Shown: one piece after another, positions 1 to 64,000 of the stretch
Position numbering within the stretch: position 1 is the stretch's first letter
Layout: each line of letters begins with the position of its first letter
DNA from: Nitrospirota bacterium
GTDB taxonomy: Bacteria > Nitrospirota > UBA9217
Direction: 5' to 3'
NCBI GenBank assembly: GCA_963790205.1
Contig: CAWBNQ010000005.1
Span: 192,001-256,000, forward strand
DNA length: 64,000 nt
Made by a program: the position numbers and the translations under genes
Notes under the pieces: generated by a model
Databases searched by the model: none
Told to the model about the DNA's origin: nothing
The model's input: the letters and a program-made list of their open reading frames with translations, nothing else

Positions 1-600
1 TACGCGTCCAAAGGCCTTCCCAAGGGTGAACTCCGGCTCGGATGGCTCTCGATGGTCGTCGTCCTGATAACGGGCGCGCTCCTGACCGTCGCCAGGGTCC
101 CGTCCCTTGAAATGTTCTACACCACGAGGTTCGGCGTCCTGTTGAGCGTTAAGATCTTCCTGTTTCTGGTCATGCTGTCGAGCGCGGCAGTCGTGACCCT
201 TTTCATCGGTCCGAAGCTGAGAAGACAGAAGGCCCTCGCCTCCCCGTTCCAGGACGGCGCCTGCACTCCTGATGGTCTCTGTCAATATGACGGCAGGGAC
301 GGACGTCCGGCCTATATCGCCTACAAGGGCATCATCTATGATGTAACGAAAAGCAAACTCTGGAAGAACGGCTCGCATGCGACGAAACACGCCGCCGGCA
401 GGGACCTGACCGCCCTCCTGAAAACCGCTCCTCACGGAGAGGACAAGATCCTCTCCCTCCCCGAGGTGGGAAGGCTGCTCGCGACCGGAGAGAAGGCCGA
501 TAAACCCTTCCATTTGCGGCTCTTCTACTTCTTTGCATATATGAATCTCGTCCTCGTATTCGTGATCACCTTCGTCATTGCGCTCATGAGATGGTGGTAG
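1..600 (+). CDS. Membrane protein with CopD-like helices and a cytochrome b5-like heme-binding domain (5' partial)
   Basis: Frame is open from base 1; hydrophobic helices plus YDGRDGRPAYIAYKGIIYDVT...H..G.DLT..APHG b5-type motif. Confidence 0.8.
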   Translation, partial: YASKGLPKGELRLGWLSMVVVLITGALLTVARVPSLEMFYTTRFGVLLSVKIFLFLVMLSSAAVVTLFIGPKLRRQKALASPFQDGACTPDGLCQYDGRDGRPAYIAYKGIIYDVTKSKLWKNGSHATKHAAGRDLTALLKTAPHGEDKILSLPEVGRLLATGEKADKPFHLRLFYFFAYMNLVLVFVITFVIALMRWW

Positions 601-769
601 GCTTTCCTCCGGAAAGAACAGTTAGAACGATTTAAACTGTTTAATCCGTTTAAACGGAACTCTTCCCGCGCATTTCTTCATATGATACCCGTCATAACAC
701 CATCCCCTGATCCATGGTAGAATATCCACATACTAAAACAGACACCCCCTTTTCCAGAAAGGATGACCT

Positions 770-1084
770 ATGGACGTACTCGATCTCAAGAAGCTGATCA
801 AGTTCAATCCCGACAAGATTTCCCGCGAGATGCTTTCCGACAAGCCGGAGATGCGCGTAGCGCTCATGTGCCTCAAGGCCGGTCAGAAGCTCGACCCCCA
901 TAAGGCGCCGCTCCGGCTCATGATGTACTGCGTCCAGGGAAAAGGCACCTTCACGGTCGGCGATGAGAAGATCGAAGCGGATGAGAAGACCTGCATTCTC
1001 TGCGACCCCTCGGTCCCGCACGGTTTTGACGCGAACAAAGGCTCGGACCTCGTGGTGCTGGCGATCGTGACGCCGGTGGAATAA
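770..1084 (+). CDS. Cupin-domain protein
   Basis: 104 aa; GQKLDPH...G.G.FTVG...PHGF cupin motifs; AGGA RBS. Confidence 0.85.
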   Translation: MDVLDLKKLIKFNPDKISREMLSDKPEMRVALMCLKAGQKLDPHKAPLRLMMYCVQGKGTFTVGDEKIEADEKTCILCDPSVPHGFDANKGSDLVVLAIVTPVE

Positions 1085-1332
1085 ATGCCCGCGCGACCCC
1101 GTGTTCCCTAAATCCGGAGTATCCCCGGTGCGCGCTCTCGCACCGACGCCCGCCCTTCTCGTTCATGCGCCCGTTGTCAGACAATCAAACCCGATAGCGG
1201 TCATGGTGCTATGCCATCCAGTCAGCGATGAATGATACGGCCGGGCGCTTGTTTTATTTTTTACAAATGAGCGGACATATGTTATATTGCGCTGTATCGG
1301 GAAAACGTTAGCCAGAGCATGAGGTTGCCAGG

Positions 1333-2109
1333 ATGGATTATCAAACCAGATCAAGCAGGGAAAAATCCCAGTACAACGAAAAGACCCTGAAGCGGGACTC
1401 CATAAATAAATATTTCATCCATGCCAACAGTCTTCTTTACTCCCGGCTTCACGAGGATGCCGGGAAATACATGCATCACTGCAAGGGGAAAAAGACGCTT
1501 GAACTGGGATGTGACGTGTGGAAAATATGGCTCGACAGCCCTGGGATAAGCCCCCGCGAATTGCATTGTATAAACATTTCCGAGGCCGAGCTTGAAACCG
1601 GCTCTCGTATGGCAATGAGCAGCACGGTTAAGCCGACGTTCCACTTGATGGACGCTCACAAGCTGGAATTTCCCGATGAGTGCTTCGATGTCGTCATTGG
1701 CGGCGCGATACTGCACCATCTTGATTTATCCAGAGCTTTACCCGAGATCCGCCGCGTTCTAAAACCCGGCGGCTTTATCATATTTGCGGAGCCCTTAAAT
1801 ATAAATCCTTTGTCGAAAATGATCAGAGGCCTGACGCCGAAAGCCAGGACTCTCGATGAAAAAGCTTTGGGTTTTAAAGAGCTGCGCTCTATCGGCAATT
1901 ATTTCGATATTTCCTTCACTGCATATCAGCTGTTTTCCATTCCGTTAAGCTTTATTTCCATGCTGTTATATGACGAGGCGGGAAATCCTGTAATGCGATT
2001 CGCTGATTTCCTGGATACAAGGATGCAACAGCTGCTCCCTTTTCTCAAATATTACTACCGGTACGCATTAATTACCGGTTACAAGCACTCTCATGGACAC
2101 CGGGAATGA
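1333..2109 (+). CDS. Class I SAM-dependent methyltransferase
   Basis: LELGC motif I, DAHKLEFPDECFDVV, LHHLD, LKPGG. Confidence 0.85.
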   Translation: MDYQTRSSREKSQYNEKTLKRDSINKYFIHANSLLYSRLHEDAGKYMHHCKGKKTLELGCDVWKIWLDSPGISPRELHCINISEAELETGSRMAMSSTVKPTFHLMDAHKLEFPDECFDVVIGGAILHHLDLSRALPEIRRVLKPGGFIIFAEPLNINPLSKMIRGLTPKARTLDEKALGFKELRSIGNYFDISFTAYQLFSIPLSFISMLLYDEAGNPVMRFADFLDTRMQQLLPFLKYYYRYALITGYKHSHGHRE

Positions 2110-2215
2110 AGCAAGCCCCGCCGATCGCTTCGCAGAGGCGCCAGGGCGCTCTCCCGGGCCTCAGTTTCTGAATAGTAACCCCAACCGGCGCACTATCCTT
2201 GGTGAAAATTAAAAC

Positions 2216-2896
2216 ATGAAGATCAAGGCGATAATTTTCGGAGCCACGGGCATGGTCGGAGAAGGAGTTCTCCGCGTGGCACTGGAGCATCCGGACGTTG
2301 AATCCGTTCTGGTCATAGGCAGAAGATCGTGCGATGTGAAGCACCCCAAGCTGAGGGAATTGCTTCACAAGGATTTTTACGACTATTCGGCCATTGAGGG
2401 ACACCTTGCCGGATATAATGCATGTTTCTTTTGCCTGGGCGTCTCTTCCGTGGGTATGAATGAAAAAGACTACACCCGCGTGACCTTCGACCTGACGATG
2501 GAGGCTGCTAAAACCTTGTCAAGGCTCAACCCCGATATGACCTTCTGTTATGTGTCCGGAGCAGGGACCGACAGCACTGAAAAAGGCCGCATCATGTGGG
2601 CGCGGGTGAAAGGCAGGGTGGAAAACCGTTTGAAGGAACTTCCCTTCAAGTCAGTGTATTTGTTCAGGCCGGGATTCATCAAGCCCATCAAGGGCCTCAG
2701 GCATGGGCACCTGATCTCCAAAGTAGTGGGAATGATGTATCCCCTTTTCAAAGTCATAAGCCCGAAGTATGTATGCACGCTGGAGGGTGTAGGCCTTGCG
2801 ATGATACACGCGGCCAAAGCAGGCCCTTCCAGACAGATCATTGAGAACAGGGACATCGCCCGGCTCGGCGCGACCGAAAGGGGCGGCAAAGCCTGA
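2216..2896 (+). CDS. NAD(P)-binding Rossmann (epimerase/SDR-like) protein
   Basis: FGATGMVG nucleotide-binding motif; FCLG and RPG motifs. Confidence 0.85.
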   Translation: MKIKAIIFGATGMVGEGVLRVALEHPDVESVLVIGRRSCDVKHPKLRELLHKDFYDYSAIEGHLAGYNACFFCLGVSSVGMNEKDYTRVTFDLTMEAAKTLSRLNPDMTFCYVSGAGTDSTEKGRIMWARVKGRVENRLKELPFKSVYLFRPGFIKPIKGLRHGHLISKVVGMMYPLFKVISPKYVCTLEGVGLAMIHAAKAGPSRQIIENRDIARLGATERGGKA

Positions 2897-2969
2897 CCTG
2901 GTTCATAGACAAGCAAGCGTGACACACCCGCTCCGGAGTAGGTAGGCATGTTCAGTTGTACCACCCGTA

Positions 2970-4142
2970 TCATAGATACTTCTCCAGCCGGTCCATCCTG
3001 AAATACAGAAGCAGTTCGACGAAGGACCGCGTGTGCACGGGGTCTTCGTTCATGCCGAAGAGATGCGTCTTGCAATCACAGTCCGATGAGCCGAAGTCCG
3101 GGATGCGCCAATCCGCTATCTTCCCGAGCGCCACTGCGATCTCGCATTCGAGATCATCGCTCGAGCGGACTGGAAGAACAGCGTGAAAATCGGCGGCAGC
3201 CCGCAGATAGTCGATGTGCCAATGATAATTTTTAATGAGTCTTTTATGCCGCTCGATGCGCTTCGTGAGATTTGCTTTGGCGGACCCGACGTAGAGATAA
3301 TATCCTTTTCTGAACTTGACCTCGACCAGGCCGCCGATCGTGATTTCCCGATCACGTTTTAACCTTATAATAAGGATATAACTCCCGCAGTCATGGGCCT
3401 CCTTCGCAACGAGATCCCACGGAATAACGAGGTCTCGTGCCGCGCCCAACAGCATCCCCGGATTCCATTCAACGGAGACGGCCCTTACCATGACACTGTC
3501 CTTTATCGACAGGAGCGTGCGCGAGAACTCGAGGTCCGTGTGGTGTTCAGGCATGAAGTACTCAGCTCTGTGCCAGTGGATGAGAAATACCACGGCGGCT
3601 TTCAATCCCTTTCTTGCAAGACCGGCCAGTTCCAGAAGATGCTTCGTCCCCCGCGCCGTGACGGCATCAGGGAACATGGCGATATGGTTGCCTACGAGGG
3701 TGCAGGATTTGATCTCTACAACGATCTCCTCCCCGTCCCTGCTGACCAGGAAATCGAAGCGGCTGTGCCCGATCGTGATCTCCGGCCTGAGGATGGTCGC
3801 CCCTTCCAGACCGGGTATTCTTCCCTGTTCGATGAGCTGTTGCGCAACGAGGTTGTTTGCGTGAGTATGGAGCATGATCGGGATGCCGTCGCGCTCTACA
3901 GCAACAACCGTGTAATCCGTGCTCCTTTCGGAGGGCTCATTATGCTTGACGAGGGAGAGAACGGCCCCGGGAAAGAAAAGTTCCCAGAGCCTGCCCGGAT
4001 TAGGAAGATATGCCCGTACGGTTTTCCTGTTGACCGTGCAGTGGACAATGAATCGGTTAGGCCTGTCAAGAAATGCGCCTTTATGAATAGCAGGGGAAGA
4101 CGGAGAAGGGCTGAAGAAAGTATTATTGCCGCGGCTTACCAT
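2970..4142 (-). CDS. sfsA: SfsA nuclease fused to a C-terminal GIY-YIG (DUF123-like) domain
   Basis: RPNRF, PNPGRL, SRFDF, EIKS, FPDAVTARG (SfsA); GSY..YLYVGSA..RIERH..WHIDYL..FGSSDC.C..HL (DUF123). Start uncertain. Confidence 0.85.
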   Translation of the reverse strand: MVSRGNNTFFSPSPSSPAIHKGAFLDRPNRFIVHCTVNRKTVRAYLPNPGRLWELFFPGAVLSLVKHNEPSERSTDYTVVAVERDGIPIMLHTHANNLVAQQLIEQGRIPGLEGATILRPEITIGHSRFDFLVSRDGEEIVVEIKSCTLVGNHIAMFPDAVTARGTKHLLELAGLARKGLKAAVVFLIHWHRAEYFMPEHHTDLEFSRTLLSIKDSVMVRAVSVEWNPGMLLGAARDLVIPWDLVAKEAHDCGSYILIIRLKRDREITIGGLVEVKFRKGYYLYVGSAKANLTKRIERHKRLIKNYHWHIDYLRAAADFHAVLPVRSSDDLECEIAVALGKIADWRIPDFGSSDCDCKTHLFGMNEDPVHTRSFVELLLYFRMDRLEKYL

Positions 4143-4228
4143 AGATGAACACGGATGCTGCAAAGTTTCAGGAGAAAAAGCGACACGAAAGCGGAGCTTG
4201 CTGCTCTTGTTGAAGCGGAAATCCTTTA

Positions 4229-4636
4229 TCAGCAGGCGTCGTGTTGTCGCATGACAAAGTCATGCACTTCCGCGAAGACCTCAAACCAATTTGCATCGGC
4301 AACGGATTCGATATTGGCCCCGATGAGGAAAGAACCGTTTTTTTCAACACAATGCTTTATGCGGGCGCCGAAAGAGACTTCTTTTGCCAACAATTGCGCG
4401 ATGGAAATAATGCAATCGACGGAGGAATCTATGTCCAGCCGCACGGCACTCACGAACAAGACCCCGCGCCGGCTGAAATTTCCGATGTCCACATGCTCGA
4501 AAGCATTGCCGGACCTGACTCGCAGCTTGACGTGCTGTTTGTACACGGCAGGCACGTGGTATCGTTCGTCCACCCTCTTTTCATGAGAGTCCCCATCGCG
4601 GTTGGACGTTCGGTGACCTTTTTTCCCATGAGTCAT
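4229..4636 (-). CDS. PilZ-domain protein
   Basis: EKRVDERY (RxxxR) and NFSRRG (D/NxSxxG) motifs; GGAGGAG RBS before ATG 4636. Confidence 0.75.
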   Translation of the reverse strand: MTHGKKGHRTSNRDGDSHEKRVDERYHVPAVYKQHVKLRVRSGNAFEHVDIGNFSRRGVLFVSAVRLDIDSSVDCIISIAQLLAKEVSFGARIKHCVEKNGSFLIGANIESVADANWFEVFAEVHDFVMRQHDAC

Positions 4637-4862
4637 GTGCTCCTCCGTGGGGTTATCAAGTACTCCCACTGTATCCTTTTAGCAAACCTCGACAAAAACA
4701 TCAAGTAAAAAAAACGGGGCAAAAGCGCATATCTCCCGTGTCAACTGCGGGGCGCGCGTCGAAGCGCAACAGGGAACCGGGTCAGAGAAAAGGCTTGCTC
4801 CAGCTCAGGTTCAACAAAGCATCGTCACGCAGGAACCGGACATACTGTCCACAGCGAAAAAT

Positions 4863-4895
4863 AAAAAAGCCCTCGGATTATTCCGAGGGCTTTTT
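4863..4895. terminator. Bidirectional intrinsic terminator downstream of the octaheme gene
   Basis: AAAAAAGCCCTCGGA-TTAT-TCCGAGGGCTTTTT hairpin with A and T tracts. Confidence 0.85.
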
Positions 4896-4912
4896 GACGC
4901 TCGATCTTTTTT

Positions 4913-6271
4913 CTAATTCGCTGTTGCCCCGCCGTACCGCTGATTGTAGAACTTCTGGATATTCTCGAGCTGTTCCTTGCTGATGCCCTTGATATACCAG
5001 TCATGCCGCTCATTGGGCTCAATGTATTTCTTGGTAATCTCGGCGTAGAGCTCCGGACCGGCCGCTTCCTTCACCTGGGGCAGGAACTCCGTATAAAAGT
5101 TCTTGGCCACCTCGTAGATGCCGTGCCACCAGGCATAATCCGGGCCCATCATGGCCGCGCCGTGACGCGCGCGCCTGCCTTCATGGTGCCACAACTCAAA
5201 ATAGGTCCACTCCAGCTTGTTCGAATAATCATTCGGCTTGAGTTTTCCTTTGTCGATCAGTTCCTGCCGGATCGCGGTGGCCGGTATTGCGAACTTGTCA
5301 TTGTAGAAGTTCACAAAGTTGTCGAACTGATAATAGAAGGCGTCCACAAACGGTGAAGCATGGCAGCTGTTGCAAACGTCCTTCATGTTCTCACGCCTCT
5401 TGTCCGCGTTCTCCAGTTTCTTCGAAACAGGCGGCCGCAAGGTCCAGCTGATCCGCGCGCCCACGTCGTGCGTAACCGGCTGGTTCGGCGTTGCGCCCAT
5501 GTGGCAGGTGACGCAGGTCGGCGCGGCGCTGTAGTCCCTGCCCACGACCCACGAGTCCTTGTGCATATTCATGCGGTCCTTGTTTGCCTCGTAGGCGATA
5601 CCGTGCTTGGACTCCTGGTAGATCTCGATCTGCGGATGGTCGGGTCCGAGATGGCACTTGCCGCAGGTCTCGGGCTCCCGCGCCTGGGCCTTCGAGAAGT
5701 TGTGCCGTTGATGACAGGCCGAGCAGGAGCCCTTGGAGCCGTCGGGATTGATCCGGCCGATGCCGGTGTTGGGCCAGGTGTTTTTGTCGATTTTCCCGTC
5801 AGCGCCGACCTTCACGATTCCGCCATGGCACTGGCGGCACCCTACGGTGACCGCCTCGGGACCGCCGACAACTTCACCGAGGTAATTGTCCAGGGAGTTG
5901 AGAACGTCCTGCGCTTTTGCATGATGGCTCTCGGTCATCTGCTTTTCTTCCTTGGCATGGCATTTTCCGCAGTCCTTGGGGGATACGATGACGTGGATCG
6001 TAAAACCGTTGTGCTCCATCGCGCCGGGGTCGCCCTTCTCAGACTTGTGGCAGGAAACGCAGTCCACACCCTTTTCTGCGTGTTTGCTCAATCTCCACTC
6101 CTGCACGAACGAGGGCGACTGGGCCTCATGACAGCTGATGCATGCCTGGCCTTCCTTTGAAATTTTTACCGCCGCCTTCCCTTTTGCGGCTTCACCCGGT
6201 GTCGTTGAGAGGGTCAGCGCCGCGCCGAACAAGAGTGCCGCCAGAACAATAAACACAGCCTTCGTTCTCAT
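4913..6271 (-). CDS. hao: Octaheme hydroxylamine oxidoreductase-family cytochrome c (probably reductive, epsilon-Hao-like)
   Basis: Signal peptide; 8 CxxCH motifs (CISCH, CVSCH, CGKCH, CRQCH, CSACH, CGKCH, CVTCH, CNSCH); GPDHPQ.EIY.ESKHG and WHHEGRRARHG..MMGPDYAWWHG. Confidence 0.85.
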   Translation of the reverse strand: MRTKAVFIVLAALLFGAALTLSTTPGEAAKGKAAVKISKEGQACISCHEAQSPSFVQEWRLSKHAEKGVDCVSCHKSEKGDPGAMEHNGFTIHVIVSPKDCGKCHAKEEKQMTESHHAKAQDVLNSLDNYLGEVVGGPEAVTVGCRQCHGGIVKVGADGKIDKNTWPNTGIGRINPDGSKGSCSACHQRHNFSKAQAREPETCGKCHLGPDHPQIEIYQESKHGIAYEANKDRMNMHKDSWVVGRDYSAAPTCVTCHMGATPNQPVTHDVGARISWTLRPPVSKKLENADKRRENMKDVCNSCHASPFVDAFYYQFDNFVNFYNDKFAIPATAIRQELIDKGKLKPNDYSNKLEWTYFELWHHEGRRARHGAAMMGPDYAWWHGIYEVAKNFYTEFLPQVKEAAGPELYAEITKKYIEPNERHDWYIKGISKEQLENIQKFYNQRYGGATAN

Positions 6272-6296
6272 CTTTGCCTCCTTTGTTTCCCAGGAT

Positions 6297-6842
6297 TTAG
6301 AACCAGTATTCGGGATATTTTCTGTTCTTTGAAAGGTTGTTCACGAGCAGGGCGACGATCAAAAGGATGATCGCCCCGCTGCCAGCGGGAACGACAGAGT
6401 AGAAATAGCCGAGATTGTGCACCTTGGCCCCGCCTATGACGGCGATCAATGCCGTTGCGCCGCCGGGCGGGTGGAGCGTTTTGGTGGCGAGCATGGCGAC
6501 AATGGCGAGCGAAACAGCCATGGCCGCGGCGATCCAGAGCGTGCCGCCGAAGAGCTGATAGCAGGCGACTCCCACAAGACCCGAGAGCATGTGCCCGCCC
6601 ACCAGATTTCGCGGCTGCGCGAGGGGGCTCTTGATCGCGCCGTAGATCAGGACTGCCGAAGCGCCGAAGGAACCGATGAGCAGCGACAGGTCCCTGGGTT
6701 CGAAATAGCTGGACGACAGGAACCCGCATATTCCGATGCCGAGCGCGGAACCGAGCCAGGACCAGGCAAGCTCCCGGATGCCTACGCCCGGCGGGCTCTT
6801 CGCACTTCCCTTCATCTTGGAAATATATTCGGCTATGGTCAT
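6297..6842 (-). CDS. HPP-family membrane protein
   Basis: GSFGASAVL, SPLAQPRN and LHPPGGATAL motifs. Confidence 0.9.
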   Translation of the reverse strand: MTIAEYISKMKGSAKSPPGVGIRELAWSWLGSALGIGICGFLSSSYFEPRDLSLLIGSFGASAVLIYGAIKSPLAQPRNLVGGHMLSGLVGVACYQLFGGTLWIAAAMAVSLAIVAMLATKTLHPPGGATALIAVIGGAKVHNLGYFYSVVPAGSGAIILLIVALLVNNLSKNRKYPEYWF

Positions 6843-6933
6843 AGGTTATCAGAACAAAGGCGGGGTAGGGAGCATTATCGCCCGCGCCCGGCGGCTTTTG
6901 TTCTCCCTCGTTTTTCGCCCCTCGCGAGCGTAT

Positions 6934-7527
6934 TCATGTCTTCCGTTTTTCTCCCACGGAACGGATAATGTCTCCCCGGGAGATGATCCCCAGGAGCTTT
7001 CCTTCGGGACCAACGACCGGAAGCCTCTTGATGCGGCGCATGTCGAGAACAGCGGCGACCTCTTTAACGTCCGCGTCCGGCTCCGTGGTTACGGGAGGCG
7101 TGCTCATGACATCTGCCACGCGGTCGCCGTCCTTTCTCTTCGGCAGGGACTTTCCGAGCAGGCGCCGCAGAAGGCTCTTTGGCGTTCGTTCTTTTTTCGC
7201 TCCGGCCGGCGAAGGGATATCGGCTTCGGAAATGACGCCGATGACGCGGTCATTTTCATCCACCACGGGCATACCGCTGATCTTGTGCTCGGACAGGAGC
7301 TTCGCCGCTTCATGGACGCTCGTGTCCCCGGTGACACGGAACACCTTGCCGGTCATCACGCTCTGGACCGGTATCATCGTGGAGCGGCGCTCCCGCGCGT
7401 GGCGGACGGCGAGGACATAGATCTTCATCAGGTCCTCCTCCGTAATGTCCACATAGGCCTTGAGCTCCACGAGGGCGGCCCGCAGGTCTTCTTCTGAAAT
7501 TGAAGGACAGGCATTGCAGATTTCCAT
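6934..7527 (-). CDS. CBS-domain pair protein
   Basis: Two CBS repeats (ISGMPVVD..GVIS; IKRLPVV..GIISRGD); GGAGG RBS before ATG 7527. Confidence 0.85.
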   Translation of the reverse strand: MEICNACPSISEEDLRAALVELKAYVDITEEDLMKIYVLAVRHARERRSTMIPVQSVMTGKVFRVTGDTSVHEAAKLLSEHKISGMPVVDENDRVIGVISEADIPSPAGAKKERTPKSLLRRLLGKSLPKRKDGDRVADVMSTPPVTTEPDADVKEVAAVLDMRRIKRLPVVGPEGKLLGIISRGDIIRSVGEKRKT

Positions 7528-7671
7528 AAGCCTCCGGTAAGAACACGGGCGCCAGAGCGCTGAAACGGCTTCGCGGGACAGCGGGCGCCCGAACGGTCTG
7601 TTTCGGAAGATAGTATAACGAAGAACGAAAAGAACCGGTATGACGAAAATCATACCGGGCACGGCATCAGA

Positions 7672-8568
7672 TTATTTCTCTTTGTCCTCGGCCCGGGTCA
7701 CGATCCAGAAGACAAAGCCGATGACGAGGATGGCGGCGATGAGGTAGTAAATGGACTCCGGGTTTTCATGTTTCAACGTTGCGATCATGGTCTCCCGGAT
7801 CATGGTCACGAGGGCCACGCCCACGAACACGCTGATATGGAACTTGCCGCCCTTGAGGTGGGATATTTCGGTGTTCATGAGTTCGATCATGAGCCAGAGC
7901 AACAGCATGGACCCCAGGGCGGAGATGATGCCCCGCTCCACGTCGCCGGAGAAGAGGTGCAGCACGTCCTGCACGAAGAGCCACACAACGCCCAGCGTGA
8001 GGCCGATGAGCGCGACGACGAGCAGGAGGTTGGTGGTCTGGGAGAACCATTCGGAAAAATTGATCAGTGCGCTCCTTACCTTATAAACGGGCGAAAAGGT
8101 CCTTAACTCCTCTTCGAGGTAGGAGGTCGTGATGACGTCGAGGCTGATGTCGAGGATCTTGCCGACGGAGATGATCTGGTTGGTCGCCTCCACTTTGTCC
8201 GCTTCCTGTTTCTGCAGGAGGCCGATGCAGGCGTTCTTGACGAGGTTGACGGCCCTGTTCATATAGTGGGTATCAACGTTGTGCTTTACGTGGGCGGAGC
8301 CGATGCGGATAAGCTTTTCATAGTACCGGTTGTCGTACTTTCCCGAAAAAAGATCGATGAACCATTCGCGCTGGGACCCGAAGACGTGCTTTTTCCTCGA
8401 TTCCTCGGTAAAGAACTGAGCAGCCCCCTTGGTCCCCATGATCCAGAGGCCGAGCGTGCTCATAATCTCGTCGGCGTGTTCTTCCATGAGCGGCCGCAGG
8501 CCCGCGAGACGCTGTTCGTCCTCTTCGGCAAACCGGTAATCGTGCTTGATCTCCCTGAACGATCTCAT
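7672..8568 (-). CDS. Protoglobin domain fused to a PsiE-like membrane domain
   Basis: N-terminal globin-sensor fold (W..LFSG.YD..Y...L.RIG..HV) plus four C-terminal TM helices with ALV..IRE. Confidence 0.75.
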   Translation of the reverse strand: MRSFREIKHDYRFAEEDEQRLAGLRPLMEEHADEIMSTLGLWIMGTKGAAQFFTEESRKKHVFGSQREWFIDLFSGKYDNRYYEKLIRIGSAHVKHNVDTHYMNRAVNLVKNACIGLLQKQEADKVEATNQIISVGKILDISLDVITTSYLEEELRTFSPVYKVRSALINFSEWFSQTTNLLLVVALIGLTLGVVWLFVQDVLHLFSGDVERGIISALGSMLLLWLMIELMNTEISHLKGGKFHISVFVGVALVTMIRETMIATLKHENPESIYYLIAAILVIGFVFWIVTRAEDKEK

Positions 8569-8644
8569 TGAGATTATATCCTCCTCTTAATTGTAGCACA
8601 GGAAAAAACCGTTCCCCGGGTACTCGGCAGTGCCGGCAGGCCGT

Positions 8645-9736
8645 TCAAAACACGTTCATTACCGCCGTTCCGTCCGCCACCAGGACTGCTTTTATCGCGT
8701 TCGTCGTTATCCCGACGGAAACAAGCCGAAGGTCGCGAATTTCCCCTCTGATGTTCATGTGCTGGTTTAAATTGCGGTTCAGCGCGCGGGAGAGGAGACC
8801 TTTTTCAGCGTCGATCCTGTCCCCGATAAACCACGCTGCCCGGTCCGCGAGACCCTCCCGAAGCCTGGTGTGCAGCAGCCAGTCGGCGGCTTGTATGAGG
8901 ACCTGTTTCGTTTCAACCGTATATTCCGGATTTCGCACCATGAAGGACCGCGTCGTCTCGTCGTATGCCGGCACGCCGGTCAGGTAAACAGTGCCTTTGA
9001 CCGTCCCTTTGACGCTTACCGCCATGACGATCGAACCGCCGGAGCCATACAGCCTCACTTTTTCAATGACGACGGTTTCACCCGGCGCGGAATAAGTTCT
9101 TCCTTCCAGTTTTTTCGTCAGCTCTTTTCCAAGAAAATCGAAGGACAGCTCGCTCTCGAGCGCAATATGAAAACCCGTTTCGGGCGGTACAGCGGTCATT
9201 GTTATCTCGGGAAGCGATTGCGCGGTCATGGGAACTGCCGTAACCGGAACAATCTTCGGCTTGAGATCAAATCCCACGACAACCGTCACCATATCGTCCG
9301 GCTTCGCCGGAGGTGAAACGTGGACCGCCTGGGGATTGAGCAGGAGAACAAGAGTATCCTCCAGCCTGATCGGCGCCTGCAGGGATTCCCAGACCCTGGC
9401 TGCTTGTTGCCGCAGATAGCGGTTTTGCGCGAGATTATTATCTTTCTTTGACGCCTGCCTCCTGAGAAAATCCTGAATTTTCCCCGCGATGACGTTCTCC
9501 CGCCCCGTCCCGGCAGGTCCGGTATCTTTCGATAACAACTGGCCAAGATCGTCGAGGATTGATTTTACTGAAACCGTAATCGGCATGTTAATAGTGGATT
9601 TTTCAATGACCGGCTCAGCAATCGGCGTTGCGAAAGCTTCCGGGGCGGGAATGGTGAAGCGGGCGCACCCGTACATCAATGAACCGAACAAATACAGACC
9701 GACCACGGTTAACGTGCGTTTGGTATGGGTGAACAT
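8645..9736 (-). CDS. DUF4403-like lipoprotein
   Basis: Lipobox-like YGC; GTVYLTG.P.YD and W..LQ.PI motifs. Confidence 0.7.
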   Translation of the reverse strand: MFTHTKRTLTVVGLYLFGSLMYGCARFTIPAPEAFATPIAEPVIEKSTINMPITVSVKSILDDLGQLLSKDTGPAGTGRENVIAGKIQDFLRRQASKKDNNLAQNRYLRQQAARVWESLQAPIRLEDTLVLLLNPQAVHVSPPAKPDDMVTVVVGFDLKPKIVPVTAVPMTAQSLPEITMTAVPPETGFHIALESELSFDFLGKELTKKLEGRTYSAPGETVVIEKVRLYGSGGSIVMAVSVKGTVKGTVYLTGVPAYDETTRSFMVRNPEYTVETKQVLIQAADWLLHTRLREGLADRAAWFIGDRIDAEKGLLSRALNRNLNQHMNIRGEIRDLRLVSVGITTNAIKAVLVADGTAVMNVF

Positions 9737-9901
9737 GGTGTTTTCTTGCCAGGGAGTATTTCGACGATACGGTGAATTGAGAACCGCCGGCGCACGGCGA
9801 CTTTTCAGCGCATGATAACATTATAGCAGCCTTTTATCGGTTCAAATGTGTGAAGCGGCGGGTCAAGACAATTCAGAATATTTTGCGCCGATACCCTCAA
9901 A

Positions 9902-9919
9902 ATACCCCGCCCGGGGTAT
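9902..9919. promoter_or_regulatory. CsoR/RcnR-type operator-like palindrome
   Basis: ATACCCC-GCCC-GGGGTAT perfect inverted repeat in a divergent intergenic region. Confidence 0.45.
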
Positions 9920-10018
9920 GGATTTCCCCTTTGAATAATAGTATCATCGAACCATAAAAAAAGGTGTAGACAGCAATCAATTGCCGTCTATCGAACGTCA
10001 CAGGGGGGATGGTACACG

Positions 10019-10192
10019 ATGCCGCTGTTATTACAGGATGTTTTTCGCGAGGCGATCGACAAGACCAAGCAGCTCGGGATGTGGGAAAAACTGACTATCA
10101 AGCAAAGAGAAGCGCTGGTGAGCAAATATCTTCTGGAATACTACAACAAAAAGCGCAGCCCCTTGAAAGCCGCTGTAACCGCCGGCTACTGA
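10019..10192 (+). CDS. Small hypothetical protein (57 aa), absent from the ORF track
   Basis: MPLLLQDVFREAIDKTKQLGMWEKLTIKQREALVSKYLLEYYNKKRSPLKAAVTAGY; G-rich RBS; fills the intergenic gap. Confidence 0.55.
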   Translation: MPLLLQDVFREAIDKTKQLGMWEKLTIKQREALVSKYLLEYYNKKRSPLKAAVTAGY

Positions 10193-10283
10193 CGTCGCGG
10201 GTCCAGTCTCTTCTCCCTGCACTCCTCGGGTCTTCGGCACGCTGCATCCTCATTCCACTGTTTAACGAAACAAGGACCCCCTA

Positions 10284-10613
10284 TCAGTTTCCAGCGACGT
10301 CGTTTGCGGCGCCTTCCTGCGCGCTTTTGCGCCCGATGAGACCGCGGAACCCGTATTTTCCGGTAAGGTATCCGGCATGGTCGCGACGCTGGCCCATGCG
10401 GCCGAAGAGCACGCGGCTCAGGAGCAGCAACCCGATGCCCTGAAGATAGGTGATCGTCCTGAGTCCGAAAATGGCTGGCATCAGCCAGTTCCAGAGCAGT
10501 TGTACAAAGAAGCCAAGTGCCAGGACGAACGCGAGGACAATGGCTATCCCCCACACAACGTGCCTGACGCCCCGTTTTTCGCTCCCCGTTGCGTCATTCT
10601 GTTTCTCGGACAT
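10284..10613 (-). CDS. Hypothetical membrane protein
   Basis: LWNWLMP.IFGL..ITY.Q..GLLLL..LFG motif; AGGAGG RBS. Confidence 0.8.
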   Translation of the reverse strand: MSEKQNDATGSEKRGVRHVVWGIAIVLAFVLALGFFVQLLWNWLMPAIFGLRTITYLQGIGLLLLSRVLFGRMGQRRDHAGYLTGKYGFRGLIGRKSAQEGAANDVAGN

Positions 10614-10688
10614 GGTTTTTCCTCCTTTTGAAATCCGGGTTCAATTACCTGTCGAGGGACTCATGAAGCGGTCCTTCGTTGTTTATCG

Positions 10689-10705
10689 AGCACGAGCGAT
10701 GCCGA
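10689..10705 (-). promoter_or_regulatory. Possible sigma-54 promoter
   Basis: TCGGCATCGCTCGTGCT has GG-N10-GC spacing about 75 nt upstream of ORF 10613. Confidence 0.35.
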
Positions 10706-10755
10706 ACGGCCGCGGACCTGAGATTGTAGGATGAGCTCATTAACGAAACGGGAGA

Positions 10756-11406
10756 TCATTTTTCCCTGACCCCTTCGATCAGCATATAGGTGTCATGTTT
10801 CACATAGCGCGTTCCCGTCACCTTCAAATCCGGATTGTTCCGGACATGAACCAGCGTGTTCCGGTCGAACCGCGCTCCGTACACTTTTTCAACGAAGGGC
10901 GTGAAGAGGTCCTGCCGCTTTCTCAGCTTGGGACTGTCCGAATACCTCATCTCCAGGAGGCGGAACCCGCCGCCTGGTTTTAATACGCGGGCAAACTCCG
11001 CGAGCGCCTGCTCCTGCAGCTCCTCGGGCAGGACGCAGCAGAGAAAGAACGCCACTACCCAGTCGCGGCTGCCCGACGGGACGGATTCCATCCTGCAGGC
11101 GTCTTCATGGACGAAACGGACGGGACAGGACGCTTCCCTGCGCCGTTTCGCAGCTTTCCTGAGCATGGCGGGACTGAAATCCAGGGCAGTCAGGTTTACC
11201 CCGGGCTGGTAATATTTCAGGTTTCTGCCGGTCCCGATCCCCGCCTCCAGCACCTCGCCCTTCAGGTCGGCCAGCAGCCCGGGCCTCCATCTCCGGTATT
11301 GGAGTTCCCAGGGAAAATCCAGGATATCGTAGAACCAGGCGGTGAAGGCATAGCGTTTCCGGTTCAGCAGATTCAGTTCGTGCAGAGTGAGTTTTTTTGA
11401 GTTCAT
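10756..11406 (-). CDS. Class I SAM-dependent methyltransferase
   Basis: VLEAGIGTGRNL motif I, LDFSPAML, RVLKPGG. Confidence 0.88.
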   Translation of the reverse strand: MNSKKLTLHELNLLNRKRYAFTAWFYDILDFPWELQYRRWRPGLLADLKGEVLEAGIGTGRNLKYYQPGVNLTALDFSPAMLRKAAKRRREASCPVRFVHEDACRMESVPSGSRDWVVAFFLCCVLPEELQEQALAEFARVLKPGGGFRLLEMRYSDSPKLRKRQDLFTPFVEKVYGARFDRNTLVHVRNNPDLKVTGTRYVKHDTYMLIEGVREK

Positions 11407-11482
11407 GGGAGCATTGCGATATTATACATTATACAGCGCTGAGGTGAATAAAAAAACACCACTCCTTTATAGCAGAATGAAT

Positions 11483-12316
11483 TCACTTCGGCACGTCCCG
11501 GAGAATGCTCTTGATATCTCTATTATCGTATTGTTCCCTTCTCCATCGGTACGGCAGATCGATGATCGTACCCGGCTCCTGTATGACGTACAAAGCGCGC
11601 AATGCTTCCGCCAGTACGACCCGCTGCTGCGCTGTTTTGAACGGCTCGCCCAACGGATGGCCGAAAGGCCATCTCAAAAAAACGGTCCTCGGCGGCCTCA
11701 CCTTCTCCGAATATTGCCGCACGATCGAGACGCCGATCGTGGGGATCCCTGATTTTTCAATTTCCCGCTGTATCAATCCCACGGATTGATTGCAGATGCC
11801 TCATCCGGGAGTAAGCAGGACGATATCGACGCAGTCGTTTTTCAACGCTCGTGCGATCTCGGGCGCGTTCCTATCGACCAGTGTCGGGATGTGCCTGCCT
11901 ACTATGTGTCCCATGAAACTGTAATGACGGCCTGCGACACGCCCAATGAGCCCTTCCTGTTCGAATTCCCTCAGTCTTTCCACGGGAAAAACGATGTTGA
12001 TGTCCTTATCGGCATCGGCATGATCATAGTAATCGTGGGTGATCATCAGGTCCGAGGCCGGCCTTCCCAGGTCGATGGCCCGATAAGACGGATCGCCCTC
12101 GTGGTCTTTCATGTCGAAAGGTTCCTGGTCTTTTTGATGAACCCCCGCCGTTGTCACGACCGCGATTGTTGATTCAGAGAGGGCCTTTGTTACCGGGGTC
12201 CAGGGAACATCAAGGGATTGCCGCGGATCGTAGGCGGCAATGAATCTCTTTGCGAGCGAGGGGAAGCGGGTAATAACTTTTGAGATCAGTTTATTTTTTA
12301 GTCTGTCGATGCTCAT
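11483..12316 (-). CDS. PrdB/GrdB-like reductase selenoprotein (Sec at UGA 11801-11803, UxxC motif), 277 aa
   Basis: ORFs 11801..12316 and 11483..11782 are one frame separated by TGA: LLTPG-U-GIC-NQSVGLIQREIE; VTTAGVH, GDPSYR, DINIVFP, PPR..FP.GHPLG motifs; SECIS-like hairpin follows. Confidence 0.88.
11768..11800 (-). promoter_or_regulatory. Bacterial SECIS-like hairpin
   Basis: After UGA: ...ATCAATCC-GTG-GGATTGAT, an 8-bp stem with a G-initiated loop 19 nt from UGA. Confidence 0.7.
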
Positions 12317-12497
12317 GCGTCATGATTTCCCCTAAGGAACGGTTGAACAGTTGGAATATACACTATTTTGGTTTATCTGAAAAGCATACGTTAGCATCCG
12401 GGCGGAGCGGCATGGCAAATCCCCTCGACGTTTTCGGCTGGGAGTAAGGTATTGAATGCAGCGATGCAAACTGATAAGCGCGGCCACGAGGGGCAAT

Positions 12498-12824
12498 CTA
12501 TGGCTCTCTCTCCAGGGAATATCCGGTCTTCTTCCACCCCTCGACGCCGCCTGCGAGGACCTTTACGTTCTTGAATCCTTTCTCGGCATATTCCACTGCC
12601 CGACGGGCAGCGCTCGCCTCCTGAGGTCAGGCGCAGTAGAAGATTATCTCTTGTTCCTTCGGCAGCGAAACGGCCCTGTTCTTAAACTCGCTGAACGAGA
12701 GAGCACCTTCGAGGTGCATTCTCTTAAACTTATCCTCGTCGTCATAAGCGCAGACAAAAAGGGCCGTCTTGGTCAGGACTTTTTTTCTTGCTTCTTCCGG
12801 CGGAATTCTTATCGGCTCGGTCAT
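12498..12824 (-). CDS. Rhodanese-like selenoprotein (CxU, Sec at UGA 12627-12629), 108 aa
   Basis: Reading through TGA gives IIFYCA-U-PQEASAARRAVEYAEKGFKNVKVLAGGVEGWKKTGY, which completes the rhodanese fold; stop TAG at 12498; GGAG RBS. Confidence 0.85.
12594..12626 (-). promoter_or_regulatory. Bacterial SECIS-like hairpin
   Basis: After UGA: CGCTGCCC-GTC-GGGCAGTG stem (one G-U pair), loop 23 nt from UGA. Confidence 0.7.
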
Positions 12825-12891
12825 TTTCCCTCTCCAATTAAAAAAAGGAATGCACGCATTCGCGCGCATTCCCCGGAATCGCGAAAGGTCT

Positions 12892-14211
12892 TTACGCTCT
12901 GGCCTTTGCCAGTCTGAAAAAATCAATGAGGAACATCACCACTCCGGCGGCAAATCCCCACGCTGATACCCAGAACACGGCGTACCACAGCTTCATATAT
13001 CCCTGCGTCGTGAGGTAGTCCATGCCGAGCACCCTCTGGAAATAGACCTGGACGATGCCGGCGATGGCAAGGGAGAGCGCCATCAGCGCCATAAAGGAGC
13101 ACATGAACCAGAAGGCCTTGGTCCCGAGCGACTGCCTGAAGGTCGTGAGTCCTTTTAATTGCGGCATGACGAAATAGATCAGCGTGAGATTCAGCATGGC
13201 ATAGGCGCCGAAGAATGCGAAATGCCCGTGCGAGGCCGTCACCTGCGTGCCGTGGGTCCATTGGTTGATCTGCGGGAGCGTATGGGCGAAGCCCCAGACG
13301 CCGGCGCCGAAAAAGTGCATGACCGCGCACCCGACCGCCCAGGACAAGGCGACCTTGTTCGTGATCTCCAGTTTCCGTTCCCGCACCACGCGAAGCGTGT
13401 CGATCACCATAAAGAGGATGGGAAGCGGTTCAAAAGCACTGAAGATCCCGCCCCACCAGAGCCAGTAGTTCGGCGTGCCGATCCAGTAATAGTGATGCCC
13501 CGTGCCCACGATGCCCGTGAACAGCACGAGGCCCACCTCGACATAGAGCCACTTCTCGACCAGCGCCCGGTCAACGCCCGTTAGTTTCATGAGCATAAAG
13601 GCCATGATCGCGCCGGTGACAAGCTCCCATGCTCCTTCCACCCAGAGGTGTATCACCCACCACCACCAGAAGTACTGGGTTGCCAGGTTCTTCATGAAGA
13701 AAACGCCGAAGAGGAACATGCCCGCGAGCATGACCAAGCCTCCCAGGAGGACCCCCTGGATCACGGTCCATTTTTTTGTCTTCATCATGGTCATGAAGAT
13801 GTTGTAGAGAAAGATCAAAGCGACAAGTACGATGCCGAATTTAAGGATTGTCGGCTGCTCCAGGAAGGGCATGCCCCACGTCCAGCCAAGGAAGTAGCCC
13901 ACGATGGCCGCGACGCCGATAAGCGCGAACAGGATGAGTTGGAAGTTCGCCAGCTTCTTGCTGTAGATCTCGGTCTGCGCCTCTTCCGGGACAAGGTAGT
14001 ACGTCCCTCCCATGAACCCGAAGAGAAGCCAGACCACGAGAAGGTTTATGTGGATGGCCCGCGCGGTGTTGAACGGCAGGATATTGATGAGCGGGTCATA
14101 GTCCCATACGTACTTGGCGCCCATGATCAGGCCGAAGACGACCTGGAGCCCGAAGAGCAGCGCCGCGACGATAAAGTAGTTTAACGCGATCTTCTGTGAT
14201 TCGTATTTCAT
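12892..14211 (-). CDS. norB: Nitric oxide reductase large subunit (cNOR)
   Basis: WWWVIHLWVEG.WE, GTGHHYYWIG, HGH.AFFGAY; polytopic membrane protein. Confidence 0.95.
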   Translation of the reverse strand: MKYESQKIALNYFIVAALLFGLQVVFGLIMGAKYVWDYDPLINILPFNTARAIHINLLVVWLLFGFMGGTYYLVPEEAQTEIYSKKLANFQLILFALIGVAAIVGYFLGWTWGMPFLEQPTILKFGIVLVALIFLYNIFMTMMKTKKWTVIQGVLLGGLVMLAGMFLFGVFFMKNLATQYFWWWWVIHLWVEGAWELVTGAIMAFMLMKLTGVDRALVEKWLYVEVGLVLFTGIVGTGHHYYWIGTPNYWLWWGGIFSAFEPLPILFMVIDTLRVVRERKLEITNKVALSWAVGCAVMHFFGAGVWGFAHTLPQINQWTHGTQVTASHGHFAFFGAYAMLNLTLIYFVMPQLKGLTTFRQSLGTKAFWFMCSFMALMALSLAIAGIVQVYFQRVLGMDYLTTQGYMKLWYAVFWVSAWGFAAGVVMFLIDFFRLAKARA

Positions 14212-14222
14212 CTCATTCCTCC

Positions 14223-14895
14223 TTATCGCAGTCCTGCGAGATAGTGCGCAAGGTCGTCAACGTCCTTTTTGGAAAGCCTCGAAAAGCTCCGGCATAATGG
14301 ACTGAGGGTTGTGCGATTTCGGGTTCCTGAGCTGCGCCTCGATCCATTCGGTGTCGCGTCTTCTGCCGACCTGGGACAGGTCGGGCCCTACTTTGCCGCC
14401 CACGCCGGCGATCATGTGGCATGCGGAGCACCCCTGGGCCTTATAGACCGCCTCGCCCGGGGTGACGGAGGTCACTGCCGACGCCACCATGGGTTTCGGG
14501 GGCCAGTTGTTCGTGTCGATGCCGTTCACCCAGGTGAGGAACGCGACGAGATCGGCGATCTCTTCGTCCTTGAGACCGAGGTTCGGCATCTTTCTCGCAT
14601 TCGGCCAGACCTTCTCCGGGTCCTTCAGGAACCTCGCGACCCATTCGTTGTCCCGGTAGCTCATGACCTTGGTGACGTCGGGGGCGTAGTAGCCGCCGAT
14701 GCCGAGGATCGTGTGGCAGTCGTTGCAGTTATGCTTCTGCCACACCCACTTGCCCGCCGCAACCTGTGCGTCCAGCTTTTCTTCGTGCGTTCTCTGCGGC
14801 ATCTTCACCAGAGAATCATACGTGAGGACAAGAAAGATTATCGCCGATATCGCGGTGCCCCAGATAAAAATTGCCTTCCCCTGTGCGAGTGTCAT
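14223..14895 (-). CDS. norC: Nitric oxide reductase cytochrome c subunit with a second C-terminal heme-c domain; apparent +1 frameshift near 14290
   Basis: TM helix, CNDCH..GGYYAPD, second CSACH..GPDL; removing one G gives MPSFSRLSKKDVDDLAHYLAGLR* ending next to the norB RBS. Confidence 0.85.
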
Positions 14896-14975
14896 TGCTT
14901 CTCCCTTCTTCAATGATATGATTATCCTGTCCAAGGACTGCAATAAATACTTTTACAGGCATTAGGGCTCATGCA

Positions 14976-15134
14976 TCAGACCTTTTCGAACATGTCCTTG
15001 CCTGCGCCGCAGACCGGGCATACCCATCCATCGGGTATCTTTTCGAATGGCGTCCCCGGCGCAATGCCCCCGTCCGGGTCTCCTGTTGCGGGATCATAGA
15101 TCCAGTCGCATACCGTGCACTTCCACTTGTCCAT
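14976..15134 (-). CDS. rub: Rubredoxin
   Basis: 52 aa, CTVC..YDP..GDP..PGTPF..WVCPVCG. Confidence 0.95.
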
Positions 15135-15272
15135 GAAACCTCCGAAAAAAAACAATTGATTTCTATATAGATAGATTATGGCCAGTAAAGGCCCAAGCAG
15201 GAAATTCAAGGAACGAACAACATCGTAGTATTTCCAACTATAGCACAAGAAATAGGCAGTTTGTTGGGCGAT

Positions 15273-16373
15273 TTACTCCAGCGTCGTGTGAAACCGCCGG
15301 AAGCTGGCAACGACGCTTACCACCGCTATGATCGCCAGATACACGATATGGGTGACGACATAATTCGCTTCTCCGCCCTTCAGCATGATGTTGCGAAGAA
15401 GGCCCATGAAGTGCGCGAGCGGGTCGAAGAAGGAAAGCCATCGGAGGGCGGCAGGCATGTTTTCGAGAGGGAACATCATTCCCGAGAACATGATCATCGG
15501 GAAGATGAACAGGAACCCGGCAAGGGTCGCCTGCTGCTGGTTCTTGCAGTAAGTGGAAATCAGGGTCCCCAGGGCCACGGCCGTACAGACAAAGGCGAAG
15601 GACGCGATGAACAAGGCAATCAAAGATCCCCGCATCGGAATATGGAACGCGAATATTGCCACTCCCAGGATCAACGGCACGTTGGACATTCCAAGAAGCA
15701 CATAGGGGATCGTCTTGCCGTATATGACCTCTGACCGCGACACGGGCGCTGAGATCAGCATCTCGAACGTCCCCATCTCCTTTTCCCTCACAATGGCTAT
15801 ATTGGTCAACACCATCGTCGACATAAGCATGAGCATGCACATTACGCCGGGAACCAGAAAGACCGAGGTTTCGAGCGATGGGTTGAAGAGCACGCGCGTG
15901 CTGATCTGAATCGGCGGAGTGGACGGAGTGAGCTCAAGTTCGTCCTTGACCGTTTGCTGGACGATGTTTTGCAGATACGCTTCTATGGACTGCGCCTGGA
16001 CCACGTTTACGGCATTCACGAGCAGCTGCAGCTTCGCGTCCCCGCGGCCGAGCGCGCGTGTGAACCCTCCGGGGGGCGGAACGAGCACGGCATCGGCGTC
16101 GTCCGCTTCGATCATGGTAAAGGGGTCCTGTTCTTTGCTTCTCGCCGGGACAAACCACTTTCCGGCAATGCTCCGTTCGTAGATATCGCGCAGGACTGTG
16201 TCTTTGGAATCAAACACCGCCGCGAGCCTGATGTTCTTGACCTCGTTCGAAAGGGCGACGCCGAAGAGCGTAAGCTGGACCACCGGCATCACGAAGAGCA
16301 TCACGCGCATTCTGGGATCACGGAGGGTCTGGACCAGTTCCTTTTTTATGAATCCGATGAGCGTTTTATTCAT
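15273..16373 (-). CDS. ABC-2 type permease (YbhR-like)
   Basis: FNP.L....FLVPG, IVREKE.GTFE.L, FP.ENMP. Confidence 0.9.
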   Translation of the reverse strand: MNKTLIGFIKKELVQTLRDPRMRVMLFVMPVVQLTLFGVALSNEVKNIRLAAVFDSKDTVLRDIYERSIAGKWFVPARSKEQDPFTMIEADDADAVLVPPPGGFTRALGRGDAKLQLLVNAVNVVQAQSIEAYLQNIVQQTVKDELELTPSTPPIQISTRVLFNPSLETSVFLVPGVMCMLMLMSTMVLTNIAIVREKEMGTFEMLISAPVSRSEVIYGKTIPYVLLGMSNVPLILGVAIFAFHIPMRGSLIALFIASFAFVCTAVALGTLISTYCKNQQQATLAGFLFIFPMIMFSGMMFPLENMPAALRWLSFFDPLAHFMGLLRNIMLKGGEANYVVTHIVYLAIIAVVSVVASFRRFHTTLE

Positions 16374-16386
16374 GACATATTTTCCA

Positions 16387-16530
16387 ACCCGGACAAGCCG
16401 GAGCCAAAAGACAAAATCTAAAAGGCGTCTCTCGCAAAGCCGCAAAGGACGCAAGGGAAATCATTAAGTCCTGGCTTTTAACCCGAATGATTTGCTTTTC
16501 TTTGCGAGCTTGGCGCCTTTGCGAGATAAC
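16387..16530. repeat. Palindromic intergenic repeat (MITE/REP-like family)
   Basis: TCTCGCAAAG...CTTTGCGAGA arms; first ~46 nt match the reverse complement of 27684-27727. Confidence 0.6.
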
Positions 16531-16550
16531 GGTTCTTTTGATTTTCTCAT

Positions 16551-17669
16551 TCATGGCTCAAGGTCCCTCTTGAACTTGCGCGCGGCCAGAAAGATCATCA
16601 GTCCGCAGAAAAAAGTGAGTGCTAAAAACGGTCCGCCGAGTTCAATTAAGCTCGATCCTTTTAAGAACGTGTCTCTGGCAATCAGCATAAACCATCGTGC
16701 CGGCAGGATCATCGTGAAGTACTGAAAGAAGGCAGGCATGCTCGCGATAGGGAAGATAAAGCCGGAGAGCAGGTTCGACGGCAGATAGCCGGTTATCATG
16801 GACAACTGCATGGCGATCGTCTGTTTACGGGTCACCACGGAGATCAAAAGCCCCTGGGCCAGATAGGTCACGAGAAACAGCAGGGCGCCCAGGCCGAAGA
16901 CCCAAAGGCTTCCCACAAAGGGGATGCCGAATACGGTCCTTGCAATGACATACACGAAGACCACGGCGATGATCCCGAGAATACCGTAGGGAGCAAGCTT
17001 GCCCACGATGATCTCGAGGGGCTGCACGGGCGTGGACAGGAGCAGCTCCATGGAGCCGTTCTCCCACTCCCGCGCCACGGTGAGCGCGGTCAGGAGGATC
17101 GAGAGGATCGACATCACCACGACCGTAAGTCCGGGGATCACGAACCACCGGCTGTTCAGCTCGGGGTTGAATAAAAACCTCGTCCGGAGTTCATAGGGGG
17201 GAGTCGGATCAAAATTGCCGATCCGTCGCGAGGCGATATTCTCGATACTGCCCACATACCCCAGCACGGGGCCGACGGTGGAGTTGTCGGAGCCGTCGAC
17301 CAGGACCTGCGCCTCCGCACCCCTGCCGCTGAAGAGGTCCTGCTCAAAGCCCGGGGGAATGATCAGAACTGCGCGCGCCCGCTCCGCGGACACGTCGGTC
17401 GTCCCCTCACGAGGGGAAGAAACGCGATGGACCAGGAAGTAATCGGAACTGCCGAAGGTGTCGAGCAGCCTCCGGGAACTCTGCGATTGGTCCGAATCGC
17501 TCACCGCAAGGGCCACGTGCTTCACGTTGAACTCGATGGCGACGCCGAACATGACTACCATGAAAACCGGCAATGCCAGCGCGGCCCCGAGGGTCGCCGG
17601 GTCCCGAAGGATGTGATAGACTTCCTTCCTCGCCACCGCGACGGCCCTGCGCCAGACAAAGCTGCTCAT
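16551..17669 (-). CDS. ABC-2 type permease (YbhS-like)
   Basis: FNPEL.S.WF.IPG, AREWENGSME.L. Confidence 0.9.
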   Translation of the reverse strand: MSSFVWRRAVAVARKEVYHILRDPATLGAALALPVFMVVMFGVAIEFNVKHVALAVSDSDQSQSSRRLLDTFGSSDYFLVHRVSSPREGTTDVSAERARAVLIIPPGFEQDLFSGRGAEAQVLVDGSDNSTVGPVLGYVGSIENIASRRIGNFDPTPPYELRTRFLFNPELNSRWFVIPGLTVVVMSILSILLTALTVAREWENGSMELLLSTPVQPLEIIVGKLAPYGILGIIAVVFVYVIARTVFGIPFVGSLWVFGLGALLFLVTYLAQGLLISVVTRKQTIAMQLSMITGYLPSNLLSGFIFPIASMPAFFQYFTMILPARWFMLIARDTFLKGSSLIELGGPFLALTFFCGLMIFLAARKFKRDLEP

Positions 17670-18589
17670 ACTGTCTTCCCCTCCACGGTCCGGATGAACA
17701 CATCCTCAAGAGACGGTTTGATCCTTTTGATCGTGAATTTCTTCTCGAAGTCGTTCCGAACCGCTTCCCATGCGGCTTCGCTTTTGATCGCGGCGTGAAA
17801 CCGGAGGCCGTAGGGTTCGAAAAAAAGAAACACGTCATGCCGGGCAAATGCGGACACTTCGGCAAAGCTGAGAGACCCCCGGGGATCGAACTCGAGCATG
17901 GGCGTTGAAAAGGTCGCGGTTTTGAGCCCTTCCGGCGAATCAAGTGCGATGATCCTGCCCTCCCGCATGAGGGCGATCCTGTCGCACTGTTCCGCTTCAT
18001 CCATATAATGGGTGGTCACGAAGACCGTTTTTTTCCTGTGGGCAAGCTGGCGGATGAGCTGCCAGAAGCGGCTGCGCGATGCGGGCGTGACGCCGGCCGT
18101 GGGTTCATCGAGGAATATGATCTCCGGGTCGTGCAAAAGCGCTGCGGCGAGCGACACCTGCTGCTTCGTCCCTCCGGACAGGTTGCGGACGATCGTATTG
18201 AGGGGCTTGTCGAAAGAGATGAAGTCGAATAATTCCTTGCGCCGCTGTGCATAGGTCTCTTTTTCCAGTTTCCTGAGGCTCGCCATGAAGTTCAGGTTCT
18301 CCTCGACGGTCATGTCGTTGTAGAGGGTGAATTTCTGGGACATATACCCGACCTTGGATTTGACCTCCTGTTCGTTGTGGTCGAATCTTATCCCTCCTAC
18401 GCTTACCGAGCCTTCGGACGGCCGCAGGAGGCCGCAGAGCACCCGGATCGTGGTCGTCTTGCCCGCGCCGTTCGCGCCGAGAAACCCGAAGGTTTCGCCG
18501 CGTCGGACCGTGAAGGAAATCCGGTCCACGGCAATGAAATCCCCGAAGCGGACCGAAAGGCCGTCCACTTCCACTGCCAGGTCATTCAT
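17666..18589 (-). CDS. ABC transporter ATP-binding protein
   Basis: GANGAGKT, LSGG, IFLDEPT. Confidence 0.92.
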   Translation of the reverse strand: MNDLAVEVDGLSVRFGDFIAVDRISFTVRRGETFGFLGANGAGKTTTIRVLCGLLRPSEGSVSVGGIRFDHNEQEVKSKVGYMSQKFTLYNDMTVEENLNFMASLRKLEKETYAQRRKELFDFISFDKPLNTIVRNLSGGTKQQVSLAAALLHDPEIIFLDEPTAGVTPASRSRFWQLIRQLAHRKKTVFVTTHYMDEAEQCDRIALMREGRIIALDSPEGLKTATFSTPMLEFDPRGSLSFAEVSAFARHDVFLFFEPYGLRFHAAIKSEAAWEAVRNDFEKKFTIKRIKPSLEDVFIRTVEGKTV

Positions 18590-19316
18590 GGGTATTTCTC
18601 CGGAGGAAAAGTTCATCAAAGCTTGCCACTCCCTCTGATGCCAAGAGCTCCCGCGGCTCGCCGGCAGCGACGAGTTTCCCCCGCTCCAAAAGATGGACGC
18701 GCCCGCACCGCTCCGCTTCGTCCATATACGCCGTAGTCACAAGGATCAGGATCTGCTGGTCCAGGAGGCGGTACAAAAGTTCCCAGAATTCCCTGCGGCT
18801 GATCGGGTCGACTCCGGTCGTGGGTTCATCGAGCAGCATGACCCGGGGCGACCGCAACAGCGCGCACATGAGACCCAGCTTCTTATACATCCCTCCTGAA
18901 AGCTGACCCGCAGGCCGCCCGATGAATTCGCTTAGCCTTGTGATACGAAGGAGTTCGTCGCGTTTCTGCTCATAAAGCTCGCGCGGTATCGCGTAAAGCT
19001 CTTTGAAAAAATCAAGGTGCTCGCCGATGGAAAGGTCGGCGTAGAGGCTTTGCGTCTGCGGCATGTACGCAACAGCAGGACGGACGCTTTCGAAGTCAAT
19101 ATGCTCATCCCCGCGAAAGTAGGAAACCGTGCCTTCCGTGGGTTTGAGCAGGCCGAGCAGGATGCGCAAAAGCGTGGTTTTCCCCGAGCCCTCGGGCCCG
19201 ATTACGCCGTGCATGAGCCCGGATGAGAAGTCGAGGCTCATTGCGTTCAAGGCAGGGTTCCTACCGAATACTTTTGTAACGCCCTGCACGGAAATGGAAA
19301 TAGGCATTGGTGACAT
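18582..19316 (-). CDS. ABC transporter ATP-binding protein
   Basis: GPEGSGKT, LSGGM, LLDEPT; true start near 19316 rather than the long ORF start. Confidence 0.88.
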   Translation of the reverse strand: MSPMPISISVQGVTKVFGRNPALNAMSLDFSSGLMHGVIGPEGSGKTTLLRILLGLLKPTEGTVSYFRGDEHIDFESVRPAVAYMPQTQSLYADLSIGEHLDFFKELYAIPRELYEQKRDELLRITRLSEFIGRPAGQLSGGMYKKLGLMCALLRSPRVMLLDEPTTGVDPISRREFWELLYRLLDQQILILVTTAYMDEAERCGRVHLLERGKLVAAGEPRELLASEGVASFDELFLRRNTHE

Positions 19317-19354
19317 GGCTACCGTTATGACTCGGAAAAGCAAAACCAAAAGCA

Positions 19355-19490
19355 TGAACCGCGAAGGCGCAAGGGACGCAAAGGAAATCTTTTTTTTGGT
19401 CTTACATCCGGAAGTATTTCTTAGGCTTTTCCTTCGCGTTCTTCGTTTATGGCCGCGCATACGCAAGTGCAGGCTACGCCTTCGCGTTAA
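19355..19490. repeat. Palindromic intergenic repeat of the same style as 16387-16530
   Basis: CGCGAAGGCGCAAGGGACGCAAAGG ... CCTTCGCG arms around a T-rich core. Confidence 0.45.
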
Positions 19491-19504
19491 AAGTTTTTTC
19501 TCCC

Positions 19505-20254
19505 CTACTTCGGCAGCTTCACTTCGATCGTCATGCCGGGTTTCAGGATCTCCTGCTCGTTCGAGCCCAGGAAGCTCACTTTCACGCCGAACACGAGGCG
19601 CTCGCGCTCGGACCGCGTCTGCACGTTCTTGGGCGTGAATTCGGCCTCGTCGTTGATCTTGATGAGCTTCCCGTCGAATTCCCGGTTGTTCAGTTCGGGC
19701 AGATATCCCTTGAGCGTCATGCCGACCTGGAGTCTTGAAACCTCCGGCTGGGGAACGTAGATAAAGGCCCAGATGTCCCGGATGTTCGCCAGGGTCAGGA
19801 GCTTCGTCCCGGGATTCACCCATTCCCCCGGCTCATGATACCTGCTCAGGACCACGCCTGAGATCGGCGATTCGACGGAACACCAGCCAAGACGCACGTC
19901 CGCGTCCTCTTTTCTGTTCTTGACCTGGTCCATGATTTCCTGCGAAGAAGTCCCGGCCTTAAAAAGACCAAGGGTCCGCCGGTAGTTGTCGTTCGCCAGT
20001 TCCGAGGCGACCTTCACATCTTCGCAGGCAAGCACGATCAATTCCTGGTCATCCGTCACGTGGTCGCCTTCCTGGACGTTCACTGCTTTGATCGCAGAGG
20101 ATATGCGGGCGGATAAATCCACCTTGGTCGCCTCGAGGGTCCCGGCGTAGAGAAACTCGCCGCGGAAGAACAACAGCTTCGCCGCGATCGCGGCGGCGAT
20201 GGCGATCGCGGCCGCAACAAGGATTATTTTAAGCTTTTTCTTCTTATCGGTCAT
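19505..20254 (-). CDS. HlyD-family membrane fusion protein (YbhG-like)
   Basis: N-terminal TM; SPISGVV..EPGE; AEFTPKNVQT; LKPGM. Confidence 0.9.
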   Translation of the reverse strand: MTDKKKKLKIILVAAAIAIAAAIAAKLLFFRGEFLYAGTLEATKVDLSARISSAIKAVNVQEGDHVTDDQELIVLACEDVKVASELANDNYRRTLGLFKAGTSSQEIMDQVKNRKEDADVRLGWCSVESPISGVVLSRYHEPGEWVNPGTKLLTLANIRDIWAFIYVPQPEVSRLQVGMTLKGYLPELNNREFDGKLIKINDEAEFTPKNVQTRSERERLVFGVKVSFLGSNEQEILKPGMTIEVKLPK

Positions 20255-20975
20255 CACGGGGGTCCCTTCCTGCTTTTTTATTTGCCGGCTGCTTCGCAAT
20301 GATCCCGTCTGTGAAGATGCGAAGCGTCTGTCGGATCCAATCATTGCGGTACTTTTCGTCCGAAAGCGAATGACCGGAAAACTCCTTTACCAGCTTGTCG
20401 TTTCTCGTCTGATGGATAATAGTGCTCATCAGGAATCCCGCCGCGGAAGAGGGTTTGACGTCAACAGCCACGATCCCCTTTTTCGCGGACAGAGCAAAAA
20501 ACTCCCTTAGTTTCTCCGCGTGCTTTAAAAGAGTGTTCAGATACATTTTTTTGTTTTTTGAGTCCGACAGCTCGACATCCCGTTGGATCAGGCGGATAAT
20601 ATCCCTCTGCCTGATCATCGTTTCGAGCGTCTGCCGGAGAAAGATCTCCAGGCGCACCTTGAAGTCGTCGATATTCCGGGGGGGCTGGAGCGTTTTTCTC
20701 GCAAAATCCAGCCGTTCCGTGGCAAACTGTTCGATGATATGATGGTAAAGGTTCTCTTTCGAGCCGAAATGATAATGGATGGCGGCGATGTTCACGCCGG
20801 CCGCTTCGCAAATATCCTTGGTCGACGTGCCGTCATACCCCTGAGCGGCGAAAAGACGGGTGGCGGTGGAAAGGATGCGGCTTGCGGTATCCCCGCGGGA
20901 AGACCTTTCCCGTATGCCGCCTGTCGTCGTTTTCCCGCTCCGTTTATGAGCAGCCCTAGCGTTGCCGGTTTTCAT
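20244..20975 (-). CDS. TetR/CecR-family transcriptional regulator
   Basis: LFA.QGY.GTS...IC..AGVN...IHYHFGSKE.LY HTH. Confidence 0.92.
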   Translation of the reverse strand: MKTGNARAAHKRSGKTTTGGIRERSSRGDTASRILSTATRLFAAQGYDGTSTKDICEAAGVNIAAIHYHFGSKENLYHHIIEQFATERLDFARKTLQPPRNIDDFKVRLEIFLRQTLETMIRQRDIIRLIQRDVELSDSKNKKMYLNTLLKHAEKLREFFALSAKKGIVAVDVKPSSAAGFLMSTIIHQTRNDKLVKEFSGHSLSDEKYRNDWIRQTLRIFTDGIIAKQPANKKAGRDPRDDR

Positions 20976-21091
20976 AGTCTCAGCATAACACAGGTATATG
21001 ATAAATTCAAGTCTTTGATTGACTTTTTCAATTAGTCATTCTATACTTGATGCATCGTATAAACCGCATGCGTCCGGACCGGGGTACAACC

Positions 21092-22600
21092 ATGAATAAA
21101 ATCCATTTGTTCAAAAAGCTGACCGCGGCTGTGAGTGTCAGCCTGCTGTGTTACGGATGCCTTGCAGGCCCCAATTATCACACGCCTGAAACCCCGGGTA
21201 CGACTACTTACACGTCGACCCCCTTCCCAGCCGAGACCGCATCAGTACCGGGACCCGGCGGCGCGGCACAGCGCCTCGCGCTCGGCCGGGAGATCCCCGC
21301 AGCGTGGTGGACGCTGTTTCACTCCGTTCCCTTGGACCGGCTGATCAGGCAGTCTCTCATGGACAACCCGACGCTCGCCGCGGCGCAGGCAACGCTCCGC
21401 CAGTCGCACGAGGCGTTCAATGCCCTCGTCGGCTCGGTCCTCTATCCCAAAGTCGACGCGAGCGCCTCGGTTTCCCGGGAGAAAATATCAGGCGCAGCCA
21501 TGGGTCAGCCGCAGCTCGTGATAAGCCCCTTCACGCTCTATAATGCCTCCGTGAGCGTATCCTATGCGCTCGATCTTTTCGGCGGCGCGCGGCGCGAGCT
21601 GGAAGCGCTGCGATCCCAGGTCGATTTTCAGCGCTTTCAGCTTGAAGCGGCCTATCTCACGATAACGGCCAACATCGTCACCACGGCGGTACGGGAGGCG
21701 TCCCTTCGCGCGCAGATACGGGCCACACAGGAGGTCGTGGCGGCGCAGGAGAAGCAGCTCGAGCTGGTAAAATTGCAGTTCCGGCTGGGCGGCGCGGTCC
21801 GCACCGACGTGCTCGCGCAACGGGCGCAGCTGGCGCAGACGCGAGCGACCCTGCCGTCCCTGAACAAGGAGCTCGCGCAGGCCCGCCATCTCCTGGCGGC
21901 TCTTGCCGGCCGGCTGCCCGGCGAAGCCGCGGGGCTGCCCGAGTTCGACCTCGACGGACTGGCGCTGCCGGAAGAGCTGCCGGTGAGCCTTCCGTCATCG
22001 CTGGTGCGCCAGCGCCCCGACATCCGCGCATCGGAAGCGCTGCTGCACGCGGCAAGCGCGCAAATAGGCGTGGCGACCGCGAACCAATACCCGCAGCTCA
22101 ACCTTACCGGCAGTTTCGGGTCACTGACGACCACAGGAGGCACCCTGCTCTCCAACGGAACGGGCGTGTGGAGTATTGGCGCGGGCCTGCTCCAGCCCGT
22201 TTTTCACGGAGGGGAGCTCTCGGCCAAGCGCCGTGCCGCCGTCGCGGCGTACGACCAGTCGGCGGCCCAGTACCGCGCCGTTGTTCTGCAGGCGTTCCAG
22301 AACGTGGCCGACGTGCTGCGCGCGCTTGAAGCGGATGCTGATACTCTCAAGGAGCAGGCAATCGCCGAAGACGCCGCGCGCGACACGCTCGACCTTACCC
22401 AGAAGCAGTTTCAATTGGGCGCCGTAAGTTACCTCTCGCTGCTCAATGCCGAACGGCAGTACCAACAGGCGCGGATCGGCCTCGTTCAGGCGCAGGCCGC
22501 GCGCTTCGCAGACACGGCTGCGCTGTTCCAGGCGTTCGGAGGCGGCTGGTGGAACCGCGCTGCGAATGCCGATGGCGCGGCGACGACAAGGAAGGATTGA
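21092..22600 (+). CDS. NodT/TolC-family efflux outer-membrane lipoprotein
   Basis: Lipobox GC; PSSLVRQRPDIR; LF.A.GGGWW. Confidence 0.92.
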   Translation: MNKIHLFKKLTAAVSVSLLCYGCLAGPNYHTPETPGTTTYTSTPFPAETASVPGPGGAAQRLALGREIPAAWWTLFHSVPLDRLIRQSLMDNPTLAAAQATLRQSHEAFNALVGSVLYPKVDASASVSREKISGAAMGQPQLVISPFTLYNASVSVSYALDLFGGARRELEALRSQVDFQRFQLEAAYLTITANIVTTAVREASLRAQIRATQEVVAAQEKQLELVKLQFRLGGAVRTDVLAQRAQLAQTRATLPSLNKELAQARHLLAALAGRLPGEAAGLPEFDLDGLALPEELPVSLPSSLVRQRPDIRASEALLHAASAQIGVATANQYPQLNLTGSFGSLTTTGGTLLSNGTGVWSIGAGLLQPVFHGGELSAKRRAAVAAYDQSAAQYRAVVLQAFQNVADVLRALEADADTLKEQAIAEDAARDTLDLTQKQFQLGAVSYLSLLNAERQYQQARIGLVQAQAARFADTAALFQAFGGGWWNRAANADGAATTRKD

Positions 22601-22817
22601 GCATATGAATTGTAATCACGTTAAGAACGCTGTTGTTAGGCTCCTCTCCCCTGCCGGTTGTCCGAGCATGATGAATTCGTAATCTAAAAATACTCCTCTT
22701 CTTCTGCGTGAAATTACATTGCACCGAAAAAATTAAACCTCTATAATAAAATCACCAGCACAAAAAACCGCACTTGACCTTTGCTCATGCCTTAAGCCTC
22801 AAGGAAGGAGACTGCAA

Positions 22818-23423
22818 ATGGCACATCAGGGAAGTTCGCATTGGAGAACCCGGCCCCAATCAGTCACTGCTGCTGAAGGCAACGGACTTTTCTTATGTGG
22901 AAGCATTTATTTCGTCTCACTCGTTATCTATCTTATCGCCTCTTCCCTGCTGTCCTGTCAACAAGCCGATGCCCAATCAAAACAGAATGAAGCGCGGGTC
23001 ATAAAGGTGTACGACGGCGATACGGTCCTGCTCCTGATGGACAACAAAACCTATCTCACGCGCCTCATCGGCTTCGACGCGCCTGAAATGGGCCAGGAGC
23101 CCTGGGGCGAAAAAGCGCGGGAACATTTGCGGACCATGTTAAAGGGTTCCGGATGGAACGTGTCAGTGGAAACGGGCCTTGAACAATACGACAAGTACGA
23201 CCGGCTCCTCGTCTATCTATGGACGATGGACAAGACCTTCATCAACGAGAAGATGCTCGCTGACGGATATGCTGTCCTGTTCACGTTCCCGCCGAACACC
23301 AAGTACGTTGATCTGTTCAGAAAGGCCCAGCGCAATGCACGAGAGAAAAAGAGCGGGATATGGGGACCGGATGGATTGAAGGAAAGGCCGGTGGAGTACA
23401 AAAAGAAACATCCGCGGGAGTAA
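22818..23423 (+). CDS. Thermonuclease (SNase)-family protein
   Basis: VYDGDT, RLIG.DAPE, DKYDRLL, A...K.GIWG; start uncertain. Confidence 0.88.
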   Translation: MAHQGSSHWRTRPQSVTAAEGNGLFLCGSIYFVSLVIYLIASSLLSCQQADAQSKQNEARVIKVYDGDTVLLLMDNKTYLTRLIGFDAPEMGQEPWGEKAREHLRTMLKGSGWNVSVETGLEQYDKYDRLLVYLWTMDKTFINEKMLADGYAVLFTFPPNTKYVDLFRKAQRNAREKKSGIWGPDGLKERPVEYKKKHPRE

Positions 23424-23455
23424 AGAATCCGTCTTTCCGGAACGCTCCGGCCCTT

Positions 23456-23725
23456 ACATCCCTCCCCGAGAACAGTCTTGTCTTTCGCAACGATATCCTG
23501 TTGCCTAAAACGCCTTTTTCATATATAGTCGTCGAAGAAAGGGGCTTGCGGAGCAGTCCGGAATCGCCGCTTTTACTCCAGCATCTCCTGCGACCGCTAA
23601 CACGCCCCCTGCCTTCCGAAGCGAATATCATTTGAAATCCCACAGACTGTAGACTGTGGCACACAACGGCTTAGTCCAGCCAGCTTCTTTCTGTGTAATA
23701 CGCTCAGCAAGAAACCTAAGCAGTA
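23456..23725 (+). mobile_element. Orphan copy of the IS91-type element's downstream end (oriIS-like) with an outward promoter
   Basis: Homologous to the reverse complement of 59680-59950, including an exact 38-nt block (23537-23574 = rc 59832-59869) and TTGCCT-N17-TATAGT at 23501-23529. Confidence 0.8.
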
Positions 23726-23858
23726 TATCCAGTTCGGGAAATCAAGAACACCGAATTGGAAAAGTTTGTCATATCATAAACCGGGTTCCTTATAGTCAAT
23801 AACTTGTTAGGCGTTGACAATACCCACATCAGGGTAAATTCAGGGGAGGGAATAGATA

Positions 23859-24179
23859 ATGTTGAAAATAATTTTCGGATTACTTTTTCAAGCGGCAGGT
23901 TACGGTTTTATTTATGCCATGCTCCATGCAAGCGGGAACGAAGGATTTATTTTTTTCGGGCTCGGTGCTGCGGGCTCTGTCGGCGGCCTTATTCTCTTTC
24001 TCTCAGGGCTGCGCGAATATTTCCTTGATGGCATTCACAATGAGCTAAAAATAATTTCCGGCACCGGCAGAACGGTTTTCAAGGCCTATAAAAAATGTAC
24101 TTCCTGTGCCGAGATGGTCCGGGCCGATGCGAAGGTTTGCCGATTCTGCGGCCGCGAAGATTTCATAACGCAACCTTAA
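23859..24179 (+). CDS. Small membrane protein with a C-terminal zinc ribbon
   Basis: Two TM segments; CTSC...CRFCG; GTTAGGC core-like site at 23806. Confidence 0.75.
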   Translation: MLKIIFGLLFQAAGYGFIYAMLHASGNEGFIFFGLGAAGSVGGLILFLSGLREYFLDGIHNELKIISGTGRTVFKAYKKCTSCAEMVRADAKVCRFCGREDFITQP

Positions 24180-24263
24180 TTAAAACTACATCCGGCAGAA
24201 TCGCAGTGCGAGACAAACAAAATCTAGGTGACGTTGATACCCAGCGTGCTTTCCGAGGGCGGA

Positions 24264-24323
24264 TTCGAACCAGCGGATCGCGTGGGTCGCCGAGAAACGC
24301 GTCTTACATCCGCGCCGTTAACG
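24264..24323 (+). other. attC-like recombination hairpin
   Basis: TTCGAAC-CA-GCGGAT-CGCGT...ACGCG..ATCCGC-GCC-GTTAACG, 60 nt, ending 19 nt before the next gene. Confidence 0.45.
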
Positions 24324-24341
24324 TACAAAACGAAAGGGAAA

Positions 24342-25757
24342 ATGATGACACCACATTTAATTCAAATACTCACATTGATGATTGCCGCAGTGTCTATAGG
24401 TGCCTTTGTTTTGTTGAGACTTCTGAACAAAGAGCAGAAAAAATATAAAGAATTATTCGATAAGTATAAAGGTGTCGTTGATCTTGATTCCGAAAAAGAA
24501 AAAATTAAACTTGAAATAGAAAAACTAACAAGCGAAAGAACGGATTTTTTAAAAGGGTTTAATGATAAAAAGTCAAAATTGGAAAGCGATTACAATCAAG
24601 CCAACGAAATATATCAAAAACTAAAGACAGAAAAGAGCCGACTGGAAGAAGACATTGAAGTAATGGAATTCGGTGTATATAAGCCACATTTTGAATTTAA
24701 CTCATCCGAGGACTATAGGAAAAAAGTTTTGGACATTGTGGAAAAACAAAAGGATTTGATAAAACAAGATAAAGGAACACATTGCCCAACAGAATGGACC
24801 GTTGGAGGGAGCAAAAGTGAAGGTAAAAAGATGGTTCGGAACGAGTCAAAGCTAATGCTTCGAGCATTTAACGGAGAGTGCGATTCAGCCATTCTGAAAG
24901 TTCGATGGGATAATGTTTTAAAGATGGAAGATAGAATTCGGCATGCCTTCGATACGATAAACAAGACGGGTGAAACAGTAAATACGTCCATTACCCAGGA
25001 ATACTGTGCTTTGAAGATCGAGGAACTCAGGCTGTCTCACGAACTCCAGATAAAAATTAGAGAAGAAAAGGAAGAGCAAAAGAGAATACGTGAAGATATG
25101 CGAGAAGAAGAAAAGGCCAGAATCGAAATCGAAAAGGCAAAAGATGAGGCGGAAAAAGAAGAAACCCGGTATCAAAAGGCGCTTGAAAAAGCGCGAGAAG
25201 AAATTTCTAAATCAAGTGGCGCAGAAAGTGAAAAGCTAATTGGAAAAATTACAGAGTTGGAAAGAAAACTTGAATTAGCCCGACAAGAAAAGGAGAGAGC
25301 GATATCAAGAGCTCAACAAACGAAATCAGGCCATGTTTATATTATTTCAAACATAGGATCATTTGGTGAGAATGTATTCAAAATTGGAATGACAAGAAGA
25401 TTAGAGCCTATGGATCGCGTGGAAGAACTAGGAAATGCTTCGGTACCATTTGAATTTGATGTGCACGCAATGGTTTATTCAGAAAATGCTCCTGATTTAG
25501 AACATGAATTTCATAAATATTTTGATAGTAATAGAATTAATTTGGTAAATAATAGGAAAGAATTTTTCTCTCTGGGCATTGAAGAAATAGAAAAGTGGGC
25601 TTTAGAAAACAAACTGGAAATTAGCCTGACGAAGTTAGCGGAAGCAAGAGAATATAGGGAAACAATCAACAAAAGAATAGTCGATAAAGGAACTGCAAAA
25701 AAAATTGAAAGTACAAATGAATTTCCAAAAGATTTAACAAAAATATTTACAAATTAA
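24342..25757 (+). CDS. Membrane-anchored DUF4041 + T5orf172/GIY-YIG nuclease (PD-Lambda-1/SNIPE-like anti-phage protein)
   Basis: N-terminal TM, coiled coil, KLMLRAFNGECD, GHVYIISNIGSFGE.VFKIGMTRR.EP..RV.ELG.ASVPF.FDVHA, RKEFF; AT-rich. Confidence 0.85.
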   Translation: MMTPHLIQILTLMIAAVSIGAFVLLRLLNKEQKKYKELFDKYKGVVDLDSEKEKIKLEIEKLTSERTDFLKGFNDKKSKLESDYNQANEIYQKLKTEKSRLEEDIEVMEFGVYKPHFEFNSSEDYRKKVLDIVEKQKDLIKQDKGTHCPTEWTVGGSKSEGKKMVRNESKLMLRAFNGECDSAILKVRWDNVLKMEDRIRHAFDTINKTGETVNTSITQEYCALKIEELRLSHELQIKIREEKEEQKRIREDMREEEKARIEIEKAKDEAEKEETRYQKALEKAREEISKSSGAESEKLIGKITELERKLELARQEKERAISRAQQTKSGHVYIISNIGSFGENVFKIGMTRRLEPMDRVEELGNASVPFEFDVHAMVYSENAPDLEHEFHKYFDSNRINLVNNRKEFFSLGIEEIEKWALENKLEISLTKLAEAREYRETINKRIVDKGTAKKIESTNEFPKDLTKIFTN

Positions 25758-26180
25758 GGGAACAAGGGAACCATTAGGGCCGTTACGTCGCCGAGCATGT
25801 TGAAACGGGGCAATGCGTCCCGGTCGATCTTGAGCAGGCCGTCCCGGTCGGCGATCAATGTGATCTTGCCCTCTTTCGGCTCGCCCTGTATAGCCACCTC
25901 TTCTCCCATGAGGGCCTTTGCAAGGGCATAGGCGGCATCATCCTCGTGCATCTCGTCAAGGGCAACATCCAGCACGAACAGGTGCTCCTTGCCAATCTGT
26001 TTCAAACGGGGGATGTCGTCGAGCCGGACCACATGCCCCTTCTTGAAGGCCCGGTCCTTGAACTCGTCCCTCCCGTATCTCGGTCACGTCGTGCGCATGG
26101 ACCATGCCGACCGACTCCTCGACCGGAATGGTCCCGGTCTCCGAGCTTGCCGTATGGTGATGCTCATGCTCATTGCACAT
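25754..26180 (-). pseudogene. 5' fragment of a molybdopterin-binding (MoeA-like) protein, frameshifted near 26070 and truncated near 25785
   Basis: GMV.AHDVTEIR / FK..AFKKGHVV..DIPRL..IGKEHLFV..HEDDAA..P.EGKI.L.A..DGLLKID, then abrupt loss of homology. Confidence 0.75.
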
Positions 26181-26802
26181 GTCTCTCTCCTGCAGGTACG
26201 CTATCCGCAAGCGTTGCGAACCTGGCGGCGATGGCGTGATAATCTTCCTGGGTATCCATGTCAAGAACAACGCCTTCATCAGGGACGTCGACCACCAGCA
26301 CCCGGTCGCCGTCCTCGCGGACCAGGTCGCGCAAGGTGGGCTGAAAGAATATGTCGCTGATGACCGGGAACGGAAAGAGACTGGGGTGCCCGCGTCTTCC
26401 TTCGAATGCCGGGATGATGATTTTTCCCGGTGACCGCTGATGCGCGTTGATGATCGCCTGGTACGTAGTGCGGCTCACGAGCGGGTGGTCAACCAGACAC
26501 ACGAGGACTCCCGAACAGGTTTCATCCACAGCGCGCAGGCCGGTCCGCACCGAATCCGCCATCTGGCTGTCCGGGACATTGTTCACGGCGATTCTGACCT
26601 TTGCTCCATGCAGCGCCTCGCTGCATGCCGCCTGCCCCGTCCCCGTGGTGACAACAACGAGGTCCTGCAATCCGGCCGCGGCGATGGTATCGACGCAGTG
26701 GCGCAGGACCGGCTTATTCCTGAGCAACAGAAGCTGCTTTGAAGTCCCCATTCTCCTGGACGAGCCTGCTGCAAGAAGCAGCGCTGCCACGCGAAACGCC
26801 AT
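26170..26802 (-). CDS. mocA: Molybdenum cofactor cytidylyltransferase (MocA-like)
   Basis: LAAG.SRRMG..KQLL, DHP, GHP.LF, DMDT..DY. Confidence 0.85.
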   Translation of the reverse strand: MAFRVAALLLAAGSSRRMGTSKQLLLLRNKPVLRHCVDTIAAAGLQDLVVVTTGTGQAACSEALHGAKVRIAVNNVPDSQMADSVRTGLRAVDETCSGVLVCLVDHPLVSRTTYQAIINAHQRSPGKIIIPAFEGRRGHPSLFPFPVISDIFFQPTLRDLVREDGDRVLVVDVPDEGVVLDMDTQEDYHAIAARFATLADSVPAGERHVQ

Positions 26803-27559
26803 TCGCCCTCCTTTTTTGAATGATCTGCGCCATGATGCTCACGCTGATCTCCTCGGGCGTGATCGACCCGATCTCCACGCCCACGGGGATGATGACCCTG
26901 TTGACATCATCCTTGGAGAAGCCGCCTTCCTCCAAGGCCTTGTACAGCAAGGCCTTTTTGCGCCTGCTCCCGAGGAGGCCGATGTACCCGGCGCCGGTCC
27001 GAAGCGCGGCTTTGACGGCATCGAGGTCGTGGTTGTGTCCGCGGGTCGCCACGACCACGGAGGTATTGCCCTCCACGGGAATGCCGTCGAAAGCGCGATC
27101 GAATTGTTTGACCATCAGCTCGTCGGCATCGGGTATGTTCTCCCGGTTGGCGAACTCGTGCCGGTCGTCCACCACGCTCACGCGGAACCCGGTGAACCGC
27201 GCGAGCTTCGCCAGCGTTTTGCCCACATGGCCCGCTCCCAGGATCACGAGATGCGGTTCGAGCAGCAGCGGTTCAATGTACACAAGAACCGTGCCGCCGC
27301 AGACGAGTCCGCCTTCCCGTTCCGTGAGTTCGAACGGCAGCGTCGCCGGTTCGCCGTCCTTCAACGCCATAAGCGCGGCCTGCACCACGTCCGCCTCAAG
27401 GCATCCGCCGCCGAGCGTGCCCATCAGTGACCCGTCGTCCCGCACGAGCATTTTGGCGCCCTGCTTCTGCGGCGAAGACCCGCGGCATTCGACAATGGTC
27501 GCGATGGCCGATATCCGGCCCTGGCGCTTGAGCCTCAGCGCTTCTTCGTAGATCTGCAT
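26714..27559 (-). CDS. xdhC: XdhC/CoxI-family molybdoenzyme maturation factor
   Basis: GSSP...GAKM, GTLGGGCLE, CGG, GAGHVG, YIGLLGSRRK, TPEEI. Confidence 0.9.
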   Translation of the reverse strand: MQIYEEALRLKRQGRISAIATIVECRGSSPQKQGAKMLVRDDGSLMGTLGGGCLEADVVQAALMALKDGEPATLPFELTEREGGLVCGGTVLVYIEPLLLEPHLVILGAGHVGKTLAKLARFTGFRVSVVDDRHEFANRENIPDADELMVKQFDRAFDGIPVEGNTSVVVATRGHNHDLDAVKAALRTGAGYIGLLGSRRKKALLYKALEEGGFSKDDVNRVIIPVGVEIGSITPEEISVSIMAQIIQKRRANGVSRGSAASCSRLVQENGDFKAASVAQE

Positions 27560-27599
27560 GGATCACCTCGCTGAAAAAATCAAATTCTATCAAACCGGA

Positions 27600-27728
27600 A
27601 AGAATATTTCACGCGGAGGCGCGGAGATCGCGGAGAAAAAATAATTTCATTTTTAAACTCCGTGTTCTCCGCGAACTCCTTGTGAGACGTCTTTTAATTC
27701 AAGCTTTTGGTTCCGGTTTGTCCGGGTC
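27600..27728. repeat. Palindromic intergenic repeat, inverted relative to 16387-16530
   Basis: CGCGGAG...CTCCGCG arms; rc end ACCCGGACAAACCGGAACCAAAAG...TAAAAGACGTCTC. Confidence 0.6.
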
Positions 27729-27807
27729 AGGAACGTTGTTCTGTTTGTAAAACAGGAACCAGCCCTTCCTCTGCGTTCTCTGCGGTTAAAATTTTTTACC
27801 TCGTATC

Positions 27808-29973
27808 TTAAGCCTTCTTCATCGCCGCAAGCACGGTCTCCGGTTTCATCGGCAGCTCGCGCACCCTCGCCCCTGTCGCGGCGAATACCGCGTTCGCGAC
27901 CGCGGGCGCGAGCGGCGGCACGCCGGGCTCGCCGATCCCGCCCAGCGCCTCTCCGCTTTTGACGATATGCACGTCCACTTCGGGCGCTTCGCTCATTCGG
28001 AGAAGTTCGTAGTCCGCGAAGTTCTCCGATTTGACGCCTCCGTTCGCGAGCTCGATCTTCTCTTTAAGAGCAGCGGAGAGTCCCATGGTGATGCCGCCCA
28101 TCATCTGCGCGGAAACGATCGCGGGATTGACGACCGACCCGCAGTCAACGGCGCACGTCACTTTATGCACGATGATCGCCCCGCTTGCGCGGTCAACGGA
28201 GACCTCGGCCACCTCGGCAACGTAGCTGCCGAAGGACAGGCTGTAGGCAATTCCGCGAGCCCGGCCTTTCCCGGGCGGCCTGCCCCAACCGGCTTTTTCC
28301 GCGGCCGCCTGGAGCACGCGGGCGGCCCGGGGATGCTTCGTGAGCATGCTCAGCCTGAATTCGAGCGGGTCTTTCTTTGCCGCGTGGGCGAGCTCGTCAA
28401 CGAAGCTCTCGACCGTAAACGCGTTGTGCGAACTGCCGACCGAACGCCAGAACCCGACCGGCACCGGCGTGTCGAAACGCACGTACTCGACATGGACGTT
28501 CGGGACCTCGTACTCCATGTTCTCCACGCCTTCCACCGCGGCGCTGTCGATCCCGTTCTTCATGCTTCCCGGAAACACGCGGGCAAAAATCGAGGGACAG
28601 ACGATCCTGTGCGACCAGGCGGACACCCGGCCGTTTGCGTCCAGCGCAGCCTGGATCCTGGTCGCGTTCATGGGGCGGTAGAAATCATGTTGCATGTCCT
28701 CTTCCCGCTTCCAGATGAGTTTGATCGGTTTGCGCGTGGACTGGGACAGGAGCAGCGCTTCCTCGATAAAATCCCGCTCAAAGCGCCTGCCGAAACCGCC
28801 GCCGAGGTACGTGGTATGGACGTTCACCTGCCCGGGTTTCAGGCCGGTGATCCTGATTGCCGCTGCCAGCGTTCCCGTCTGGTTCTGCGTCGGGGCCCAG
28901 ATATCGCATTGGTCGGCGCGGACATCAACCGTGCAGTTCATGGGTTCCATGGTCGCATGAGCGAGAAACGGCAGCTGATACAAGGCCTCGATCTTCTCTT
29001 TCGATCGTCCGATCTCGGCCGCCGCGTCTCCGTCGTTCCTGGCAATGATCCCGGTTTCATCGAGCTTCGCGATGAACTCTTTTTCCAGGGACGCATTGCT
29101 CATCTCTGGAGAAGTTCCGTTCTGCCAGGCCGGCTTGAGCGCATCGCGTCCTTTCCATGCCGCATCGATGCTGTCCGCGCAGACCGCCATGCCGCTGCCC
29201 ACCGGCACGACCGCCCGGACTCCCGCCACAGCCAGCGCGGCAGCCGCGTCGTGCGAGGCCAGGTTCGCGCCATAGGCCGGCGGACGCGCGATCGCGGCAT
29301 AGAGCATGCCGGGGAGGAACGAATCGATGCCGAAGGCGGCCGTACCGTTCACCTTGTCGTGCATGTCGAGCCGCGGAAGGTCCTTCCCGATATACCGGAA
29401 CCGGCTTTCCTTCTTGAGCGCCGGGTTCTGCGGGACCTCGAGTTTCGCGGCCGCGGCCGCGAGCCTGCCGTAGGTGATCATTCTGCGGCCCTTCACCCGA
29501 CGGACCTTGCCGAGCTCGGCGACGCACTCCCTGGTCGATACGCCCCACTTCCGGGCCGCGGCGGTGATCAGCATTTCACGCGCGGCGGCGCCCGCTTTTC
29601 TCAGGGGCTCGTACATGTGCCGGATGCTGGAGCTGCCGCCGGTGGACTGCATGCCCCAGACGGGATCCTTATACGCGTCGCCCGCGGGAGCGACCTCCAT
29701 GCGGACATTCTTCCAGTCCGCGTCCAGCTCGTCGGCAACGATCATGGGCAGGGACGTATAAATGCCCTGGCCCATTTCGGATTTGTTCACCGTCACCATG
29801 ATGCTGTTGTCGGGCCGCACCTCAAGCCATACGCTCGGCCGGAAGGACGGACCCGCGTTCTCCAGCTCGGCGGCTGAAAGCAGGCGATATCCGGTTGACG
29901 TGGTTGCAACGGCGATGGCAAGGCCGGTTCCGGTCATTTTCAGAAATTGTCTTCTGGTCAGGTCGGTCTTCAT
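27808..29973 (-). CDS. iorB: Xanthine dehydrogenase-family molybdopterin subunit (IorB-like), Tat-exported
   Basis: TRRQFLK Tat motif, [29 protein letters not shown]. Confidence 0.9.
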
Positions 29974-30422
29974 TTCTTACCTCCCCGCGAGGCGAGCCGG
30001 ATCGCGCTCTTGATCTTGGGATACGTTCCGCAGCGGCACAGGTTGCCGTTCATGGCTTCGACCACCTTCGCGTCCGAGGGATGGGGCTCTTCGCTCAGCA
30101 GGGCCGATGCCTGCATGATCTGGCCCGGTTGGCAGTAGCCGCACTGCGGCACCTGCTCTTTGACCCAGGCCAGTTTCACGGGATGGCTTTCCGGCAGGCC
30201 TTCGATCGTGACGATCTTCCTGTCCTGCGCGGTTCCCGCCGGGGTCTGGCACGAGCGGATCGCCTTGCCGTCCAGGTGCACGGTGCAGGACCCGCACATG
30301 CCGATGCCGCATCCGAACTTGGTCCCCGTCAGCTTGAGATGCTCGCGGATGACCCAGAGCAACGGCACGTCTCCGGCGACATCCACCTCGTACTTTTTAC
30401 CGTTAATGTCCAACCGTATCAT
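29970..30422 (-). CDS. iorA: [2Fe-2S] small subunit (IorA-like)
   Basis: GTKFGCG.G.CG.CTVH, QCGYCQ, CRCGTY. Confidence 0.92.
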
Positions 30423-30497
30423 AAAACACCTCCGTTCAGGTCATTTTCTCATAAGGCACGCAAAGGGTATGAACCCGCACCATGCCCGTTCGAGGCT

Positions 30498-30833
30498 TCA
30501 TTTTCCGTTCCCGTATTCCGTACTGAGATAATCGATGATCGTCTTCGAGTCCTCTTCATTGATCGGAGCGCCCATGACCTTGATCATCTTGTTGACCGTT
30601 GCGGTCCATTGCGCGCGGGGGAACAAAGGCTGCATGGTGATATAATCGAGGCTGTGGCAGATAGCGCAGAGTCCCGAGGTCTTTTCAACGCCCGGACCCG
30701 GCTTCAGCGTGGTTTTGATATCCGGAAGTTCAATGGAATGGACAGTTCCCTTCGGGGCCTGCTCCTGAGCTGAGAGAGCGCCTGGTGATACCGGCAGCAG
30801 CGACAACGCCAGCAGCAAGAAGAAACGTTTCAT
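30498..30833 (-). CDS. sorB: Monoheme cytochrome c (SorB-like)
   Basis: Signal peptide; CAICHSLDYI..QP...W...V.KM..V.GAP. Confidence 0.85.
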   Translation of the reverse strand: MKRFFLLLALSLLPVSPGALSAQEQAPKGTVHSIELPDIKTTLKPGPGVEKTSGLCAICHSLDYITMQPLFPRAQWTATVNKMIKVMGAPINEEDSKTIIDYLSTEYGNGK

Positions 30834-30843
30834 CTCCGACCTC

Positions 30844-32043
30844 CTATCGCACGGTAACGTCGACTTTTTCGACCTTGTTCCACAGATACCCCGCGGGGTT
30901 CCACGGGCCTTCGAACGGCTGCGACTCTCCGATGCTGTTCGTGGCCTTGGCCATGAGACGGTAGTTCCCGGCCCTTGTCGGCTTCCACGGGAGGGTCCAC
31001 TGGATCCAGGAATACTTGCCCAGGTCCTTTCCGAGTTTTGCTTCGCTCCAGGACCTGCCGCCGTCGGTGGAGACAACCACCTCTTTGATGCTGTAACCGC
31101 CGGAGAAGGCAATGCCGGTGATCTCCCGGGGTTTGTTCCTCGGAAGAGCGGCTCCGTCGGCCGGATCGATGATGAAGGACCGGGTCGTCATGCGATTGAC
31201 GGGGACGGTCTTCTTCGGCGTTGAACCCGGAGCCACGCACCCGCAGGGATTGTCGGGTATCCGGTAGGCCGTCTTGACCCAGAACCCCTCGAACGGGGAC
31301 GGCAAGACCGAGATCGTGCTCAGGGATTTGACCCAGTAGGTCGCATACCAGCCGGGAACGACGAGCCGCGCGGGGAAGCCGTTCAGCAGGGGTAGGGGCT
31401 TATTATTCATTTCGTAAGCAACGATAATATCTTCTTCCAAGGCCTTATCCACGGGCAGGCTCTTTACCAGGTCCGGCACCGTGGGAAGCGGCCCCTTGTC
31501 GAGCCCGTCGAAGCTCACGTCCACCGAACCGGCCTTGATCCCCGCCATGTTCAGGATGTCCTTGAGCCGCGCACCGGTCCAGGTGACATTTCCCATGGCC
31601 CCGTTCTGCCATTGACCTCCGATGACCCGGGGTTCGAAGAAGCTCCTGCTGTTGCCGGAGCACTGGATGACCGCCGTGTAAACGACCTTTTCGAATTTCG
31701 TCTTGAGGTCGTCCATCGAGAGCTGCAGTTCCTTGTCCGTGTTGCCGACAACGGCAAGACGCCAGGTAGCCATATCAACGGAGGTAGGGATGTCCGAAAT
31801 ATGCCACCGCACGAAAAGCTCGTCATTCGGAGTGATCAGTTTCGAAAAATAAGAAATCGGGGTTTCAAGCTGCGGCGGCCTGGCGGTAAGGAGATAGAGG
31901 TCCGTTTTCTCCGGAAACTTTGCCATTCTCCGGGGATCGGCTCCGGCGAATAGGTTCGCGGGAAACTCGCCGAGCGCGGTCATTGCGGTCATCATACTTG
32001 CGGCCTTGATGAACTTCCTTCGGGAAAACGATGGTATACTCAT
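30844..32043 (-). CDS. sorA: Sulfite oxidase-family molybdoenzyme (SorA-like), Tat-exported
   Basis: SRRKFIK, RPPQLETP, QCSGNSR, NGFP.RLVVPGWY..YWVK. Confidence 0.88.
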   Translation of the reverse strand: MSIPSFSRRKFIKAASMMTAMTALGEFPANLFAGADPRRMAKFPEKTDLYLLTARPPQLETPISYFSKLITPNDELFVRWHISDIPTSVDMATWRLAVVGNTDKELQLSMDDLKTKFEKVVYTAVIQCSGNSRSFFEPRVIGGQWQNGAMGNVTWTGARLKDILNMAGIKAGSVDVSFDGLDKGPLPTVPDLVKSLPVDKALEEDIIVAYEMNNKPLPLLNGFPARLVVPGWYATYWVKSLSTISVLPSPFEGFWVKTAYRIPDNPCGCVAPGSTPKKTVPVNRMTTRSFIIDPADGAALPRNKPREITGIAFSGGYSIKEVVVSTDGGRSWSEAKLGKDLGKYSWIQWTLPWKPTRAGNYRLMAKATNSIGESQPFEGPWNPAGYLWNKVEKVDVTVR

Positions 32044-32351
32044 AGAAGCCTCCTTCCTGAAGTTTCCTTAAAGGTCGTGCTCTATGTTTAGAGTATGGTA
32101 AGGGTTAAGTGGGTTGTCGCACCATCTGTCCGATTGTTGCGGATTGTTGTTGACCGTTTCGGCACTATGAAAACCAATTGAAGTTAACTATAGCTCAAAA
32201 TTCTCAAAGTTCAAGTTCCTGATCAAGAGCAAATAATACTTTATACACAGCAAGATCCGACGCCGGGAGCAACCGGTGAACGTGCATGGATGCCGGGAGA
32301 AGAGGGCTTTCCGACAGTAGGATTGGGCATACCGGGAGGCTGCGAGCCGTG

Positions 32352-32741
32352 ATGAAAGTTCTGAAAGCAGGCATACTCTATTTCGCGCTCGTATTCGGAG
32401 CGGGCTTCGTACTCGGGCCCATTCGCGTATTCTGGGCTGTCCCGCGTTTCGGTACGAGAATAGCCGAACTGATGGAGGCGCCCATCATGTTCGCGGTCGT
32501 CGTTGTCGCGGCCCGATGGATGGTCCGGCGGCTCGCTGTGCCACCAGCGCCATCAAGCCGTCTCGGCATGGGTTTCGTCGCGCTTGGCCTGCTTCTGGTC
32601 GCGGAAATTACACTGGGGTACCTGCTTTGGGGCCTTTCGATCACCAAGTTGATCGCCACCCGGGACCCTGTGTCGGGATCGGTCTACTACGCGCTGCTCG
32701 GGGTGTTTGCCGTCATGCCGTTTCTTTTGGCGCGAAAATAA
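32352..32741 (+). CDS. Hypothetical membrane protein
   Basis: Four hydrophobic segments; YFA.VF..GF.LG..R motif. Confidence 0.75.
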   Translation: MKVLKAGILYFALVFGAGFVLGPIRVFWAVPRFGTRIAELMEAPIMFAVVVVAARWMVRRLAVPPAPSSRLGMGFVALGLLLVAEITLGYLLWGLSITKLIATRDPVSGSVYYALLGVFAVMPFLLARK

Positions 32742-32783
32742 CACCGCTGTTCGCGCGCGGAGCACCTGTCTTCCCCTATATCA

Positions 32784-34214
<1,431 letters not shown>

Positions 34215-34237
34215 ATCCTCATGAATCCTTCTTACAA

Positions 34238-34263
34238 GGGCAGCCACGCAGGGCTGCCCCTAC
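34238..34263 (-). repeat. GTAG-type REP sequence
   Basis: GTAG-GGGCAGCC-CTGCGT-GGCTGCCC between archease and rtcB. Confidence 0.65.
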
Positions 34264-34271
34264 TCTGTCTT

Positions 34272-34682
34272 TCACACATCCACCACGCACTGCGCGACGA
34301 AGCGTCCATTTTCTTCAGCGACCTTCAAGAGGTGATACGTCGCGCCTTTTACCTCCACGTGCGGTTCATGCCGCTTCCTGTCAAGGGCCTCGCCCCAGGC
34401 TGTACCCTTAAGCGACGTTCCCGAAAATTTCACTTCAAACTTCGAGAATACCATGCGCTCGATGTCCGATAACGACAGGAGCGCATTCAGCCATTCAACG
34501 AACAGAAGTTCTCTGTCCGGAGCTGATGCGCTCACCGTCCTCTTCTCCTTCGGCTCGACCCGGTCGATGTTCACCATCACGGAATACAGAGCGATTGCGG
34601 AGTTCTCGAACGCCTCTTCCAGGCTGCGGCCGAAACCGCGTATGCCGATGTCCGCCTCGTGCTCAAAGGTTTCGTAGTTCAC
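34272..34682 (-). CDS. Archease
   Basis: FEHEADIGI, EVKGATYH, VVDV C-terminus. Confidence 0.93.
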   Translation of the reverse strand: MNYETFEHEADIGIRGFGRSLEEAFENSAIALYSVMVNIDRVEPKEKRTVSASAPDRELLFVEWLNALLSLSDIERMVFSKFEVKFSGTSLKGTAWGEALDRKRHEPHVEVKGATYHLLKVAEENGRFVAQCVVDV

Positions 34683-34714
34683 TCCTCACTCCGAACTCCT
34701 CACGCCTCGCGGCA

Positions 34715-35726
34715 TCATGACCACACCCCGTCAACCTTCGCCCCGCAGAATCCGCACTTTCCCTCTTTCACCCTGTTTTCCAGGACGCTGAACCCGATCC
34801 GCTTGACCAGTATCTTCCTGCAGCTCGGGCAGGAAGTGTCTTCTCCTTCTCCGGGGATGTTCCCTTCATAGACGTACCGGAGCCCCGCGTCAAGCCCGAT
34901 CTGCCGCGCGCGCGTGAGCGTGCCGGCCGGCGTTACCGGCTGGTCGGTCAATTTGTATGTCGGATGAAAGCGCGACACGTGCCACGGGACGTCTTCGCCC
35001 ACGGACTTGATGAACTCGGCGATCTTTTTAAGCTCGGCATCGGAATCATTGTGCCCGGGAATGACGAGGGTCGTTATCTCGATCCAGATCCCGAGCTCTT
35101 TGTAATGCCTGATCGCATCGAGCACGGGCTGGAGGCGGGCGCCGCAGACTTTTTTATAGAAGTCCTCGGAAAACCCCTTGAGATCGATGTTCGCGGCGTG
35201 AAGATACGGTCTGATCTTCTCGAGCGCTCCGGGAGTTATGTAGCCGTTGGTCACGAACACGTTCTTGAGCCCCGCTTCTACTGCGAGGCGCGCGGTATCG
35301 TAGGCAAGCTCGAAATAGATCGTGGGTTCGGTGTAGGTATAGGAGATGCTGGCGCAGCCCTGCCTTCGCGCGGCATCAACGATCGTCGTCCGGCGGAACA
35401 TTCTGTCCCAGGACAACGCCGCCATGGTCGCGCGGAAGCTGGGAAATGTCGGCGTTCTGACAGTGCAGACAGCGGAAGTTGCAGCCGGGAGTGGCGATGG
35501 AATAGGAAAGGCTGCCGGGGTGAAAATGAAAGAGGGGTTTTTTTTCTATGGGATCGATGTTCTGCGCAATGACTTTATCGTACACCAGGGTGTAGAGAAT
35601 GCCGTCCCTGTTTTCCCGCACCGCGCATATGCCTCGCTTTCCGCTGGAAATAAGGCACCGGTGGCTGCACAGGCCGCAGCGGACCTTGCCGCCCTCTTGA
35701 GCCTCCTGGAACATTGCTTGTTTCAA
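34715..35726 (-). CDS. amrS: AmmeMemoRadiSam radical SAM enzyme, split by an apparent +1 frameshift near 35390
   Basis: DPIEKKPLFHF.PG, GCNFRCLHCQN in one frame; YTYTEPTI, NIDLKGF, HVSRFHP, YVYEGN in the other. Confidence 0.85.
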
Positions 35727-35802
35727 TGCTCTGCGCCTCGCCCGTAGTCAGGCGGCTATACCGCCCCTTGCAGAAAAACACGATGAGAGGGACCTGCCGG
35801 CG

Positions 35803-36582
35803 TTAAAGAGAACCGCTTTGTCCGAGCTTTTCACCCTTGAACTTATGCTCCACGGCCTCGGCCTGGATCCTGGTCTTGCAGTTGGTACAGATGATGTCCG
35901 GAGACGGTTTCCCGCACACGATACAGCGGCGGTCCGGTCCGACCTGGACGCCCTCGGCCTGAAAGATCATCTCCAGGAATTCGCTTTCCGTTACGTGGCC
36001 GTCCATGTGCAGGTTCACGCCGAAAATGGTCTTGGGGAGGGTCTTGATCGAATGCTTCCTGATGAGGTCGGGAAAATCACTCGCGATGATAATATCGGCA
36101 ACGATCAGATCGCTCGCGAAGGCAAGGCCGATCGCGGTCTCGGCCACGGGCCGGCACAGGGGGCAGTCGCTTTCCACGAAGACCTGGATGCCCACTTCCC
36201 GTTCCAAATGGCTGAGGGCGCGGCGGATATTTTCGGGAAACCAGATCTTGTTGTCCGACAGCGACAGGACGACGTCCAGGAGGATCTGTAGGAAAACGTC
36301 TTCGAGGAGCCCGTAAAACCTCACCATGCGGCCGTCACTGCCCTGGACGACGACAGCGGGAACGTACTTTATGCCGTACTGTTCCGATTTGTCACGGTCC
36401 ATGACCTGATCATACACCTCCAGGGCGATCTTCGGCGACCGCGCCTTGATGGCGCGGGCCAGGCCCAACGCCTCGGGGCACGTTTCGCATCCCGCATCGC
36501 GCGTAAACAGTATCAGGCGAACAGGATTTTTCATGTGCATCAGGCTGTGTTGCATGGCATTCAGCAGGTTTTCGTCGATCAT
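35803..36582 (-). CDS. Protein-disulfide oxidoreductase (double thioredoxin fold) with a C-terminal zinc finger
   Basis: CETC and CPLC motifs, YVP; CIVC...CTNC tail. Confidence 0.8.
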   Translation of the reverse strand: MIDENLLNAMQHSLMHMKNPVRLILFTRDAGCETCPEALGLARAIKARSPKIALEVYDQVMDRDKSEQYGIKYVPAVVVQGSDGRMVRFYGLLEDVFLQILLDVVLSLSDNKIWFPENIRRALSHLEREVGIQVFVESDCPLCRPVAETAIGLAFASDLIVADIIIASDFPDLIRKHSIKTLPKTIFGVNLHMDGHVTESEFLEMIFQAEGVQVGPDRRCIVCGKPSPDIICTNCKTRIQAEAVEHKFKGEKLGQSGSL

Positions 36583-36753
36583 AAGAGAGGCTCCGTCCCG
36601 GTTAATGGTTACTATTGAAACCTGTATTCTAGTATAGCAAATTTGCGGAATAATCGTCATAAAATCCCGGCAACACAAGAAAAAACTTGACCGCAATGAC
36701 CGAATTGCTATAATGCCGTTACGACTGAAATAAAGTCCGGGGAGGGTAAGGTC

Positions 36754-37071
36754 ATGAAATGGATCATTGTCTCCATTCTTTCACTCAGTGTCATGTTTCC
36801 GTTGATCGCGGCGGCGGAAAAAGTGGGCGGCGGAGATCTCACGTTCAGGCCGAAAAATGCCGGACCGGTATTATTCAGCCATGAGATACATGTAAGCAAA
36901 AAAGGCCTCAAATGCACGGGTTGCCACTACCAGATCTTTCAGATGGCGCAAGGCTCGTACAAAATGGACATGTCAAAGATAACCAAGGGATATTTTTGCG
37001 GCAAATGCCATAACGGCCAGAAGGCCTTTGATGTAAGCGACAAGAAAAACTGCATACGGTGCCATAAATAA
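36754..37071 (+). CDS. Triheme c7-type cytochrome
   Basis: Signal peptide; V.FSH..H, CTGCH, CGKCH, CIRCH. Confidence 0.9.
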   Translation: MKWIIVSILSLSVMFPLIAAAEKVGGGDLTFRPKNAGPVLFSHEIHVSKKGLKCTGCHYQIFQMAQGSYKMDMSKITKGYFCGKCHNGQKAFDVSDKKNCIRCHK

Positions 37072-37178
37072 CCGCTGTCGTCACGATAAGGAAGCAGCAT
37101 GGTCAAAACAATCAGCGCTCTCCCGTCGTCCCTGCTGTTGTCCTTTGCTTCACGGAGACGAACTTGGTTCCTTAATAA

Positions 37179-37886
37179 CTAAGACAACCGTAACAGCTCC
37201 TCGGCAACCTCCTGGGGCCGCGAGACCATCATATCATGCCCCGCATCGAGCTCAACGGGCTTTACTCCCAGCCGCTCGGCAAATCCCCGCGTCAGTTCCG
37301 GCGGCAGGGCTTTGTCCCGCAGACCCATAATGTAGGTCCTCGGTATTTTCAGGACGGAGAAGCGCTTTAATGAGATTTTTTCGAAAAAGACCGCAAGAGG
37401 CTGAGAGGTGAGCTGCCTGAGGTAAAAATCCTTGTCCGCGCCTTCCTGGTCCGTAAAGTAGTTCGGCCTCAGGGCCTCCAGGGGACCGAACAGCTCCGTT
37501 GCTTTTCCTTCCAGCTTGCGGAGCGACTCCTGACGTTCTTTCGTGAGCAGATCGATAAGCGCGTCGCCGTCTTGCGGAACGACCGCTGCGAGGTAGACGA
37601 GATGCCGGATGCGCTCCGCTGCTTCCTCGGCCGCTTTGCTGATAATGATCCCCGACATGCTATGGCCCACCAGGATCAGGTCCGAAAGGTCCCGCTTCTT
37701 GATATAGGAGACGACATCGTTAATATAGGCGCTCATGGTCACGCCTGCCCGTTCGGCCGCCCGTTTCCCGTGACCGGGAAGATCGTAGGCGATTACCGTT
37801 GCTCCGCCCTTTTCCAACAGCGGTATAAGCCTGTCCCACAGCCATGCTCCCCGCATGGCGCCGTGAAGTAAGAGATAGGTTTTCAT
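37179..37886 (-). CDS. Alpha/beta hydrolase (esterase-like)
   Basis: LHGA..GAW.W, DLPGHG, GHSMSG, GHD. Confidence 0.9.
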   Translation of the reverse strand: MKTYLLLHGAMRGAWLWDRLIPLLEKGGATVIAYDLPGHGKRAAERAGVTMSAYINDVVSYIKKRDLSDLILVGHSMSGIIISKAAEEAAERIRHLVYLAAVVPQDGDALIDLLTKERQESLRKLEGKATELFGPLEALRPNYFTDQEGADKDFYLRQLTSQPLAVFFEKISLKRFSVLKIPRTYIMGLRDKALPPELTRGFAERLGVKPVELDAGHDMMVSRPQEVAEELLRLS

Positions 37887-38034
37887 GGTTCAAGACCCCG
37901 AGCTGCTGACTTCACCGCTCCTCTTGTGTGTTCTCATGAACCGAAACGATCAACAAATGCGTATTGTACCGTGCCTCTGACAAGAAGTAATCGCTCGATT
38001 GTCCTGTGGCCGGCTCATAGGGGTTTAAGCAACT

Positions 38035-38739
38035 TTATTGATTTTTTATCGACTGTTGTACGCTGCGCAACATGCTGCACCCCTGAGGGTCCCTTAAGTT
38101 GCACGCCTTTTGGAAATCCGAAAGAGCAAGCACTTTGTTGCCGGTATTAAGGTAGAGGTTTCCCCGGGAAATATAAGCTTCTGCATACCTGTCATCTAAT
38201 TCGATTGCTCTATTTATATCATTGAATGCCCGGCCATACTCCCCGATGATTGAATATACAAGCCCTCGTTTGTAGTATGCGAAAGAATTAATTGGGTTAA
38301 TGACAATAGACTTATTAAATTGTTCTATCGCTTTATCGAGCAAACCAAGGTTTCCATATACCATGCCTTTATTATTGTAGGCCTTATAGTAACCCGGGTA
38401 TAAAGAAATAGCCTCATCGAAATCTGAGATTGCTTTCTCAAACCGACCGATTTCGGCATAAGCAAGTCCTCGATTATAGTAGGCCTTATAATTAGACGGA
38501 TCAAGGGCGTTTGCCCTCTGATACAGCTCAATAGCTTTTTCATATTGCTTTTTATCAGCGTAGAACATTCCCAGGTTATCATACGCCCTTGATTTATTAT
38601 GGCTCTTTTTTAAAACATCCTCCCATAACGTACCTTCATTTTTCCACACGGCATTGCGCATATAGGTAGTACCCAGGAGAGCAAAAAGGACGACGATCAT
38701 CATGATAAGCGCTGCAGGATTATTTCTGTTGGAAATCAT
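38035..38739 (-). CDS. Membrane-anchored TPR-repeat protein
   Basis: TM, RN.VW....LWED, multiple AY.NRG TPR repeats; AT-rich; start uncertain. Confidence 0.85.
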   Translation of the reverse strand: MISNRNNPAALIMMIVVLFALLGTTYMRNAVWKNEGTLWEDVLKKSHNKSRAYDNLGMFYADKKQYEKAIELYQRANALDPSNYKAYYNRGLAYAEIGRFEKAISDFDEAISLYPGYYKAYNNKGMVYGNLGLLDKAIEQFNKSIVINPINSFAYYKRGLVYSIIGEYGRAFNDINRAIELDDRYAEAYISRGNLYLNTGNKVLALSDFQKACNLRDPQGCSMLRSVQQSIKNQ

Positions 38740-38871
38740 TGTCGAACTCGGGGATTTTTCATCCTCAAACAAGAATTTTGATTAACTATTTCAAATTTTT
38801 CACAAATATATTTGCTTGAGAAGTATGTCAACAGCGGTGATCAGTGTCACTATTCCCATCATTTGGCCAAA

Positions 38872-39162
38872 ATGGCCACGGCATGCTTCCCCTCCACGAT
38901 TGGCCTGCAGTTGCTTCCCCACGCGTTCTGCACAGCTTCAAAAAACAAAAAGTCGTTAAGAATATAAGATAATTTTTTCACGATTCCACTATTGGCCAAA
39001 GGATGCTTCCCCTCTAAGCTTGGCCAAAGGATGCTTCCCCTGTCTCATACGAATCGTAAAAGCGAACTGTATGTGTTGAATAAATCAAGAACAGCAGCAG
39101 GTTCATGCACTATTGGCCAAAAGATGCTTCCCCTCAAGGCACAGCCGATAGATGCTTCTTCC
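38872..39162 (+). repeat. Three pairs of ~22-bp direct repeats, consensus TTGGCCAAAGGATGCTTCCCCT
   Basis: Copies start near 38872/38900, 38992/39020 and 39113/39141; 28-bp spacing within pairs, 120-121 bp between pairs. Confidence 0.85.
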
Positions 39163-39164
39163 GT

Positions 39165-39418
39165 TTTCAGGGTTGGGTTTTAACAAGAGGATCCAGTTAA
39201 TCTGCCCGGCTACTTGCCCACTTGATCCATAAATCCAATTCGCTGCCAGCTTCAATCTTTCCATATCTTTTGATTGCTTCCTTTGTTACTGCCTTAACAT
39301 ATTCACGGATCAGCTTGCTTTTGCTCCAGTTGTCGGCTTCTTCTAAAAGGGCATCCAGCTTTGCCTGTTCTTTTTTGGACAACTTTGCAAAGGAGTAGGT
39401 GTAATTATCGCTTGTCAT
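39165..39418 (-). pseudogene. C-terminal remnant of an island-associated hypothetical protein
   Basis: ...W.KWA...AD*LDPL: TAA interrupts an AD-x-LDPL motif. Confidence 0.5.
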
Positions 39419-39456
39419 TTCAGAGCTCGGTAGTCAGAATACTGTTTGTTTAACTT

Positions 39457-40401
39457 TCACATACTGAGTTGCTTTTTGAATTCAGCTAGTGAATGAACAT
39501 AGCGTCGGCTACCAGCATTTTCAGCCGCTTGCAAAATAGCCTTGTCAGTAGATACAAGATGTAACTCTTTATTATCGTCACCTATCATCTGCCCAACGCC
39601 AAATGCGATCTGCATATCCCAAATCCAATTTCTTCGTTCCGGCTTATCTATATTACAACCTGTTTCGACAATCCTTTTTAGTATTTCGCGATAAAGCTGT
39701 ATTGATGTATTAAATTTACCTGAGATCCATTTGGCTTTGGCAGTTATATCGGTTGCGGATTCGTTTCGTTTTGCTTGAACCATTGCTTTTATCACGAAGG
39801 CATGCGCAATGAATGAAGGCATTCCCCTTGAATTAATAGACTCCAGCACAACATTGCGGGTTGATTTATCATTTTCAAGAGGAGCCCACCCGGTCGTCGC
39901 TGGCTTGAGCTGTTGAACGACATACTGCCACATATCTGATACGAATTGAGTTTCAATTTGATCGAGGTGTGACTTTAGCTGCTTGCATTCAATGATTCTT
40001 TTTTCGTCTAGGACACCAGGAGTATTCTCATATATATAACGTGAAAGCTTCGCCAATTGTTCAGTTGTAGTGCTTGATTCAGGAAGGATAATATTGTAAA
40101 GGGCCTTCAAAACCAATGATTCAGAATCCATTATTGTTTTGAGCTGTTCGCCTGAAGAAATAGAACACACATGGTGTTGCGCTCTAAGAGCTAAGCGACA
40201 TTCATCATAATCTGGATCAGTTGTGTCGGCCAAGTGAGCAGCAAGCTCCATCAACACAAAGGGACTTGCATACGCGCCTATATTACGCGATTTCATCGCA
40301 ACTAAGTATTTTTCTATTTCAGCGATCGGGTCTATAACACTGTTTTTGTCTGATATATCGCGATATACGTTTGTGTCGAGCACTACAGCAATGTTATTCA
40401 T
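39457..40401 (-). CDS. PIN-like domain protein
   Basis: VVLDTNV, SPFVLMEL, N...D.QI, LVSTDKAI acidic PIN pattern with a large insertion. Confidence 0.65.
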   Translation of the reverse strand: MNNIAVVLDTNVYRDISDKNSVIDPIAEIEKYLVAMKSRNIGAYASPFVLMELAAHLADTTDPDYDECRLALRAQHHVCSISSGEQLKTIMDSESLVLKALYNIILPESSTTTEQLAKLSRYIYENTPGVLDEKRIIECKQLKSHLDQIETQFVSDMWQYVVQQLKPATTGWAPLENDKSTRNVVLESINSRGMPSFIAHAFVIKAMVQAKRNESATDITAKAKWISGKFNTSIQLYREILKRIVETGCNIDKPERRNWIWDMQIAFGVGQMIGDDNKELHLVSTDKAILQAAENAGSRRYVHSLAEFKKQLSM

Positions 40402-40476
40402 TTACTCCATCCTTTTGCTAATCAGGCAATTTAAATTAATTGTATTTAGTCGAGTCAAGAGAGCACCGATATGGGA

Positions 40477-40962
40477 CTAGAGTAAATACTCTGTCACGCT
40501 AACACCTTGCAACTTCTCAGGAAGGACATTTAGTGATAGAAAAAATCGAGCAAGTACCACGCGATGGTTGCCGTCTTCAATAAAGTAGTCGTTACCCACT
40601 TTAAAAAAACTCAGTTGATCCTTCGGCGTACGGCTAAGATAGTAGCCTGGATTTGAATGAAGCTCCTTTAACCTTTCCCAGCCTCTTTTCAGGCGACCTT
40701 CTAGCCCACTGAGAGTCCTATTGCAGTTGTCTTCCTCTGTGTAGAGACGATAATCCGAAGGTAAGAGCTCTAACCAGGAATAGCCAGCATAATCACCGTG
40801 TGTCGTGCCGACCACTGCGGATAGAGGTACTGTCCCAGCCTTTATACGGTTAGAGCTTTGATCAAGATATTTTGTGTGATCAAAACTCAATACCTTATTG
40901 AAGGCGAAGTCAGGTGGCCCTTGATTCTCAAGCAATTTGTGGATATCTGGATCGCATATCAT
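40477..40962 (-). CDS. ParB/sulfiredoxin-like protein
   Basis: VPLSAVVGT and YFIEDGNHRV motifs; start uncertain. Confidence 0.6.
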   Translation of the reverse strand: MICDPDIHKLLENQGPPDFAFNKVLSFDHTKYLDQSSNRIKAGTVPLSAVVGTTHGDYAGYSWLELLPSDYRLYTEEDNCNRTLSGLEGRLKRGWERLKELHSNPGYYLSRTPKDQLSFFKVGNDYFIEDGNHRVVLARFFLSLNVLPEKLQGVSVTEYLL

Positions 40963-40969
40963 TAGTTTT

Positions 40970-43042
40970 TCATAGCGGCAAGGACCTGATAGCGCTTGCA
41001 TCCACTACCCCTATATTTCTGCCTAGAAGCATTTCGGAAGACTTCACAGCATTCAGCTTCTGCTTAACATACCGTTTAATTTGAAGTTCTTTTGGAGGAG
41101 CGGTCGTGGTCGTCAATACATACTGAAATGGACAGTCCGTAGGGCCGCCAAAGTGTTCTTGCAATGAAGCGACAAAACGAATAAAACTCTTGTAAATGCG
41201 CAGACCAAGATCAGCCTCACGCGGGCTATCATGGAGAAGGAAGCCGGGCATACATGCATTGTCGGATACAGTATTGTAGATAAGAGAAGCAATATCCGTT
41301 AGGAGCACAGACAACGTTTCTACGGCTTCACCGGTCATGGCTGGCCCGTGAGTGATCGAGAACGCCAATTCACGTTTATCGAGACTTACTTTGCCATCAT
41401 ATGTGCCAGAAGCAAGCACGGCTTTAACAGAAGCAGAGAAGATAGCAGCCAACAAATCACGACTTTCATTGTGTCCCGCAAGAAGCTTTGTCAGGCGCTG
41501 TTCCAACTCTTTAATTTGGCTGGCAGTGTTTTCCTGCTTTTTTCGGCACTCGTCAAGTTCCTTATTAGCGCCAGCCTGATCCCGTTTTGTGTACCCTGTT
41601 TCCAACCCCTCGTATTTCTGCCCTAGTTCTCTTAGCCGACCTTGTCTCCCCTGGATATCGGACTGTATATCAGTTCTCTTTACGTGATATTTGTGCCGCT
41701 CAGTTTTGTGAGCATCAATTTCTCTCTGAATATGCTGTTTTTGCAGGTCAAGATTCTGCTGAGCCTCTACGCGCTGTTCTTGCTTCTGTTTTATCACCTT
41801 TGCATCTTGATGCTGCTTGATCTCAAATAAATTACGCCTTCTCTTAACATGACCACAATCACGATAAAGCACACCTCCGAGCGAGCAAGTCTGATCGCTA
41901 TACTCGTCAAATGCATCAACATTCTTCTGATTTTTACTGAGGCTGGCATCCAATTCTAGAACTGCTGCCTTTTCCACATTAAACGTATTGTCAAGGATCT
42001 TAAGACGCGCCTCAAGCTGCAAAATCTTACCACCATAAAAATCGATCTTTTCTTGATTTGCCGTCTCTTCCTTTTTAAGCAGGGCAATCTCGGTTTCTAC
42101 TTTTTCGGTAGCATTTTTCGTTAGAAGGCTTAGATCAGGCAGTAGATTTCCAGAATGCAGCGGCATCTCAGATATTTGCCGTTCATCAGGCAATAAATCT
42201 TGAAGGCATTTTCGCAATTCTGAATCAAGTCGGTTTATCCAGTATTGCGGCTCTCGCTTGAGTTTTTCATATTCTTTTTCCAAGCTATCATAATTTTGCT
42301 TGAGCGTTACCAGATTCTCCTCGCCTTTCAGCTCATCAGGCAAGAATAAGCCTAACACCGTCCGCATCATGAACAAGGGGTCTGCTTTTGAAGACCTAAA
42401 GGCAGGGGTTTCTGATTCGCTACGAGGTGATCGCCATTCGTGGATATTTTGAAAACGAGACTCCTGGTCGCGTGTACACCATGAGAGGACATGTCCCCAC
42501 TGGATAGGCTCTCCAGCCCGAACAAAAGCGCCTGCGCCTGTACCAAGATCATCAAGCAGCCCATCGAGACCAAGAAGTTCAGTATACGTTTCCACGTATG
42601 CGGGCCTCGAACGGTCCTGTAGAATATCCTCAACGGCTGCGTCTTCTTTGATATATGAATTTCGACCCTTACCTATCGGCCGCAAAACTCCCCACTTTTT
42701 CCCCTTCACGTGGATTTCGGCTGCAATGTAGCCACTTGGAAAAGCATTCTGAATCAATTCGGTGTTGGCCCGTGTTCCATAAGTTTTTTCACCAAGAACA
42801 TATCGCACGAAGCGACAGAAAGTCGTCTTTCCCGCGCTATGACCGGATATTTCAGCCGATGGATCATCGTCCTCGGTCTCCTCTGCCCAAATGATATTAA
42901 GCCCACGTATAAGCTTAATATCACGAATCGTCACAGGATCAGGAGCAATCCGCTCAAAAATGGCTAGACGACTGATCCAGACATTGGGTTCCGTTTTTTT
43001 TGGTTTAAGTTTTAGATCTTTGAAAATATCCATATCCGTCAC
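40970..43042 (-). CDS. SMC-like coiled-coil ABC ATPase (ABC-three-component/Lamassu LmuB-like)
   Basis: Walker A GHSAGKTT, long coiled coil with central C..C (CSLGG..RDC), Walker B FLLHDSPRE, FQYVLTTT. Confidence 0.75.
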   Translation of the reverse strand: MTDMDIFKDLKLKPKKTEPNVWISRLAIFERIAPDPVTIRDIKLIRGLNIIWAEETEDDDPSAEISGHSAGKTTFCRFVRYVLGEKTYGTRANTELIQNAFPSGYIAAEIHVKGKKWGVLRPIGKGRNSYIKEDAAVEDILQDRSRPAYVETYTELLGLDGLLDDLGTGAGAFVRAGEPIQWGHVLSWCTRDQESRFQNIHEWRSPRSESETPAFRSSKADPLFMMRTVLGLFLPDELKGEENLVTLKQNYDSLEKEYEKLKREPQYWINRLDSELRKCLQDLLPDERQISEMPLHSGNLLPDLSLLTKNATEKVETEIALLKKEETANQEKIDFYGGKILQLEARLKILDNTFNVEKAAVLELDASLSKNQKNVDAFDEYSDQTCSLGGVLYRDCGHVKRRRNLFEIKQHQDAKVIKQKQEQRVEAQQNLDLQKQHIQREIDAHKTERHKYHVKRTDIQSDIQGRQGRLRELGQKYEGLETGYTKRDQAGANKELDECRKKQENTASQIKELEQRLTKLLAGHNESRDLLAAIFSASVKAVLASGTYDGKVSLDKRELAFSITHGPAMTGEAVETLSVLLTDIASLIYNTVSDNACMPGFLLHDSPREADLGLRIYKSFIRFVASLQEHFGGPTDCPFQYVLTTTTAPPKELQIKRYVKQKLNAVKSSEMLLGRNIGVVDASAIRSLPL

Positions 43043-46000
43043 CTATGCAGCAAGTGCATATTCTTTGTGTTGCTGATCAAAGATGTGGAGAATAGCCTGT
43101 TGTTCCGGCGATATTAACAAATCGGTCCTGATAGTTTTTATCTGTGCAAGTGCCTTAAGAGCGTATTTAACAACCGCTTCAGCCCCTTCTGGAAATATCT
43201 TCTTTACTTTGAGCAAGTCGAGCCCGCTGTTAATCGTCTGTTCAGCCTGTGCACGTATGATCACTACTGCTTTATGCTGCTCCAGATGACCACGGCAGTC
43301 ACTCCACCGGATTGACTGACCAGTTTCAACAAATAGTCCGCGTGGGGCAGATGCGACCGCCTTTCTGAAACCAGCATGATCTTTCTTATCAAGAAAGGTT
43401 TTGCACCACTCTGGATGAGTAGCCAGAAGTAGAGCGTCAAGGTGATCCATGCTTGATAGGACACCCGCGTATTCCACAATTGATAGCGCAGCTGCACATA
43501 TAGTCCTGTCTGAGACGTTTGCGGGATAGGATGTTGCGGCCAGAGCATCAACATCGATGTCCGGAAGCAATGGCAGGAAGAGACTCTCTGGTCCAACGAT
43601 CTTTACTTTTCGAACTTCCTTTTCTTCCCATAGGCCAGCATTTACCTCTTGCTGGTGAATTTCGTAATTCCGCTTTAAGAGACGCTTAAGTACTTCTTGG
43701 CGAGCACCAGGTGAAATAGTGAACCGAATACGGTCGTTTTCAGAGAGGGTATCGATCTCATAGAAATCATGCCCCAGACTGAGGTTGTTCCAGCCGTAGG
43801 CATCTCGGATAGCCTCATCTAGTTTTTGGTGTAGATAGCGCAGTTCTAGGATGCCTTTATAGCCCGCTTCGGATTCCGCAAGAGTCTTCATGCTGACCTT
43901 GGCAACCGATGAGGGAGTCATGCCTCGGTCATGAAACAGGTTGTATATATCAGTCAGACCCAGCCAAAGTTGACGCATGAGAGTGCTACGATGATCATGG
44001 TAGCGATTACCTATAGAGGTTAGTCCGGCGTTAGTCGTTTGCCACAGTCCTTCAGGAAATGGAAATGTATCAAAACATTTAGATGGCGAATAACGCAAAT
44101 CCTGTTTCAGTGCACCGCTGTATTTACGTGCCCAAGCTTCGTGAAAACCTGACTGGACGACTGCATAGAGATCCCATCGGTCGGTGGTGAAGACTTTTAG
44201 GGCATGAGAGAAAACGATATTTGTTGGGGCCGCAGAGAAGCTAAGGTACTTCGTTGTTGCTGCAGCAACAAAACAATGGGGTAGCCCTTTGATTTTTGAG
44301 GTCATTTCCATGCGCGGCCGAAGGAATATCCACCATTTGCCTTTAGCACCTTTATCATGCTCTTTTTCACGCATTGGCTTTACGCGGTCTTCGACAATCT
44401 TAATCGGTTCAGAATACTTCTGTGCTCTTTCTAAGGGCCAATCGAAAAAATTAATGATTTCTCGCTCAGGTTGCTGTTCTGGATGATTATTAAGTTCATG
44501 CCCGTTGATGATAGGAAAGATTACATCACGATTACGAGGATCCCTATCAATCATACGGCGCGCTTCGTCGTGGTTCAATAAAAAGCCGTCCCCCTGCCAC
44601 TTAGCTCCCTCGTAGAGTACGTCTGCATTCTGTTTCAAAACAAGGGGCGCATCGGTGTCCTGTGAATCCTCAAAATAGGCATTGATCACTGACACTTCCC
44701 GATTGTCAATGAAACATTTGCCCCTCCATTGCCCCTTATGAACGCCAACGAGAGAAACTATTATGTTAGCGCGACCAGGCCACTTAATGCCACGTACAAC
44801 AAAGTTTATTGCGCCCCCCTGAACTATCACCTGCTCAAGCCCGTCTTTTCTGATGTCACCATCCTTGATTGAGTTGGTTGTAATTAGGGCAGTGATGCCG
44901 TCTGGACTGAGCAGAGTGTAAATACGTCGAACGAAATACGCTACCAAATCGCTCAATCCGGTCGGGGCATACTCCCACTTGACGTAATTGCAGAAAGAAT
45001 AGCCGTAAGTACCGCTCAGATGGGTTCCGCCCAAATACGGCGGGTTACCAAGAATGCAATCGAAACCGCCTCGTTCAATGATGTCTGGAAATTCTAGAAA
45101 CCAGTGGAAGAAACGTTTACCATGAGCTATCGACCAAGCCTCCGCAGTCGATTGTCCCTGAGGATGACGCTCTCCAGACCAGTAGAGACGGAAATCGCTA
45201 TCGGTGGTTAGTTTTGGCTGGTTTTCAGTCGTTTTGGGCAAGTAAAACTGAGCAATAGGAATGGCTGCGATTTGTTCGAGCAGTATGGCGTCAGTACTAT
45301 TTGTAAACTCTATATAGCGCTGCTTCTTAATGTCGAATTCGGAAGGTGTCCGATCAGGCAAATTAGAAAGCTCACGCCAACGAGTTAGGACGGCATCACG
45401 ATGCCTCAGAATTTCCGAAGAGTAATTGAGTGTTACCTGCTTTATATTTGCGCGATCTGATTTATTGCGCCTGCGGAATGCCACTGATATGTCTTTGTCA
45501 TCACCAGGCATGGTGATGAATGCCTCATCAGGCACGCCTCTAATGACGTCCTCCCAACGAGCATAGCCGACAATTGCATTGCCGCACTTGATATGATGAT
45601 CAAGGAAGTTGAGTGGCTCTCCAGGGTTGTGGGCTTCCAGCCAAAGGGCAACTTTGCAAAGTTCCACCGCGAGTGGATTCAAGTCCACACCGTAGATACA
45701 TTCACGGATTACGTCCCGAACAGCTGTGCGAAAGGCCGCTGGTGATGGTTGCTCCTCACCTGTGCGGACAGCAGCCAGTTCCGTAGCAATTCGCCGGGCA
45801 GCAGCCAGCAGGATATGACCGGATCCACAAGAGATATCTGCCACACGTAAGGAAAGCAACGCTTTTTCACGATCCGATTCCTTGAGCTTGTCGGCAATAA
45901 GATAATCAAGGGAATGCTTGATTAAAGGTTGAACCAGATCATCCGGTGTGTAGTGGGAACCGGTAACAGCGCGTTGATCGCCCGGCGCGAAATCGAACTC

Positions 46001-47326
46001 CACCACGCCTTCGCTTTGAATAAATACGGGTTTATATTCCAGTAGCCCCTCATAGACTGAGCCAAATTCTTCGACATTGAGAGCGGCGTAGTTGACGCGG
46101 ATCACCTGACCTGTGTCAGGATGCTGGTAAAGACCAAGCGAACGCAGACAGCCGAGGAGCACATCATTGCCGAGGGTGCAGCCACCGAGTTGACCGATGG
46201 CAAAGGGGCTGAACAGGTCCCCTGCCAACGGTGCGATTCCAAGTTTTTGACCAGGACCACCGGCTTCAAAAAGACGAAAAGTAGTCAGCAATGAAAGCCA
46301 ATGGTCATTCTTGCGGCGGTCGGCTAAATAACGCTTCTCGGAGAGGCGGCGCAGGCGCTGGAGGCTGTAGTAGTGCTCGTATATATCTCGTTTAGAGGCG
46401 TCCGACTTTACGGGAAAGACAAGGCCGCGCTCCTCGATCACCATCAGGAAGAGGAGGCGATAGATCAGCCGTAGCAGGTGTTGGTAGTAGGCATCAGGTT
46501 CCAGTTCGTCGGAGACCACTGTTTGACGAAGTGAATCGTTGGCGGGATGAGCAAGAAACCCATTTGCAAATTCACGGATAGCACTCTCGACCGCACGGCT
46601 CAAACCATCGCGGATGCGCGCGCCGGAATCAAGGGAGTCTTGGTGATAACGCTCAATAATGCACTCTGCCGAAGTTTCGGGCGAGACAGGCAGCCTTGAT
46701 GCATGCAACAGTCGATAAAGAACAGCAAAATCGGCAAACAAACCGTCGTTGAAGATCCTATCAAGATCGAACTCCAGGTAGGTCAGTTTGACAAGTCGCG
46801 AACTATCACGCAGCAGACGAAGCACTCGGCCGTTTGTTACAAGACCGTACAGTCCATCCGTAAGGTTGAGATACTCTTGCACCATTCCATGCGCAGACAT
46901 GCGTAGGACGGCTTTTTCGGGCTTCCTATCCAGCCCCGCCGGCTCGCGATAACCGACGATATGAACTGGGATACGTCCACGATTACTAAGACGGTGGGAG
47001 ATAGCATAAGTCTTACCATTCAATTCCACGCTCTTTTGCTGGTATTCAAGCTCGTAGCCAAGCAAAGAAAGAAACGGGACTACCCAGAGACTGCGCGTTT
47101 CCGTCGTGGCTGGATTATCGACTTTGACCGCTTCCAATTTTCGCTGAAAAATACGCCAATAGTCCTGTGCATCAGCCCAGGCACGGACAATTTCATCTTT
47201 CACCTTTCTGGATGAGTCGAAACCAAAGTCTAGCGGACGTTGGCCGTTAGCTTCTTCGAGCCGAGTCAGAATGTCAGGTGAAAGGATGGCTCCTTCTATG
47301 CGGATGCTTGGATAGTTCATAGGCAT
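43043..47326 (-). CDS. Large N6-adenine DNA methyltransferase (Eco57I/type IIG, DrmMI-like) with an extra C-terminal domain
   Basis: EEFGSVYEGLL, GSHYTP, DISCGSGH, IYGVDLNP, GNPPY, RYSPS.CF.TFPFP TRD. Confidence 0.9.
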   Translation of the reverse strand: MPMNYPSIRIEGAILSPDILTRLEEANGQRPLDFGFDSSRKVKDEIVRAWADAQDYWRIFQRKLEAVKVDNPATTETRSLWVVPFLSLLGYELEYQQKSVELNGKTYAISHRLSNRGRIPVHIVGYREPAGLDRKPEKAVLRMSAHGMVQEYLNLTDGLYGLVTNGRVLRLLRDSSRLVKLTYLEFDLDRIFNDGLFADFAVLYRLLHASRLPVSPETSAECIIERYHQDSLDSGARIRDGLSRAVESAIREFANGFLAHPANDSLRQTVVSDELEPDAYYQHLLRLIYRLLFLMVIEERGLVFPVKSDASKRDIYEHYYSLQRLRRLSEKRYLADRRKNDHWLSLLTTFRLFEAGGPGQKLGIAPLAGDLFSPFAIGQLGGCTLGNDVLLGCLRSLGLYQHPDTGQVIRVNYAALNVEEFGSVYEGLLEYKPVFIQSEGVVEFDFAPGDQRAVTGSHYTPDDLVQPLIKHSLDYLIADKLKESDREKALLSLRVADISCGSGHILLAAARRIATELAAVRTGEEQPSPAAFRTAVRDVIRECIYGVDLNPLAVELCKVALWLEAHNPGEPLNFLDHHIKCGNAIVGYARWEDVIRGVPDEAFITMPGDDKDISVAFRRRNKSDRANIKQVTLNYSSEILRHRDAVLTRWRELSNLPDRTPSEFDIKKQRYIEFTNSTDAILLEQIAAIPIAQFYLPKTTENQPKLTTDSDFRLYWSGERHPQGQSTAEAWSIAHGKRFFHWFLEFPDIIERGGFDCILGNPPYLGGTHLSGTYGYSFCNYVKWEYAPTGLSDLVAYFVRRIYTLLSPDGITALITTNSIKDGDIRKDGLEQVIVQGGAINFVVRGIKWPGRANIIVSLVGVHKGQWRGKCFIDNREVSVINAYFEDSQDTDAPLVLKQNADVLYEGAKWQGDGFLLNHDEARRMIDRDPRNRDVIFPIINGHELNNHPEQQPEREIINFFDWPLERAQKYSEPIKIVEDRVKPMREKEHDKGAKGKWWIFLRPRMEMTSKIKGLPHCFVAAATTKYLSFSAAPTNIVFSHALKVFTTDRWDLYAVVQSGFHEAWARKYSGALKQDLRYSPSKCFDTFPFPEGLWQTTNAGLTSIGNRYHDHRSTLMRQLWLGLTDIYNLFHDRGMTPSSVAKVSMKTLAESEAGYKGILELRYLHQKLDEAIRDAYGWNNLSLGHDFYEIDTLSENDRIRFTISPGARQEVLKRLLKRNYEIHQQEVNAGLWEEKEVRKVKIVGPESLFLPLLPDIDVDALAATSYPANVSDRTICAAALSIVEYAGVLSSMDHLDALLLATHPEWCKTFLDKKDHAGFRKAVASAPRGLFVETGQSIRWSDCRGHLEQHKAVVIIRAQAEQTINSGLDLLKVKKIFPEGAEAVVKYALKALAQIKTIRTDLLISPEQQAILHIFDQQHKEYALAA

Positions 47327-50202
47327 GCCTCGGCATTCCCGCCATCAGGGAGGAGAATGTAAACACCGAGAAGATCCATTGGCAATACCGGATAAACGAC
47401 CTGAAAACGTTTTGCATCCATAAGTGAACTGAAACGTTCATGGGATTCGACGAGCCGCTTTGATTGTTGCTCGGCAACCTTATCGAACTCTCCTCTTAAA
47501 TTATCAAGAAGTTTAAGTTCGTTTTCCAAGAAACCGGTGCGCGCCTGTGGGGTGAGTTCGGAAGACGCACGGGCCTCGGCCAACAAAACCCTTGCCTGGC
47601 CGTGTTCGAGAAACTCCTTGTCCTGCGGTGTGCCGCGCCATCCCCAGAGCAGCATTTCCTCAGCTACGATCTGGTGTTCACCTTTGCTCTGCTCTATCAC
47701 GTTGCGACATCGGAAAAGCAGCAATGTAGTCTTGGTCTTTACCTGCTTGGTGCGAATGATGGCTGCGCGCGCCGCACATTTATCCACGCGAGCGAGGGTA
47801 TTGGCCATGACAAGCTGACAAAGTTGTTCTACAAAACGGTGGTTACGCCCCAGGTAATGGTAGCCATCGGACGTGGGTGACCGGAAGCTTACTTTGACTG
47901 GATCGCCTTGTGGCAGTAAATCCCTCAACTGGGGCGACATGTTACCCATGACGATTCGGTAACCCTTGGCATCCTTGGTGACCTGCACACCAAGCAGGTT
48001 GTTCAGAACAGAGGTCACGAACTCTTCCACTGCTTTGGGATCGCCTATGGCTTCATCCATCTCACGAAGGTCAGCTTCGATCTCTTGAGCCTTAATGGCA
48101 TTCTGGGCGAAGATGCTACGGGATGCCTTTTCTCTCTCTGCGGCTTCGTCAACTTTGCGGGTGACACTTGCCTTAGCCGAGGCGGCTTCATCAAAACTAC
48201 TGAAGTCGAATTGGATCTGGTGCTTATCACGTTTTTTTTCGATCTGGCGATCAGGATTGAGCAGCAAGGCCTGGGTAATCGTGTCTATGATACTTTGAGA
48301 ATCCTCTGGAAAAGGAACATTGATGCCGGTAGCGCGCTTGATCTCGCGAACCTTGCGTAAGAGCACATCGAGAACGATGCCGTCTATCGGGTTATCCGCC
48401 CCGTAGAGTAGACAAGCCTTTACCTTCGGGGCCATCTGGCCGAATCGATCCACGCGGCCTTCTCGTTGCTCAAGCCGGTTCGGATTCCATGGCAAGTCGT
48501 AATGGAGAACACCGGTAAAGTGTTCTTGCAGATTGATACCTTCGCTCAGGCAGTCGGTTGCAATTAAGATGCGCAACTGAGACTTTCCCATTGCATCTAT
48601 GTGCTGCTTGCGCAGCTCGTCAGGAAGTTCACTCGTTATGACTTGAAGGTCGAGCTTCGGATACTTCTTTTTGAGCGCCGTTTCGAGTTGTGCGCCGATA
48701 TAGTTAGCTGTGGCGATATAACGGCAGAAAACAACTGGGTTGAAGCCTTGCTTTAACCAGTCTTCCAGAATCAGTTCGGCTGAAGCAAGTTTTTGGTCAT
48801 CTTTGATCGAGCTCAATTGCTGCAGTTGCTGGGAGAAGTACCGCATGCGTTCGCGTTGGTGTTTTGTCCAATCATTCCGCTCGATGACCTGAGTGGGCGC
48901 GTTGTCACCTTCGAACCCAAATTCAGTATCACGAACTGGGTTTTCCTCAAACGTTTCCTCACCCGCTAAGGCAGTTTCTGCGTCATCTTTCGCAGCAGAT
49001 GCGAGGTTAGAAAGCCTGGTGTTGAGCATCTCGATACCAGCAGCGGGGCTAGACATCACACCACGCAATAGTGCGAGTGCAGTCCAATATTGGACCCGCT
49101 TCTGGACGCCTCGTTCGGAGTCCGGAGCGATTAGCTTACGAGCAAAGTCGAGGATTTCGTCAAAAAAGTGAGAATAGCTGGTTGAGAGGTCATAGGCCCA
49201 CTCGAAAGCTTCACGCTCAGGGAATGGCGTGTCTTCCCCCATCCATTTTTCGACATCGGCCCGCTTGCGCTGAACAAAGTGACGTGCCAGATCGCGGCGC
49301 TGTGCTTGCGAGGAACTGGGAAGGTCAATCATCTCGAATTCCGGACTGAGCAGGCCGAGCAACGAATGAAATTCCTCGGGCTTCCCGCTGTGCGGTGTGG
49401 CGGTGAGCATGATAAGCTGCTGGTTCGGCTTCTCGGCGATTCTGCTGACAAGATGGTAGCGTTGTTGCTGGCTGGCAGAAGCGCCGGTAGGCCGTGCGCA
49501 GGTATGGGTTTCGTCCACGATCACCATTTCTGGACACTGCTCGACAAATACATCGCGCCTGGTATCGGACTTGATGAAATCAATGCTGATGACTTGGTAA
49601 GGATAGTAATCATAGACACTTGTGTCACCCTGTATCTGCCGGTCGAGTCGTGCCTGGGTGTTGGAGCGAATGATGACCGCCTCAATATCGAGCTTAGCAC
49701 GAATCTCGGCCTGCCACTGTTCGCAGAGATGAGGCAGACATATTACGGCAAAGCGTTTGATCTTGCGTCGCTCCAACAGTTCTTTAACGATGAGCAACGC
49801 CTCTACTGTCTTTCCTACACCGACATCATCGGCAATGAGCAAACGTACCGATTCCTGACGCAAGGCCATGATAAGCGGCACCATCTGGTAGGAACGCGGC
49901 CGGAAGGAGAGTTTTGCCAGGGCGCGAAACGGGCCGGCGCCGTTGCGAAAAGCCAAACGAGCGGAGTCATAGAGCAAGCGGGCTGTGCTGATATCTCCGA
50001 GGTCCAATGCCCCTGGCGACGGAAAGCTCGCATCCTCGGGTTGGTCGGCTTCAATGCCCAGCGGCAGATAAATACCTGCGGTTTCATCGTCAGAGCCACC
50101 AAGCGGTTTGACGATCAAAAGATCTTTATCATCTGATGGGAGGACGATCCAGTCGCGTCCACGGAGGGAGACTAACTTTCCCGGTTGAAGTTGTACTGTC
50201 AT
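47317..50202 (-). CDS. SNF2-type helicase (DrmD-like)
   Basis: DDVGVGKT, DETH, TATPH, YDLPWNPNRLEQREGRVDRFGQ. Confidence 0.9.
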   Translation of the reverse strand: MTVQLQPGKLVSLRGRDWIVLPSDDKDLLIVKPLGGSDDETAGIYLPLGIEADQPEDASFPSPGALDLGDISTARLLYDSARLAFRNGAGPFRALAKLSFRPRSYQMVPLIMALRQESVRLLIADDVGVGKTVEALLIVKELLERRKIKRFAVICLPHLCEQWQAEIRAKLDIEAVIIRSNTQARLDRQIQGDTSVYDYYPYQVISIDFIKSDTRRDVFVEQCPEMVIVDETHTCARPTGASASQQQRYHLVSRIAEKPNQQLIMLTATPHSGKPEEFHSLLGLLSPEFEMIDLPSSSQAQRRDLARHFVQRKRADVEKWMGEDTPFPEREAFEWAYDLSTSYSHFFDEILDFARKLIAPDSERGVQKRVQYWTALALLRGVMSSPAAGIEMLNTRLSNLASAAKDDAETALAGEETFEENPVRDTEFGFEGDNAPTQVIERNDWTKHQRERMRYFSQQLQQLSSIKDDQKLASAELILEDWLKQGFNPVVFCRYIATANYIGAQLETALKKKYPKLDLQVITSELPDELRKQHIDAMGKSQLRILIATDCLSEGINLQEHFTGVLHYDLPWNPNRLEQREGRVDRFGQMAPKVKACLLYGADNPIDGIVLDVLLRKVREIKRATGINVPFPEDSQSIIDTITQALLLNPDRQIEKKRDKHQIQFDFSSFDEAASAKASVTRKVDEAAEREKASRSIFAQNAIKAQEIEADLREMDEAIGDPKAVEEFVTSVLNNLLGVQVTKDAKGYRIVMGNMSPQLRDLLPQGDPVKVSFRSPTSDGYHYLGRNHRFVEQLCQLVMANTLARVDKCAARAAIIRTKQVKTKTTLLLFRCRNVIEQSKGEHQIVAEEMLLWGWRGTPQDKEFLEHGQARVLLAEARASSELTPQARTGFLENELKLLDNLRGEFDKVAEQQSKRLVESHERFSSLMDAKRFQVVYPVLPMDLLGVYILLPDGGNAEACL

Positions 50203-53200
50203 CGCACCTTCCTGAAAATATCCGGACGGGCTGCTATTTTCTCGGCCAGGCTATCCCGATAGTAGTATACCCAGACTTCATCGCCGCGGGCAATGATGGA
50301 CTGACGCTTGGATTCATCATCCTCCCGAACCTGCGGTTCATCGTGGGGGGTGCCGTCGCAGAAGACCCAGATACGCGGTTCGTAGTAAAAGTCCGGTTGC
50401 ACATAAATGCCATCAACACGCTTCTGAGCTGCGTCGGGCAATCGCAGGCCATTCTGATAGAGGTAATCCAGGAACTTTCGCTCTGTCGACGATGTGGGAT
50501 CGAGTCCTCGGGAGATGGTTTGATACTGGTCCTCGTAGCTGCCGAATCCTGTATTCGTCTGGATCTCAATATTACAGATGCGCAATTTCTCAAGAGCGTC
50601 CTTGATGAGATGTCGGTCTATGATCTTATGGTCGCGCTGGTTGTAGTAACTCAGAAGATCGTCATAGCTTGCCGGTCCTTTGTAGTTCTCATCGTCGTAT
50701 CGGCACAGAGTGATCGCCTGCTCTACGACTTTATGAAAAGCCTCCACGTCTTCAACAAATTGCGAAAGGATACCAAGGCTGCCTTCTGCTGCTTCATAGA
50801 GAAGGATGTTAGGCGCTTCAGGATCACCCACAGTGACCACACCGATCTCATTGGGCTCGGCCTGGAACACGCTTTCGATGGCGCGCTTCAGCGCATGCTG
50901 CAAGGTGATGACACCCTCGGGATTCAGTCCAAGTGGCTGTATCGGCTCGATATGCAGTGCATCGGCCAAATTCGAGGTCCAGAGCTTAACGAGTCGGAAT
51001 TCCTCTCTTGGATTTTCCTCCGGATCCGGCATTGAGTCTCGCCAGTCGCCGGATACCAATCCGATGGGGAAACCCTCGGCCTGTCGCGATCGCCACTGAT
51101 AATTGACATGAACCAGACGAGCCGCAGGCACGTAACGAAGATTCAGGAAGTTATTTTCAGCCGTACGCGCCGCGGCTTTACGCACGCGCTCCAGATGGCC
51201 GCCATCAACGGAGAAATAGGTCCTGATATTGTACCCGCGGGATACCCGCTCTTCCTCTTCGCAAGAAATCCGGTCAACCTCTTCGGCGCGCGACTCGGCC
51301 ATTTCCAGCAGATCATGAAGATGTTCCTTATTTGCGTTATCAGCGAGGTTGCAGCCGGTGAAAGGACAGATTTCGAGATCTTTCTGCTCATCCGTCAGGA
51401 AGTACCCGGCTTTTGTGCTGATCTTCACCTCGGTCAGTGCGGACTCCGCGTCTTGGACCACTAATTGGGTAACTTTGTATTTACGGCCGTTATGGTAGAT
51501 ACGGTTTAGTGGACCGAACTCTCGCATAGCAATGGCGCGCGGACGCGAGATGAACTCGCCGGAGGCATCGCTGGTGGGTAGGAAGATACGAAGCGGCAAT
51601 CGGGTGAAATTGTACCCGGGCAGAAACCCTTCCGAGGCCAGGTATCTATAGGGATAAAATTCGGATAATTCTGTTGACCTGCCAAGGTCGTTACGCAGAA
51701 GATCAAGCTGGCGGGTGGCCTGATCCTGGTTTCTCTTTTGTTTTTTGTAGTCGTCACTGCCCAGACCAAGTGTACCACTTTCGATCTTCTGTGTAGCCTT
51801 TGTAAGGATCGTTCTAGCCGAGCGATATAGTTTTCTCCAACGGTCAATAGCTTCGTTAAGATGATCAGCCAGTTTTGACAAGTTATGTTCGACCCACTGA
51901 TCCGAATACCAGCTTGCAGCCTTTGTCTCGAGCTCGGGAGCAAAATCCCTGATCACTCTCCTGAATTCTGCCTTGAGCGTGTTGAACTGGTTCGGCTGAA
52001 TGCTGAGGCCGGAGCGAACCGCAGGTGTAAGCGGCATCTTATCGTTGTCATCAACGATGAACCGCATAATAGACGGCCGGGCTTCTCCCTGAGCTTCCAG
52101 ACCAGGCAGGCCGATCTCAGATACGGTTAGGGCGTTCAGGTGCGTCAGCAATAATTCGCGATTACAGAGATCGAGACGAGGAGCCTGTACCACTCCGGCT
52201 ACGAGTTCAGCCTGGTGCTGAAAGTAGTGACGGTCATGAGGCGAGTAGCTTGAGCAGTAGGTGAATACCAGCGCACCTTGTCCGCTTCGCCCCCCACGGC
52301 CTGACCGCTGGGCGTAATTCGCAGGATTGGGAGGCGCATTGCGGAGATGCACAACATTCAGACCGCCAATATCGATTCCTAATTCCATGGTTGGCGAACA
52401 AAACAATGCGCTTACCGATTCACTTCGAATACGCTTTTCATCAAGCTCCTTCTTGGCTTCGTCGAGATACCAATCGGCACGAAAGCGGTCTTCCCTATCC
52501 AGACGGGCTTCGGTGTTCAATTGCCCAGTATGATCTTCAGCTCGCAGCCTTTTAGTCAAAGAGAAGTCGCGCCGGTACATATCTCTGAAAAACGCATTCG
52601 GCCTGGGTGTTTGGTCCTTGTAAGAGCGCCGCTTTATAACGTCGGACTTTACTGTTTTGCCATCGCCGAGCTTCCAAACGATCTTCTCGATCTTGAGGCG
52701 ATAAATCGGTATTTCTTCGTTCTTATCGCTGCGTGCGAGTTGAGACTTGAGATAATCCGCCTGTTCCAGCTTCGTCATCAGCTGGACAATGAAGTTCCGA
52801 TAGTGGTCGCCCTTAAGATTAATCTCCAGCCCACGTTGCCGGACATAGAGTTTAATGAACTTGCCCAGCGCACTGGCCGGTCCCATGCTTTTTGAAAAGA
52901 GTTTTGCGGAGCGGTGCAGTGGCTCATAGCGGATGACAAAAGGTTCCCGTAATCGCTCTTTCTGGTCCAAGGTCCAGGGAGGACGCAGCATCTCAATGAA
53001 CTGCTTTTCGTTTTCTCTGATCGCATTCTGTGTAAGATAGTTCTCGCTATGGATGGCGTATTCAAGGCGGAAGAAATCGAGAATCGTGCAGACAAACTCT
53101 CTGCGGTCGGCATGACTTAAAGCGCTCAAAAGCGGAATGTCCCGCCAGAAGGTATCCTCTGCAGCGACTTCATCCAAGTCCAGATATTCTATGGATAGCA

Positions 53201-55364
53201 AAGCGCATTGCTCCAAGTTCGGCAGGATGATTCGCCAGCTTCGCCGTAGATCCGCAATAGCGCGGTAGAATAAGTAAGTCTGGAAGCACTGCTCATATCG
53301 TCGTCTGACATTTGCCAGCGGCGGCTCTACGTTGGGGGTAGAATAGTCCAGAAACGACAGGCCAAGCGCTCTAAATACCGCCTCGCCAAGATTGGCATAC
53401 GTGAGGGTATTCCCGGAAGCTTCGTGAAGAGCTTTGTAAATGCCGGCACGAAGGCGGACCACTTGCACGAAATCGTTGAAATGACCGGCCTGGAGCGCGG
53501 CATCTTGTCTGTTGTCGGTAAAACTCAGCAGCTTTTGATCTTTCGGACGATATCCGGCATCATTCAGCTGATTAAGGATCGAGAACGCCATAATGGTCGT
53601 TGAGGTGCTGCGTCCCTCACTGCCCAGTTTTGTCAGCTTTGTACCTTCGTTCGTTTTCGTGTCAAAGAAGACACCGCCTGTTGGGTCAAAAAGCAGTGGG
53701 GCCTTCATGAACCATCCCCACCATTTCAGAGGTTTGGTTTCAGAACAATTTCCAAGCTCATCAAAATGGAGCTTAACGGGAAACAAGGTTTTCTTTTTCG
53801 AATCCGGAACCGGTCCGTTTTTTGTCATTCTCAGCCAGGAGTCCGGCAAAAATTCGAAGTCCTCGGCTAGTTCCCAGACATCTTCGCCGACAATGAGATA
53901 GCCATCTGTCGCTTCTTCATCTTCTTCTGTTTTTTCCCGAAACTCTCGCGGTTCCAGCCGATTGCCGACTCTGGACACACATATGAACGCATGTCCCGTG
54001 GCCCGGCTGAACACATTTGGAAAGAGAGGCTTTTTGTCCCCTTCGTCCTTTTTGAAGATACCCGGCTCCAGAGTAACATAGCGATTCTCGTCCTGATCGA
54101 GTGTAGTATAGACCGATCCTGTTTGAGAGATGAACTGATGCAGTTTAAAAGGTAGGATCGTGTAACGTTGCCTGGCTTCCTGCATTCGTTTGTTCACGAT
54201 GCTGATCCACTGCATAAGATCGACGAGGAACTGTCTGCAGATCGTTTCTGACAACCTGGTTTCTTGCATCAGCATAGCGACGATCGTGCCGATCCGCTGG
54301 GGGGTGCGCCGAATAAGATGGCCATCGTGCGTATCCAGCGCGACATTATTTTCAATCCAGACAGCAACGGGGTTGGCCTTCAAACGCTCAATGTCGTCTT
54401 CTGCGTTAATACCCGCCTTTATGGCTGCGGCGAGCTCCGCGCCCGATGGCAATCTACCGGAGAATGACACCGAACGGGCCAAAGTCTCGTTTATGACTTG
54501 TTCCGGCGTAAATGGCTTACCAAAAAGCGTAGTGGCAACTTTAGCGACCTGTTCGCGTTGCGAAGCGGGACTCCCGACGGAAACCATAGTGGCCGAGGTA
54601 CCGATGCAGGTCACCTCTCGGCTGCATTTGGAGCGGATGCGGCGGATCAACATAGCCACATCAGCGCCTTGGCGTCCACGGTAGGTATGGAGTTCGTCGA
54701 AAACGAGAAAACGCAGGTTGCTGTATATGGAATCACGAATGGAACGCTCCCGAACGCGAGTCAGGAGCAATTCCAGCATCATATAGTTGGTCAGGAGAAC
54801 GTGCGGAGGATTCTCGCGCATCTTTTGGCGTGCCTCTTCCTTCTCCTGTCCGGTATATTGCCCAAAGGTTATTGGGAATCCTCTCGCGCCGCTTTCGTAA
54901 TTAGCTTTGTAGCGGTTAAACTCTTCCGATTGAGAATTGATCAGAGCGTTCATCGGATAAACCACGATGGCTGTTACGCCCGATGTCCCGGGATGGGAGA
55001 GCAAATGGTGGAAGATCGAGCCTATATAGGTCAGAGACTTGCCGGATCCCGTACCAGATGTGACGATGAAATCCCTGCCTGCGGTCCCAAGACGTATTGC
55101 TTCAACCTGGTGCCGGTACAGTGTATATCCTTTAAAGATGTCCGCCGTGTCGGCATGTAAGGCGCCGGACCGTGCAAGATCCGAGACGCTGCCAGACATC
55201 TCGTATGCGGGGTTAAATTGCAAGAGAGGCTCGGGCCACAGTTTACCAACGCGAAGATCCCCTTCTACTACCGCCCGTAAAGTCGGATCGGCAATATTAA
55301 GGAAGCTGCGAATATAGGTCGCGTAGTCCGAAACGATATGCGAGTGCGTCTTGAAAACGTTCAT
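50199..55364 (-). CDS. DEAH helicase + DUF1998 + C-terminal DUF559/Vsr-like nuclease
   Basis: GTGSGKS, DELH, SAT, FTDNRQDAA, QRSGRGGR, HAL..AI..LYE..EG..G, PDFYY....VFCDG.PHD. Confidence 0.9.
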   Translation of the reverse strand: MNVFKTHSHIVSDYATYIRSFLNIADPTLRAVVEGDLRVGKLWPEPLLQFNPAYEMSGSVSDLARSGALHADTADIFKGYTLYRHQVEAIRLGTAGRDFIVTSGTGSGKSLTYIGSIFHHLLSHPGTSGVTAIVVYPMNALINSQSEEFNRYKANYESGARGFPITFGQYTGQEKEEARQKMRENPPHVLLTNYMMLELLLTRVRERSIRDSIYSNLRFLVFDELHTYRGRQGADVAMLIRRIRSKCSREVTCIGTSATMVSVGSPASQREQVAKVATTLFGKPFTPEQVINETLARSVSFSGRLPSGAELAAAIKAGINAEDDIERLKANPVAVWIENNVALDTHDGHLIRRTPQRIGTIVAMLMQETRLSETICRQFLVDLMQWISIVNKRMQEARQRYTILPFKLHQFISQTGSVYTTLDQDENRYVTLEPGIFKKDEGDKKPLFPNVFSRATGHAFICVSRVGNRLEPREFREKTEEDEEATDGYLIVGEDVWELAEDFEFLPDSWLRMTKNGPVPDSKKKTLFPVKLHFDELGNCSETKPLKWWGWFMKAPLLFDPTGGVFFDTKTNEGTKLTKLGSEGRSTSTTIMAFSILNQLNDAGYRPKDQKLLSFTDNRQDAALQAGHFNDFVQVVRLRAGIYKALHEASGNTLTYANLGEAVFRALGLSFLDYSTPNVEPPLANVRRRYEQCFQTYLFYRAIADLRRSWRIILPNLEQCALLSIEYLDLDEVAAEDTFWRDIPLLSALSHADRREFVCTILDFFRLEYAIHSENYLTQNAIRENEKQFIEMLRPPWTLDQKERLREPFVIRYEPLHRSAKLFSKSMGPASALGKFIKLYVRQRGLEINLKGDHYRNFIVQLMTKLEQADYLKSQLARSDKNEEIPIYRLKIEKIVWKLGDGKTVKSDVIKRRSYKDQTPRPNAFFRDMYRRDFSLTKRLRAEDHTGQLNTEARLDREDRFRADWYLDEAKKELDEKRIRSESVSALFCSPTMELGIDIGGLNVVHLRNAPPNPANYAQRSGRGGRSGQGALVFTYCSSYSPHDRHYFQHQAELVAGVVQAPRLDLCNRELLLTHLNALTVSEIGLPGLEAQGEARPSIMRFIVDDNDKMPLTPAVRSGLSIQPNQFNTLKAEFRRVIRDFAPELETKAASWYSDQWVEHNLSKLADHLNEAIDRWRKLYRSARTILTKATQKIESGTLGLGSDDYKKQKRNQDQATRQLDLLRNDLGRSTELSEFYPYRYLASEGFLPGYNFTRLPLRIFLPTSDASGEFISRPRAIAMREFGPLNRIYHNGRKYKVTQLVVQDAESALTEVKISTKAGYFLTDEQKDLEICPFTGCNLADNANKEHLHDLLEMAESRAEEVDRISCEEEERVSRGYNIRTYFSVDGGHLERVRKAAARTAENNFLNLRYVPAARLVHVNYQWRSRQAEGFPIGLVSGDWRDSMPDPEENPREEFRLVKLWTSNLADALHIEPIQPLGLNPEGVITLQHALKRAIESVFQAEPNEIGVVTVGDPEAPNILLYEAAEGSLGILSQFVEDVEAFHKVVEQAITLCRYDDENYKGPASYDDLLSYYNQRDHKIIDRHLIKDALEKLRICNIEIQTNTGFGSYEDQYQTISRGLDPTSSTERKFLDYLYQNGLRLPDAAQKRVDGIYVQPDFYYEPRIWVFCDGTPHDEPQVREDDESKRQSIIARGDEVWVYYYRDSLAEKIAARPDIFRKVR

Positions 55365-55573
55365 GGCAAATCCAGAATCCCTGATACATTCTTGAGTTCT
55401 TTTGCGGTGAGATTGCGGGACTGCTCGGTCGTCTTCCAGGGGAAGTTTTCAAGCAGCTCCCTCGCTTCAATGGAGAGGGCTTCGGCGAGGCTCTTGGGAT
55501 CGTGGAATTGCGCCCAGTCACGCTCGTTTCGGTATGAGATGATCTTTTGCTGGACGGATGAGAACTCAGCCAT
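55361..55573 (-). pseudogene. Truncated MazG-like nucleotide pyrophosphohydrolase
   Basis: ERDWAQFH.PKSLA.ALSIEA.ELLE.F.W is present, but the second E..D motif is missing (70 aa). Confidence 0.7.
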
Positions 55574-55856
55574 GTATCTCCTGCAAAAACTGTTATATAT
55601 GGGCAATTATTTGGAAAACTTTACTACAACTGGGTGCAAAGGGCAAGTAAAGAAACGGGCAATTTTGGGGGGATACGCATTTGACGGCTTTGCTGGCTTA
55701 TACTATAAAATAAAAAAATCTCGAAAGATGTTAGAGAAAATGGCGAACAACTAAAAACAATCTAGAGGGGTTCAACCAGCTGCTTTTTTATCAAGATCAA
55801 AATTAGAGTCAGCTGCTAAGCGAACGTGTGCACGCTAGCAGTTTATGATAAAAATC

Positions 55857-56900
55857 CTAGAGAAAATTGGGTGACACTTTTCCGTTGATCGTAACGGTAA
55901 TAAACCCTTTCATCCTCAGCCAGGCCTCGACGGCGATCCGCCAGGCTGCTTGCGACTGAACACTACCATCACTGCATAGTATATCACCTTGCAAGTTTGT
56001 CATCCAGTCATAGGCAGCGCTCCTTTCCCATTTGGTAAACGTTTTTTTGTTCGTGAAGTACACTTGGCAGGCGTTGCCGCCATGCAGGCACGGACGGGGT
56101 TGGTGGTTAAGGTCATGTTCAACCGTCGATGCATATGCCTCCATGTGCTCGCGCGGACAACTGGACTTATACAAGAGTTTTGCAGCAAGCCCGTTCTTCA
56201 GCTCGGTTTGTGCCTCTTCGATCGCGCCGTTGTAGGGCGGATAATGGACTGGACTGTTCAACGGCAGGACGAAGTAGTCGGCGAGCACAGCATTGACCGC
56301 TGCATGATTCAGGTTCGCGCCATTGTCGCGCTTGAGGAACAGAGGCGCACCGAAGCGATCGAAGGTCGCTGCGAGATAGCCGGATATCTCTTCGCCGCAG
56401 GGCACATCTCCCGTCATAGGAGTGAACTTGTAGCGAGACGCGAGGTCCTGCATATGGTTCAGGTACACCTTGCCACCGTCTGTGTCACGATGTTTGTATT
56501 CACAGGGGTCCATTGACCACGCGACGTTTGGCACGTTCCAGCTGATCCGCCGCAGATTCTGACGATGGAGTGTATTGAGGTCATGCCTCGCCATAGCGAC
56601 CATGCTCTGCAGGTCTCGCCGTGACACAGAGGACGCGTGGCTCCCGTATAATGCGCCCGTGCCCTGCGTGCGGCTCTGCCCGTGAGACAGCTTTGCGATA
56701 TCCCCTGTAATCCCCTCAAGATCCGGAGGCTTGACCTTGGGAGGACCCGGTTGCCGCACGAGGGGCGTGGCGTTCTTCTGTCGCAGACGCCAACGGATAA
56801 AGCTCGGGTAGGGGAGCCTCACGGCACTGCAGATCTCCTGGTAGTGCATACCGGTTTTCTCTCTCATCCGGTCAACAACGGCAAGCATACTGGTTATCAT
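55857..56900 (-). CDS. rve/DDE-type transposase
   Basis: WSMD, LKRDNG.N, SP...P.YNGAIE. Confidence 0.85.
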   Translation of the reverse strand: MITSMLAVVDRMREKTGMHYQEICSAVRLPYPSFIRWRLRQKNATPLVRQPGPPKVKPPDLEGITGDIAKLSHGQSRTQGTGALYGSHASSVSRRDLQSMVAMARHDLNTLHRQNLRRISWNVPNVAWSMDPCEYKHRDTDGGKVYLNHMQDLASRYKFTPMTGDVPCGEEISGYLAATFDRFGAPLFLKRDNGANLNHAAVNAVLADYFVLPLNSPVHYPPYNGAIEEAQTELKNGLAAKLLYKSSCPREHMEAYASTVEHDLNHQPRPCLHGGNACQVYFTNKKTFTKWERSAAYDWMTNLQGDILCSDGSVQSQAAWRIAVEAWLRMKGFITVTINGKVSPNFL

Positions 56901-57277
56901 TTCTTCCTTCGCTTTCGTTTTTTTTCCTCCGACTCGTCAGCTCTTTTTTTCACACGGGCATTGTGGAGTTCATACGCGTGCAGCATGTCCCGCACTTCTA
57001 CCGTTTTCTTAGCGACAAAGAGCTTGTTCTGGAGCTCAGCGATTTGCTCCTGTAAACGCTGTTTCTCCTCGTCCTGCGGTATACTCGGCCTTCCAGGGGA
57101 TTTATCCTCCATGGCCTCGGTCATCGCCTGTAATGCCCGGCGCTCCCACTCGTAGTAGGTCTTCCGCGACACGCCGAGCCTCCGTGCGCCTTCCTCGGCC
57201 GTGATCTGGCCGCTGCGCACTGCAAACACCACCGCAGTCCGCTTTCGGGCAAGCTCCTTGTCTTCTGAGTCGCTCAT
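56897..57277 (-). CDS. HTH protein of the transposon
   Basis: A..LGVSRKTYYEWE.RAL..M...PGRP + coiled coil. Confidence 0.85.
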   Translation of the reverse strand: MSDSEDKELARKRTAVVFAVRSGQITAEEGARRLGVSRKTYYEWERRALQAMTEAMEDKSPGRPSIPQDEEKQRLQEQIAELQNKLFVAKKTVEVRDMLHAYELHNARVKKRADESEEKKRKRRKK

Positions 57278-57294
57278 GCACACCGACCTTTCCG

Positions 57295-57690
57295 TTATGG
57301 GGTCTCAGCCTTGCGCAGGGGGGAGCTTTCGGGCTTCAGGTCCTTTAGCTTCTCCGGTTTCCTTGCTTCCTGCGCCTTCGACAGCGTCTTTTCCAGCCTG
57401 TTCTGTACCGGGAGCATCAGGCGCTTTTTCTCCAGCATCGTCTGCAGCCGCGGGCTGAGCGCCGGCCCCTTGTCCAGGATCACCCGGGGTTCCAGAGCCT
57501 GGAGCATTCCCTCCATCGCCCGTTTCTGCCACTGGGAGAGCACCATCCACGGTATCCCCATCTCCCGGCATACTTCCGCCGGCCTCCGCCGCTCCGTCCA
57601 TATTGAGAGAACCGCCCGGCATTTCTCCATCGCCCCGTGGTTTGTCATCTGCCGCTTCTTCTCGCTTTTTATCTTCTCCGTTTTTTCCAT
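57295..57690 (-). CDS. HTH-like protein of the transposon, overlapping the transposase tail
   Basis: KC.AVLSIW.ERR...EVCRE.GI....L.QWQ.RAMEGML.ALEP; abuts the next gene. Confidence 0.7.
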   Translation of the reverse strand: MEKTEKIKSEKKRQMTNHGAMEKCRAVLSIWTERRRPAEVCREMGIPWMVLSQWQKRAMEGMLQALEPRVILDKGPALSPRLQTMLEKKRLMLPVQNRLEKTLSKAQEARKPEKLKDLKPESSPLRKAETP

Positions 57691-58853
57691 GGCCGGCCCC
57701 TTCTTCGTTTAGATTGTAGACTACTTCCTGCGTGGTGTCATCCTCTTCATCGTCAACCGATAGACGCAGCTTGCCCTTTTCCGCCCGCAGCACTACCGAC
57801 TGCCCCTCCATGCGGCCCACCATGTAGAACGGCAGCTTGGGCTTCCCGCGGAGCGCCATCTCGAGGAGATTCTCCTGGATGCCATGCTCGATCGTCTTCC
57901 TGAGCTCGCTCTGGATCTCAAAATACCGGTCCGCGGGACACAGGCCGCCGATCCCCTGGTGCGGTCGTTTGTGGTTGTAATACTTCACCCACTGCCGTAT
58001 CCGCTCGGCGGCGTCCTCGAAGCTATCGAACTGCGCTCTGACAAGAAACTCCAGGTAGATCGTCTTCCAGAACCGTTCGATTTTGCCCAGGGTCATAGGG
58101 TGGTGTGGTTGGGATTTGATGTGGTGGATCTTGTCTTTCTTGAGCTCCAGCTCAAAACGGCTGTGCCCGCGCCAGCTCGTATACTGCCGCCCGTTATCCG
58201 TGAGCATCTCTTTCGGCGGGTTGTACTCGGAGGACGCCCGGCGGTATACCTCGATAACGTTCTGGCCCGTCTGAGTGCGGAAAAGCTCGAGCCCCGTGAT
58301 GTAGCGGGAGTAATCATCGATGTAGCCGATCAGGTACGCATAGTGGCCGCCAAGACGGAACGTGAAGATGTCCGTTTGCCACAGCTGGTTCGGCGTTGAT
58401 CGTTCGAAAAAACGGGGACGGGTGATATTACGCTGACGCTTCTTAGGCGGGGACTTGATGAGGGATGAATCGTGAAGGGTCTTGCGGACTGTTTCAGGGC
58501 TGGCGGAAAGAAAAAACGCCCTCTTTAAAACCTGTGAAATGCGCTTGATGCCGAAGAGCGGGTTGGCTTCTTTTACCTCGACGATCTTCTGCCTTACCGG
58601 AGAAGGAAGACTGCGCCCCTTACCTCTGTAATTGCGTTGCGAGCCCCGCTTCGCCATGACGACGATAGTCGCGCACCCAGCGCCCGACCGTCCCACTGCT
58701 CAATCCGCATTCCTGCCGAATCACCGAAGCAGGGACGCTTTCTTCAACAAACTTTTTGACGACTTGAAGCTTGAAATCCGGTCCATACCGCTTGCTTCGT
58801 TTCGGGAACTTCCTTTTCCTGCCTACTTGCTGTATACTCTTTTCTGGTTTCAT
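57305..58853 (-). CDS. IS481-like transposase (HTH + rve core), apparent +1 frameshift near 58645
   Basis: N-terminal HTH in ORF 58620..58853; WQTDI, IDDYSR, LTDNG.QY, GKIERF, RPHQG. Confidence 0.85.
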
Positions 58854-59134
58854 GATGACACTCCTTTCAAAACCTAACTTTGGAGTGTCACCCTATTTCC
58901 TCAAATCCTTGTTATCATAAACTGGTCGCTAGGACAGACCTGATGAATCGCGATTGCACATGTTTCATCGGGCCGAGGCATTCGGATTCCAAGTAAATTG
59001 TTATCGCTCATAGTGATCTTATGCTGTCAGATAACGCATTGCGCATAACCTGCGGCGTATGTGCCTCTCTTCCGCAGACTAACTTATGGCCGCCAGATAG
59101 ATACGTTTTATTAGACAGACGCATTAGATGGCCC

Positions 59135-59665
59135 TCAAGCCGATTCGGACGACCGGTGATAGAGGATCACGGCGAGCACACCGGCAAGCATGTACTGATG
59201 GCTTTGCTCCATCTGGTCGAAATGTGTTTAACCACGAACTATGGCTGCCTGGATACGACCCGAGGTGGCCTTCACTAGATCGGCCTGCGCGGCGTCGCTG
59301 AAGCCACCTTGTTCCAAGAGCACGATGTAGTCATTCGGACTCAGTCTCGATCCGTCTGAGTTGACCCATATTCTGCCCTGCTTGCGGACGCCCCAGTTTA
59401 ACCGACTCTGCACACACTCAGCCAGCACATCCTCGCTGTCGTGGTAGCGGGACGGAGGATCACAGGAGTCAAGTTCCACAATAAGCTCGTTGAGAGGTTC
59501 TGCGAAGCTGTCTTCTTCGGGCTCATACCGCTTGGCATCGTGGTCCCACGACAGTTCCCAGTTGCTGCGGATGTGCGACAGGGGACGAAGTACTTCATGG
59601 TCAACCCAGTCGCTCCAGGCAAAGAAGTCCCCTACAGTGGTCATTCGGCCCCCCTGCGACATCAT
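59135..59665 (-). pseudogene. Hypothetical cassette-like gene with an internal TAA at 59228
   Basis: Frame continues RG*THFDQMEQSHQYMLAGVLAVILYHR to TGA 59135; flanked by a 10-bp inverted repeat. Confidence 0.55.
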
Positions 59666-59672
59666 AAGTTCT

Positions 59673-59727
59673 GTCTAATGTTAAGGCTTCTTTCTGAACG
59701 CTTTATTCAGAAAGAAGCTGGTTGGAC
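59673..59727 (-). other. attC-like hairpin at the downstream end of the IS91 module
   Basis: GTCCAAC-CA-GCTTCTTTCTGAA-N7-TTCAGAAAGAAGC-CTTAAC-ATTAGAC, a perfect 13-bp stem. Confidence 0.55.
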
Positions 59728-59876
59728 TAAGCCGTTGCGCGCCACGTCGCTATGGGATTTCAAATGATTTGTCAGCTTAAAACGAAGTCCGCGGAGACAG
59801 CATTGGCAGGGGCGTGAGACTTGTTCGGGTGAAAAGCGGCGATTCCGGACTGCTCCGCAAGCCCCTTTCGTAAAAG

Positions 59877-59905
59877 ACTATACAGGAAAAAGGGCTTTTG
59901 GGCAA
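59877..59905 (-). promoter_or_regulatory. Outward-reading sigma-70 promoter in the IS91 end
   Basis: TTGCCC-N17-TATAGT, conserved in the 23501 copy as TTGCCT-N17-TATAGT. Confidence 0.6.
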
Positions 59906-59985
59906 TAGGGTATCGTTGCGAAAGACGTGACTTTTTTCGGGGATGGATGTCGGAGTCGGGTTGTTCATTTCAGTGCTTGTGGTAA

Positions 59986-61179
59986 TCATATTCGCGGCGG
60001 TCCTTTGCAGCGCGCGGGCTGCATGATCTCGATTGTGCGCATTCTGCGTTCGCCGCAGGCAGGGCATTTGGCCACGTCAATGCCGGCGATCCTGAGCAAA
60101 GCTTCCTGCCACGTCTCAGTCTTCTGCTCCGCCTCGTTCTGATCAACGCAGGCCAGAAGCTCTCTGCATTGGTCGAGTTTCTTTCTGCGGCATCTGTTTC
60201 CCAACAGACCGTAATGCCTGATTTTGACAAACCGGTCGGGCAGGACATGAAGCAGGAACCGCCGGATGAACTCATCGGCGTCCACGGTCATGATCTTGCT
60301 TTTGTTGCTGTCCGCGTAGTCGCGCCACCGGAAGGAGATCTTGTCGTCCATCATCTTCACGAGCCGGTGATTGCTGATCGCGATACGGTGGGTGTATCTG
60401 CCGAGATACTCAAGAACGCCTTTTGTTCCGTCGAACGGCGGCTTACAATAGACGACCCACTGCTTCTTGTACAAATCGGCGATGAAGGCCTTGAAAACTC
60501 CCGGCGACGCAAGATGGCTTACGACGCCGGGGTAGACAAGTTTGTTCTCGGCACGGAGTTTTTTCAGATAAGCGAGAAACTTCCCCCGAAAGAGTTTCGA
60601 CATGACCTTGACGGGAAGGAAAAAGCCATTCTTGCATGATTTCCATTTCCGTCCGCCCTTGGACAATCCGCCGCCGGTGACGATGTTGTGGAGATGCGGA
60701 TGATCCATAAGGTTCTGTCCCCAGGTGTGCAGGATCGAGATAAAACCGATTTCCGCGCCCAAGTGTTTCTGCGTATTCGAGAGTTCCGTCAGGGTTTCCG
60801 AAACGGCCTTGAACAGGATCCCGTAGAGGGCCTCCTGGTTCCGGAGCACAAGGGGATTGAGTTTATCGGGGATGGTAAAAACGACATGGAAGTAAGGAAT
60901 GGGAAGCAGGTCTTCTTCCCGGGCCTCGATCCACTGCTCTTTTTTAAGGAACTGGCACTTGGGGCAATGCCGGTTTCTGCAGGAGTTGTACGAGATCACT
61001 TTTGTCCCGCAGTGCTCGCATTCGTCCACGTGACCGCCTTGGTCGGCGGTGCGGCAGGTCTCGATCGCCCGCATGGCGCGAAGACGATTCAAGGGCATGG
61101 GATGAGCGTTCCGGTAAAGAGGACCGTACCGGCGAAAGATGTCCGCGACTTCGATCTGTAGGCTATCTCGCGTGTACAC
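59986..61179 (-). CDS. IS91-family rolling-circle (HUH, Y2) transposase
   Basis: SCRNRHCPKCQ, HVVFT, HTWG...HPHLH, YLGRYTHR, KIRHYG. Confidence 0.95.
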   Translation of the reverse strand: MYTRDSLQIEVADIFRRYGPLYRNAHPMPLNRLRAMRAIETCRTADQGGHVDECEHCGTKVISYNSCRNRHCPKCQFLKKEQWIEAREEDLLPIPYFHVVFTIPDKLNPLVLRNQEALYGILFKAVSETLTELSNTQKHLGAEIGFISILHTWGQNLMDHPHLHNIVTGGGLSKGGRKWKSCKNGFFLPVKVMSKLFRGKFLAYLKKLRAENKLVYPGVVSHLASPGVFKAFIADLYKKQWVVYCKPPFDGTKGVLEYLGRYTHRIAISNHRLVKMMDDKISFRWRDYADSNKSKIMTVDADEFIRRFLLHVLPDRFVKIRHYGLLGNRCRRKKLDQCRELLACVDQNEAEQKTETWQEALLRIAGIDVAKCPACGERRMRTIEIMQPARCKGPPRI

Positions 61180-61200
61180 CGCGGGTGTCGCGTGTGCAGG

Positions 61201-62058
61201 CTACGAGGTTTGTGGAGGATTTAAGAAGGGGCCTAAGTCCAGAGGGCTCACGATCTTTGAGAGGTTCTTTTTGCTCACGTGGAGATAAATAGTGGTCGTT
61301 CTCACCGACGCATGGCCGAGCAGAAGCTGAATATAGTGCAGATCAGCTCCCGACTCCAGCAGGTGTGTGGCGAAGCTATGCCGAAGCGTGTGACAACTTG
61401 CCGGCTTCGTGATGCCGGCTTTTTTCTTCGCGCGTTTGAACGCCTCTTGGACGGTGCTAATGGAAATGTAGTTTTCAGGCTTTTCTCCCGGAAAGAGCCA
61501 ATGCGTCGGTCTATATTCTTTCCAGTATTCCCGAAGCGCTTCCAGCGCTACCTGGGATAAAAGGGTATACCGGTCTTTTTTGCCTTTGCCCTGGTCCACG
61601 CGTATCAGCATACGGCTGCTGTCGATGTCCGTGATCTTGAGCCGGGCGGTCTCGCTCGCCCGGAGCCCTGCCGAGTAGGTCACCATCAGCATCACGCGCT
61701 GCTTCAGGCTGGGAGTGGCTTCGAACATGGCCTGTACCTCCTCCCGTTCGAGAACGATAGGAAGTGTCTTGGTCGTCTTCGGATAGGGAATCTTGTCCAT
61801 CACCCAACCTTTGCCCAGCGTCGTTTCATAGAGGAACCGCAGCGCGCTGTAAGTTATCTTCAGGGTGGATAGCGATACCTTCTTATCCCGGACGAGGTAA
61901 AGCAGATACGCTTTGACATCGCCGTCTTCCAAAAGGTCGGGCGGTTTTTTAAAATGGCGTTCCATATCGCGCGCCGCCCGGTGATACAATGATTGCGTCT
62001 TCGGGGCTAATCCTCGAAGCACCATGTCGCCCTGCATCTGTTCTTTGAACGTTTCCAT
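61201..62058 (-). CDS. Tyrosine recombinase with an N-terminal SAM-like domain
   Basis: GLRASE, GKGKKDR, HTLRHSFATH, LLGH, TT.Y. Confidence 0.95.
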   Translation of the reverse strand: METFKEQMQGDMVLRGLAPKTQSLYHRAARDMERHFKKPPDLLEDGDVKAYLLYLVRDKKVSLSTLKITYSALRFLYETTLGKGWVMDKIPYPKTTKTLPIVLEREEVQAMFEATPSLKQRVMLMVTYSAGLRASETARLKITDIDSSRMLIRVDQGKGKKDRYTLLSQVALEALREYWKEYRPTHWLFPGEKPENYISISTVQEAFKRAKKKAGITKPASCHTLRHSFATHLLESGADLHYIQLLLGHASVRTTTIYLHVSKKNLSKIVSPLDLGPFLNPPQTS

Positions 62059-62468
62059 TGCATAATCTCCTTCCGTTGAATCGAAATTCCAACGGCATGA
62101 CGCCGATGGTGATGCGAAAGAAGATTGTAGAACGGTCAGGATTATGAAGCAAGGAGCGAGACGAAGAAAATCTATCGAGATATGCGGGGATGAATTGTAG
62201 AGAGACTTATTGGAATGCGAATAACACCGCCGCGCAGCGGCTTAGTTCAATAAGTGTTTATCTTGCCGTCTCCGGCTAGGAAAGACCGATTTTTCGGTAT
62301 TTACCAGTTTGCGATGATTGTGCCTAGTTTTAATTTAAATAACTATATTCCTGATCGACAGTATTGTCAATCGCCGGGTAGAGGTATCAACAGTTATTTA
62401 ATTCCAGATGAAGGTGTGCTTGTTGCGAAGCACGACAACTCGAATACTACAGGAAGAAGTTGCTGCTA

Positions 62469-62888
62469 TTACAAATCTTCAATCCACAGTAATGATTTGC
62501 CAAGTGGCGTACTCTTTAGCGCGGCATAGAACTTTTTGTCTGCAGTGACAAGACGGCATTCTTGAGTCTGTGCTACAGAGAGGTATAGACTATCATAGAA
62601 AGATCGTTGATAGCGTTTTGCTATTGTCCAAGTAACATCGAGAATCATTTCGGAAGAATAAATAACAAGAGGTATACGTCTAAAATCCAAAAGAATTTTT
62701 GTAGCAGAATCTGCGTCGATTTCCTCAGCCCTCCATTTTTTCCACAGAACATTTCCGAATTCCGCGAAAATGAGATCCGGGGCTAAGAGCTCAAATTCCT
62801 TATTGAGTAAGCGCAGCGCTTCGCGCGAATGAATCTCCGGCAGAAACCATTTGACGGATACGCTTGCATCAACAACATATTGCTTCAA
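62469..62888 (-). CDS. vapC: VapC PIN toxin
   Basis: YVVDASV..KW, APD...E..N, YD.LY, LVTAD. Confidence 0.92.
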   Translation of the reverse strand: MKQYVVDASVSVKWFLPEIHSREALRLLNKEFELLAPDLIFAEFGNVLWKKWRAEEIDADSATKILLDFRRIPLVIYSSEMILDVTWTIAKRYQRSFYDSLYLSVAQTQECRLVTADKKFYAALKSTPLGKSLLWIEDL

Positions 62889-63115
62889 CGGTCTCGGTCC
62901 TCTCTGACCAGGAAGGCGCTATCGCTAAACTTCTTGCCAGCAAGACGTTTCTGCCAGTCCCTGGCTACGTTTGAAGCTTCGGCCATTGATAATTTTGCTG
63001 CGTTTTGCAAAATTATTTTTACCTCTCCCTGCAGTGAACGTTCATGCTGCTTGGCTCTCCTCTTGAGACGCTCGATTGTTTCCTTTTCCAAATCGCGAAC
63101 TAGTAGCTGCGCCAT
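62885..63115 (-). CDS. vapB: FitA-like ribbon-helix-helix antitoxin
   Basis: MAQLLVRDL....ERLK.RA....RSLQ.E; 4-nt overlap with vapC. Confidence 0.88.
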   Translation of the reverse strand: MAQLLVRDLEKETIERLKRRAKQHERSLQGEVKIILQNAAKLSMAEASNVARDWQKRLAGKKFSDSAFLVREDRDR

Positions 63116-63140
63116 AATAATCTCCTTGTCTATATGTCAT

Positions 63141-63169
63141 ATGATAGCATAATGATAGCATAATGTAAA
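63141..63169 (-). promoter_or_regulatory. vapBC promoter with an overlapping operator
   Basis: TTTACA-N17-TATCAT overlapping two TGCTATCA boxes (63142-63149, 63153-63160). Confidence 0.65.
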
Positions 63170-63300
63170 GATATTTTATCCTGAGTCATCACATGAAAAC
63201 TCACAAAACCCTCAGAACAATGCCTCATTAGCGGGGCAAGTAGGAACGACGAGTTAGGTAAATTAAAACTGTTAGAAGAGTGTTAGAAGCATTACGATAG

Positions 63301-63328
63301 GCCCTGGGACAGCCCAGGGCTTTCTTTA
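63301..63328 (+). terminator. Intrinsic terminator-like hairpin
   Basis: GCCCTGGG-ACAG-CCCAGGGC-TTTCTTT. Confidence 0.5.
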
Positions 63329-63392
63329 GTTATATTATACGACAACACGTTTGGTCAAAAAACTCATCCGGTCACGGACAAAGAATGCGGTT

Positions 63393-63647
63393 TTACCTTT
63401 TTTTGATTTGAGCATTTACCTTGTCGTATGACAGGAGCAGATGTTCAAAGGTTGTTCGAAGCGGCTTCTCCAGCCCGGATATCGCCAGTTCAAACTGCGT
63501 GGCGAGATCGTAGAAATCAGGGGCAAAGAACCGGGCATCCTCCGCGTTGGAAAAGACGCGAGCGATTGACTCGCCATTGCCGTCCTCGTCCGCCGTTATG
63601 TCCCGATAGTCCAGGTCGGTGGGATGCGCATGCCACTTAGTGTTCAC
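63393..63647 (-). CDS. Hypothetical protein
   Basis: 84-aa ORF with GAGG RBS; no family recognised. Confidence 0.5.
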   Translation of the reverse strand: MNTKWHAHPTDLDYRDITADEDGNGESIARVFSNAEDARFFAPDFYDLATQFELAISGLEKPLRTTFEHLLLSYDKVNAQIKKR

Positions 63648-63683
63648 AATTGTTCCCTCGCTTTCCCTTTCGCTTTTTCTATC

Positions 63684-63917
63684 TCAGAAAAGCTGCTTGC
63701 TGCATTCTACTGCGACCGCCGTCCCGCCCACGTTGATACCGTTCGGAAGCGGGCATGTGTCCACTTCCGCCCATTCGCCGCAATAGATGCAAATTGAAAG
63801 TGCGACTGCACGTGTCCTGGTCGGGAAAACAAGATTCGGTTTCCATGGTCCTAATATGTGACCGCGAAATTCAGCGCTTCTTTCTGCTTTTTCTTTAAGC
63901 ATTTCCAGTTTTCCCAT
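63684..63917 (-). CDS. Hypothetical protein with CxxC
   Basis: 77 aa, GGAGG RBS, GH...W...CIYCG...C. Confidence 0.55.
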   Translation of the reverse strand: MGKLEMLKEKAERSAEFRGHILGPWKPNLVFPTRTRAVALSICIYCGEWAEVDTCPLPNGINVGGTAVAVECSKQLF

Positions 63918-64000
63918 ATTCGCCTCCGATTGTTTCTCATAATCTGCGTAGAGCCGGGCAGGAGATTCAGTGATTTTTCCAGAACGAATCCCCTGCCCTC

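Follow-up and report, generated by a model that had tools for sequence, protein, structure and literature searches.

A LmuB-like SMC ATPase and a probable LmuC-like methyltransferase tail joined to an ARMADA Type I locus in a Nitrospirota bacterium

The DNA analyzed here, referred to as the window, is a stretch of 64,000 nucleotides from a Nitrospirota bacterium. The locus of interest consists of seven co-oriented open reading frames (ORFs) described earlier from the sequence alone, all of which were recovered on the minus strand at the positions originally given. The features are as follows:

55361..55573, minus strand: stub of a MazG-like pyrophosphatase, 70 aa, overlapping the start of armC (PHROG match)
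50199..55364, minus strand: armC, 1721 aa (Pfam DEAD, Helicase_C and MZB(DUF1998); Vsr-like motif)
47317..50202, minus strand: armA, SNF2/RapA-like helicase, 961 aa (Pfam SNF2-rel_dom and Helicase_C)
43043..47326, minus strand: armB, whole ORF with core and tail, 1427 aa
43565..47326, minus strand: armB core, N6-adenine methyltransferase and target-recognition domain, residues 1 to about 1254 (Pfam, PADLOC)
43043..43564, minus strand: ArmB tail, in-frame extra domain of ~173 aa, residues about 1255-1427 (AlphaFold2 model, co-occurrence and co-divergence with the ATPase)
40970..43042, minus strand: LmuB-like SMC/Rad50-type ABC ATPase, 690 aa from GTG or 687 aa from ATG 43033 (Foldseek, motifs, PADLOC in relatives)
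40477..41001, minus strand: ParB-like ORF, 174 aa, or 162 aa if ATG 40965 is used (GNHR motif)
39457..40401, minus strand: PIN-like protein, 314 aa (ESM Atlas resemblance)

The junctions agree with the first description and comprise 4-nt overlaps at 55361/55364 and 50199/50202, a 10-nt overlap at 47317/47326, and a stop codon abutting the GTG start at 43043/43042. The reported motifs lie where expected, with GHSAGKT at residue 67 and LLHDSPREAD at residue 602 of the ATPase and NPPY at residue 761 of the methyltransferase. Promoter and terminator scans of the locus performed no better than chance.

The three large genes, armC-armA-armB, make up a phage-defense system already described, ARMADA Type I, and have the gene order of that type: a YprA helicase, then an SNF2 helicase, then a PglX-like methyltransferase. 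The armC product is a YprA-family SF2 helicase with a fused DUF1998/MZB region, and the OB-CON-DUF1998 fusion is seen in a Pfam MZB match at residues 1488-1553 (28.2 bits, cut-off 24.2). The DUF1998 cysteine cluster is degenerate in ArmC and mostly lost across the clade, with or without the tail-ATPase module described below. The C-terminus carries PDF..CDG..H at residues 1657-1675, which we take to be the pattern of a Vsr nuclease; the Vsr-like motif was found in 57 ArmC-like ORFs, and the last 133 residues of ArmC gave no nuclease match in Pfam or PHROG. ArmA scores 303 bits against NCBIfam DISARM_DrmD, under the cut-off of 610. The ArmB core is a type IIG/PglX-like N6-adenine methyltransferase by its matches to Pfam Eco57I, N6_Mtase, MmeI_Mtase and MmeI_TRD, and in PADLOC it matches DrmMI and REase_MTase_IIG. 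The best PADLOC matches of ArmC are DruE, with DrmA only at E 1.6e-11, as expected for an ARMADA helicase (Bell et al., bioRxiv 10.1101/2025.09.15.676423; PMC12458937).

The assignment of ArmC is strengthened by its relatives. The contigs of loci L001, L002, L027 and L023 are entered as ARMADA Type I helicase in the portion of Table S1 of that preprint that was consulted, where at least three of six accessions queried in one look-up are present. The ArmC proteins of L001, L002 and L027 are 73, 68 and 72% identical to that of the window over the available part, and through these Table S1 relatives at 68-73% identity, window ArmC is placed indirectly in the ARMADA I helicase clade. The published definition of ARMADA I ArmC includes BrxA-like, zinc-binding beta-barrel and MarR-like insertions (Bell et al., PMC12458937).

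The core had been read earlier as DISARM-like, or as a novel DISARM derivative, and this reading gives way to ARMADA Type I on the helicase fused to DUF1998 and a putative nuclease, the lack of a PLD gene and the gene order. The PADLOC comparison points the same way, as DruE is the nearest family to the helicase and neither DrmB nor DrmC is matched among the operon proteins, so that DISARM class 1 was rejected as an identity. The window resembles DISARM class 1 in its DrmD-like SNF2 helicase and DrmMI-like methyltransferase but differs in having no separate drmA and drmB genes and no drmC. ARMADA Type II was likewise ruled out, since the window order is C-A-B rather than armA-armB-armC and no UvrD gene (ArmD, GajB-like) follows. 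ARMADA II defends directly without abortive infection and requires its methyltransferase motif (Bell et al., PMC12458937), whereas no experimental test of ARMADA I was found in the literature surveyed. The window shares with ARMADA Type I the order of the three genes and the fusion of DUF1998 to the helicase, which also ends in a putative Vsr-type nuclease, and departs from it in the ~173-aa C-terminal extra domain of ArmB, in a fourth gene, the LmuB-like ATPase, and in the loss of most of the DUF1998 cysteines. The main text of the preprint (PMC12458937) mentions neither SMC, ABC nor Lamassu.

The ATPase probably starts at ATG 43033, as Met4 is nearly invariant and the database copy has 687 aa. 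It carries the Walker A motif GHSAGKT and a Walker B motif, LLHDS, that lacks the catalytic glutamate; the motifs Gx4GK[ST] and hhhhD[QSTE] of the LmuB consensus (PMC12663957) are thus present, and they are invariant across the family at 26-61% identity. Cysteines 386 and 396 are invariant and fall at the predicted apex of the coiled coil, and there is no extra effector domain. The best Foldseek matches are YydD and Lamassu LmuB, with LmuB ahead of Rad50 by E-value. The PADLOC LmuB model PDLC03859 is matched by 44 of 46 family members (best E 7.8e-22); for the ATPase of the window itself, no PADLOC LmuB model reaches E<=0.01. Relatives match DUF2326, and the Walker B region is close to that of a plasmid-borne three-gene Lamassu-like operon (L141). 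Searches of PDB sequences with the ATPase or its profile returned coiled-coil noise or nothing, and the window's genome holds neither a second copy nor a DUF2326 match. Profile comparison and predicted fold together identify the family as LmuB-like. The view in the earlier note of a Lamassu-type SMC ATPase coupled to a restriction core based on methylation is therefore upheld, as homologs of the ATPase stay beside such methyltransferases and the family matches LmuB by profile and fold.

The extra domain at the C-terminus of ArmB was overlooked in that first description. It is separated from the methyltransferase core by a low-complexity linker of 30-45 aa and is modeled by AlphaFold2 (pLDDT 94.4) as a winged helix followed by two C-terminal helices. 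Structural comparisons place generic winged-helix proteins (Z 7.4-7.6) above the Lamassu chains 9ny5_C and 9uxh_D (Z 5.7-5.8, ranks 48-49), yet the latter give the longest alignments, 126-127 residues of chains of 170 aa. Of four sets of LmuC sequences compared with the tail profile, the best is MC3, the class of Vibrio cholerae LmuC, at E 0.007-0.016 with probabilities of only 3-5%; the MC2 and MC6/8 alignments gave no match, MC4 has too few members for profile comparison, and a second subfamily of tails matched none of the LmuC profiles. The single middle gene of L141 matches the tail profile at E 0.13. No MC or LmuC match was obtained for tails in Pfam, PADLOC or PHROG, Foldseek returned nothing at E<=0.001, a PDB sequence search with the tail profile gave coiled-coil noise or nothing, and the ESM Atlas yielded only unnamed clusters at 0.87. 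Divergent tails are homologous to one another (hhalign 93.5%, E 2.4e-7).

The tail is encoded where lmuC would be, directly before the lmuB-like gene, and has the size of LmuC and a winged-helix fold, while no stand-alone LmuC-type middle gene (MC2-MC8) precedes the ATPase in the window operon. The tail is thus probably a fused LmuC-like middle component of ArmB, although the likeness is weak. The earlier note had described an ATPase with neither effector nor middle gene. This stands insofar as there is no stand-alone gene of either kind; the middle gene probably exists as a fusion to the methyltransferase C-terminus, because the tail resembles LmuC, though weakly. A search confined to the operon found no LmuA effector gene with an ABC-3C C-terminal domain and no Pfam match to that domain.

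Compared with short (type II) Lamassu/ABC-3C systems, such as LmuA-LmuC-LmuB or DdmABC of V. cholerae, the window has in common an SMC-like ATPase of about 600-690 aa with a deviant Walker B and apex cysteines and, encoded immediately upstream of it, a domain of about 170 aa that resembles a winged helix. The differences are that neither an LmuA effector nor an LmuA C-terminal domain was found, that the LmuC-like domain is fused to a subunit of a restriction system, and that the apex cysteines are spaced C-x9-C rather than CxxC.

The tail and the ATPase occur together. When loci were selected by the ArmB core only, 30 of the 65 that could be evaluated (among 80) carry both, 35 carry neither and none is mixed (Fisher p 3e-19). 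In a survey that started from the ATPase, the tail is on the upstream gene in 49 of 54 loci, 47 of them direct; the exceptions to direct adjacency are L002, with the tail one gene further, and L003, which is also counted in the 49. On a FastTree phylogeny of the ArmB core, presence of the tail and ATPase changes at least 11-14 times, and the two change together in 11 of 11 independent tree pairs. Pairwise identities over 61 loci correlate strongly between tail and ATPase (rho 0.84), whereas the core correlates with neither the ATPase (0.00) nor the tail (0.05). The tail and ATPase are gained and lost jointly, as one inherited unit. Co-divergence of two adjacent sequences could nevertheless stem from joint transfer alone, without contact between the proteins.

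The independence from the methyltransferase core is what a hitch-hiker would show, that is, a remnant of Lamassu that has lost the effector, functions or decays by itself, and gains only expression from its fusion to the last gene of a defense operon. An effector-less Lamassu clade has been published (PMC12663957), the carriers are very varied, and two orphan ATPases from myxobacteria (L037, L044) have no tail gene upstream. We consider this explanation very unlikely, as almost every locus has the fusion in frame, the ATPase motifs are preserved despite the divergence of the family, and 0 of 65 loci keep just one half. A search for stand-alone tail genes also found nothing convincing, with two matches that are both on ~1-kb contigs; in L050, one 143-aa ORF lies beside a broken ATPase.

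The flanking genes behave differently from this pair. The MazG stub matches the PHROG pyrophosphatase phrog_3301 (E 6.9e-7), and its description as truncated is borne out by a full-length paralog on contig C2, of which it is a shortened copy with 89% nucleotide identity over 190 nt. The names ParB-like and PIN-like hold only in part: the motifs are present, but neither protein has a match at E<=0.01 in Pfam, NCBIfam or PHROGs. The GNHR motif of the 162-174-aa ORF is presumably ParB/Srx-like, and this ORF matches no PADLOC family. The PIN-like protein has only a weak PADLOC match to Orf5 (E 0.0011); its ESM Atlas look-alikes at 0.96 are unnamed, and the nearest PIN cluster is at 0.87.

In the earlier note, these genes were parts of a seven-gene system in which signals from the SMC sensor would reach possible abortive effectors, the PIN-like and ParB-like proteins. 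The shared strand, the close spacing and a low GC3 (0.37-0.44) similar to that of the ATPase are in keeping with such a system. The comparative data nonetheless make it extremely improbable: tblastn found none of the three flanking genes in 139 related loci, where single-sequence queries miss remote relatives and ATPase-centered loci stop short of the MazG position; the ParB-like and PIN-like genes are singletons in all-versus-all clustering; and the PIN-like gene is absent from 40 of 40 related genomes. Genes downstream of the ATPase vary between loci, with no family in more than 5 of 84 and no recurring effector. On sequence comparison, the MazG stub and the ParB-like and PIN-like genes look like passengers rather than parts of the conserved unit, and the PIN-like gene is possibly a stand-alone defense gene.

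The function of the inherited pair may be approached through Lamassu, in which LmuB2-LmuC binds double-stranded DNA ends and LmuC sits on the LmuB coiled coils and contacts DNA (PMC12663957, 10.1101/2025.03.14.643221, 10.1101/2025.06.23.660979). By analogy, the ArmB tail of this ARMADA I system may be a built-in LmuC that docks a dimer of the ATPase, so that the restriction complex would carry a tethered DNA-end sensor of the Lamassu type, a model to which we assign about an even chance. ArmB would methylate host sites and read unmethylated ones, its tail would bind the ATPase coiled coils as LmuC does, and tail and ATPase together would bind free DNA ends or hairpins of the invader. The sensor would then keep ArmB at the sensed end and, if the three Arm proteins form a complex as the model presupposes, the ArmA/ArmC helicase-nuclease along with it. 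The sensor would be unable to free a toxin, because the tail is covalently part of ArmB and no releasable effector of the LmuA type turned up, and the outcome would be a local attack resembling that of Mre11-Rad50 rather than cell suicide. The comparison concerns the proposed mode of action: in Mre11-Rad50/SbcCD, too, a C-terminal domain links a machine with a nuclease to an SMC-like ATPase that acts near a DNA end, but the locus has no Mre11/SbcD nuclease and, by Foldseek E-value, its ATPase lies nearer to LmuB than to Rad50. As an optional module, absent from 35 of the 65 close relatives, the pair may widen the target range, perhaps taking in phages with few recognition sites.

The pair is also found beyond ARMADA, on DISARM DrmMI, type I HsdS, type III Res and type IIG enzymes, a range that is a lower bound; L022 and L049 are true DISARM I loci that share it. 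The carriers L020 and L026 are AbiL-like ATPases. The tethering model leaves these two unexplained, because they are not restriction enzymes, and they fit instead with an abortive output; the two myxobacterial ATPases with no upstream tail gene also count against that model. In an escalation of this kind, which would follow the logic of Lamassu, an LmuBC-like sensor at DNA ends would release or reshape ArmB, with the result that all DNA is open to attack by the ArmC nuclease or that methylation of the host ceases; a non-abortive response would thereby become abortive. The Walker B motif without its catalytic glutamate, as in short Lamassu (PMC12663957), is compatible with such a switch. We regard it as unlikely, as in Lamassu it is LmuA that is released, via its own C-terminal domain, whereas LmuC stays on LmuB, and the linker between methyltransferase core and tail is too short to accommodate an LmuA-type domain.

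In most cases the carrier is a subunit of one of several types of DNA-cutting system, which also suits a role after the cut. The module would bind ends made by the restriction machinery and either prevent their repair by the phage and pass them on to the helicase-nuclease, or shield accidental cuts in the host chromosome and help repair them. LmuACB is reported to protect DNA ends from exonuclease, and repeated gain and loss would make sense for an optional accessory able to improve or tame restriction systems of any type. This role is nevertheless rather improbable, because known LmuB proteins are sensors upstream of an effector and the AbiL-like carriers would again be unaccounted for.

Returning to the tethered sensor, a tentative idea, somewhat short of an even chance, is that the Lamassu DNA-end sensor (LmuB and LmuC) is a plug-in grafted by C-terminal fusion onto ARMADA, DISARM and type I, IIG and III systems, in which a tethered local nuclease replaces the released suicide effector and methylation-based systems acquire a second trigger that is independent of recognition sites. 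If true, restriction-type systems would need to exchange only one end of a gene to gain a trigger based on DNA structure, namely DNA ends, the Lamassu sensor could work without a released toxin, and bacteria would have an answer to phages that avoid or hide recognition sites. The literature search found no account of the tail-ATPase pair; its scope did not extend to Krishnan et al. 2020, the ABC-3C-defining paper, which possibly mentions such fusions. Although common among close ArmB relatives (30/65), the module is missed by current annotation, and it offers a handle on how ARMADA I picks its targets. Natural pairs with and without the module exist among close methyltransferases (L121 versus L076 and L115), and complete four-gene operons are carried on plasmids of cultured soil bacteria (NZ_CP049160, NZ_LR699555 and NZ_CP080527).

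Two known systems, ARMADA Type I and Lamassu, are joined in this operon by a fusion in which the ArmB methyltransferase carries an extra C-terminal domain (the tail) and is followed by an LmuB-like ATPase. The seven open reading frames, the motifs and the four junctions reported for the operon in the earlier note are present in the sequence.

50199-55364, minus strand: armC, 1721-aa helicase
47317-50202, minus strand: armA, 961-aa SNF2 helicase
43043-47326, minus strand: armB, 1427-aa methyltransferase, including the tail of about 173 aa
40970-43042, minus strand: 690-aa ATPase

The core of the operon is ARMADA Type I. Pfam detects DEAD, Helicase_C and MZB/DUF1998 domains in the 1721-aa protein, SNF2 in the 961-aa protein and Eco57I/MmeI in the 1427-aa protein. 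The same note read this core as DISARM-like; however, the top PADLOC matches of the 1721-aa helicase are DruE, not DrmA, and no operon protein has a PADLOC match to DrmB or DrmC. Gene order and fusion instead fit ARMADA Type I, which the available text of the preprint (10.1101/2025.09.15.676423) describes as a YprA helicase with a fused Vsr-type nuclease in first position, then a BrxHII-like helicase and a PglX-like methyltransferase. Its experiments, in that text, assayed Type II only, and Type II gave defence without abortive infection. In the available part of Table S1 (PMC12458937), at least three of six queried accessions are present, and the contigs of related loci L001, L002, L027 and L023 are entered as ARMADA Type I; ArmC identity to the window is 68-73% for the first three over the available part. 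A word search of the preprint's main text (10.1101/2025.09.15.676423) returned no SMC, ABC, Lamassu, MazG or ParB, and no tail domain is among the entries of its Table S2 (PMC12458937). No published description of the tail-ATPase fusion was found, including in the available portions of 10.1101/2024.01.29.577857, 10.1101/2025.09.30.679545 and PMC13463889; the ABC-3C-defining paper and the Lamassu supplements, outside this search, could mention it. Across the whole ArmC clade the four-cysteine DUF1998 zinc site (ArmC residues 1554-1577) is down to about one cysteine, irrespective of the presence of the tail and ATPase, while the related locus L157 retains the usual cysteines.

The window ATPase, which has at least 371 homologs, is LmuB-like. 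Its AlphaFold2 model (pLDDT 82.6) consists of an ABC head and a long coiled coil, for which Foldseek ranks YydD first (E 9e-18), followed by five Lamassu chains (E 5e-14 to 7e-11) and then a further Lamassu chain and Rad50, all at low TM-scores (0.3-0.47). The PADLOC LmuB model PDLC03859 is matched by 44 of 46 aligned family members (best E 7.8e-22), although the window's own ATPase has no PADLOC LmuB match at E<=0.001. Fold and relatives thus bear out the Lamassu-type SMC ATPase proposed previously. DUF2326 is found in 9 of 13 relatives scanned, one above the cut-off. The Walker B motif, hhhHDS, is accommodated by the short-Lamassu consensus in the available text of PMC12663957, and Cys386 and Cys396, at the predicted coiled-coil apex, are invariant in the family alignment. 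A Priestia plasmid (L141) encodes a three-gene operon of 247, 160 and 623 aa, in which the 623-aa protein scores above the DUF2326 cut-off with a Walker B region nearly identical to that of the window ATPase, and the 160-aa middle protein is weakly MC5. The PADLOC candidate PDC-M68B matches 4 of the 46 aligned ATPases (best E 4.6e-17).

The tail and the ATPase occur side by side. Among 54 genome loci around ATPase relatives, drawn from 80 of 433 confirmed matches, 53 have a gene directly upstream; in 43 of these, a query with only the last 190 residues of the window methyltransferase picked up the end of that gene. A profile built from these matches raised the count to 47, and with L002 (tail one gene farther upstream) and L003 (tail in a frame missed by the ORF calling) the tail lies upstream in 49/54 loci, in line with the neighbourhood conservation that the earlier note wished to see checked. 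The five loci without a match comprise one at a contig edge (L030), one with an ATPase fragment only (L036), one whose methyltransferase has an extension unmatched by the profile (L047) and two myxobacterial loci with no tail gene seen (L037, L044). The ATPases of the last two (L037:9950-11755, L044:9953-11929) are shorter family members lacking an upstream tail-bearing gene.

A reciprocal survey sampled 80 of 576 metagenome loci, chosen by the ArmB core without the tail; 65 were evaluable after removal of nine lacking the core end and six with <1000 nt downstream. The stretch past residue 1222 was 30-45 aa in 35 loci, none with the ATPase; in the other 30 it was 167-237 aa, and each of these has the ATPase (Fisher p 3e-19). 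The first tail profile matches just 7 of the 30 long tails, and an alignment of 23 of them (21 unmatched, two weakly matched) shows homology with that profile (hhalign 93.5%, E 2.4e-7). The tail is appended directly after the short linker that closes an ordinary ArmB, and both states occur within one 85%-identity cluster (L121 with; L076 and L115 without). A FastTree of 60 ArmB cores requires at least 14 trait changes, 11 forced by well-supported branches, and tail and ATPase agree in 11 of 11 independent pairs (p 0.001). Across 61 loci, ATPase identity correlates with tail identity (rho 0.84, 0/500 permutations) and not with core identity (rho 0.00, 259/500). GC3 in the window is 0.425 for the tail, 0.428 for the ATPase, 0.49 for the methyltransferase core and 0.57-0.58 for the two helicases. 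Joint transfer of adjacent DNA, without contact, could explain this pattern, but no locus kept just one half. That the pair is a hitch-hiking remnant is improbable.

The pair is also portable across restriction-type proteins. A C-terminal tail, with the ATPase gene next in order, is present on DISARM class 1 DrmMI, with DrmA, DrmB and DrmC downstream (L022, L049), on a type I HsdS (L043), on a type III Res subunit (L048) and on type IIG enzymes (L028, L029). Two further HsdS proteins carry the tail (P0127, P0133; protein alone, without gene context). AbiL-like ABC ATPases with the tail form two-gene units with the LmuB-like ATPase (L020:8090-12064, L026:8076-12073), with no restriction genes seen alongside. 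Nine plasmids matched; in the four examined, the order is helicase-helicase-methyltransferase-SMC/DUF2326, with the tail in 4/4.

Place, size, fold and a weak profile signal make homology of the tail to LmuC, the Lamassu middle component, plausible. The AlphaFold2 model (pLDDT 94.4) shows a winged helix into which helices are inserted, followed by two helices at the C-terminus. In a comparison with 48,161 chains, the best scores belong to winged-helix domains of a generic kind, at Z up to 7.6, with alignments of 84-89 residues for the first three. Of the best 50 chains, the one aligned over the greatest length is Lamassu 9ny5 chain C (127 residues, Z 5.7, rmsd 4.9, rank 48), and a second run gave 9uxh chain D (126 residues, Z 5.8, rmsd 4.8, rank 49); both 170-aa chains are taken as LmuC from their size. 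Against the LmuC profile sets gathered here, the tail profile reaches E 0.007-0.016 for MC3 and 0.065 at best for MC5, with no match to MC2 or MC6/8; five control domains gave E>=0.059, and the known MC3 and MC5 profiles match each other at E 0.029. A second tail subfamily matched no LmuC set, and the domain libraries searched hold no named match for the tail.

In the available accounts of Lamassu structures, LmuC sits on the coiled coils of LmuB and also contacts DNA, and LmuA is freed upon DNA-end sensing; in Mre11-Rad50, by contrast, the bound nuclease acts near the end only, according to one of them. Whereas Lamassu releases LmuA, none was found here, and the LmuC-like part is covalently fixed to ArmB; a tether is therefore favoured. 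An ATPase dimer would probably dock on the ArmB tail, by analogy with Lamassu. The docked dimer may then bind invader DNA ends and keep the ARMADA helicase-nuclease there, much as Mre11-Rad50 acts locally; for this whole sequence of inferred steps the chances appear about even. A switch to abortive escalation is unlikely. A role of the module after the cut is a little more doubtful.

The ParB-like, PIN-like and MazG-like genes, once proposed as parts of the system, appear from sequence comparison to be passengers: their proteins had no tblastn match at E<=0.01 in 139 loci, and no downstream family recurs in more than 5 of 84 ATPase loci. PIN and ParB proteins as its abortive effectors are accordingly very improbable. 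The 314-aa PIN-like protein (39457-40401), whose gene was not found in 40 related genomes, is a member of an unnamed family in which the proteins are 320-330 aa long and, according to the Atlas, most frequent in Bacteroidota; it is a candidate stand-alone defence gene.

The GC of the island lies below that of the genome (0.55), and its surroundings contain the following features.

38857-39158: three 51-nt direct repeats, spacing 120-121 nt, at the island left edge
55827-58936: IS of three ORFs, rve integrase domains present; terminal inverted repeats 55827-55878 and 58884-58936
59709-62263: element with 33-nt imperfect inverted repeats at both ends
59986-61179: IS91-type Y2 transposase inside that element
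61201-62058: tyrosine recombinase inside the same element
62469-62888: VapC-type PIN gene (Pfam PIN E 1.9e-16), probably half of a toxin-antitoxin pair

A 14-nt part of the direct repeats occurs also in inverted copies. At 39197-39433, a 78-codon open frame without a start, not in phase with anything upstream, appears to be left over from the C-terminal part of a gene since lost. The three-ORF IS, an end of which is found at eight further genome sites (98-100% identity), sits immediately upstream of the MazG-like stub, a shortened copy of a full-length paralog on another contig of the same genome. That paralog heads a second likely defence cluster (G000:C2:198597-205616) with genes of 367, 163, 804 and 863 aa.

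Follow-up and report, generated by a model that had tools for sequence, protein, structure and literature searches.

A putative docking adaptor for an SMC-type ATPase at the C-terminus of an ARMADA Type I-like methyltransferase

In the window (the whole 64,000-nt stretch of Nitrospirota DNA analysed here), the gene of a large methyltransferase runs on past the usual end of such enzymes and is followed, practically without a gap, by the gene of an SMC-type ATPase. This raises the question of what the additional C-terminal domain is, and whether, as proposed in the earlier note, it is a fused counterpart of LmuC, the middle component of ABC-three-component (ABC-3C) systems, which could tether the ATPase to the methylase.

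The operon, the tail domain and the ATPase

The operon starts with the gene of a YprA-like helicase, and its features are as follows:
50199..55364, minus strand: YprA-like DEAD/DEAH helicase with an MrfA Zn-binding (DUF1998-type) domain, 1721 aa (Pfam DEAD, Helicase_C and MZB; best PADLOC match DruE)
47317..50202, minus strand: SNF2/BrxHII-like helicase, 961 aa (Pfam SNF2-rel_dom and Helicase_C; PADLOC DpdE/DrmD/BrxHII; NCBIfam DISARM_DrmD with E-value 4.2e-90, under the family cut-off)
43616..47326, minus strand: methyltransferase proper, residues 1-1237 (Pfam Eco57I, MmeI_Mtase and MmeI_TRD; PADLOC DrmMI, E-value 3.8e-213)
43559..43615, minus strand: linker, about residues 1238-1256 (pLDDT 69-77; outside the envelope of the tail HMM, 1257-1426)
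43046..43558, minus strand: tail domain, residues 1257-1427, predicted to be helical with a winged-helix element
40970..43042, minus strand: LmuB-like (Lamassu/ABC-3C-type) coiled-coil ABC ATPase, 690 aa if counted from the GTG (assigned from motifs, model and Foldseek matches)
40477..41001, minus strand: family-less ORF of 174 aa, overlapping the end of the ATPase gene by 32 nt
39457..40401, minus strand: ORF of 314 aa from an unnamed hypothetical family

The first three genes agree in composition and order with ARMADA Type I as described in the main text of Bell et al. 2025 (PMC12458937): a YprA-like helicase with a DUF1998-type Zn domain, a BrxHII-like SNF2 helicase and a PglX-like methylase. 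This assignment compares Pfam, PADLOC and NCBIfam matches with the published description. At the other end of the operon, the 174-aa ORF has no matches in Pfam, NCBIfam or PADLOC, while the 314-aa ORF has nothing significant in Pfam or NCBIfam, a weak PADLOC match (Orf5, E-value 0.0011) and only unnamed hypotheticals as its nearest Atlas clusters. Neither has a counterpart detectable by tblastn in 29 related loci; because of this lack of conservation their membership in the system appears doubtful, and they were rejected as candidates for a conserved third component.

The methyltransferase, linker and tail are encoded by a single ORF of 1427 aa (43043-47326, minus strand), in which the strings RQEVLKRLLKRNYEIHQQE, DRTICAAALSIVE and LDALLLATHPEW are found. 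The methyltransferase proper comprises an N-terminal region, an Eco57I/MmeI-type N6-adenine methylase, an MmeI-type target recognition domain (TRD) and terminal helices. Its last Pfam domain (MmeI_TRD) stops at residue 1092 and the PADLOC DrmMI alignment stops at residue 1237, i.e. at profile position 1326 of 1347, and therefore residues 1238-1427 lie beyond the known methylase. A phmmer search of 1.84 billion representative sequences found 75 relatives of the tail with E<=1e-3, of which 26 have E<=1e-30; by this sequence criterion the tail is a conserved family and not a chance extension. The AlphaFold model of the 190-residue C-terminal piece (mean pLDDT 92.5) begins with the linker (its residues 1-21), followed by helices and a beta hairpin in residues 22-189 (numbering of the piece; helix 104-113, strands 117-119 and 128-130 in the hairpin region). 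The extra domain past the TRD and the usual methylase end, postulated in the earlier note, is thus borne out; its description there as a further helical domain agrees with the helices, but the model indicates a separate fold of ~170 aa that is not purely helical, since it includes a winged-helix element. The tail has no family matches in Pfam, NCBIfam or PADLOC, its profile revealed no link to PDB sequences, and among 23 members of the tail family compared with Pfam no family was matched by more than one of them. Searches of viral contigs with the tail alignment, and tblastn searches of plasmids with either the window tail or an HsdS-type tail as a query, reported no matches.

As had been pointed out previously, the stop codon of the methyltransferase (TAG, 43043-43045) directly abuts a GTG start of the ATPase gene (43040-43042). 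An ATG at 43031-43033, with AGGTGA ahead of it, is at least as likely a start and is probably the true one; the ATPase homologues mostly start at this position (some of their starts having been chosen by us). Whichever start is used, the spacing is 0-9 nt, and no additional small gene lies between the methylase and the ATPase.

The ATPase exhibits a Walker A motif GHSAGKTT, the signature SGEA and, as LLHDS, a Walker B that deviates from the norm; such a deviation has also been described for LmuB in the literature consulted. The alignment of homologues reveals an invariant Cys pair at the coiled coil's apex, which possibly forms a Cys hook. Foldseek searches of the PDB with the ATPase model (pLDDT 80) reported 9a6c_A, a YydD-YydB model, at rank 1 (E-value 1.3e-18), followed at ranks 2-8 by Lamassu entries (6.8e-14 to 1.1e-9), whose matched chains we infer from their lengths to be LmuB, and further below by Rad50 (6.2e-9), JetC (1e-8) and SMC. 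The TM-scores are 0.36-0.44, low as expected with flexible coiled coils. The predicted fold is Lamassu/ABC-3C-like, with Lamassu LmuB chains as the closest solved structures. At the sequence level, neither the PADLOC LmuB models nor Pfam DUF2326 match the window ATPase at E<=10 (PADLOC reports just weak coiled-coil matches to JetC and DinG), distant relatives of the ATPase match DUF2326 under the cut-off (E-value 8e-4 to 5e-3), and comparison of the ATPase profile with PDB sequences returned only coiled-coil noise. In a set of 401 genomes from the phylum to which the window belongs, the ATPase is found solely in the window's genome, so that this set offers no near relatives for comparison.

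Association of the tail with the ATPase

In the genome scan seeded with the tail, an ATPase homologue (48-64% identity) starts 3-12 nt past the tail stop codon in 11 of 11 loci, and in the metagenome scan the same holds for 15 of 18; the search patterns of both scans were taken from close relatives, and loci that are related to one another do not count as independent. Two of the three metagenomic exceptions are contigs that end inside the tail. The third, L020, was considered as a counter-example but does not qualify: the product of its HsdS-tail gene matches P0005 with 99.8% identity as far as residue 579, inside the tail, where unrelated sequence takes over, so that the locus is truncated or chimeric. 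The search seeded with the ATPase identified one more methylase with the tail (L034, HMM E-value 1.6e-8), as well as a divergent tail of equal size and position in L033 and in all six plasmid loci fetched; hhalign does not support homology of this plasmid-type tail to that of the window (probability 1.3%, E-value 0.041), and hence these loci count only as positional analogues. Plasmids of soil Caballeronia or Paraburkholderia are among those found to carry a four-gene operon of this kind.

Most ARMADA-like methylases on plasmids differ from that of the window in having neither tail nor ATPase (82 records with the methylase versus 7 with a near-full-length ATPase homologue), and both tail HMMs failed to detect the tail in four of four sampled ARMADA methylases without the ATPase (1291-1331 aa, one of them split). 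The check proposed in the earlier note, namely whether the tail occurs only alongside the ATPase, had the following outcome: the ATPase is present in all evaluable tail-bearing loci read, and not a single clean case was found of a methylase that bears the tail and has no ATPase. This statement applies to loci with readable DNA and is exclusive of the HsdS, TaqI_C and AAA_21 fusions and of the small proteins P0007, P0009 and P0077, in which the tail is non-terminal; P0009 was evaluated as a possible tail-ATPase fusion and discarded, as it shows no similarity to the ATPase.

Pairwise identities of the tail and of the ATPase are strongly correlated (Mantel r 0.92, p 2e-4, n=21; 0.86, n=11), although these values are inflated by the trivial co-inheritance of adjacent DNA. 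For the same 11-member sample size the correlation of the tail is 0.47 with the methylase core and 0.56 with the TRD region, while that between core and TRD is 0.88. As far as sequence identities can tell, it is the ATPase, and not the methylase core, with which the tail co-evolves.

The proteins that carry the tail are diverse. ARMADA methylases with tail and ATPase possess either of two TRD types; in L027-L030 the tail and the ATPase come after a DUF7008-bearing PglX whose neighbour is a PglW-like kinase; the divergent pair is present on a type III Res; and fusions of the tail to type I HsdS were seen at the level of the protein sequence. Pfam scans of the N-terminal parts of 39 tail-bearing proteins identified HsdS and MmeI/Eco57I methylases (six proteins each), TaqI_C (two), DUF7008 and AAA_21 (one each), with no match in the remaining 23. 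These comparisons show the tail-ATPase pair transplanted onto several defence proteins that recognise DNA (ARMADA methylase and BREX-type PglX and, in its divergent form, type III Res).

In the related loci, a nuclease or toxin gene is often found past the ATPase gene: HNH_2 in six loci (L032, L035, L038-L041), HEPN/RES in three (L006, L011, L022), GmrSD in L027/L028 and L036, Schlafen/AlbA_2 in L033 and OLD in L029/L030. Many of the genes in this position make up whole systems in their own right (Gabija-like, SbcCD, pAgo), as is usual in defence islands.

Structural comparisons and competing readings

Foldseek reported no match of the tail in the PDB at E<=1e-3. In the other structural comparison, the widest alignments among all matches listed are those to the small subunit (LmuC) of Vibrio cholerae Lamassu, two entries for one protein (9ny5_C aligns over 127 residues with Z 5.7 and rmsd 4.6, 9uxh_D over 122 residues with Z 6.1 and rmsd 4.2). 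These scores tie with those of generic winged helices, and Z under 8 is a common range according to the tool. The top matches are generic DNA-binding winged helices of the PadR and MarR type (Z up to 7.3), and chains of ScpB, considered here with regard to the kleisin/KITE winged-helix partners of SMC (6juv_B: Z 5.7, 90 aligned; 6juv_A: Z 6.3, 93 aligned), occur among many such rows. No SbcD or Mre11 was found among the structural and sequence matches listed, there is no sequence or Pfam link between the tail and the ABC-3C middle-component or CTD families, and hhalign of the tail family with three small proteins encoded beside a classical DUF2326 ATPase on a Priestia plasmid gave probabilities <=0.7%. 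The fold comparison suggested in the earlier note therefore yields LmuC as the widest match, but within generic winged-helix noise. Homology of the tail to LmuC is unproven; what speaks for the proposal of a fused LmuC-like middle component is its position, since the place directly before the LmuB-like gene, which LmuC would occupy, is filled here by the fused tail instead of a free protein, together with the Lamassu/ABC-3C-like fold predicted for the ATPase, and the co-occurrence, co-evolution and joint transfer. In the published descriptions available to us, lmuC sits just before lmuB and LmuC is likened to HTH factors.

The functional attribution of the tail to the ATPase is supported by strict co-occurrence in the DNA read, co-evolution and joint transfer between host enzymes. 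Understood as a docking adaptor, the tail proposed in the earlier note finds support in large part. We consider it likely (probability roughly 0.68) that the tail is a docking adaptor that tethers the LmuB-like SMC-type ATPase to the methylase. It would bind the ATPase dimer, at the coiled coil and/or the head, as LmuC and LmuA's C-terminal domain (CTD) bind LmuB. The sequence-specific methylase-helicase-nuclease machine would thereby acquire from the ATPase a sensor of the Lamassu kind for DNA that invades the cell (ends or replication structures). The ATPase would either guide the machine to foreign DNA or permit it to act, and in some relatives it may govern the nuclease gene behind its own as well.

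Rather unlikely, yet the strongest of the competitors, is the possibility that the tail corresponds to the CTD of LmuA, with the methylase, HsdS, PglX or Res acting as the effector in a pair of genes that resembles type I Lamassu, held inactive by the ATPase and released upon sensing of foreign DNA. The LmuA-LmuB architecture known from published descriptions (a variable N-terminal enzyme and a conserved CTD, followed by an LmuB-like gene) resembles the one observed here, where the N-terminal partner of the tail varies and the interval between methylase and ATPase holds no separate small gene. On these grounds the LmuA CTD fits equally well as LmuC. However, LmuA chains are missing from the 50 matches listed in either structural comparison of the tail, whereas LmuC is present (such an absence is weak evidence), and short LmuA CTDs, as far as they have been described in the sources at hand, are bundles of 5-6 helices without a hairpin, in contrast to the winged helix predicted for the tail.

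Somewhat less probable still, and argued here by analogy, would be a guard function, in which the tail serves as a perch from which the ATPase monitors the recognition subunit and, upon attack by an anti-restriction protein, triggers a linked nuclease or toxin. We take PrrC with EcoprrI and PARIS with Ocr to be counterparts of such an arrangement. The hosts of the tail are indeed recognition subunits of modification-dependent systems, and nuclease or toxin genes are frequent past the ATPase; however, the gene in this place is not conserved, many such genes represent independent systems of defence islands, and the window's own ORFs past the ATPase have no known domain and no relatives in the 29 loci. 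Finally, the tail could be a plain DNA-binding winged-helix extension of the methylase, next to an independent embedded ATPase gene, as might be suggested by the PadR and MarR matches, by the C-terminal wHTH reported for BrxX past its TRD and by the common occurrence of embedded genes noted in literature on such systems, but we regard this as improbable, because it leaves unexplained why the tail is missing from all four sampled homologues without the ATPase, tracks the ATPase instead of the methylase, and moves together with it onto unrelated host proteins.

Relation to known systems and implications

The closest comparison is with Lamassu type II and related ABC-3C systems (LmuA-LmuC-LmuB; DdmABC of V. 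cholerae). The window shares with them the predicted ATPase fold with deviant Walker B and a coiled coil that may carry a Cys hook, and a globular, HTH-like unit of ~170 residues encoded directly before the ATPase, with LmuC as its widest alignment. It differs in that this unit forms part of a large methylase and is not a free protein, that the ATPase has no PADLOC LmuB match and the tail no Pfam family, that the partner belongs to a modification-based, non-abortive type of system and is not a suicide effector, and that there is no LmuA carrying Cap4, Sir2 or a similar effector. No effector with the conserved C-terminal docking domain of LmuA is encoded at the locus, where the methylase gene lies upstream and what follows downstream is unconserved; LmuA's role may be taken over by the methylase together with its tail.

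Mre11/SbcD likewise ends in an appendage, the Rad50/SbcC-binding domain, that tethers the enzyme to an SMC-like ATPase whose gene comes right after, and from this domain the long form of LmuC has been proposed to derive in the literature consulted; in the window, unlike there, the host enzyme is a methylase and not a nuclease. Another likeness is to PrrC, an ABC-type ATPase whose gene is embedded in the locus of the type Ic restriction-modification enzyme EcoprrI and which is in physical association with this enzyme. PrrC has its own anticodon nuclease and no coiled coil, and we know of no adaptor fused to a restriction-modification subunit in that system. A winged helix past the TRD of a PglX-type methylase has been described for BrxX/PglX, where, according to PMC12839542, it belongs to the ordinary type 1 BrxX and has no link to an ATPase; the tail in L027-L030, unlike it, comes after a complete PglX with DUF7008 and is accompanied by the ATPase. 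With respect to ARMADA Type I, the window adds the tail and a fourth gene, that of the ATPase, to what the main text of PMC12458937 describes: the word "SMC" does not occur there, and Type I is described with neither a tail nor an ATPase as its fourth gene. A literature search that included this paper, PMC12839542, 10.1101/2025.04.02.646746 and 10.1101/2024.01.29.577857 found no description of the tail or the ATPase as an add-on to methylases. In the sources covered, tail and ATPase as an addition to an ARMADA Type I-like operon thus appear to be undescribed.

More tentatively, and with less than even odds in our estimation, the Lamassu-type SMC sensor could be a portable plug-in of ARMADA, Pgl/BREX-type, type I and type III restriction systems, attached via an LmuC-like adaptor fused to the DNA-recognition subunit. 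The resulting hybrid machine would combine the sensing of DNA structures (ends, replication intermediates) with sequence-specific restriction, or would guard against anti-restriction proteins. Lamassu, which senses DNA structure and kills the cell, and restriction-like systems, which rely on methylation at sequence motifs, are usually seen as separate branches of immunity. If our reading is correct, a built-in covalent adaptor would form a physical bridge between a Lamassu-type ATPase and the recognition subunits of ARMADA, BREX-type and classical restriction-modification enzymes. The tail is compact and well predicted, and thus an easy target for pull-downs, structure determination and domain swaps; such an adaptor would provide a testable handle on roles of ARMADA and BREX methylases beyond methylation.

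The C-terminal tail and its operon

The methyltransferase belongs to a tightly packed run of six minus-strand ORFs (39457-55364):

50199-55364, minus strand: DEAD/DEAH helicase with an MrfA-type Zn domain, 1721 aa
47317-50202, minus strand: SNF2 helicase, 961 aa
43043-47326, minus strand: Eco57I/MmeI-type methyltransferase with an MmeI TRD, 1427 aa
40970-43042, minus strand: LmuB-like coiled-coil ATPase, 690 aa
40477-41001, minus strand: ORF downstream of the ATPase, 174 aa
39457-40401, minus strand: second downstream ORF, 314 aa

The content and order of the first three genes are the same as in ARMADA Type I, described in the main text of Bell et al. 2025 (PMC12458937) as YprA-like helicase -> BrxHII-like helicase -> PglX-like methylase; the same main text does not contain the term 'SMC' and mentions neither a fourth ATPase gene nor a methylase tail. 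Two rve (integrase-core) transposase-like genes (55857-56900 and 57305-58696) lie immediately upstream of the defence operon and suggest present or past mobility of this island.

Of the methylase profiles, PADLOC DrmMI scores best (E 3.8e-213); its match stops at residue 1237. With the threshold relaxed to E<=10, residues 1238-1427 still match no entry of Pfam, NCBIfam or PADLOC. A phmmer search of 1.84 billion representatives retrieved 75 relatives of the tail at E<=1e-3 (26 at E<=1e-30), in agreement with the earlier note's claim of an extra domain past the methylase's usual end; judged by these sequence matches, residues 1238-1427 are a genuine protein family. The AlphaFold model of the tail (23-sequence alignment, mean pLDDT 92.5) comprises a linker of ~20 residues followed by helices, including a helix and beta-hairpin that form a winged helix, so that the "helical domain" proposed before stands for the helices and falls short for the hairpin. 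The methylase stop (TAG, 43043-43045) does abut a GTG of the ATPase gene, as had been noted; the ATG 9 nt beyond it has AGGTGA ahead of it and is more probably the true start.

Association of the tail with the ATPase

The tail-seeded scan of genome contigs yielded 11 loci (records: Nitrospirota-like, Armatimonadota, Thorarchaeota, Desulfuromonadales, Pelotomaculum, Syntrophobacteraceae, Phycisphaerales, Chloroflexota), in all of which an ATPase homologue (48-64% identity) begins 3-12 nt past the tail stop. The corresponding metagenome scan gave 18 loci, two pairs of which are apparently duplicates (identical hit statistics, downstream proteins 100% identical); the ATPase directly follows the tail in 15/18, two end within the tail and one (L020) has no ATPase. 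These counts cover loci with readable flanking DNA; the HsdS-type fusions among the tail-bearing proteins, and P0007, P0009 and P0077, are metagenome singletons without a readable neighbourhood. L020, an HsdS-tail gene, is 99.8% identical to protein P0005 through residue 579 and unrelated thereafter; we regard it as truncated or chimeric and reject it as an exception. Conversely, of 82 plasmid records with an ARMADA-like methylase only 7 have the ATPase, and in four sampled ATPase-less loci (Nostoc, Thermus, Acinetobacter, Nocardioides) neither HMM detected a tail, the methylases (1291-1331 aa, one split) ending at the normal terminus. Across the loci with a readable neighbourhood the co-occurrence held, with no clean case of a tail-bearing gene lacking the ATPase.

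ATPase-seeded searches extend to remoter relatives (26-33% identity). A 1509-aa methylase on a viral contig (L034) retains the tail (HMM E 1.6e-8). Six of the seven plasmid records with a near-full-length ATPase match were examined (Caballeronia, Paraburkholderia, Agrobacterium, Mesorhizobium, two Rhizobium); the layout helicase gene(s) -> methylase -> ATPase recurs in those annotated (4/6) or with upstream ORFs listed, and all six methylases carry beyond the normal end a domain of the tail's size, collinear in sequence and very divergent. In L033 such a divergent tail terminates a type III Res-like protein, with the ATPase next. Because hhalign gives no support for the two tail types being homologous (probability 1.3%), the divergent-tail loci are treated as positional analogues only.

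The tail-ATPase pair is portable. In L027-L030 the tail terminates a 1532/1533-aa PglX-type methylase (Eco57I + DUF7008) adjoining a PglW-like kinase, and the ATPase follows (41-42% identity). The N-terminal partners in 39 tail-bearing representatives, tallied by Pfam, are type I HsdS (6/39), MmeI/Eco57I methylase, often as fragments (6/39), TaqI_C (2/39), DUF7008 (1/39) and AAA_21 ATPase (1/39), with 23/39 lacking a Pfam match. The tail is C-terminal in 72/75 relatives; in the small proteins P0007, P0009 and P0077 Cys-rich or coiled-coil sequence comes after it. Among P0056 and P0010, one tail follows an AAA_21 ATPase and one follows 540 residues without a Pfam family.

Correlation of pairwise identity matrices (Mantel r) separates two blocks: tail vs ATPase, 0.92 (p 2e-4, n=21) and 0.86 (n=11); methylase core vs TRD region, 0.88; tail vs core, 0.47; tail vs TRD region, 0.56 (all n=11). 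Relative to the window, core identity is 69-74% in L006, L023 and L026 and tail identity just 35-41%; for L002 the values are 56% and 59%, respectively. This pattern of two evolutionary blocks places a junction within the linker before the tail. The correlations support functional coupling of tail and ATPase without proving it, because related loci are non-independent and adjacent DNA is co-inherited. In L004, L008, L009, L010, L012 and L018 the target recognition part of the methylase (past ~residue 764; window 43616-45031) is swapped, with the N-terminal core and tail retained and some methylases longer (1542-1703 aa).

Resemblance to Lamassu components

Sequence searches with the ATPase returned nothing specific, and only its distant relatives reach Pfam DUF2326, under the cut-off. 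In Foldseek the YydD-YydB model of B. subtilis takes the top rank (E 1.3e-18), followed at ranks 2-8 by chains of Lamassu LmuACB/LmuAB entries (E 6.8e-14 to 1.1e-9), which outrank Rad50, JetC and SMC. In the 19-sequence alignment the Walker A motif reads GHSAGKTT and the signature SGEA, and a WCTRDQE motif is also present. Walker B is LLHDS and PREAD comes next, so that its Asp lacks the customary following Glu; published accounts of LmuB describe a naturally deviant Walker B. The pair C386/C396 (nine-residue spacing, window 41857-41889) is invariant in 19/19 sequences, and the model (pLDDT 80) puts it at the coiled-coil apex, where it may form a variant zinc hook for dimerisation; a Zn hook is described in some short Lamassu systems. 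In L008 a 175-aa ORF directly after the ATPase (12720-13247) is a duplicated C-terminal ATPase piece (37% identity to residues 493-675, weak DUF2326 match). A Priestia megaterium plasmid locus (L042:3399-7327) encodes a bona fide DUF2326 ATPase amid three small unnamed proteins, with a type I R-M system and a TIR gene adjoining. The arrangement resembles a classical three-component one and is a possible outgroup.

For the tail, Foldseek reported no significant match, and the top VIA-align rows are generic winged helices (PadR, MarR, cullin WHB; aligned over 60-97 residues with Z up to 7.3). Among the matches listed, the two that span the most residues are with the V. cholerae Lamassu small subunit (9ny5_C, 127 residues, Z 5.7, rmsd 4.6; 9uxh_D, 122 residues, Z 6.1, rmsd 4.2), taken as LmuC from chain length and numbering; the two chains are one protein, and Z below 8 is common in VIA-align. 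LmuC is described as a globular protein of ~170-180 residues that repeatedly matches HTH factors, is encoded immediately before lmuB and contacts DNA as well as the coiled coil and one head of LmuB; the tail's fold match agrees with the reported size, HTH likeness and gene position. The LmuC likeness suggested by the earlier note has a counterpart in the widest VIA-align rows listed and none in Foldseek, a resemblance that is suggestive and no proof. The tail may correspond to LmuC or to the C-terminal docking domain of the effector LmuA.

Downstream genes and proposed function

The gene next to the ATPase shows no overall conservation among loci, and none of the 29 loci contains a relative of the window's 174-aa or 314-aa ORF. 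An HNH_2 gene follows the ATPase in six divergent-type loci (L032, L035, L038, L039, L040, L041); this endonuclease (~250 aa), conserved directly downstream and often overlapping the ATPase stop, is a candidate linked effector. In the window's own subfamily a HEPN/RES-NTD1 + RES toxin-like gene occurs there (L006:12600-13805, L011:5495-6709, L022:2869-3501), and GmrSD, Schlafen or OLD genes in other loci. A 1250-aa reverse-transcriptase-containing gene (L026:10566-14318) and a DEAD-HIRAN helicase with a Piwi protein (L012:8684-14693) also follow the ATPase, and show a defence-island context.

We propose that the tail docks onto the ATPase dimer; a DNA sensor of Lamassu type would thereby sit on the recognition subunit of a restriction-like machine. 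The ATPase could then either recruit or license the ARMADA enzymes, or guard them and fire a linked nuclease. The literature consulted on ARMADA, BREX, Lamassu and embedded defence yielded no description of such a tail/ATPase add-on to methylases, and we class the system as a module of Lamassu/ABC-3C type in which modification enzymes carry the small component as a fusion.

Follow-up and report, generated by a model that had tools for sequence, protein, structure and literature searches.

The tyrosine recombinase and IS91-type transposase genes near the end of the window (the whole 64,000-nucleotide stretch of Nitrospirota DNA analysed here) belong to a 2572-bp mobile element that, judging from its sequence, probably moves as a self-propelled gene cassette: the HUH protein would release single-stranded DNA circles, and the folded junction of each circle would be integrated by the element's own recombinase. 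Because the ends of the element are found joined and the joint is predicted to form a cassette-like hairpin, we conclude that the element likely inserts itself in the manner of integron cassettes rather than capturing genes; the module is cargo, not platform.

Extent, Ends, and Copies of the Element

The genome holds seven copies of the element at 99.9% identity, the flanks of which diverge exactly at 59679 and 62250. The element and its ends comprise the following features (a slash marks the crossover):

59679..62250, minus strand: the whole mobile element, 2572 bp, reading TTGAAC...CCTTAACA
62229..62250, minus strand: left end, with a TT core, GAAC (which reads GTTC on the opposite strand), then a GC-rich palindrome
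59677..59679, minus strand: right crossover A/TT, with the A derived from the element and the TT from the target in 7/7 copies
59721..59741, minus strand: R''-like arm finishing GTCCAAC, the left end inverted (18/21)
59750..59756, minus strand: conserved CCCATAG motif, a candidate HUH origin

An earlier reading of this DNA from the sequence alone (herein referred to as the sequence-only reading) took the module to be bounded by an 18/21 inverted repeat. The 21-bp repeat is present (59721-59741 and 62231-62251, 18/21 matches), but only its left copy is terminal; on the right the true end lies 42 nt further out (59679), which makes that copy subterminal, and the repeat was therefore ruled out as the pair of element ends. 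The left end is terIS-like, serves also as the R'-like arm of the end-to-end junction, and is conserved among Nitrospirota, Bacillota, Planctomycetota, ISAzo26, and NGR234. The CCCATAG motif, which we take to resemble oriIS, recurs in close relatives, ISAzo26, NGR234, and a 175-bp mini-element (L095) that retains both ends along with the motif.

Every genome copy (7/7) starts at x/TT and finishes at A/TT in a target of the form AA-N7-TT. The left crossover falls 3' of x, which is G in six copies and A in one, and AA occupies positions -9/-8 of the left flank in all seven copies (5 distinct flanks). Among 52 distinct metagenome left flanks, 36 have G and 13 have A at position -1, and 15/52 have AA at -9/-8 versus 37/728 background positions; public runs additionally reveal new flanks at the right crossover (59673-59677). 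The suggestion that the module itself moves as a cassette, for which coincidence of the junctions with the xTT box had been put forward as a check, is supported by both the junctions, which fall on this box in 7/7 copies, and the end-to-end junction in DNA data described below.

The Recombinase and Transposase Genes

The two genes of the module are co-oriented with the neighboring cassette:

61201..62058, minus strand: tyrosine recombinase, 285 aa (PF00589, PF13495), IntI-related and without the IntI insertion
59986..61179, minus strand: IS91-type HUH-Y2 transposase/Rep, 397 aa (PF04986, PF14319)

Profile matches identify both, confirming the pairing of a tyrosine recombinase with an IS91 module that had been read from the sequence. 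The catalytic residues of the recombinase (R133 K158 H223 R226 H249 Y258) are all intact, and its match to TIGR02249, in two pieces, reaches 204.6 bits, below the cut-off of 265. In an alignment to IntI4, residues 177-196 of the query span IntI4 179-240, such that the recombinase is ~42 residues shorter there; this gap upholds the earlier remark that the IntI-specific insertion (I2) is lacking. The closest homologues of IntI are IS91 recombinases (10.1101/542381), and our quick tree, midpoint-rooted and subject to long-branch warnings, agrees in placing IS91 recombinases nearest IntI. The transposase scores 471 bits against NF033538 (cut-off 125), carries the motif residues H162 H164 (HUH) and Y258 Y262 (Y2), and has matches in 374/72,556 plasmid records (E 1e-60); a search for a solved structure returned none. 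Both genes are under purifying selection, with dN/dS of 0.04-0.15 for the recombinase (11 pairs) and 0.09-0.20 for the transposase (11 pairs).

A complete IS91 transposase that carries both the HUH and Y2 motifs, a left end with GTTC and a palindrome, and CTTG in a second family are all what classical IS91 rolling-circle transposition would lead one to expect, in which the HUH enzyme transfers the strands and the recombinase plays an accessory part, in resolution or in targeting. In canonical IS91, the target is a GTTC/CTTG/GTCC tetranucleotide next to oriIS, and terIS is marked by GTTC and a subterminal palindrome (PMC13181058). The element fails this target rule, however: the tetranucleotide is found in 0/7 right flanks, which read TT and then variable bases. 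The GTTC and palindrome are present, but 2 nt inside the boundary; the ori-like motif lies ~70 nt inside the right end; and both ends are fixed in 7/7 copies, among which no one-ended products were seen. We consider classical transposition distinctly unlikely for this element.

The Host Platform and the Neighboring Cassette

The surroundings of the element, together with the promoter-like site near its right end, comprise:

62342..62370, minus strand: host platform promoter TTGACA-N17-TATAGT, 11/12 consensus, probably Pc-like, outside the element
62251..62324, minus strand: the host's attI-family block, which the element interrupts and which other loci share up to the crossover
59877..59905, minus strand: outward promoter-like site TTGCCC-N17-TATAGT, 9/12 consensus
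59135..59644, minus strand: cassette gene, ~169 codons, with an in-frame stop at 59230-59228
59043..59119, minus strand: inverse core and decayed attC-like stretch, with the core TCTGTCTAAT at 59119-59110 and the stretch finishing GTTATGC at 59049-59043

The attI-family block contains an L-box-like AGATAAA (62263-62257) followed by 5 nt and then A/TT. A site of this family also adjoins intI on contig C6 and in locus L075. Up to the crossover it is common to 22 other loci, of which 16, all without the element, continue with TT and unrelated genes in the same register, and the 11/12 promoter recurs before the same block in several related loci. The sequence-only reading overlooked both the site and the promoter upstream of the module (62251-62370). 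No intI adjoins the block in the window, the nearest IntI on the contig being ~180 kb away; an intI stub upstream in the window was considered and ruled out, as the region 250 nt upstream is a PIN-domain gene. By its sequence context, the element here split a conserved attI-family site and its strong promoter from a decayed cassette, the insertion point likely coincides with the site for gene capture in an integron remnant that has no integrase, and the "cassette" beside the element would be the first cassette of this intI-less platform.

The cassette gene matches P0001 at 87.5% over 168 residues and has a homologue in genome G308 that is flanked by two attC-like hairpins; no family in Pfam or NCBIfam matched it. 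Homologues begin at ATG 59644, contrary to the start ~5 nt past the hairpin (59665) first proposed, and a product of 145 aa was ruled out, as homologues span 165-169 aa and an internal stop is present. The flanking 10-bp inverted repeat described earlier (59670-59679 and 59110-59119) is perfect. Beyond the inverse core, the attC-like stretch shows only weak folding (z +0.6; -0.055 kcal/nt). An Rfam search of 58900-62500 gave 0 matches. The outward promoter-like site is likewise present as reported, but its match alone is not beyond chance because the region holds 4 sites of such score versus 2.3 +/- 1.4 in shuffles, though the pattern recurs in 9/20 related right ends.

These features bear on the proposal that the element works as a platform, taking up cassettes at its right end and expressing them through the outward promoter. 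In its favor, the window has a cassette beyond the right end, attC-bearing genes lie downstream of the copies on contigs C1, C6, and C14, the outward promoter is kept in the ends just counted, and ISCR elements carry outward promoters (PMC6218425). In-silico removal of the element, however, leaves an intact attI-family site that has its own promoter and abuts the cassette core directly, and variable genes come after this block in the 16 loci without the element; cassettes lie downstream of element copies where an attI-like site lies upstream. The two copies in ordinary intergenic DNA (C3 721569 and C3 283753) have no cassettes downstream by a strict attC finder, which missed attC sites visible by eye, and no extra genes were seen between the ends of the complete elements measured (2.5-2.6 kb each, besides the one 175-bp mini form). 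The capture-and-express reading is accordingly not sustained, and we regard it as highly improbable.

The Joined Ends and Their Predicted Fold

The end-to-end junction is seen in public run X1 as a contig joint from 62248 to 59677 ("goes back 2572", depth 4.9, side 37), found at both 85% and 95% likeness. It is listed in 1/7 public runs, with no such joint among the joints listed for the other six, and contigs of this kind show the presence of a joint and not its absence. Run X1 also contains a flank of this genome's C3 copy, and may therefore not be independent of the assembly. In a relative, the right end runs directly into the left end on a contig of 2673 nt (L092), which has an 81-nt terminal overlap. 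This evidence fits a free circle or a head-to-tail dimer, and single- or double-stranded DNA, equally well.

Folding predictions cast the end-to-end junction as an attC-like hairpin, the inner stem of which is given by the right end:

59687..59717, minus strand: inner stem of the right-end hairpin, perfectly paired and without an extrahelical base

Across 14 complete elements, folding gave z of -7.3 to -11.6, with the bottom strand more stable in 13 (a modest bias, mostly 1.3-4 kcal/mol) and the top strand favored in one. The hairpin arms are 5/9 in 16/20 right ends and 4/9 in 2/20, in a search of related sequences that was limited to arms of 4-6 and 8-10 nt and failed on the remaining two ends; by eye, the arms are 5/9 in ISAzo26 and NGR234 as well. 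The inner-stem sequence varies among lineages while its pairing is retained. The 55-nt hairpin ending ATTAGAC that had been noticed from the sequence was located at 59727-59673 (GTCCAAC...ATTAGAC), and region 59670-59730 has a folding z of -5.6 and -6.3 on the two strands.

The element could alternatively be a minimal integrative element, with the recombinase moving a duplex circle via two strand exchanges, the HUH protein serving replication only, and the hairpin acting as a replication or binding signal, as the absence of I2, the symmetric AA-N6/7-TT look of the targets (that of duplex recombinase sites), and the two-strand exchange that IntI keeps on duplex sites (PMC4792948) would allow. 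The junction of a duplex circle, however, reads GC where AA would be expected seven bases before the TT, and the partner box arises only on folding, with pairing kept as the sequence changes. Target overlaps also vary freely, which two-strand exchange tolerates poorly, and we hold the duplex reading to be improbable.

Proposed Mechanism

We hypothesize that the element, as a self-propelled cassette, leaves as a circle. The HUH protein would nick at or near CCCATAG and roll out bottom-strand single-stranded circles, which would explain the gain of copies; IS91 inserts from bottom-strand single-stranded circles (PMC13181058). On such a circle the joined ends are predicted to fold into the attC-like hairpin, and the element's own I2-less recombinase would integrate this folded junction at the x/TT of double-stranded recombinase-type sites. 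The folded bottom strand would offer one good recombinase box, with the inner box out of register (arms of 5 vs 9 nt), so that a single strand would be exchanged and replication would resolve the junction, as for cassettes. Integrons rely on I2 and extrahelical bases for choosing the strand and preventing the second cut (PMC4792948); one-strand exchange through 5/9 arms would make the I2 domain dispensable. The absence of both I2 from the recombinase and extrahelical bases from the hairpin nevertheless counts against a cassette-like model. In the circle, the outward promoter would drive both genes, with the recombinase gene read across the junction, and after insertion it would keep downstream cassettes expressed.

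Targets of the Copies and of Relatives

Of the seven genome copies, four lie behind an attI-family block and another lies ahead of a gene that bears an attC. A second attC finder reported 3 attC sites in the C6 array but overlooked the ones in C14 and C1, and also returned 3 weak background matches in 12 kb; its misses render its negatives soft. Under a strict flank rule, which is conservative and misses some sites seen by eye, 55/71 distinct left flanks are not integron sites, a count that weighs against the cassette model. Targets beyond the habit of IntI include backwards insertions at the attI-family L box (L010, and a loose end in run X6) and CATAA-N6-TTATG cores.

Such a distribution also bears on whether the element is a true cassette moved by a host IntI, with its two genes as passengers. 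The layout of core and inverse core and the siting of the five copies at integron features agree with host mobilization, this genome has three IntI-scoring genes and a host IntI may therefore have moved the seven copies here, and IntI also uses GWT secondary sites (10.1101/2022.09.11.507474). However, relatives spread multi-copy in genomes without detectable IntI: there was no IntI match in G036 and G037 despite 14 and 19 transposase matches (29/38 and 29/74 candidates scored), and the IntI cut-off was reached in 0/5 other host genomes. The N6 cores, the backwards L-box insertions, the lack of extrahelical bases, and the strong purifying selection on the element's recombinase all point away from a passenger role, which we judge very unlikely.

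The origin of attC sites and of the I2 domain has been posed as a chicken-and-egg problem (PMC4792948). This origin becomes testable by standard integron assays with an intact two-gene element whose recombinase is among the closest I2-less relatives of IntI, whose ends are exact and targets known, and whose junction has been observed. Cassette-like movement would also supply a mechanism for a catalogued, widespread IS91 subgroup whose boundaries and targets depart from the IS91 rule, and would cast the element as a parasite that lives off recombinase sites, those of integrons included, and can give the cassettes downstream a new promoter. A bolder and rather doubtful possibility is that the element family is a living intermediate in the origin of integrons, its recombinase being an I2-less sister of IntI that already acts on a folded single strand supplied by the HUH enzyme, with IntI and attC descending from the recombinase and the joined ends, and with the recombinase perhaps acting in trans on intI-less platforms to shuffle their cassettes.

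Comparison with Known Systems

ISAzo26 (Aromatoleum aromaticum EbN1, NC_006824.1) has the same two genes in the same order, with the recombinase (48% identical) upstream of the IS91 transposase (50% identical), and the same left end, CCCATAG, R''-like arm, and 5/9 hairpin; on this shared end anatomy, the element falls within a two-gene IS91 subgroup that is already catalogued. ISAzo26 lies in a CATAA-N6-TTATG core, whereas the copies here lie in AA-N7-TT sites, 4/7 of them after an attI-family block. Other members of the IS91 subgroup with an upstream tyrosine recombinase are ISShvi3, ISWz1, and ISSod25. Our search of the literature (subscription journals, ISfinder/TnPedia pages, and supplements aside) returned no paper describing the termini of the ISAzo26-type subgroup or how it moves. 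With IS91, IS801, IS1294, and ISCR the element shares an HUH-Y2 transposase, a terIS-like GTTC and palindrome, joined-end intermediates, and an outward promoter, but it has a recombinase and the 21-bp inverted repeat between its ends, whereas canonical IS91 is without terminal inverted repeats.

Like integron cassettes and their attC sites, the element combines a core, inverse core, and hairpin layout with x/TT crossover and an IntI-related enzyme, and inserts at attI-family, attC, and secondary sites. Unlike them, it has its own recombinase without I2, no extrahelical bases, a long outer stem of 21 bp, and arms of 5/9, those of attC being 7/8; it also inserts in reverse orientation and into N6 cores. 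It differs from an integron platform in that the attI-family block lies outside the element, which has no attI of its own beside a divergent integrase gene.

CTX-phi and other Xer-exploiting elements pass through a rolling-circle single strand, a folded att site, and one-strand exchange into a duplex site, all of which we propose for the element as well; these use the host XerCD at dif, whereas the element has its own enzyme, many targets, and no phage genes. In PMC9345347, CTX-phi is named as a replication-dependent recombinase insertion, and strand-biased circularizing integrative elements (SE) resemble the element in being recombinase-based, with strand-biased circles such as we propose here, but SEs have four core genes and two recombinases with no HUH endonuclease, whereas the element here pairs a single recombinase with an HUH transposase.

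Ends and crossover position of the element

Seven copies of the tyrosine recombinase and IS91-type HUH transposase module, 99.9% identical and with a frameshifted transposase in one, occur in the genome, and their flanks fix its ends:

59679-62250, minus strand: element, 2572 bp

The sequence-only reading had described two genes, an 18/21 inverted repeat and a promoter-like site, all of which re-inspection of the window confirmed in place, together with the 10-bp core/inverse-core pair and a 55-nt hairpin that folds well past chance (z -5.6 and -6.3). The outward promoter-like site is present, but by itself its match is within chance (4 sites vs 2.3 +/- 1.4); nonetheless, 9 of the 20 related right ends examined show the pattern too. 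Junctions at an xTT box had also been envisaged, and x|TT (the bar marking the crossover, integron style) is found at both ends of all seven copies. At the left, the junction reads x|TTGAAC, where six copies have G as x and one has A; the right junction reads ...CCTTAACA|TT in every copy. Because x varies at the left yet is always A at the right, the crossover lies 3' of x; two relatives (L008 and L011), which keep TT at the left while their right flank reads TA, place it 5' of the second T. The position so deduced is that of integron cassettes. For integron sites, the available text of one study gives GWT and places the cut between -1 and 1 (10.1101/2022.09.11.507474). All seven genomic targets have AA at -9/-8; among 52 distinct left flanks drawn from 58 metagenome matches, 49 have G or A at -1, and 15 have AA at -9/-8 (vs 37 of 728 background positions).

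Host platform and genomic context

The 75 bp adjoining the element on its left are part of a conserved block shared with 22 other loci; in 16 of these, TT and unrelated genes follow in unchanged register. None of these loci showed a match to IntI, the integron integrase, over ~1.5 kb to each side; since on contig C6 and in locus L075 the block also adjoins true intI genes, we infer that it represents an attI family. It is preceded by a promoter:

62370-62342, minus strand: promoter before the attI-family block, 11/12 consensus match

The gene behind the element, which had been taken for a cassette, is a real but decayed one: an in-frame stop interrupts it at 59230-59228, the frame closes at 59135, leaving 15 nt to the inverse core, and its attC folds poorly. 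Its homologues (165-169 aa) start at 59644 rather than at 59665. A homologue in genome G308 (one of 400 other genomes searched) sits between two attC-like hairpins. From block, promoter and decayed cassette, the layout of the window is therefore promoter, attI, element and old first cassette.

The attI-family block precedes four of the seven copies (in the window, on C1, at 525873 on C3, and on C6), the C14 copy lies ahead of an attC-bearing gene, and two copies occupy ordinary intergenic DNA. Given this placement, the element is a passenger of host platforms rather than a platform. The initial interpretation was half right: an element that serves as a platform and captures cassettes is the least probable of the explanations considered here, whereas a passenger that is likely cassette-like in action fits the copies.

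Several further features accompany these sites. Blocks of the attI family occur in ~20 unrelated chromosomal loci without intI within ~1.5 kb (window 62251-62370; L030-L058, L105), often with a TTGACA-N17-TATAGT promoter, and several start with a core-like GTTAGG/TTAGG, as though inserted like a cassette. The IntI genes of the genome (C5:72813-73748, C6:109461-110378 and C3:627383-628156) are of a long, N-terminally extended form, and those on C6 and C3 look frameshifted or broken. Two of three right-end remnants of related elements (C1:331877-332216, C3:666986-667496, C5:215456-215725) directly precede attI-like sequence. Elsewhere in the window, a 3110-bp IS481-like element (55827-58936; three HTH genes and two rve transposase genes between TGT...ACA ends; at least seven whole copies, whose inspected flanks show no target duplication) breaks into the array behind the cassette. 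Large minus-strand genes at 40970-55606, including SNF2 (47317-50202) and DEAD/MZB (50199-55364) helicases, form what looks like a defence island, and GC is lower at 38-46 kb. A FitA-like antitoxin and PIN-domain toxin pair (62469-63115) lies directly upstream of the attI block, and a gene just beyond 64000, which we take to be ArdC-like, suggests an integrated conjugative element.

Joined ends and their predicted fold

In public sequencing run X1, a contig joint leads from 62248 to 59677, back by exactly 2572 bases (depth 4.9, side 37); among the joints listed, this end-to-end joint was seen at both 85% and 95% likeness, in one of seven public runs. A 2673-nt contig of a relative (L092; recombinase 71% identical) has its right end joined to its left end with an 81-nt terminal overlap, and in a remnant on C3, a stretch resembling a left end comes after the right end. 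These joints are consistent alike with a circle and with a head-to-tail dimer.

When joined in silico, the ends form a single long hairpin, with the 21-bp repeat as outer stem and the right-end hairpin as inner stem. Predicted junction folds of 14 complete elements have z of -7.3 to -11.6 (40 shuffles each), with the bottom strand the more stable in 13, and the inner stems vary in sequence among lineages with pairing retained. The arms between boxes, sought at 4-6 and 8-10 nt only, measure 5 and 9 nt at 16 of 20 right ends, 4 and 9 nt at two and gave no clear pattern at two; 5/9 arms are also discernible by eye in ISAzo26, a catalogued element of Aromatoleum aromaticum, and in an element of Sinorhizobium fredii NGR234. 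The arms of integron attC sites are 7 and 8 nt; the element junction is thus attC-like but has 5/9 arms and is without extrahelical bases.

Target range and probable independence from IntI

Among 64 genomes of the family, 13 have a transposase match and 28 an IntI above the cut-off. Two of them, G036 and G037, carry the most transposase matches (14 and 19, mostly of a more distant subfamily) and no IntI match among the part of candidates scored; none of five further host genomes reaches the IntI cut-off, with a split IntI-like match in G404. Movement by host IntI is accordingly very unlikely, all the more as the targets of the family exceed the habits of IntI. Of 71 distinct flanks, strict rules class 16 as integron-type, among them one that is an end of the element itself, and 55 as not. 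Sites used include forward attC (L089 and L106 by rule; L068, L088 and L095 by eye), the attI-family L box in reversed insertions (L010, X6) and, in relatives, CATAA-N6-TTATG cores adjoining other recombinase genes. Because relatives sit in such cores, the family may parasitise recombinase sites generally. Strand transfer by the HUH protein, as a further explanation, is quite unlikely; none of the seven copies lies at a target of the kind given for IS91 in the available text of PMC13181058.

Relatives in CATAA-N6-TTATG or similar cores are L150:950-970, L151:960-985, L014, L015, L008 and L011, beside genes that are presumably Xer- or RIT-like. Left flanks L076, L081, L094, L099, L103, L112 and L114 share ACATA-N4/5-CGGA/CCGA ahead of TT, which suggests that they mark a subfamily preferring a separate kind of target. 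At L095:3501-3680 (minus), a non-autonomous derivative of ~175 bp, in which both ends and CCCATAG are kept, sits at G|TT of an attC. A second, distant subfamily (L123-L138, genome G405; recombinase 34-37% identical, ~10 near-identical copies) has the ends ATTCAAG...CTTGAAT-hairpin-G|ATT and lies in varied DNA apparently of non-integron kind; it has CTTG in place of GTTC, both being IS91 cleavage tetranucleotides.

The two enzymes and a proposed mechanism

The recombinase retains R133, K158, H223, R226, H249 and Y258 and the transposase H162, H164, Y258 and Y262, with dN/dS of 0.04-0.15 and 0.09-0.20, respectively (11 pairs each). IntI4 is the best solved relative of the recombinase, which has ~42 fewer residues where IntI has its insertion; the sequence-only reading had noticed that no obvious insertion of this kind is present. 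A quick-method tree of 73 proteins, with long-branch warnings, unites element recombinases (support 86) with IntI (99) at support 100; outside this group fall the other recombinases included, which are taken, from their matches, to be Xer- and RIT-like. The available text of an earlier study describes IS91 recombinases as the closest IntI homologues, without the insertion (10.1101/542381).

We favor, as the probable mechanism, cassette-like insertion of the folded junction by the element's own recombinase, fed with single-strand circles by the HUH protein. Starting at an origin close to CCCATAG, the latter would generate bottom-strand circles by rolling replication, and their junction would fold. 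By a single-strand exchange, the recombinase would join the outer box of the fold to a duplex site at x|TT; the inner box, out of register, would block the second cut, and replication would finish the insertion. The first circle would probably be made by the recombinase out of an integrated copy, because an ori-to-ter roll there would lose the 70 nt right of CCCATAG. Duplex integration, with the HUH protein as replicase, is unlikely.

Comparison with known systems

The element belongs to the catalogued ISAzo26-type subgroup, for whose ends or mechanism we found no published account in coverage without most subscription journals and ISfinder. Its exact ends, targets and observed junction offer a direct test of the origin of single-strand recombination in integrons. 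It is neither a canonical IS91 member nor an integron nor a canonical cassette, but probably acts in cassette fashion by means of enzymes of its own.
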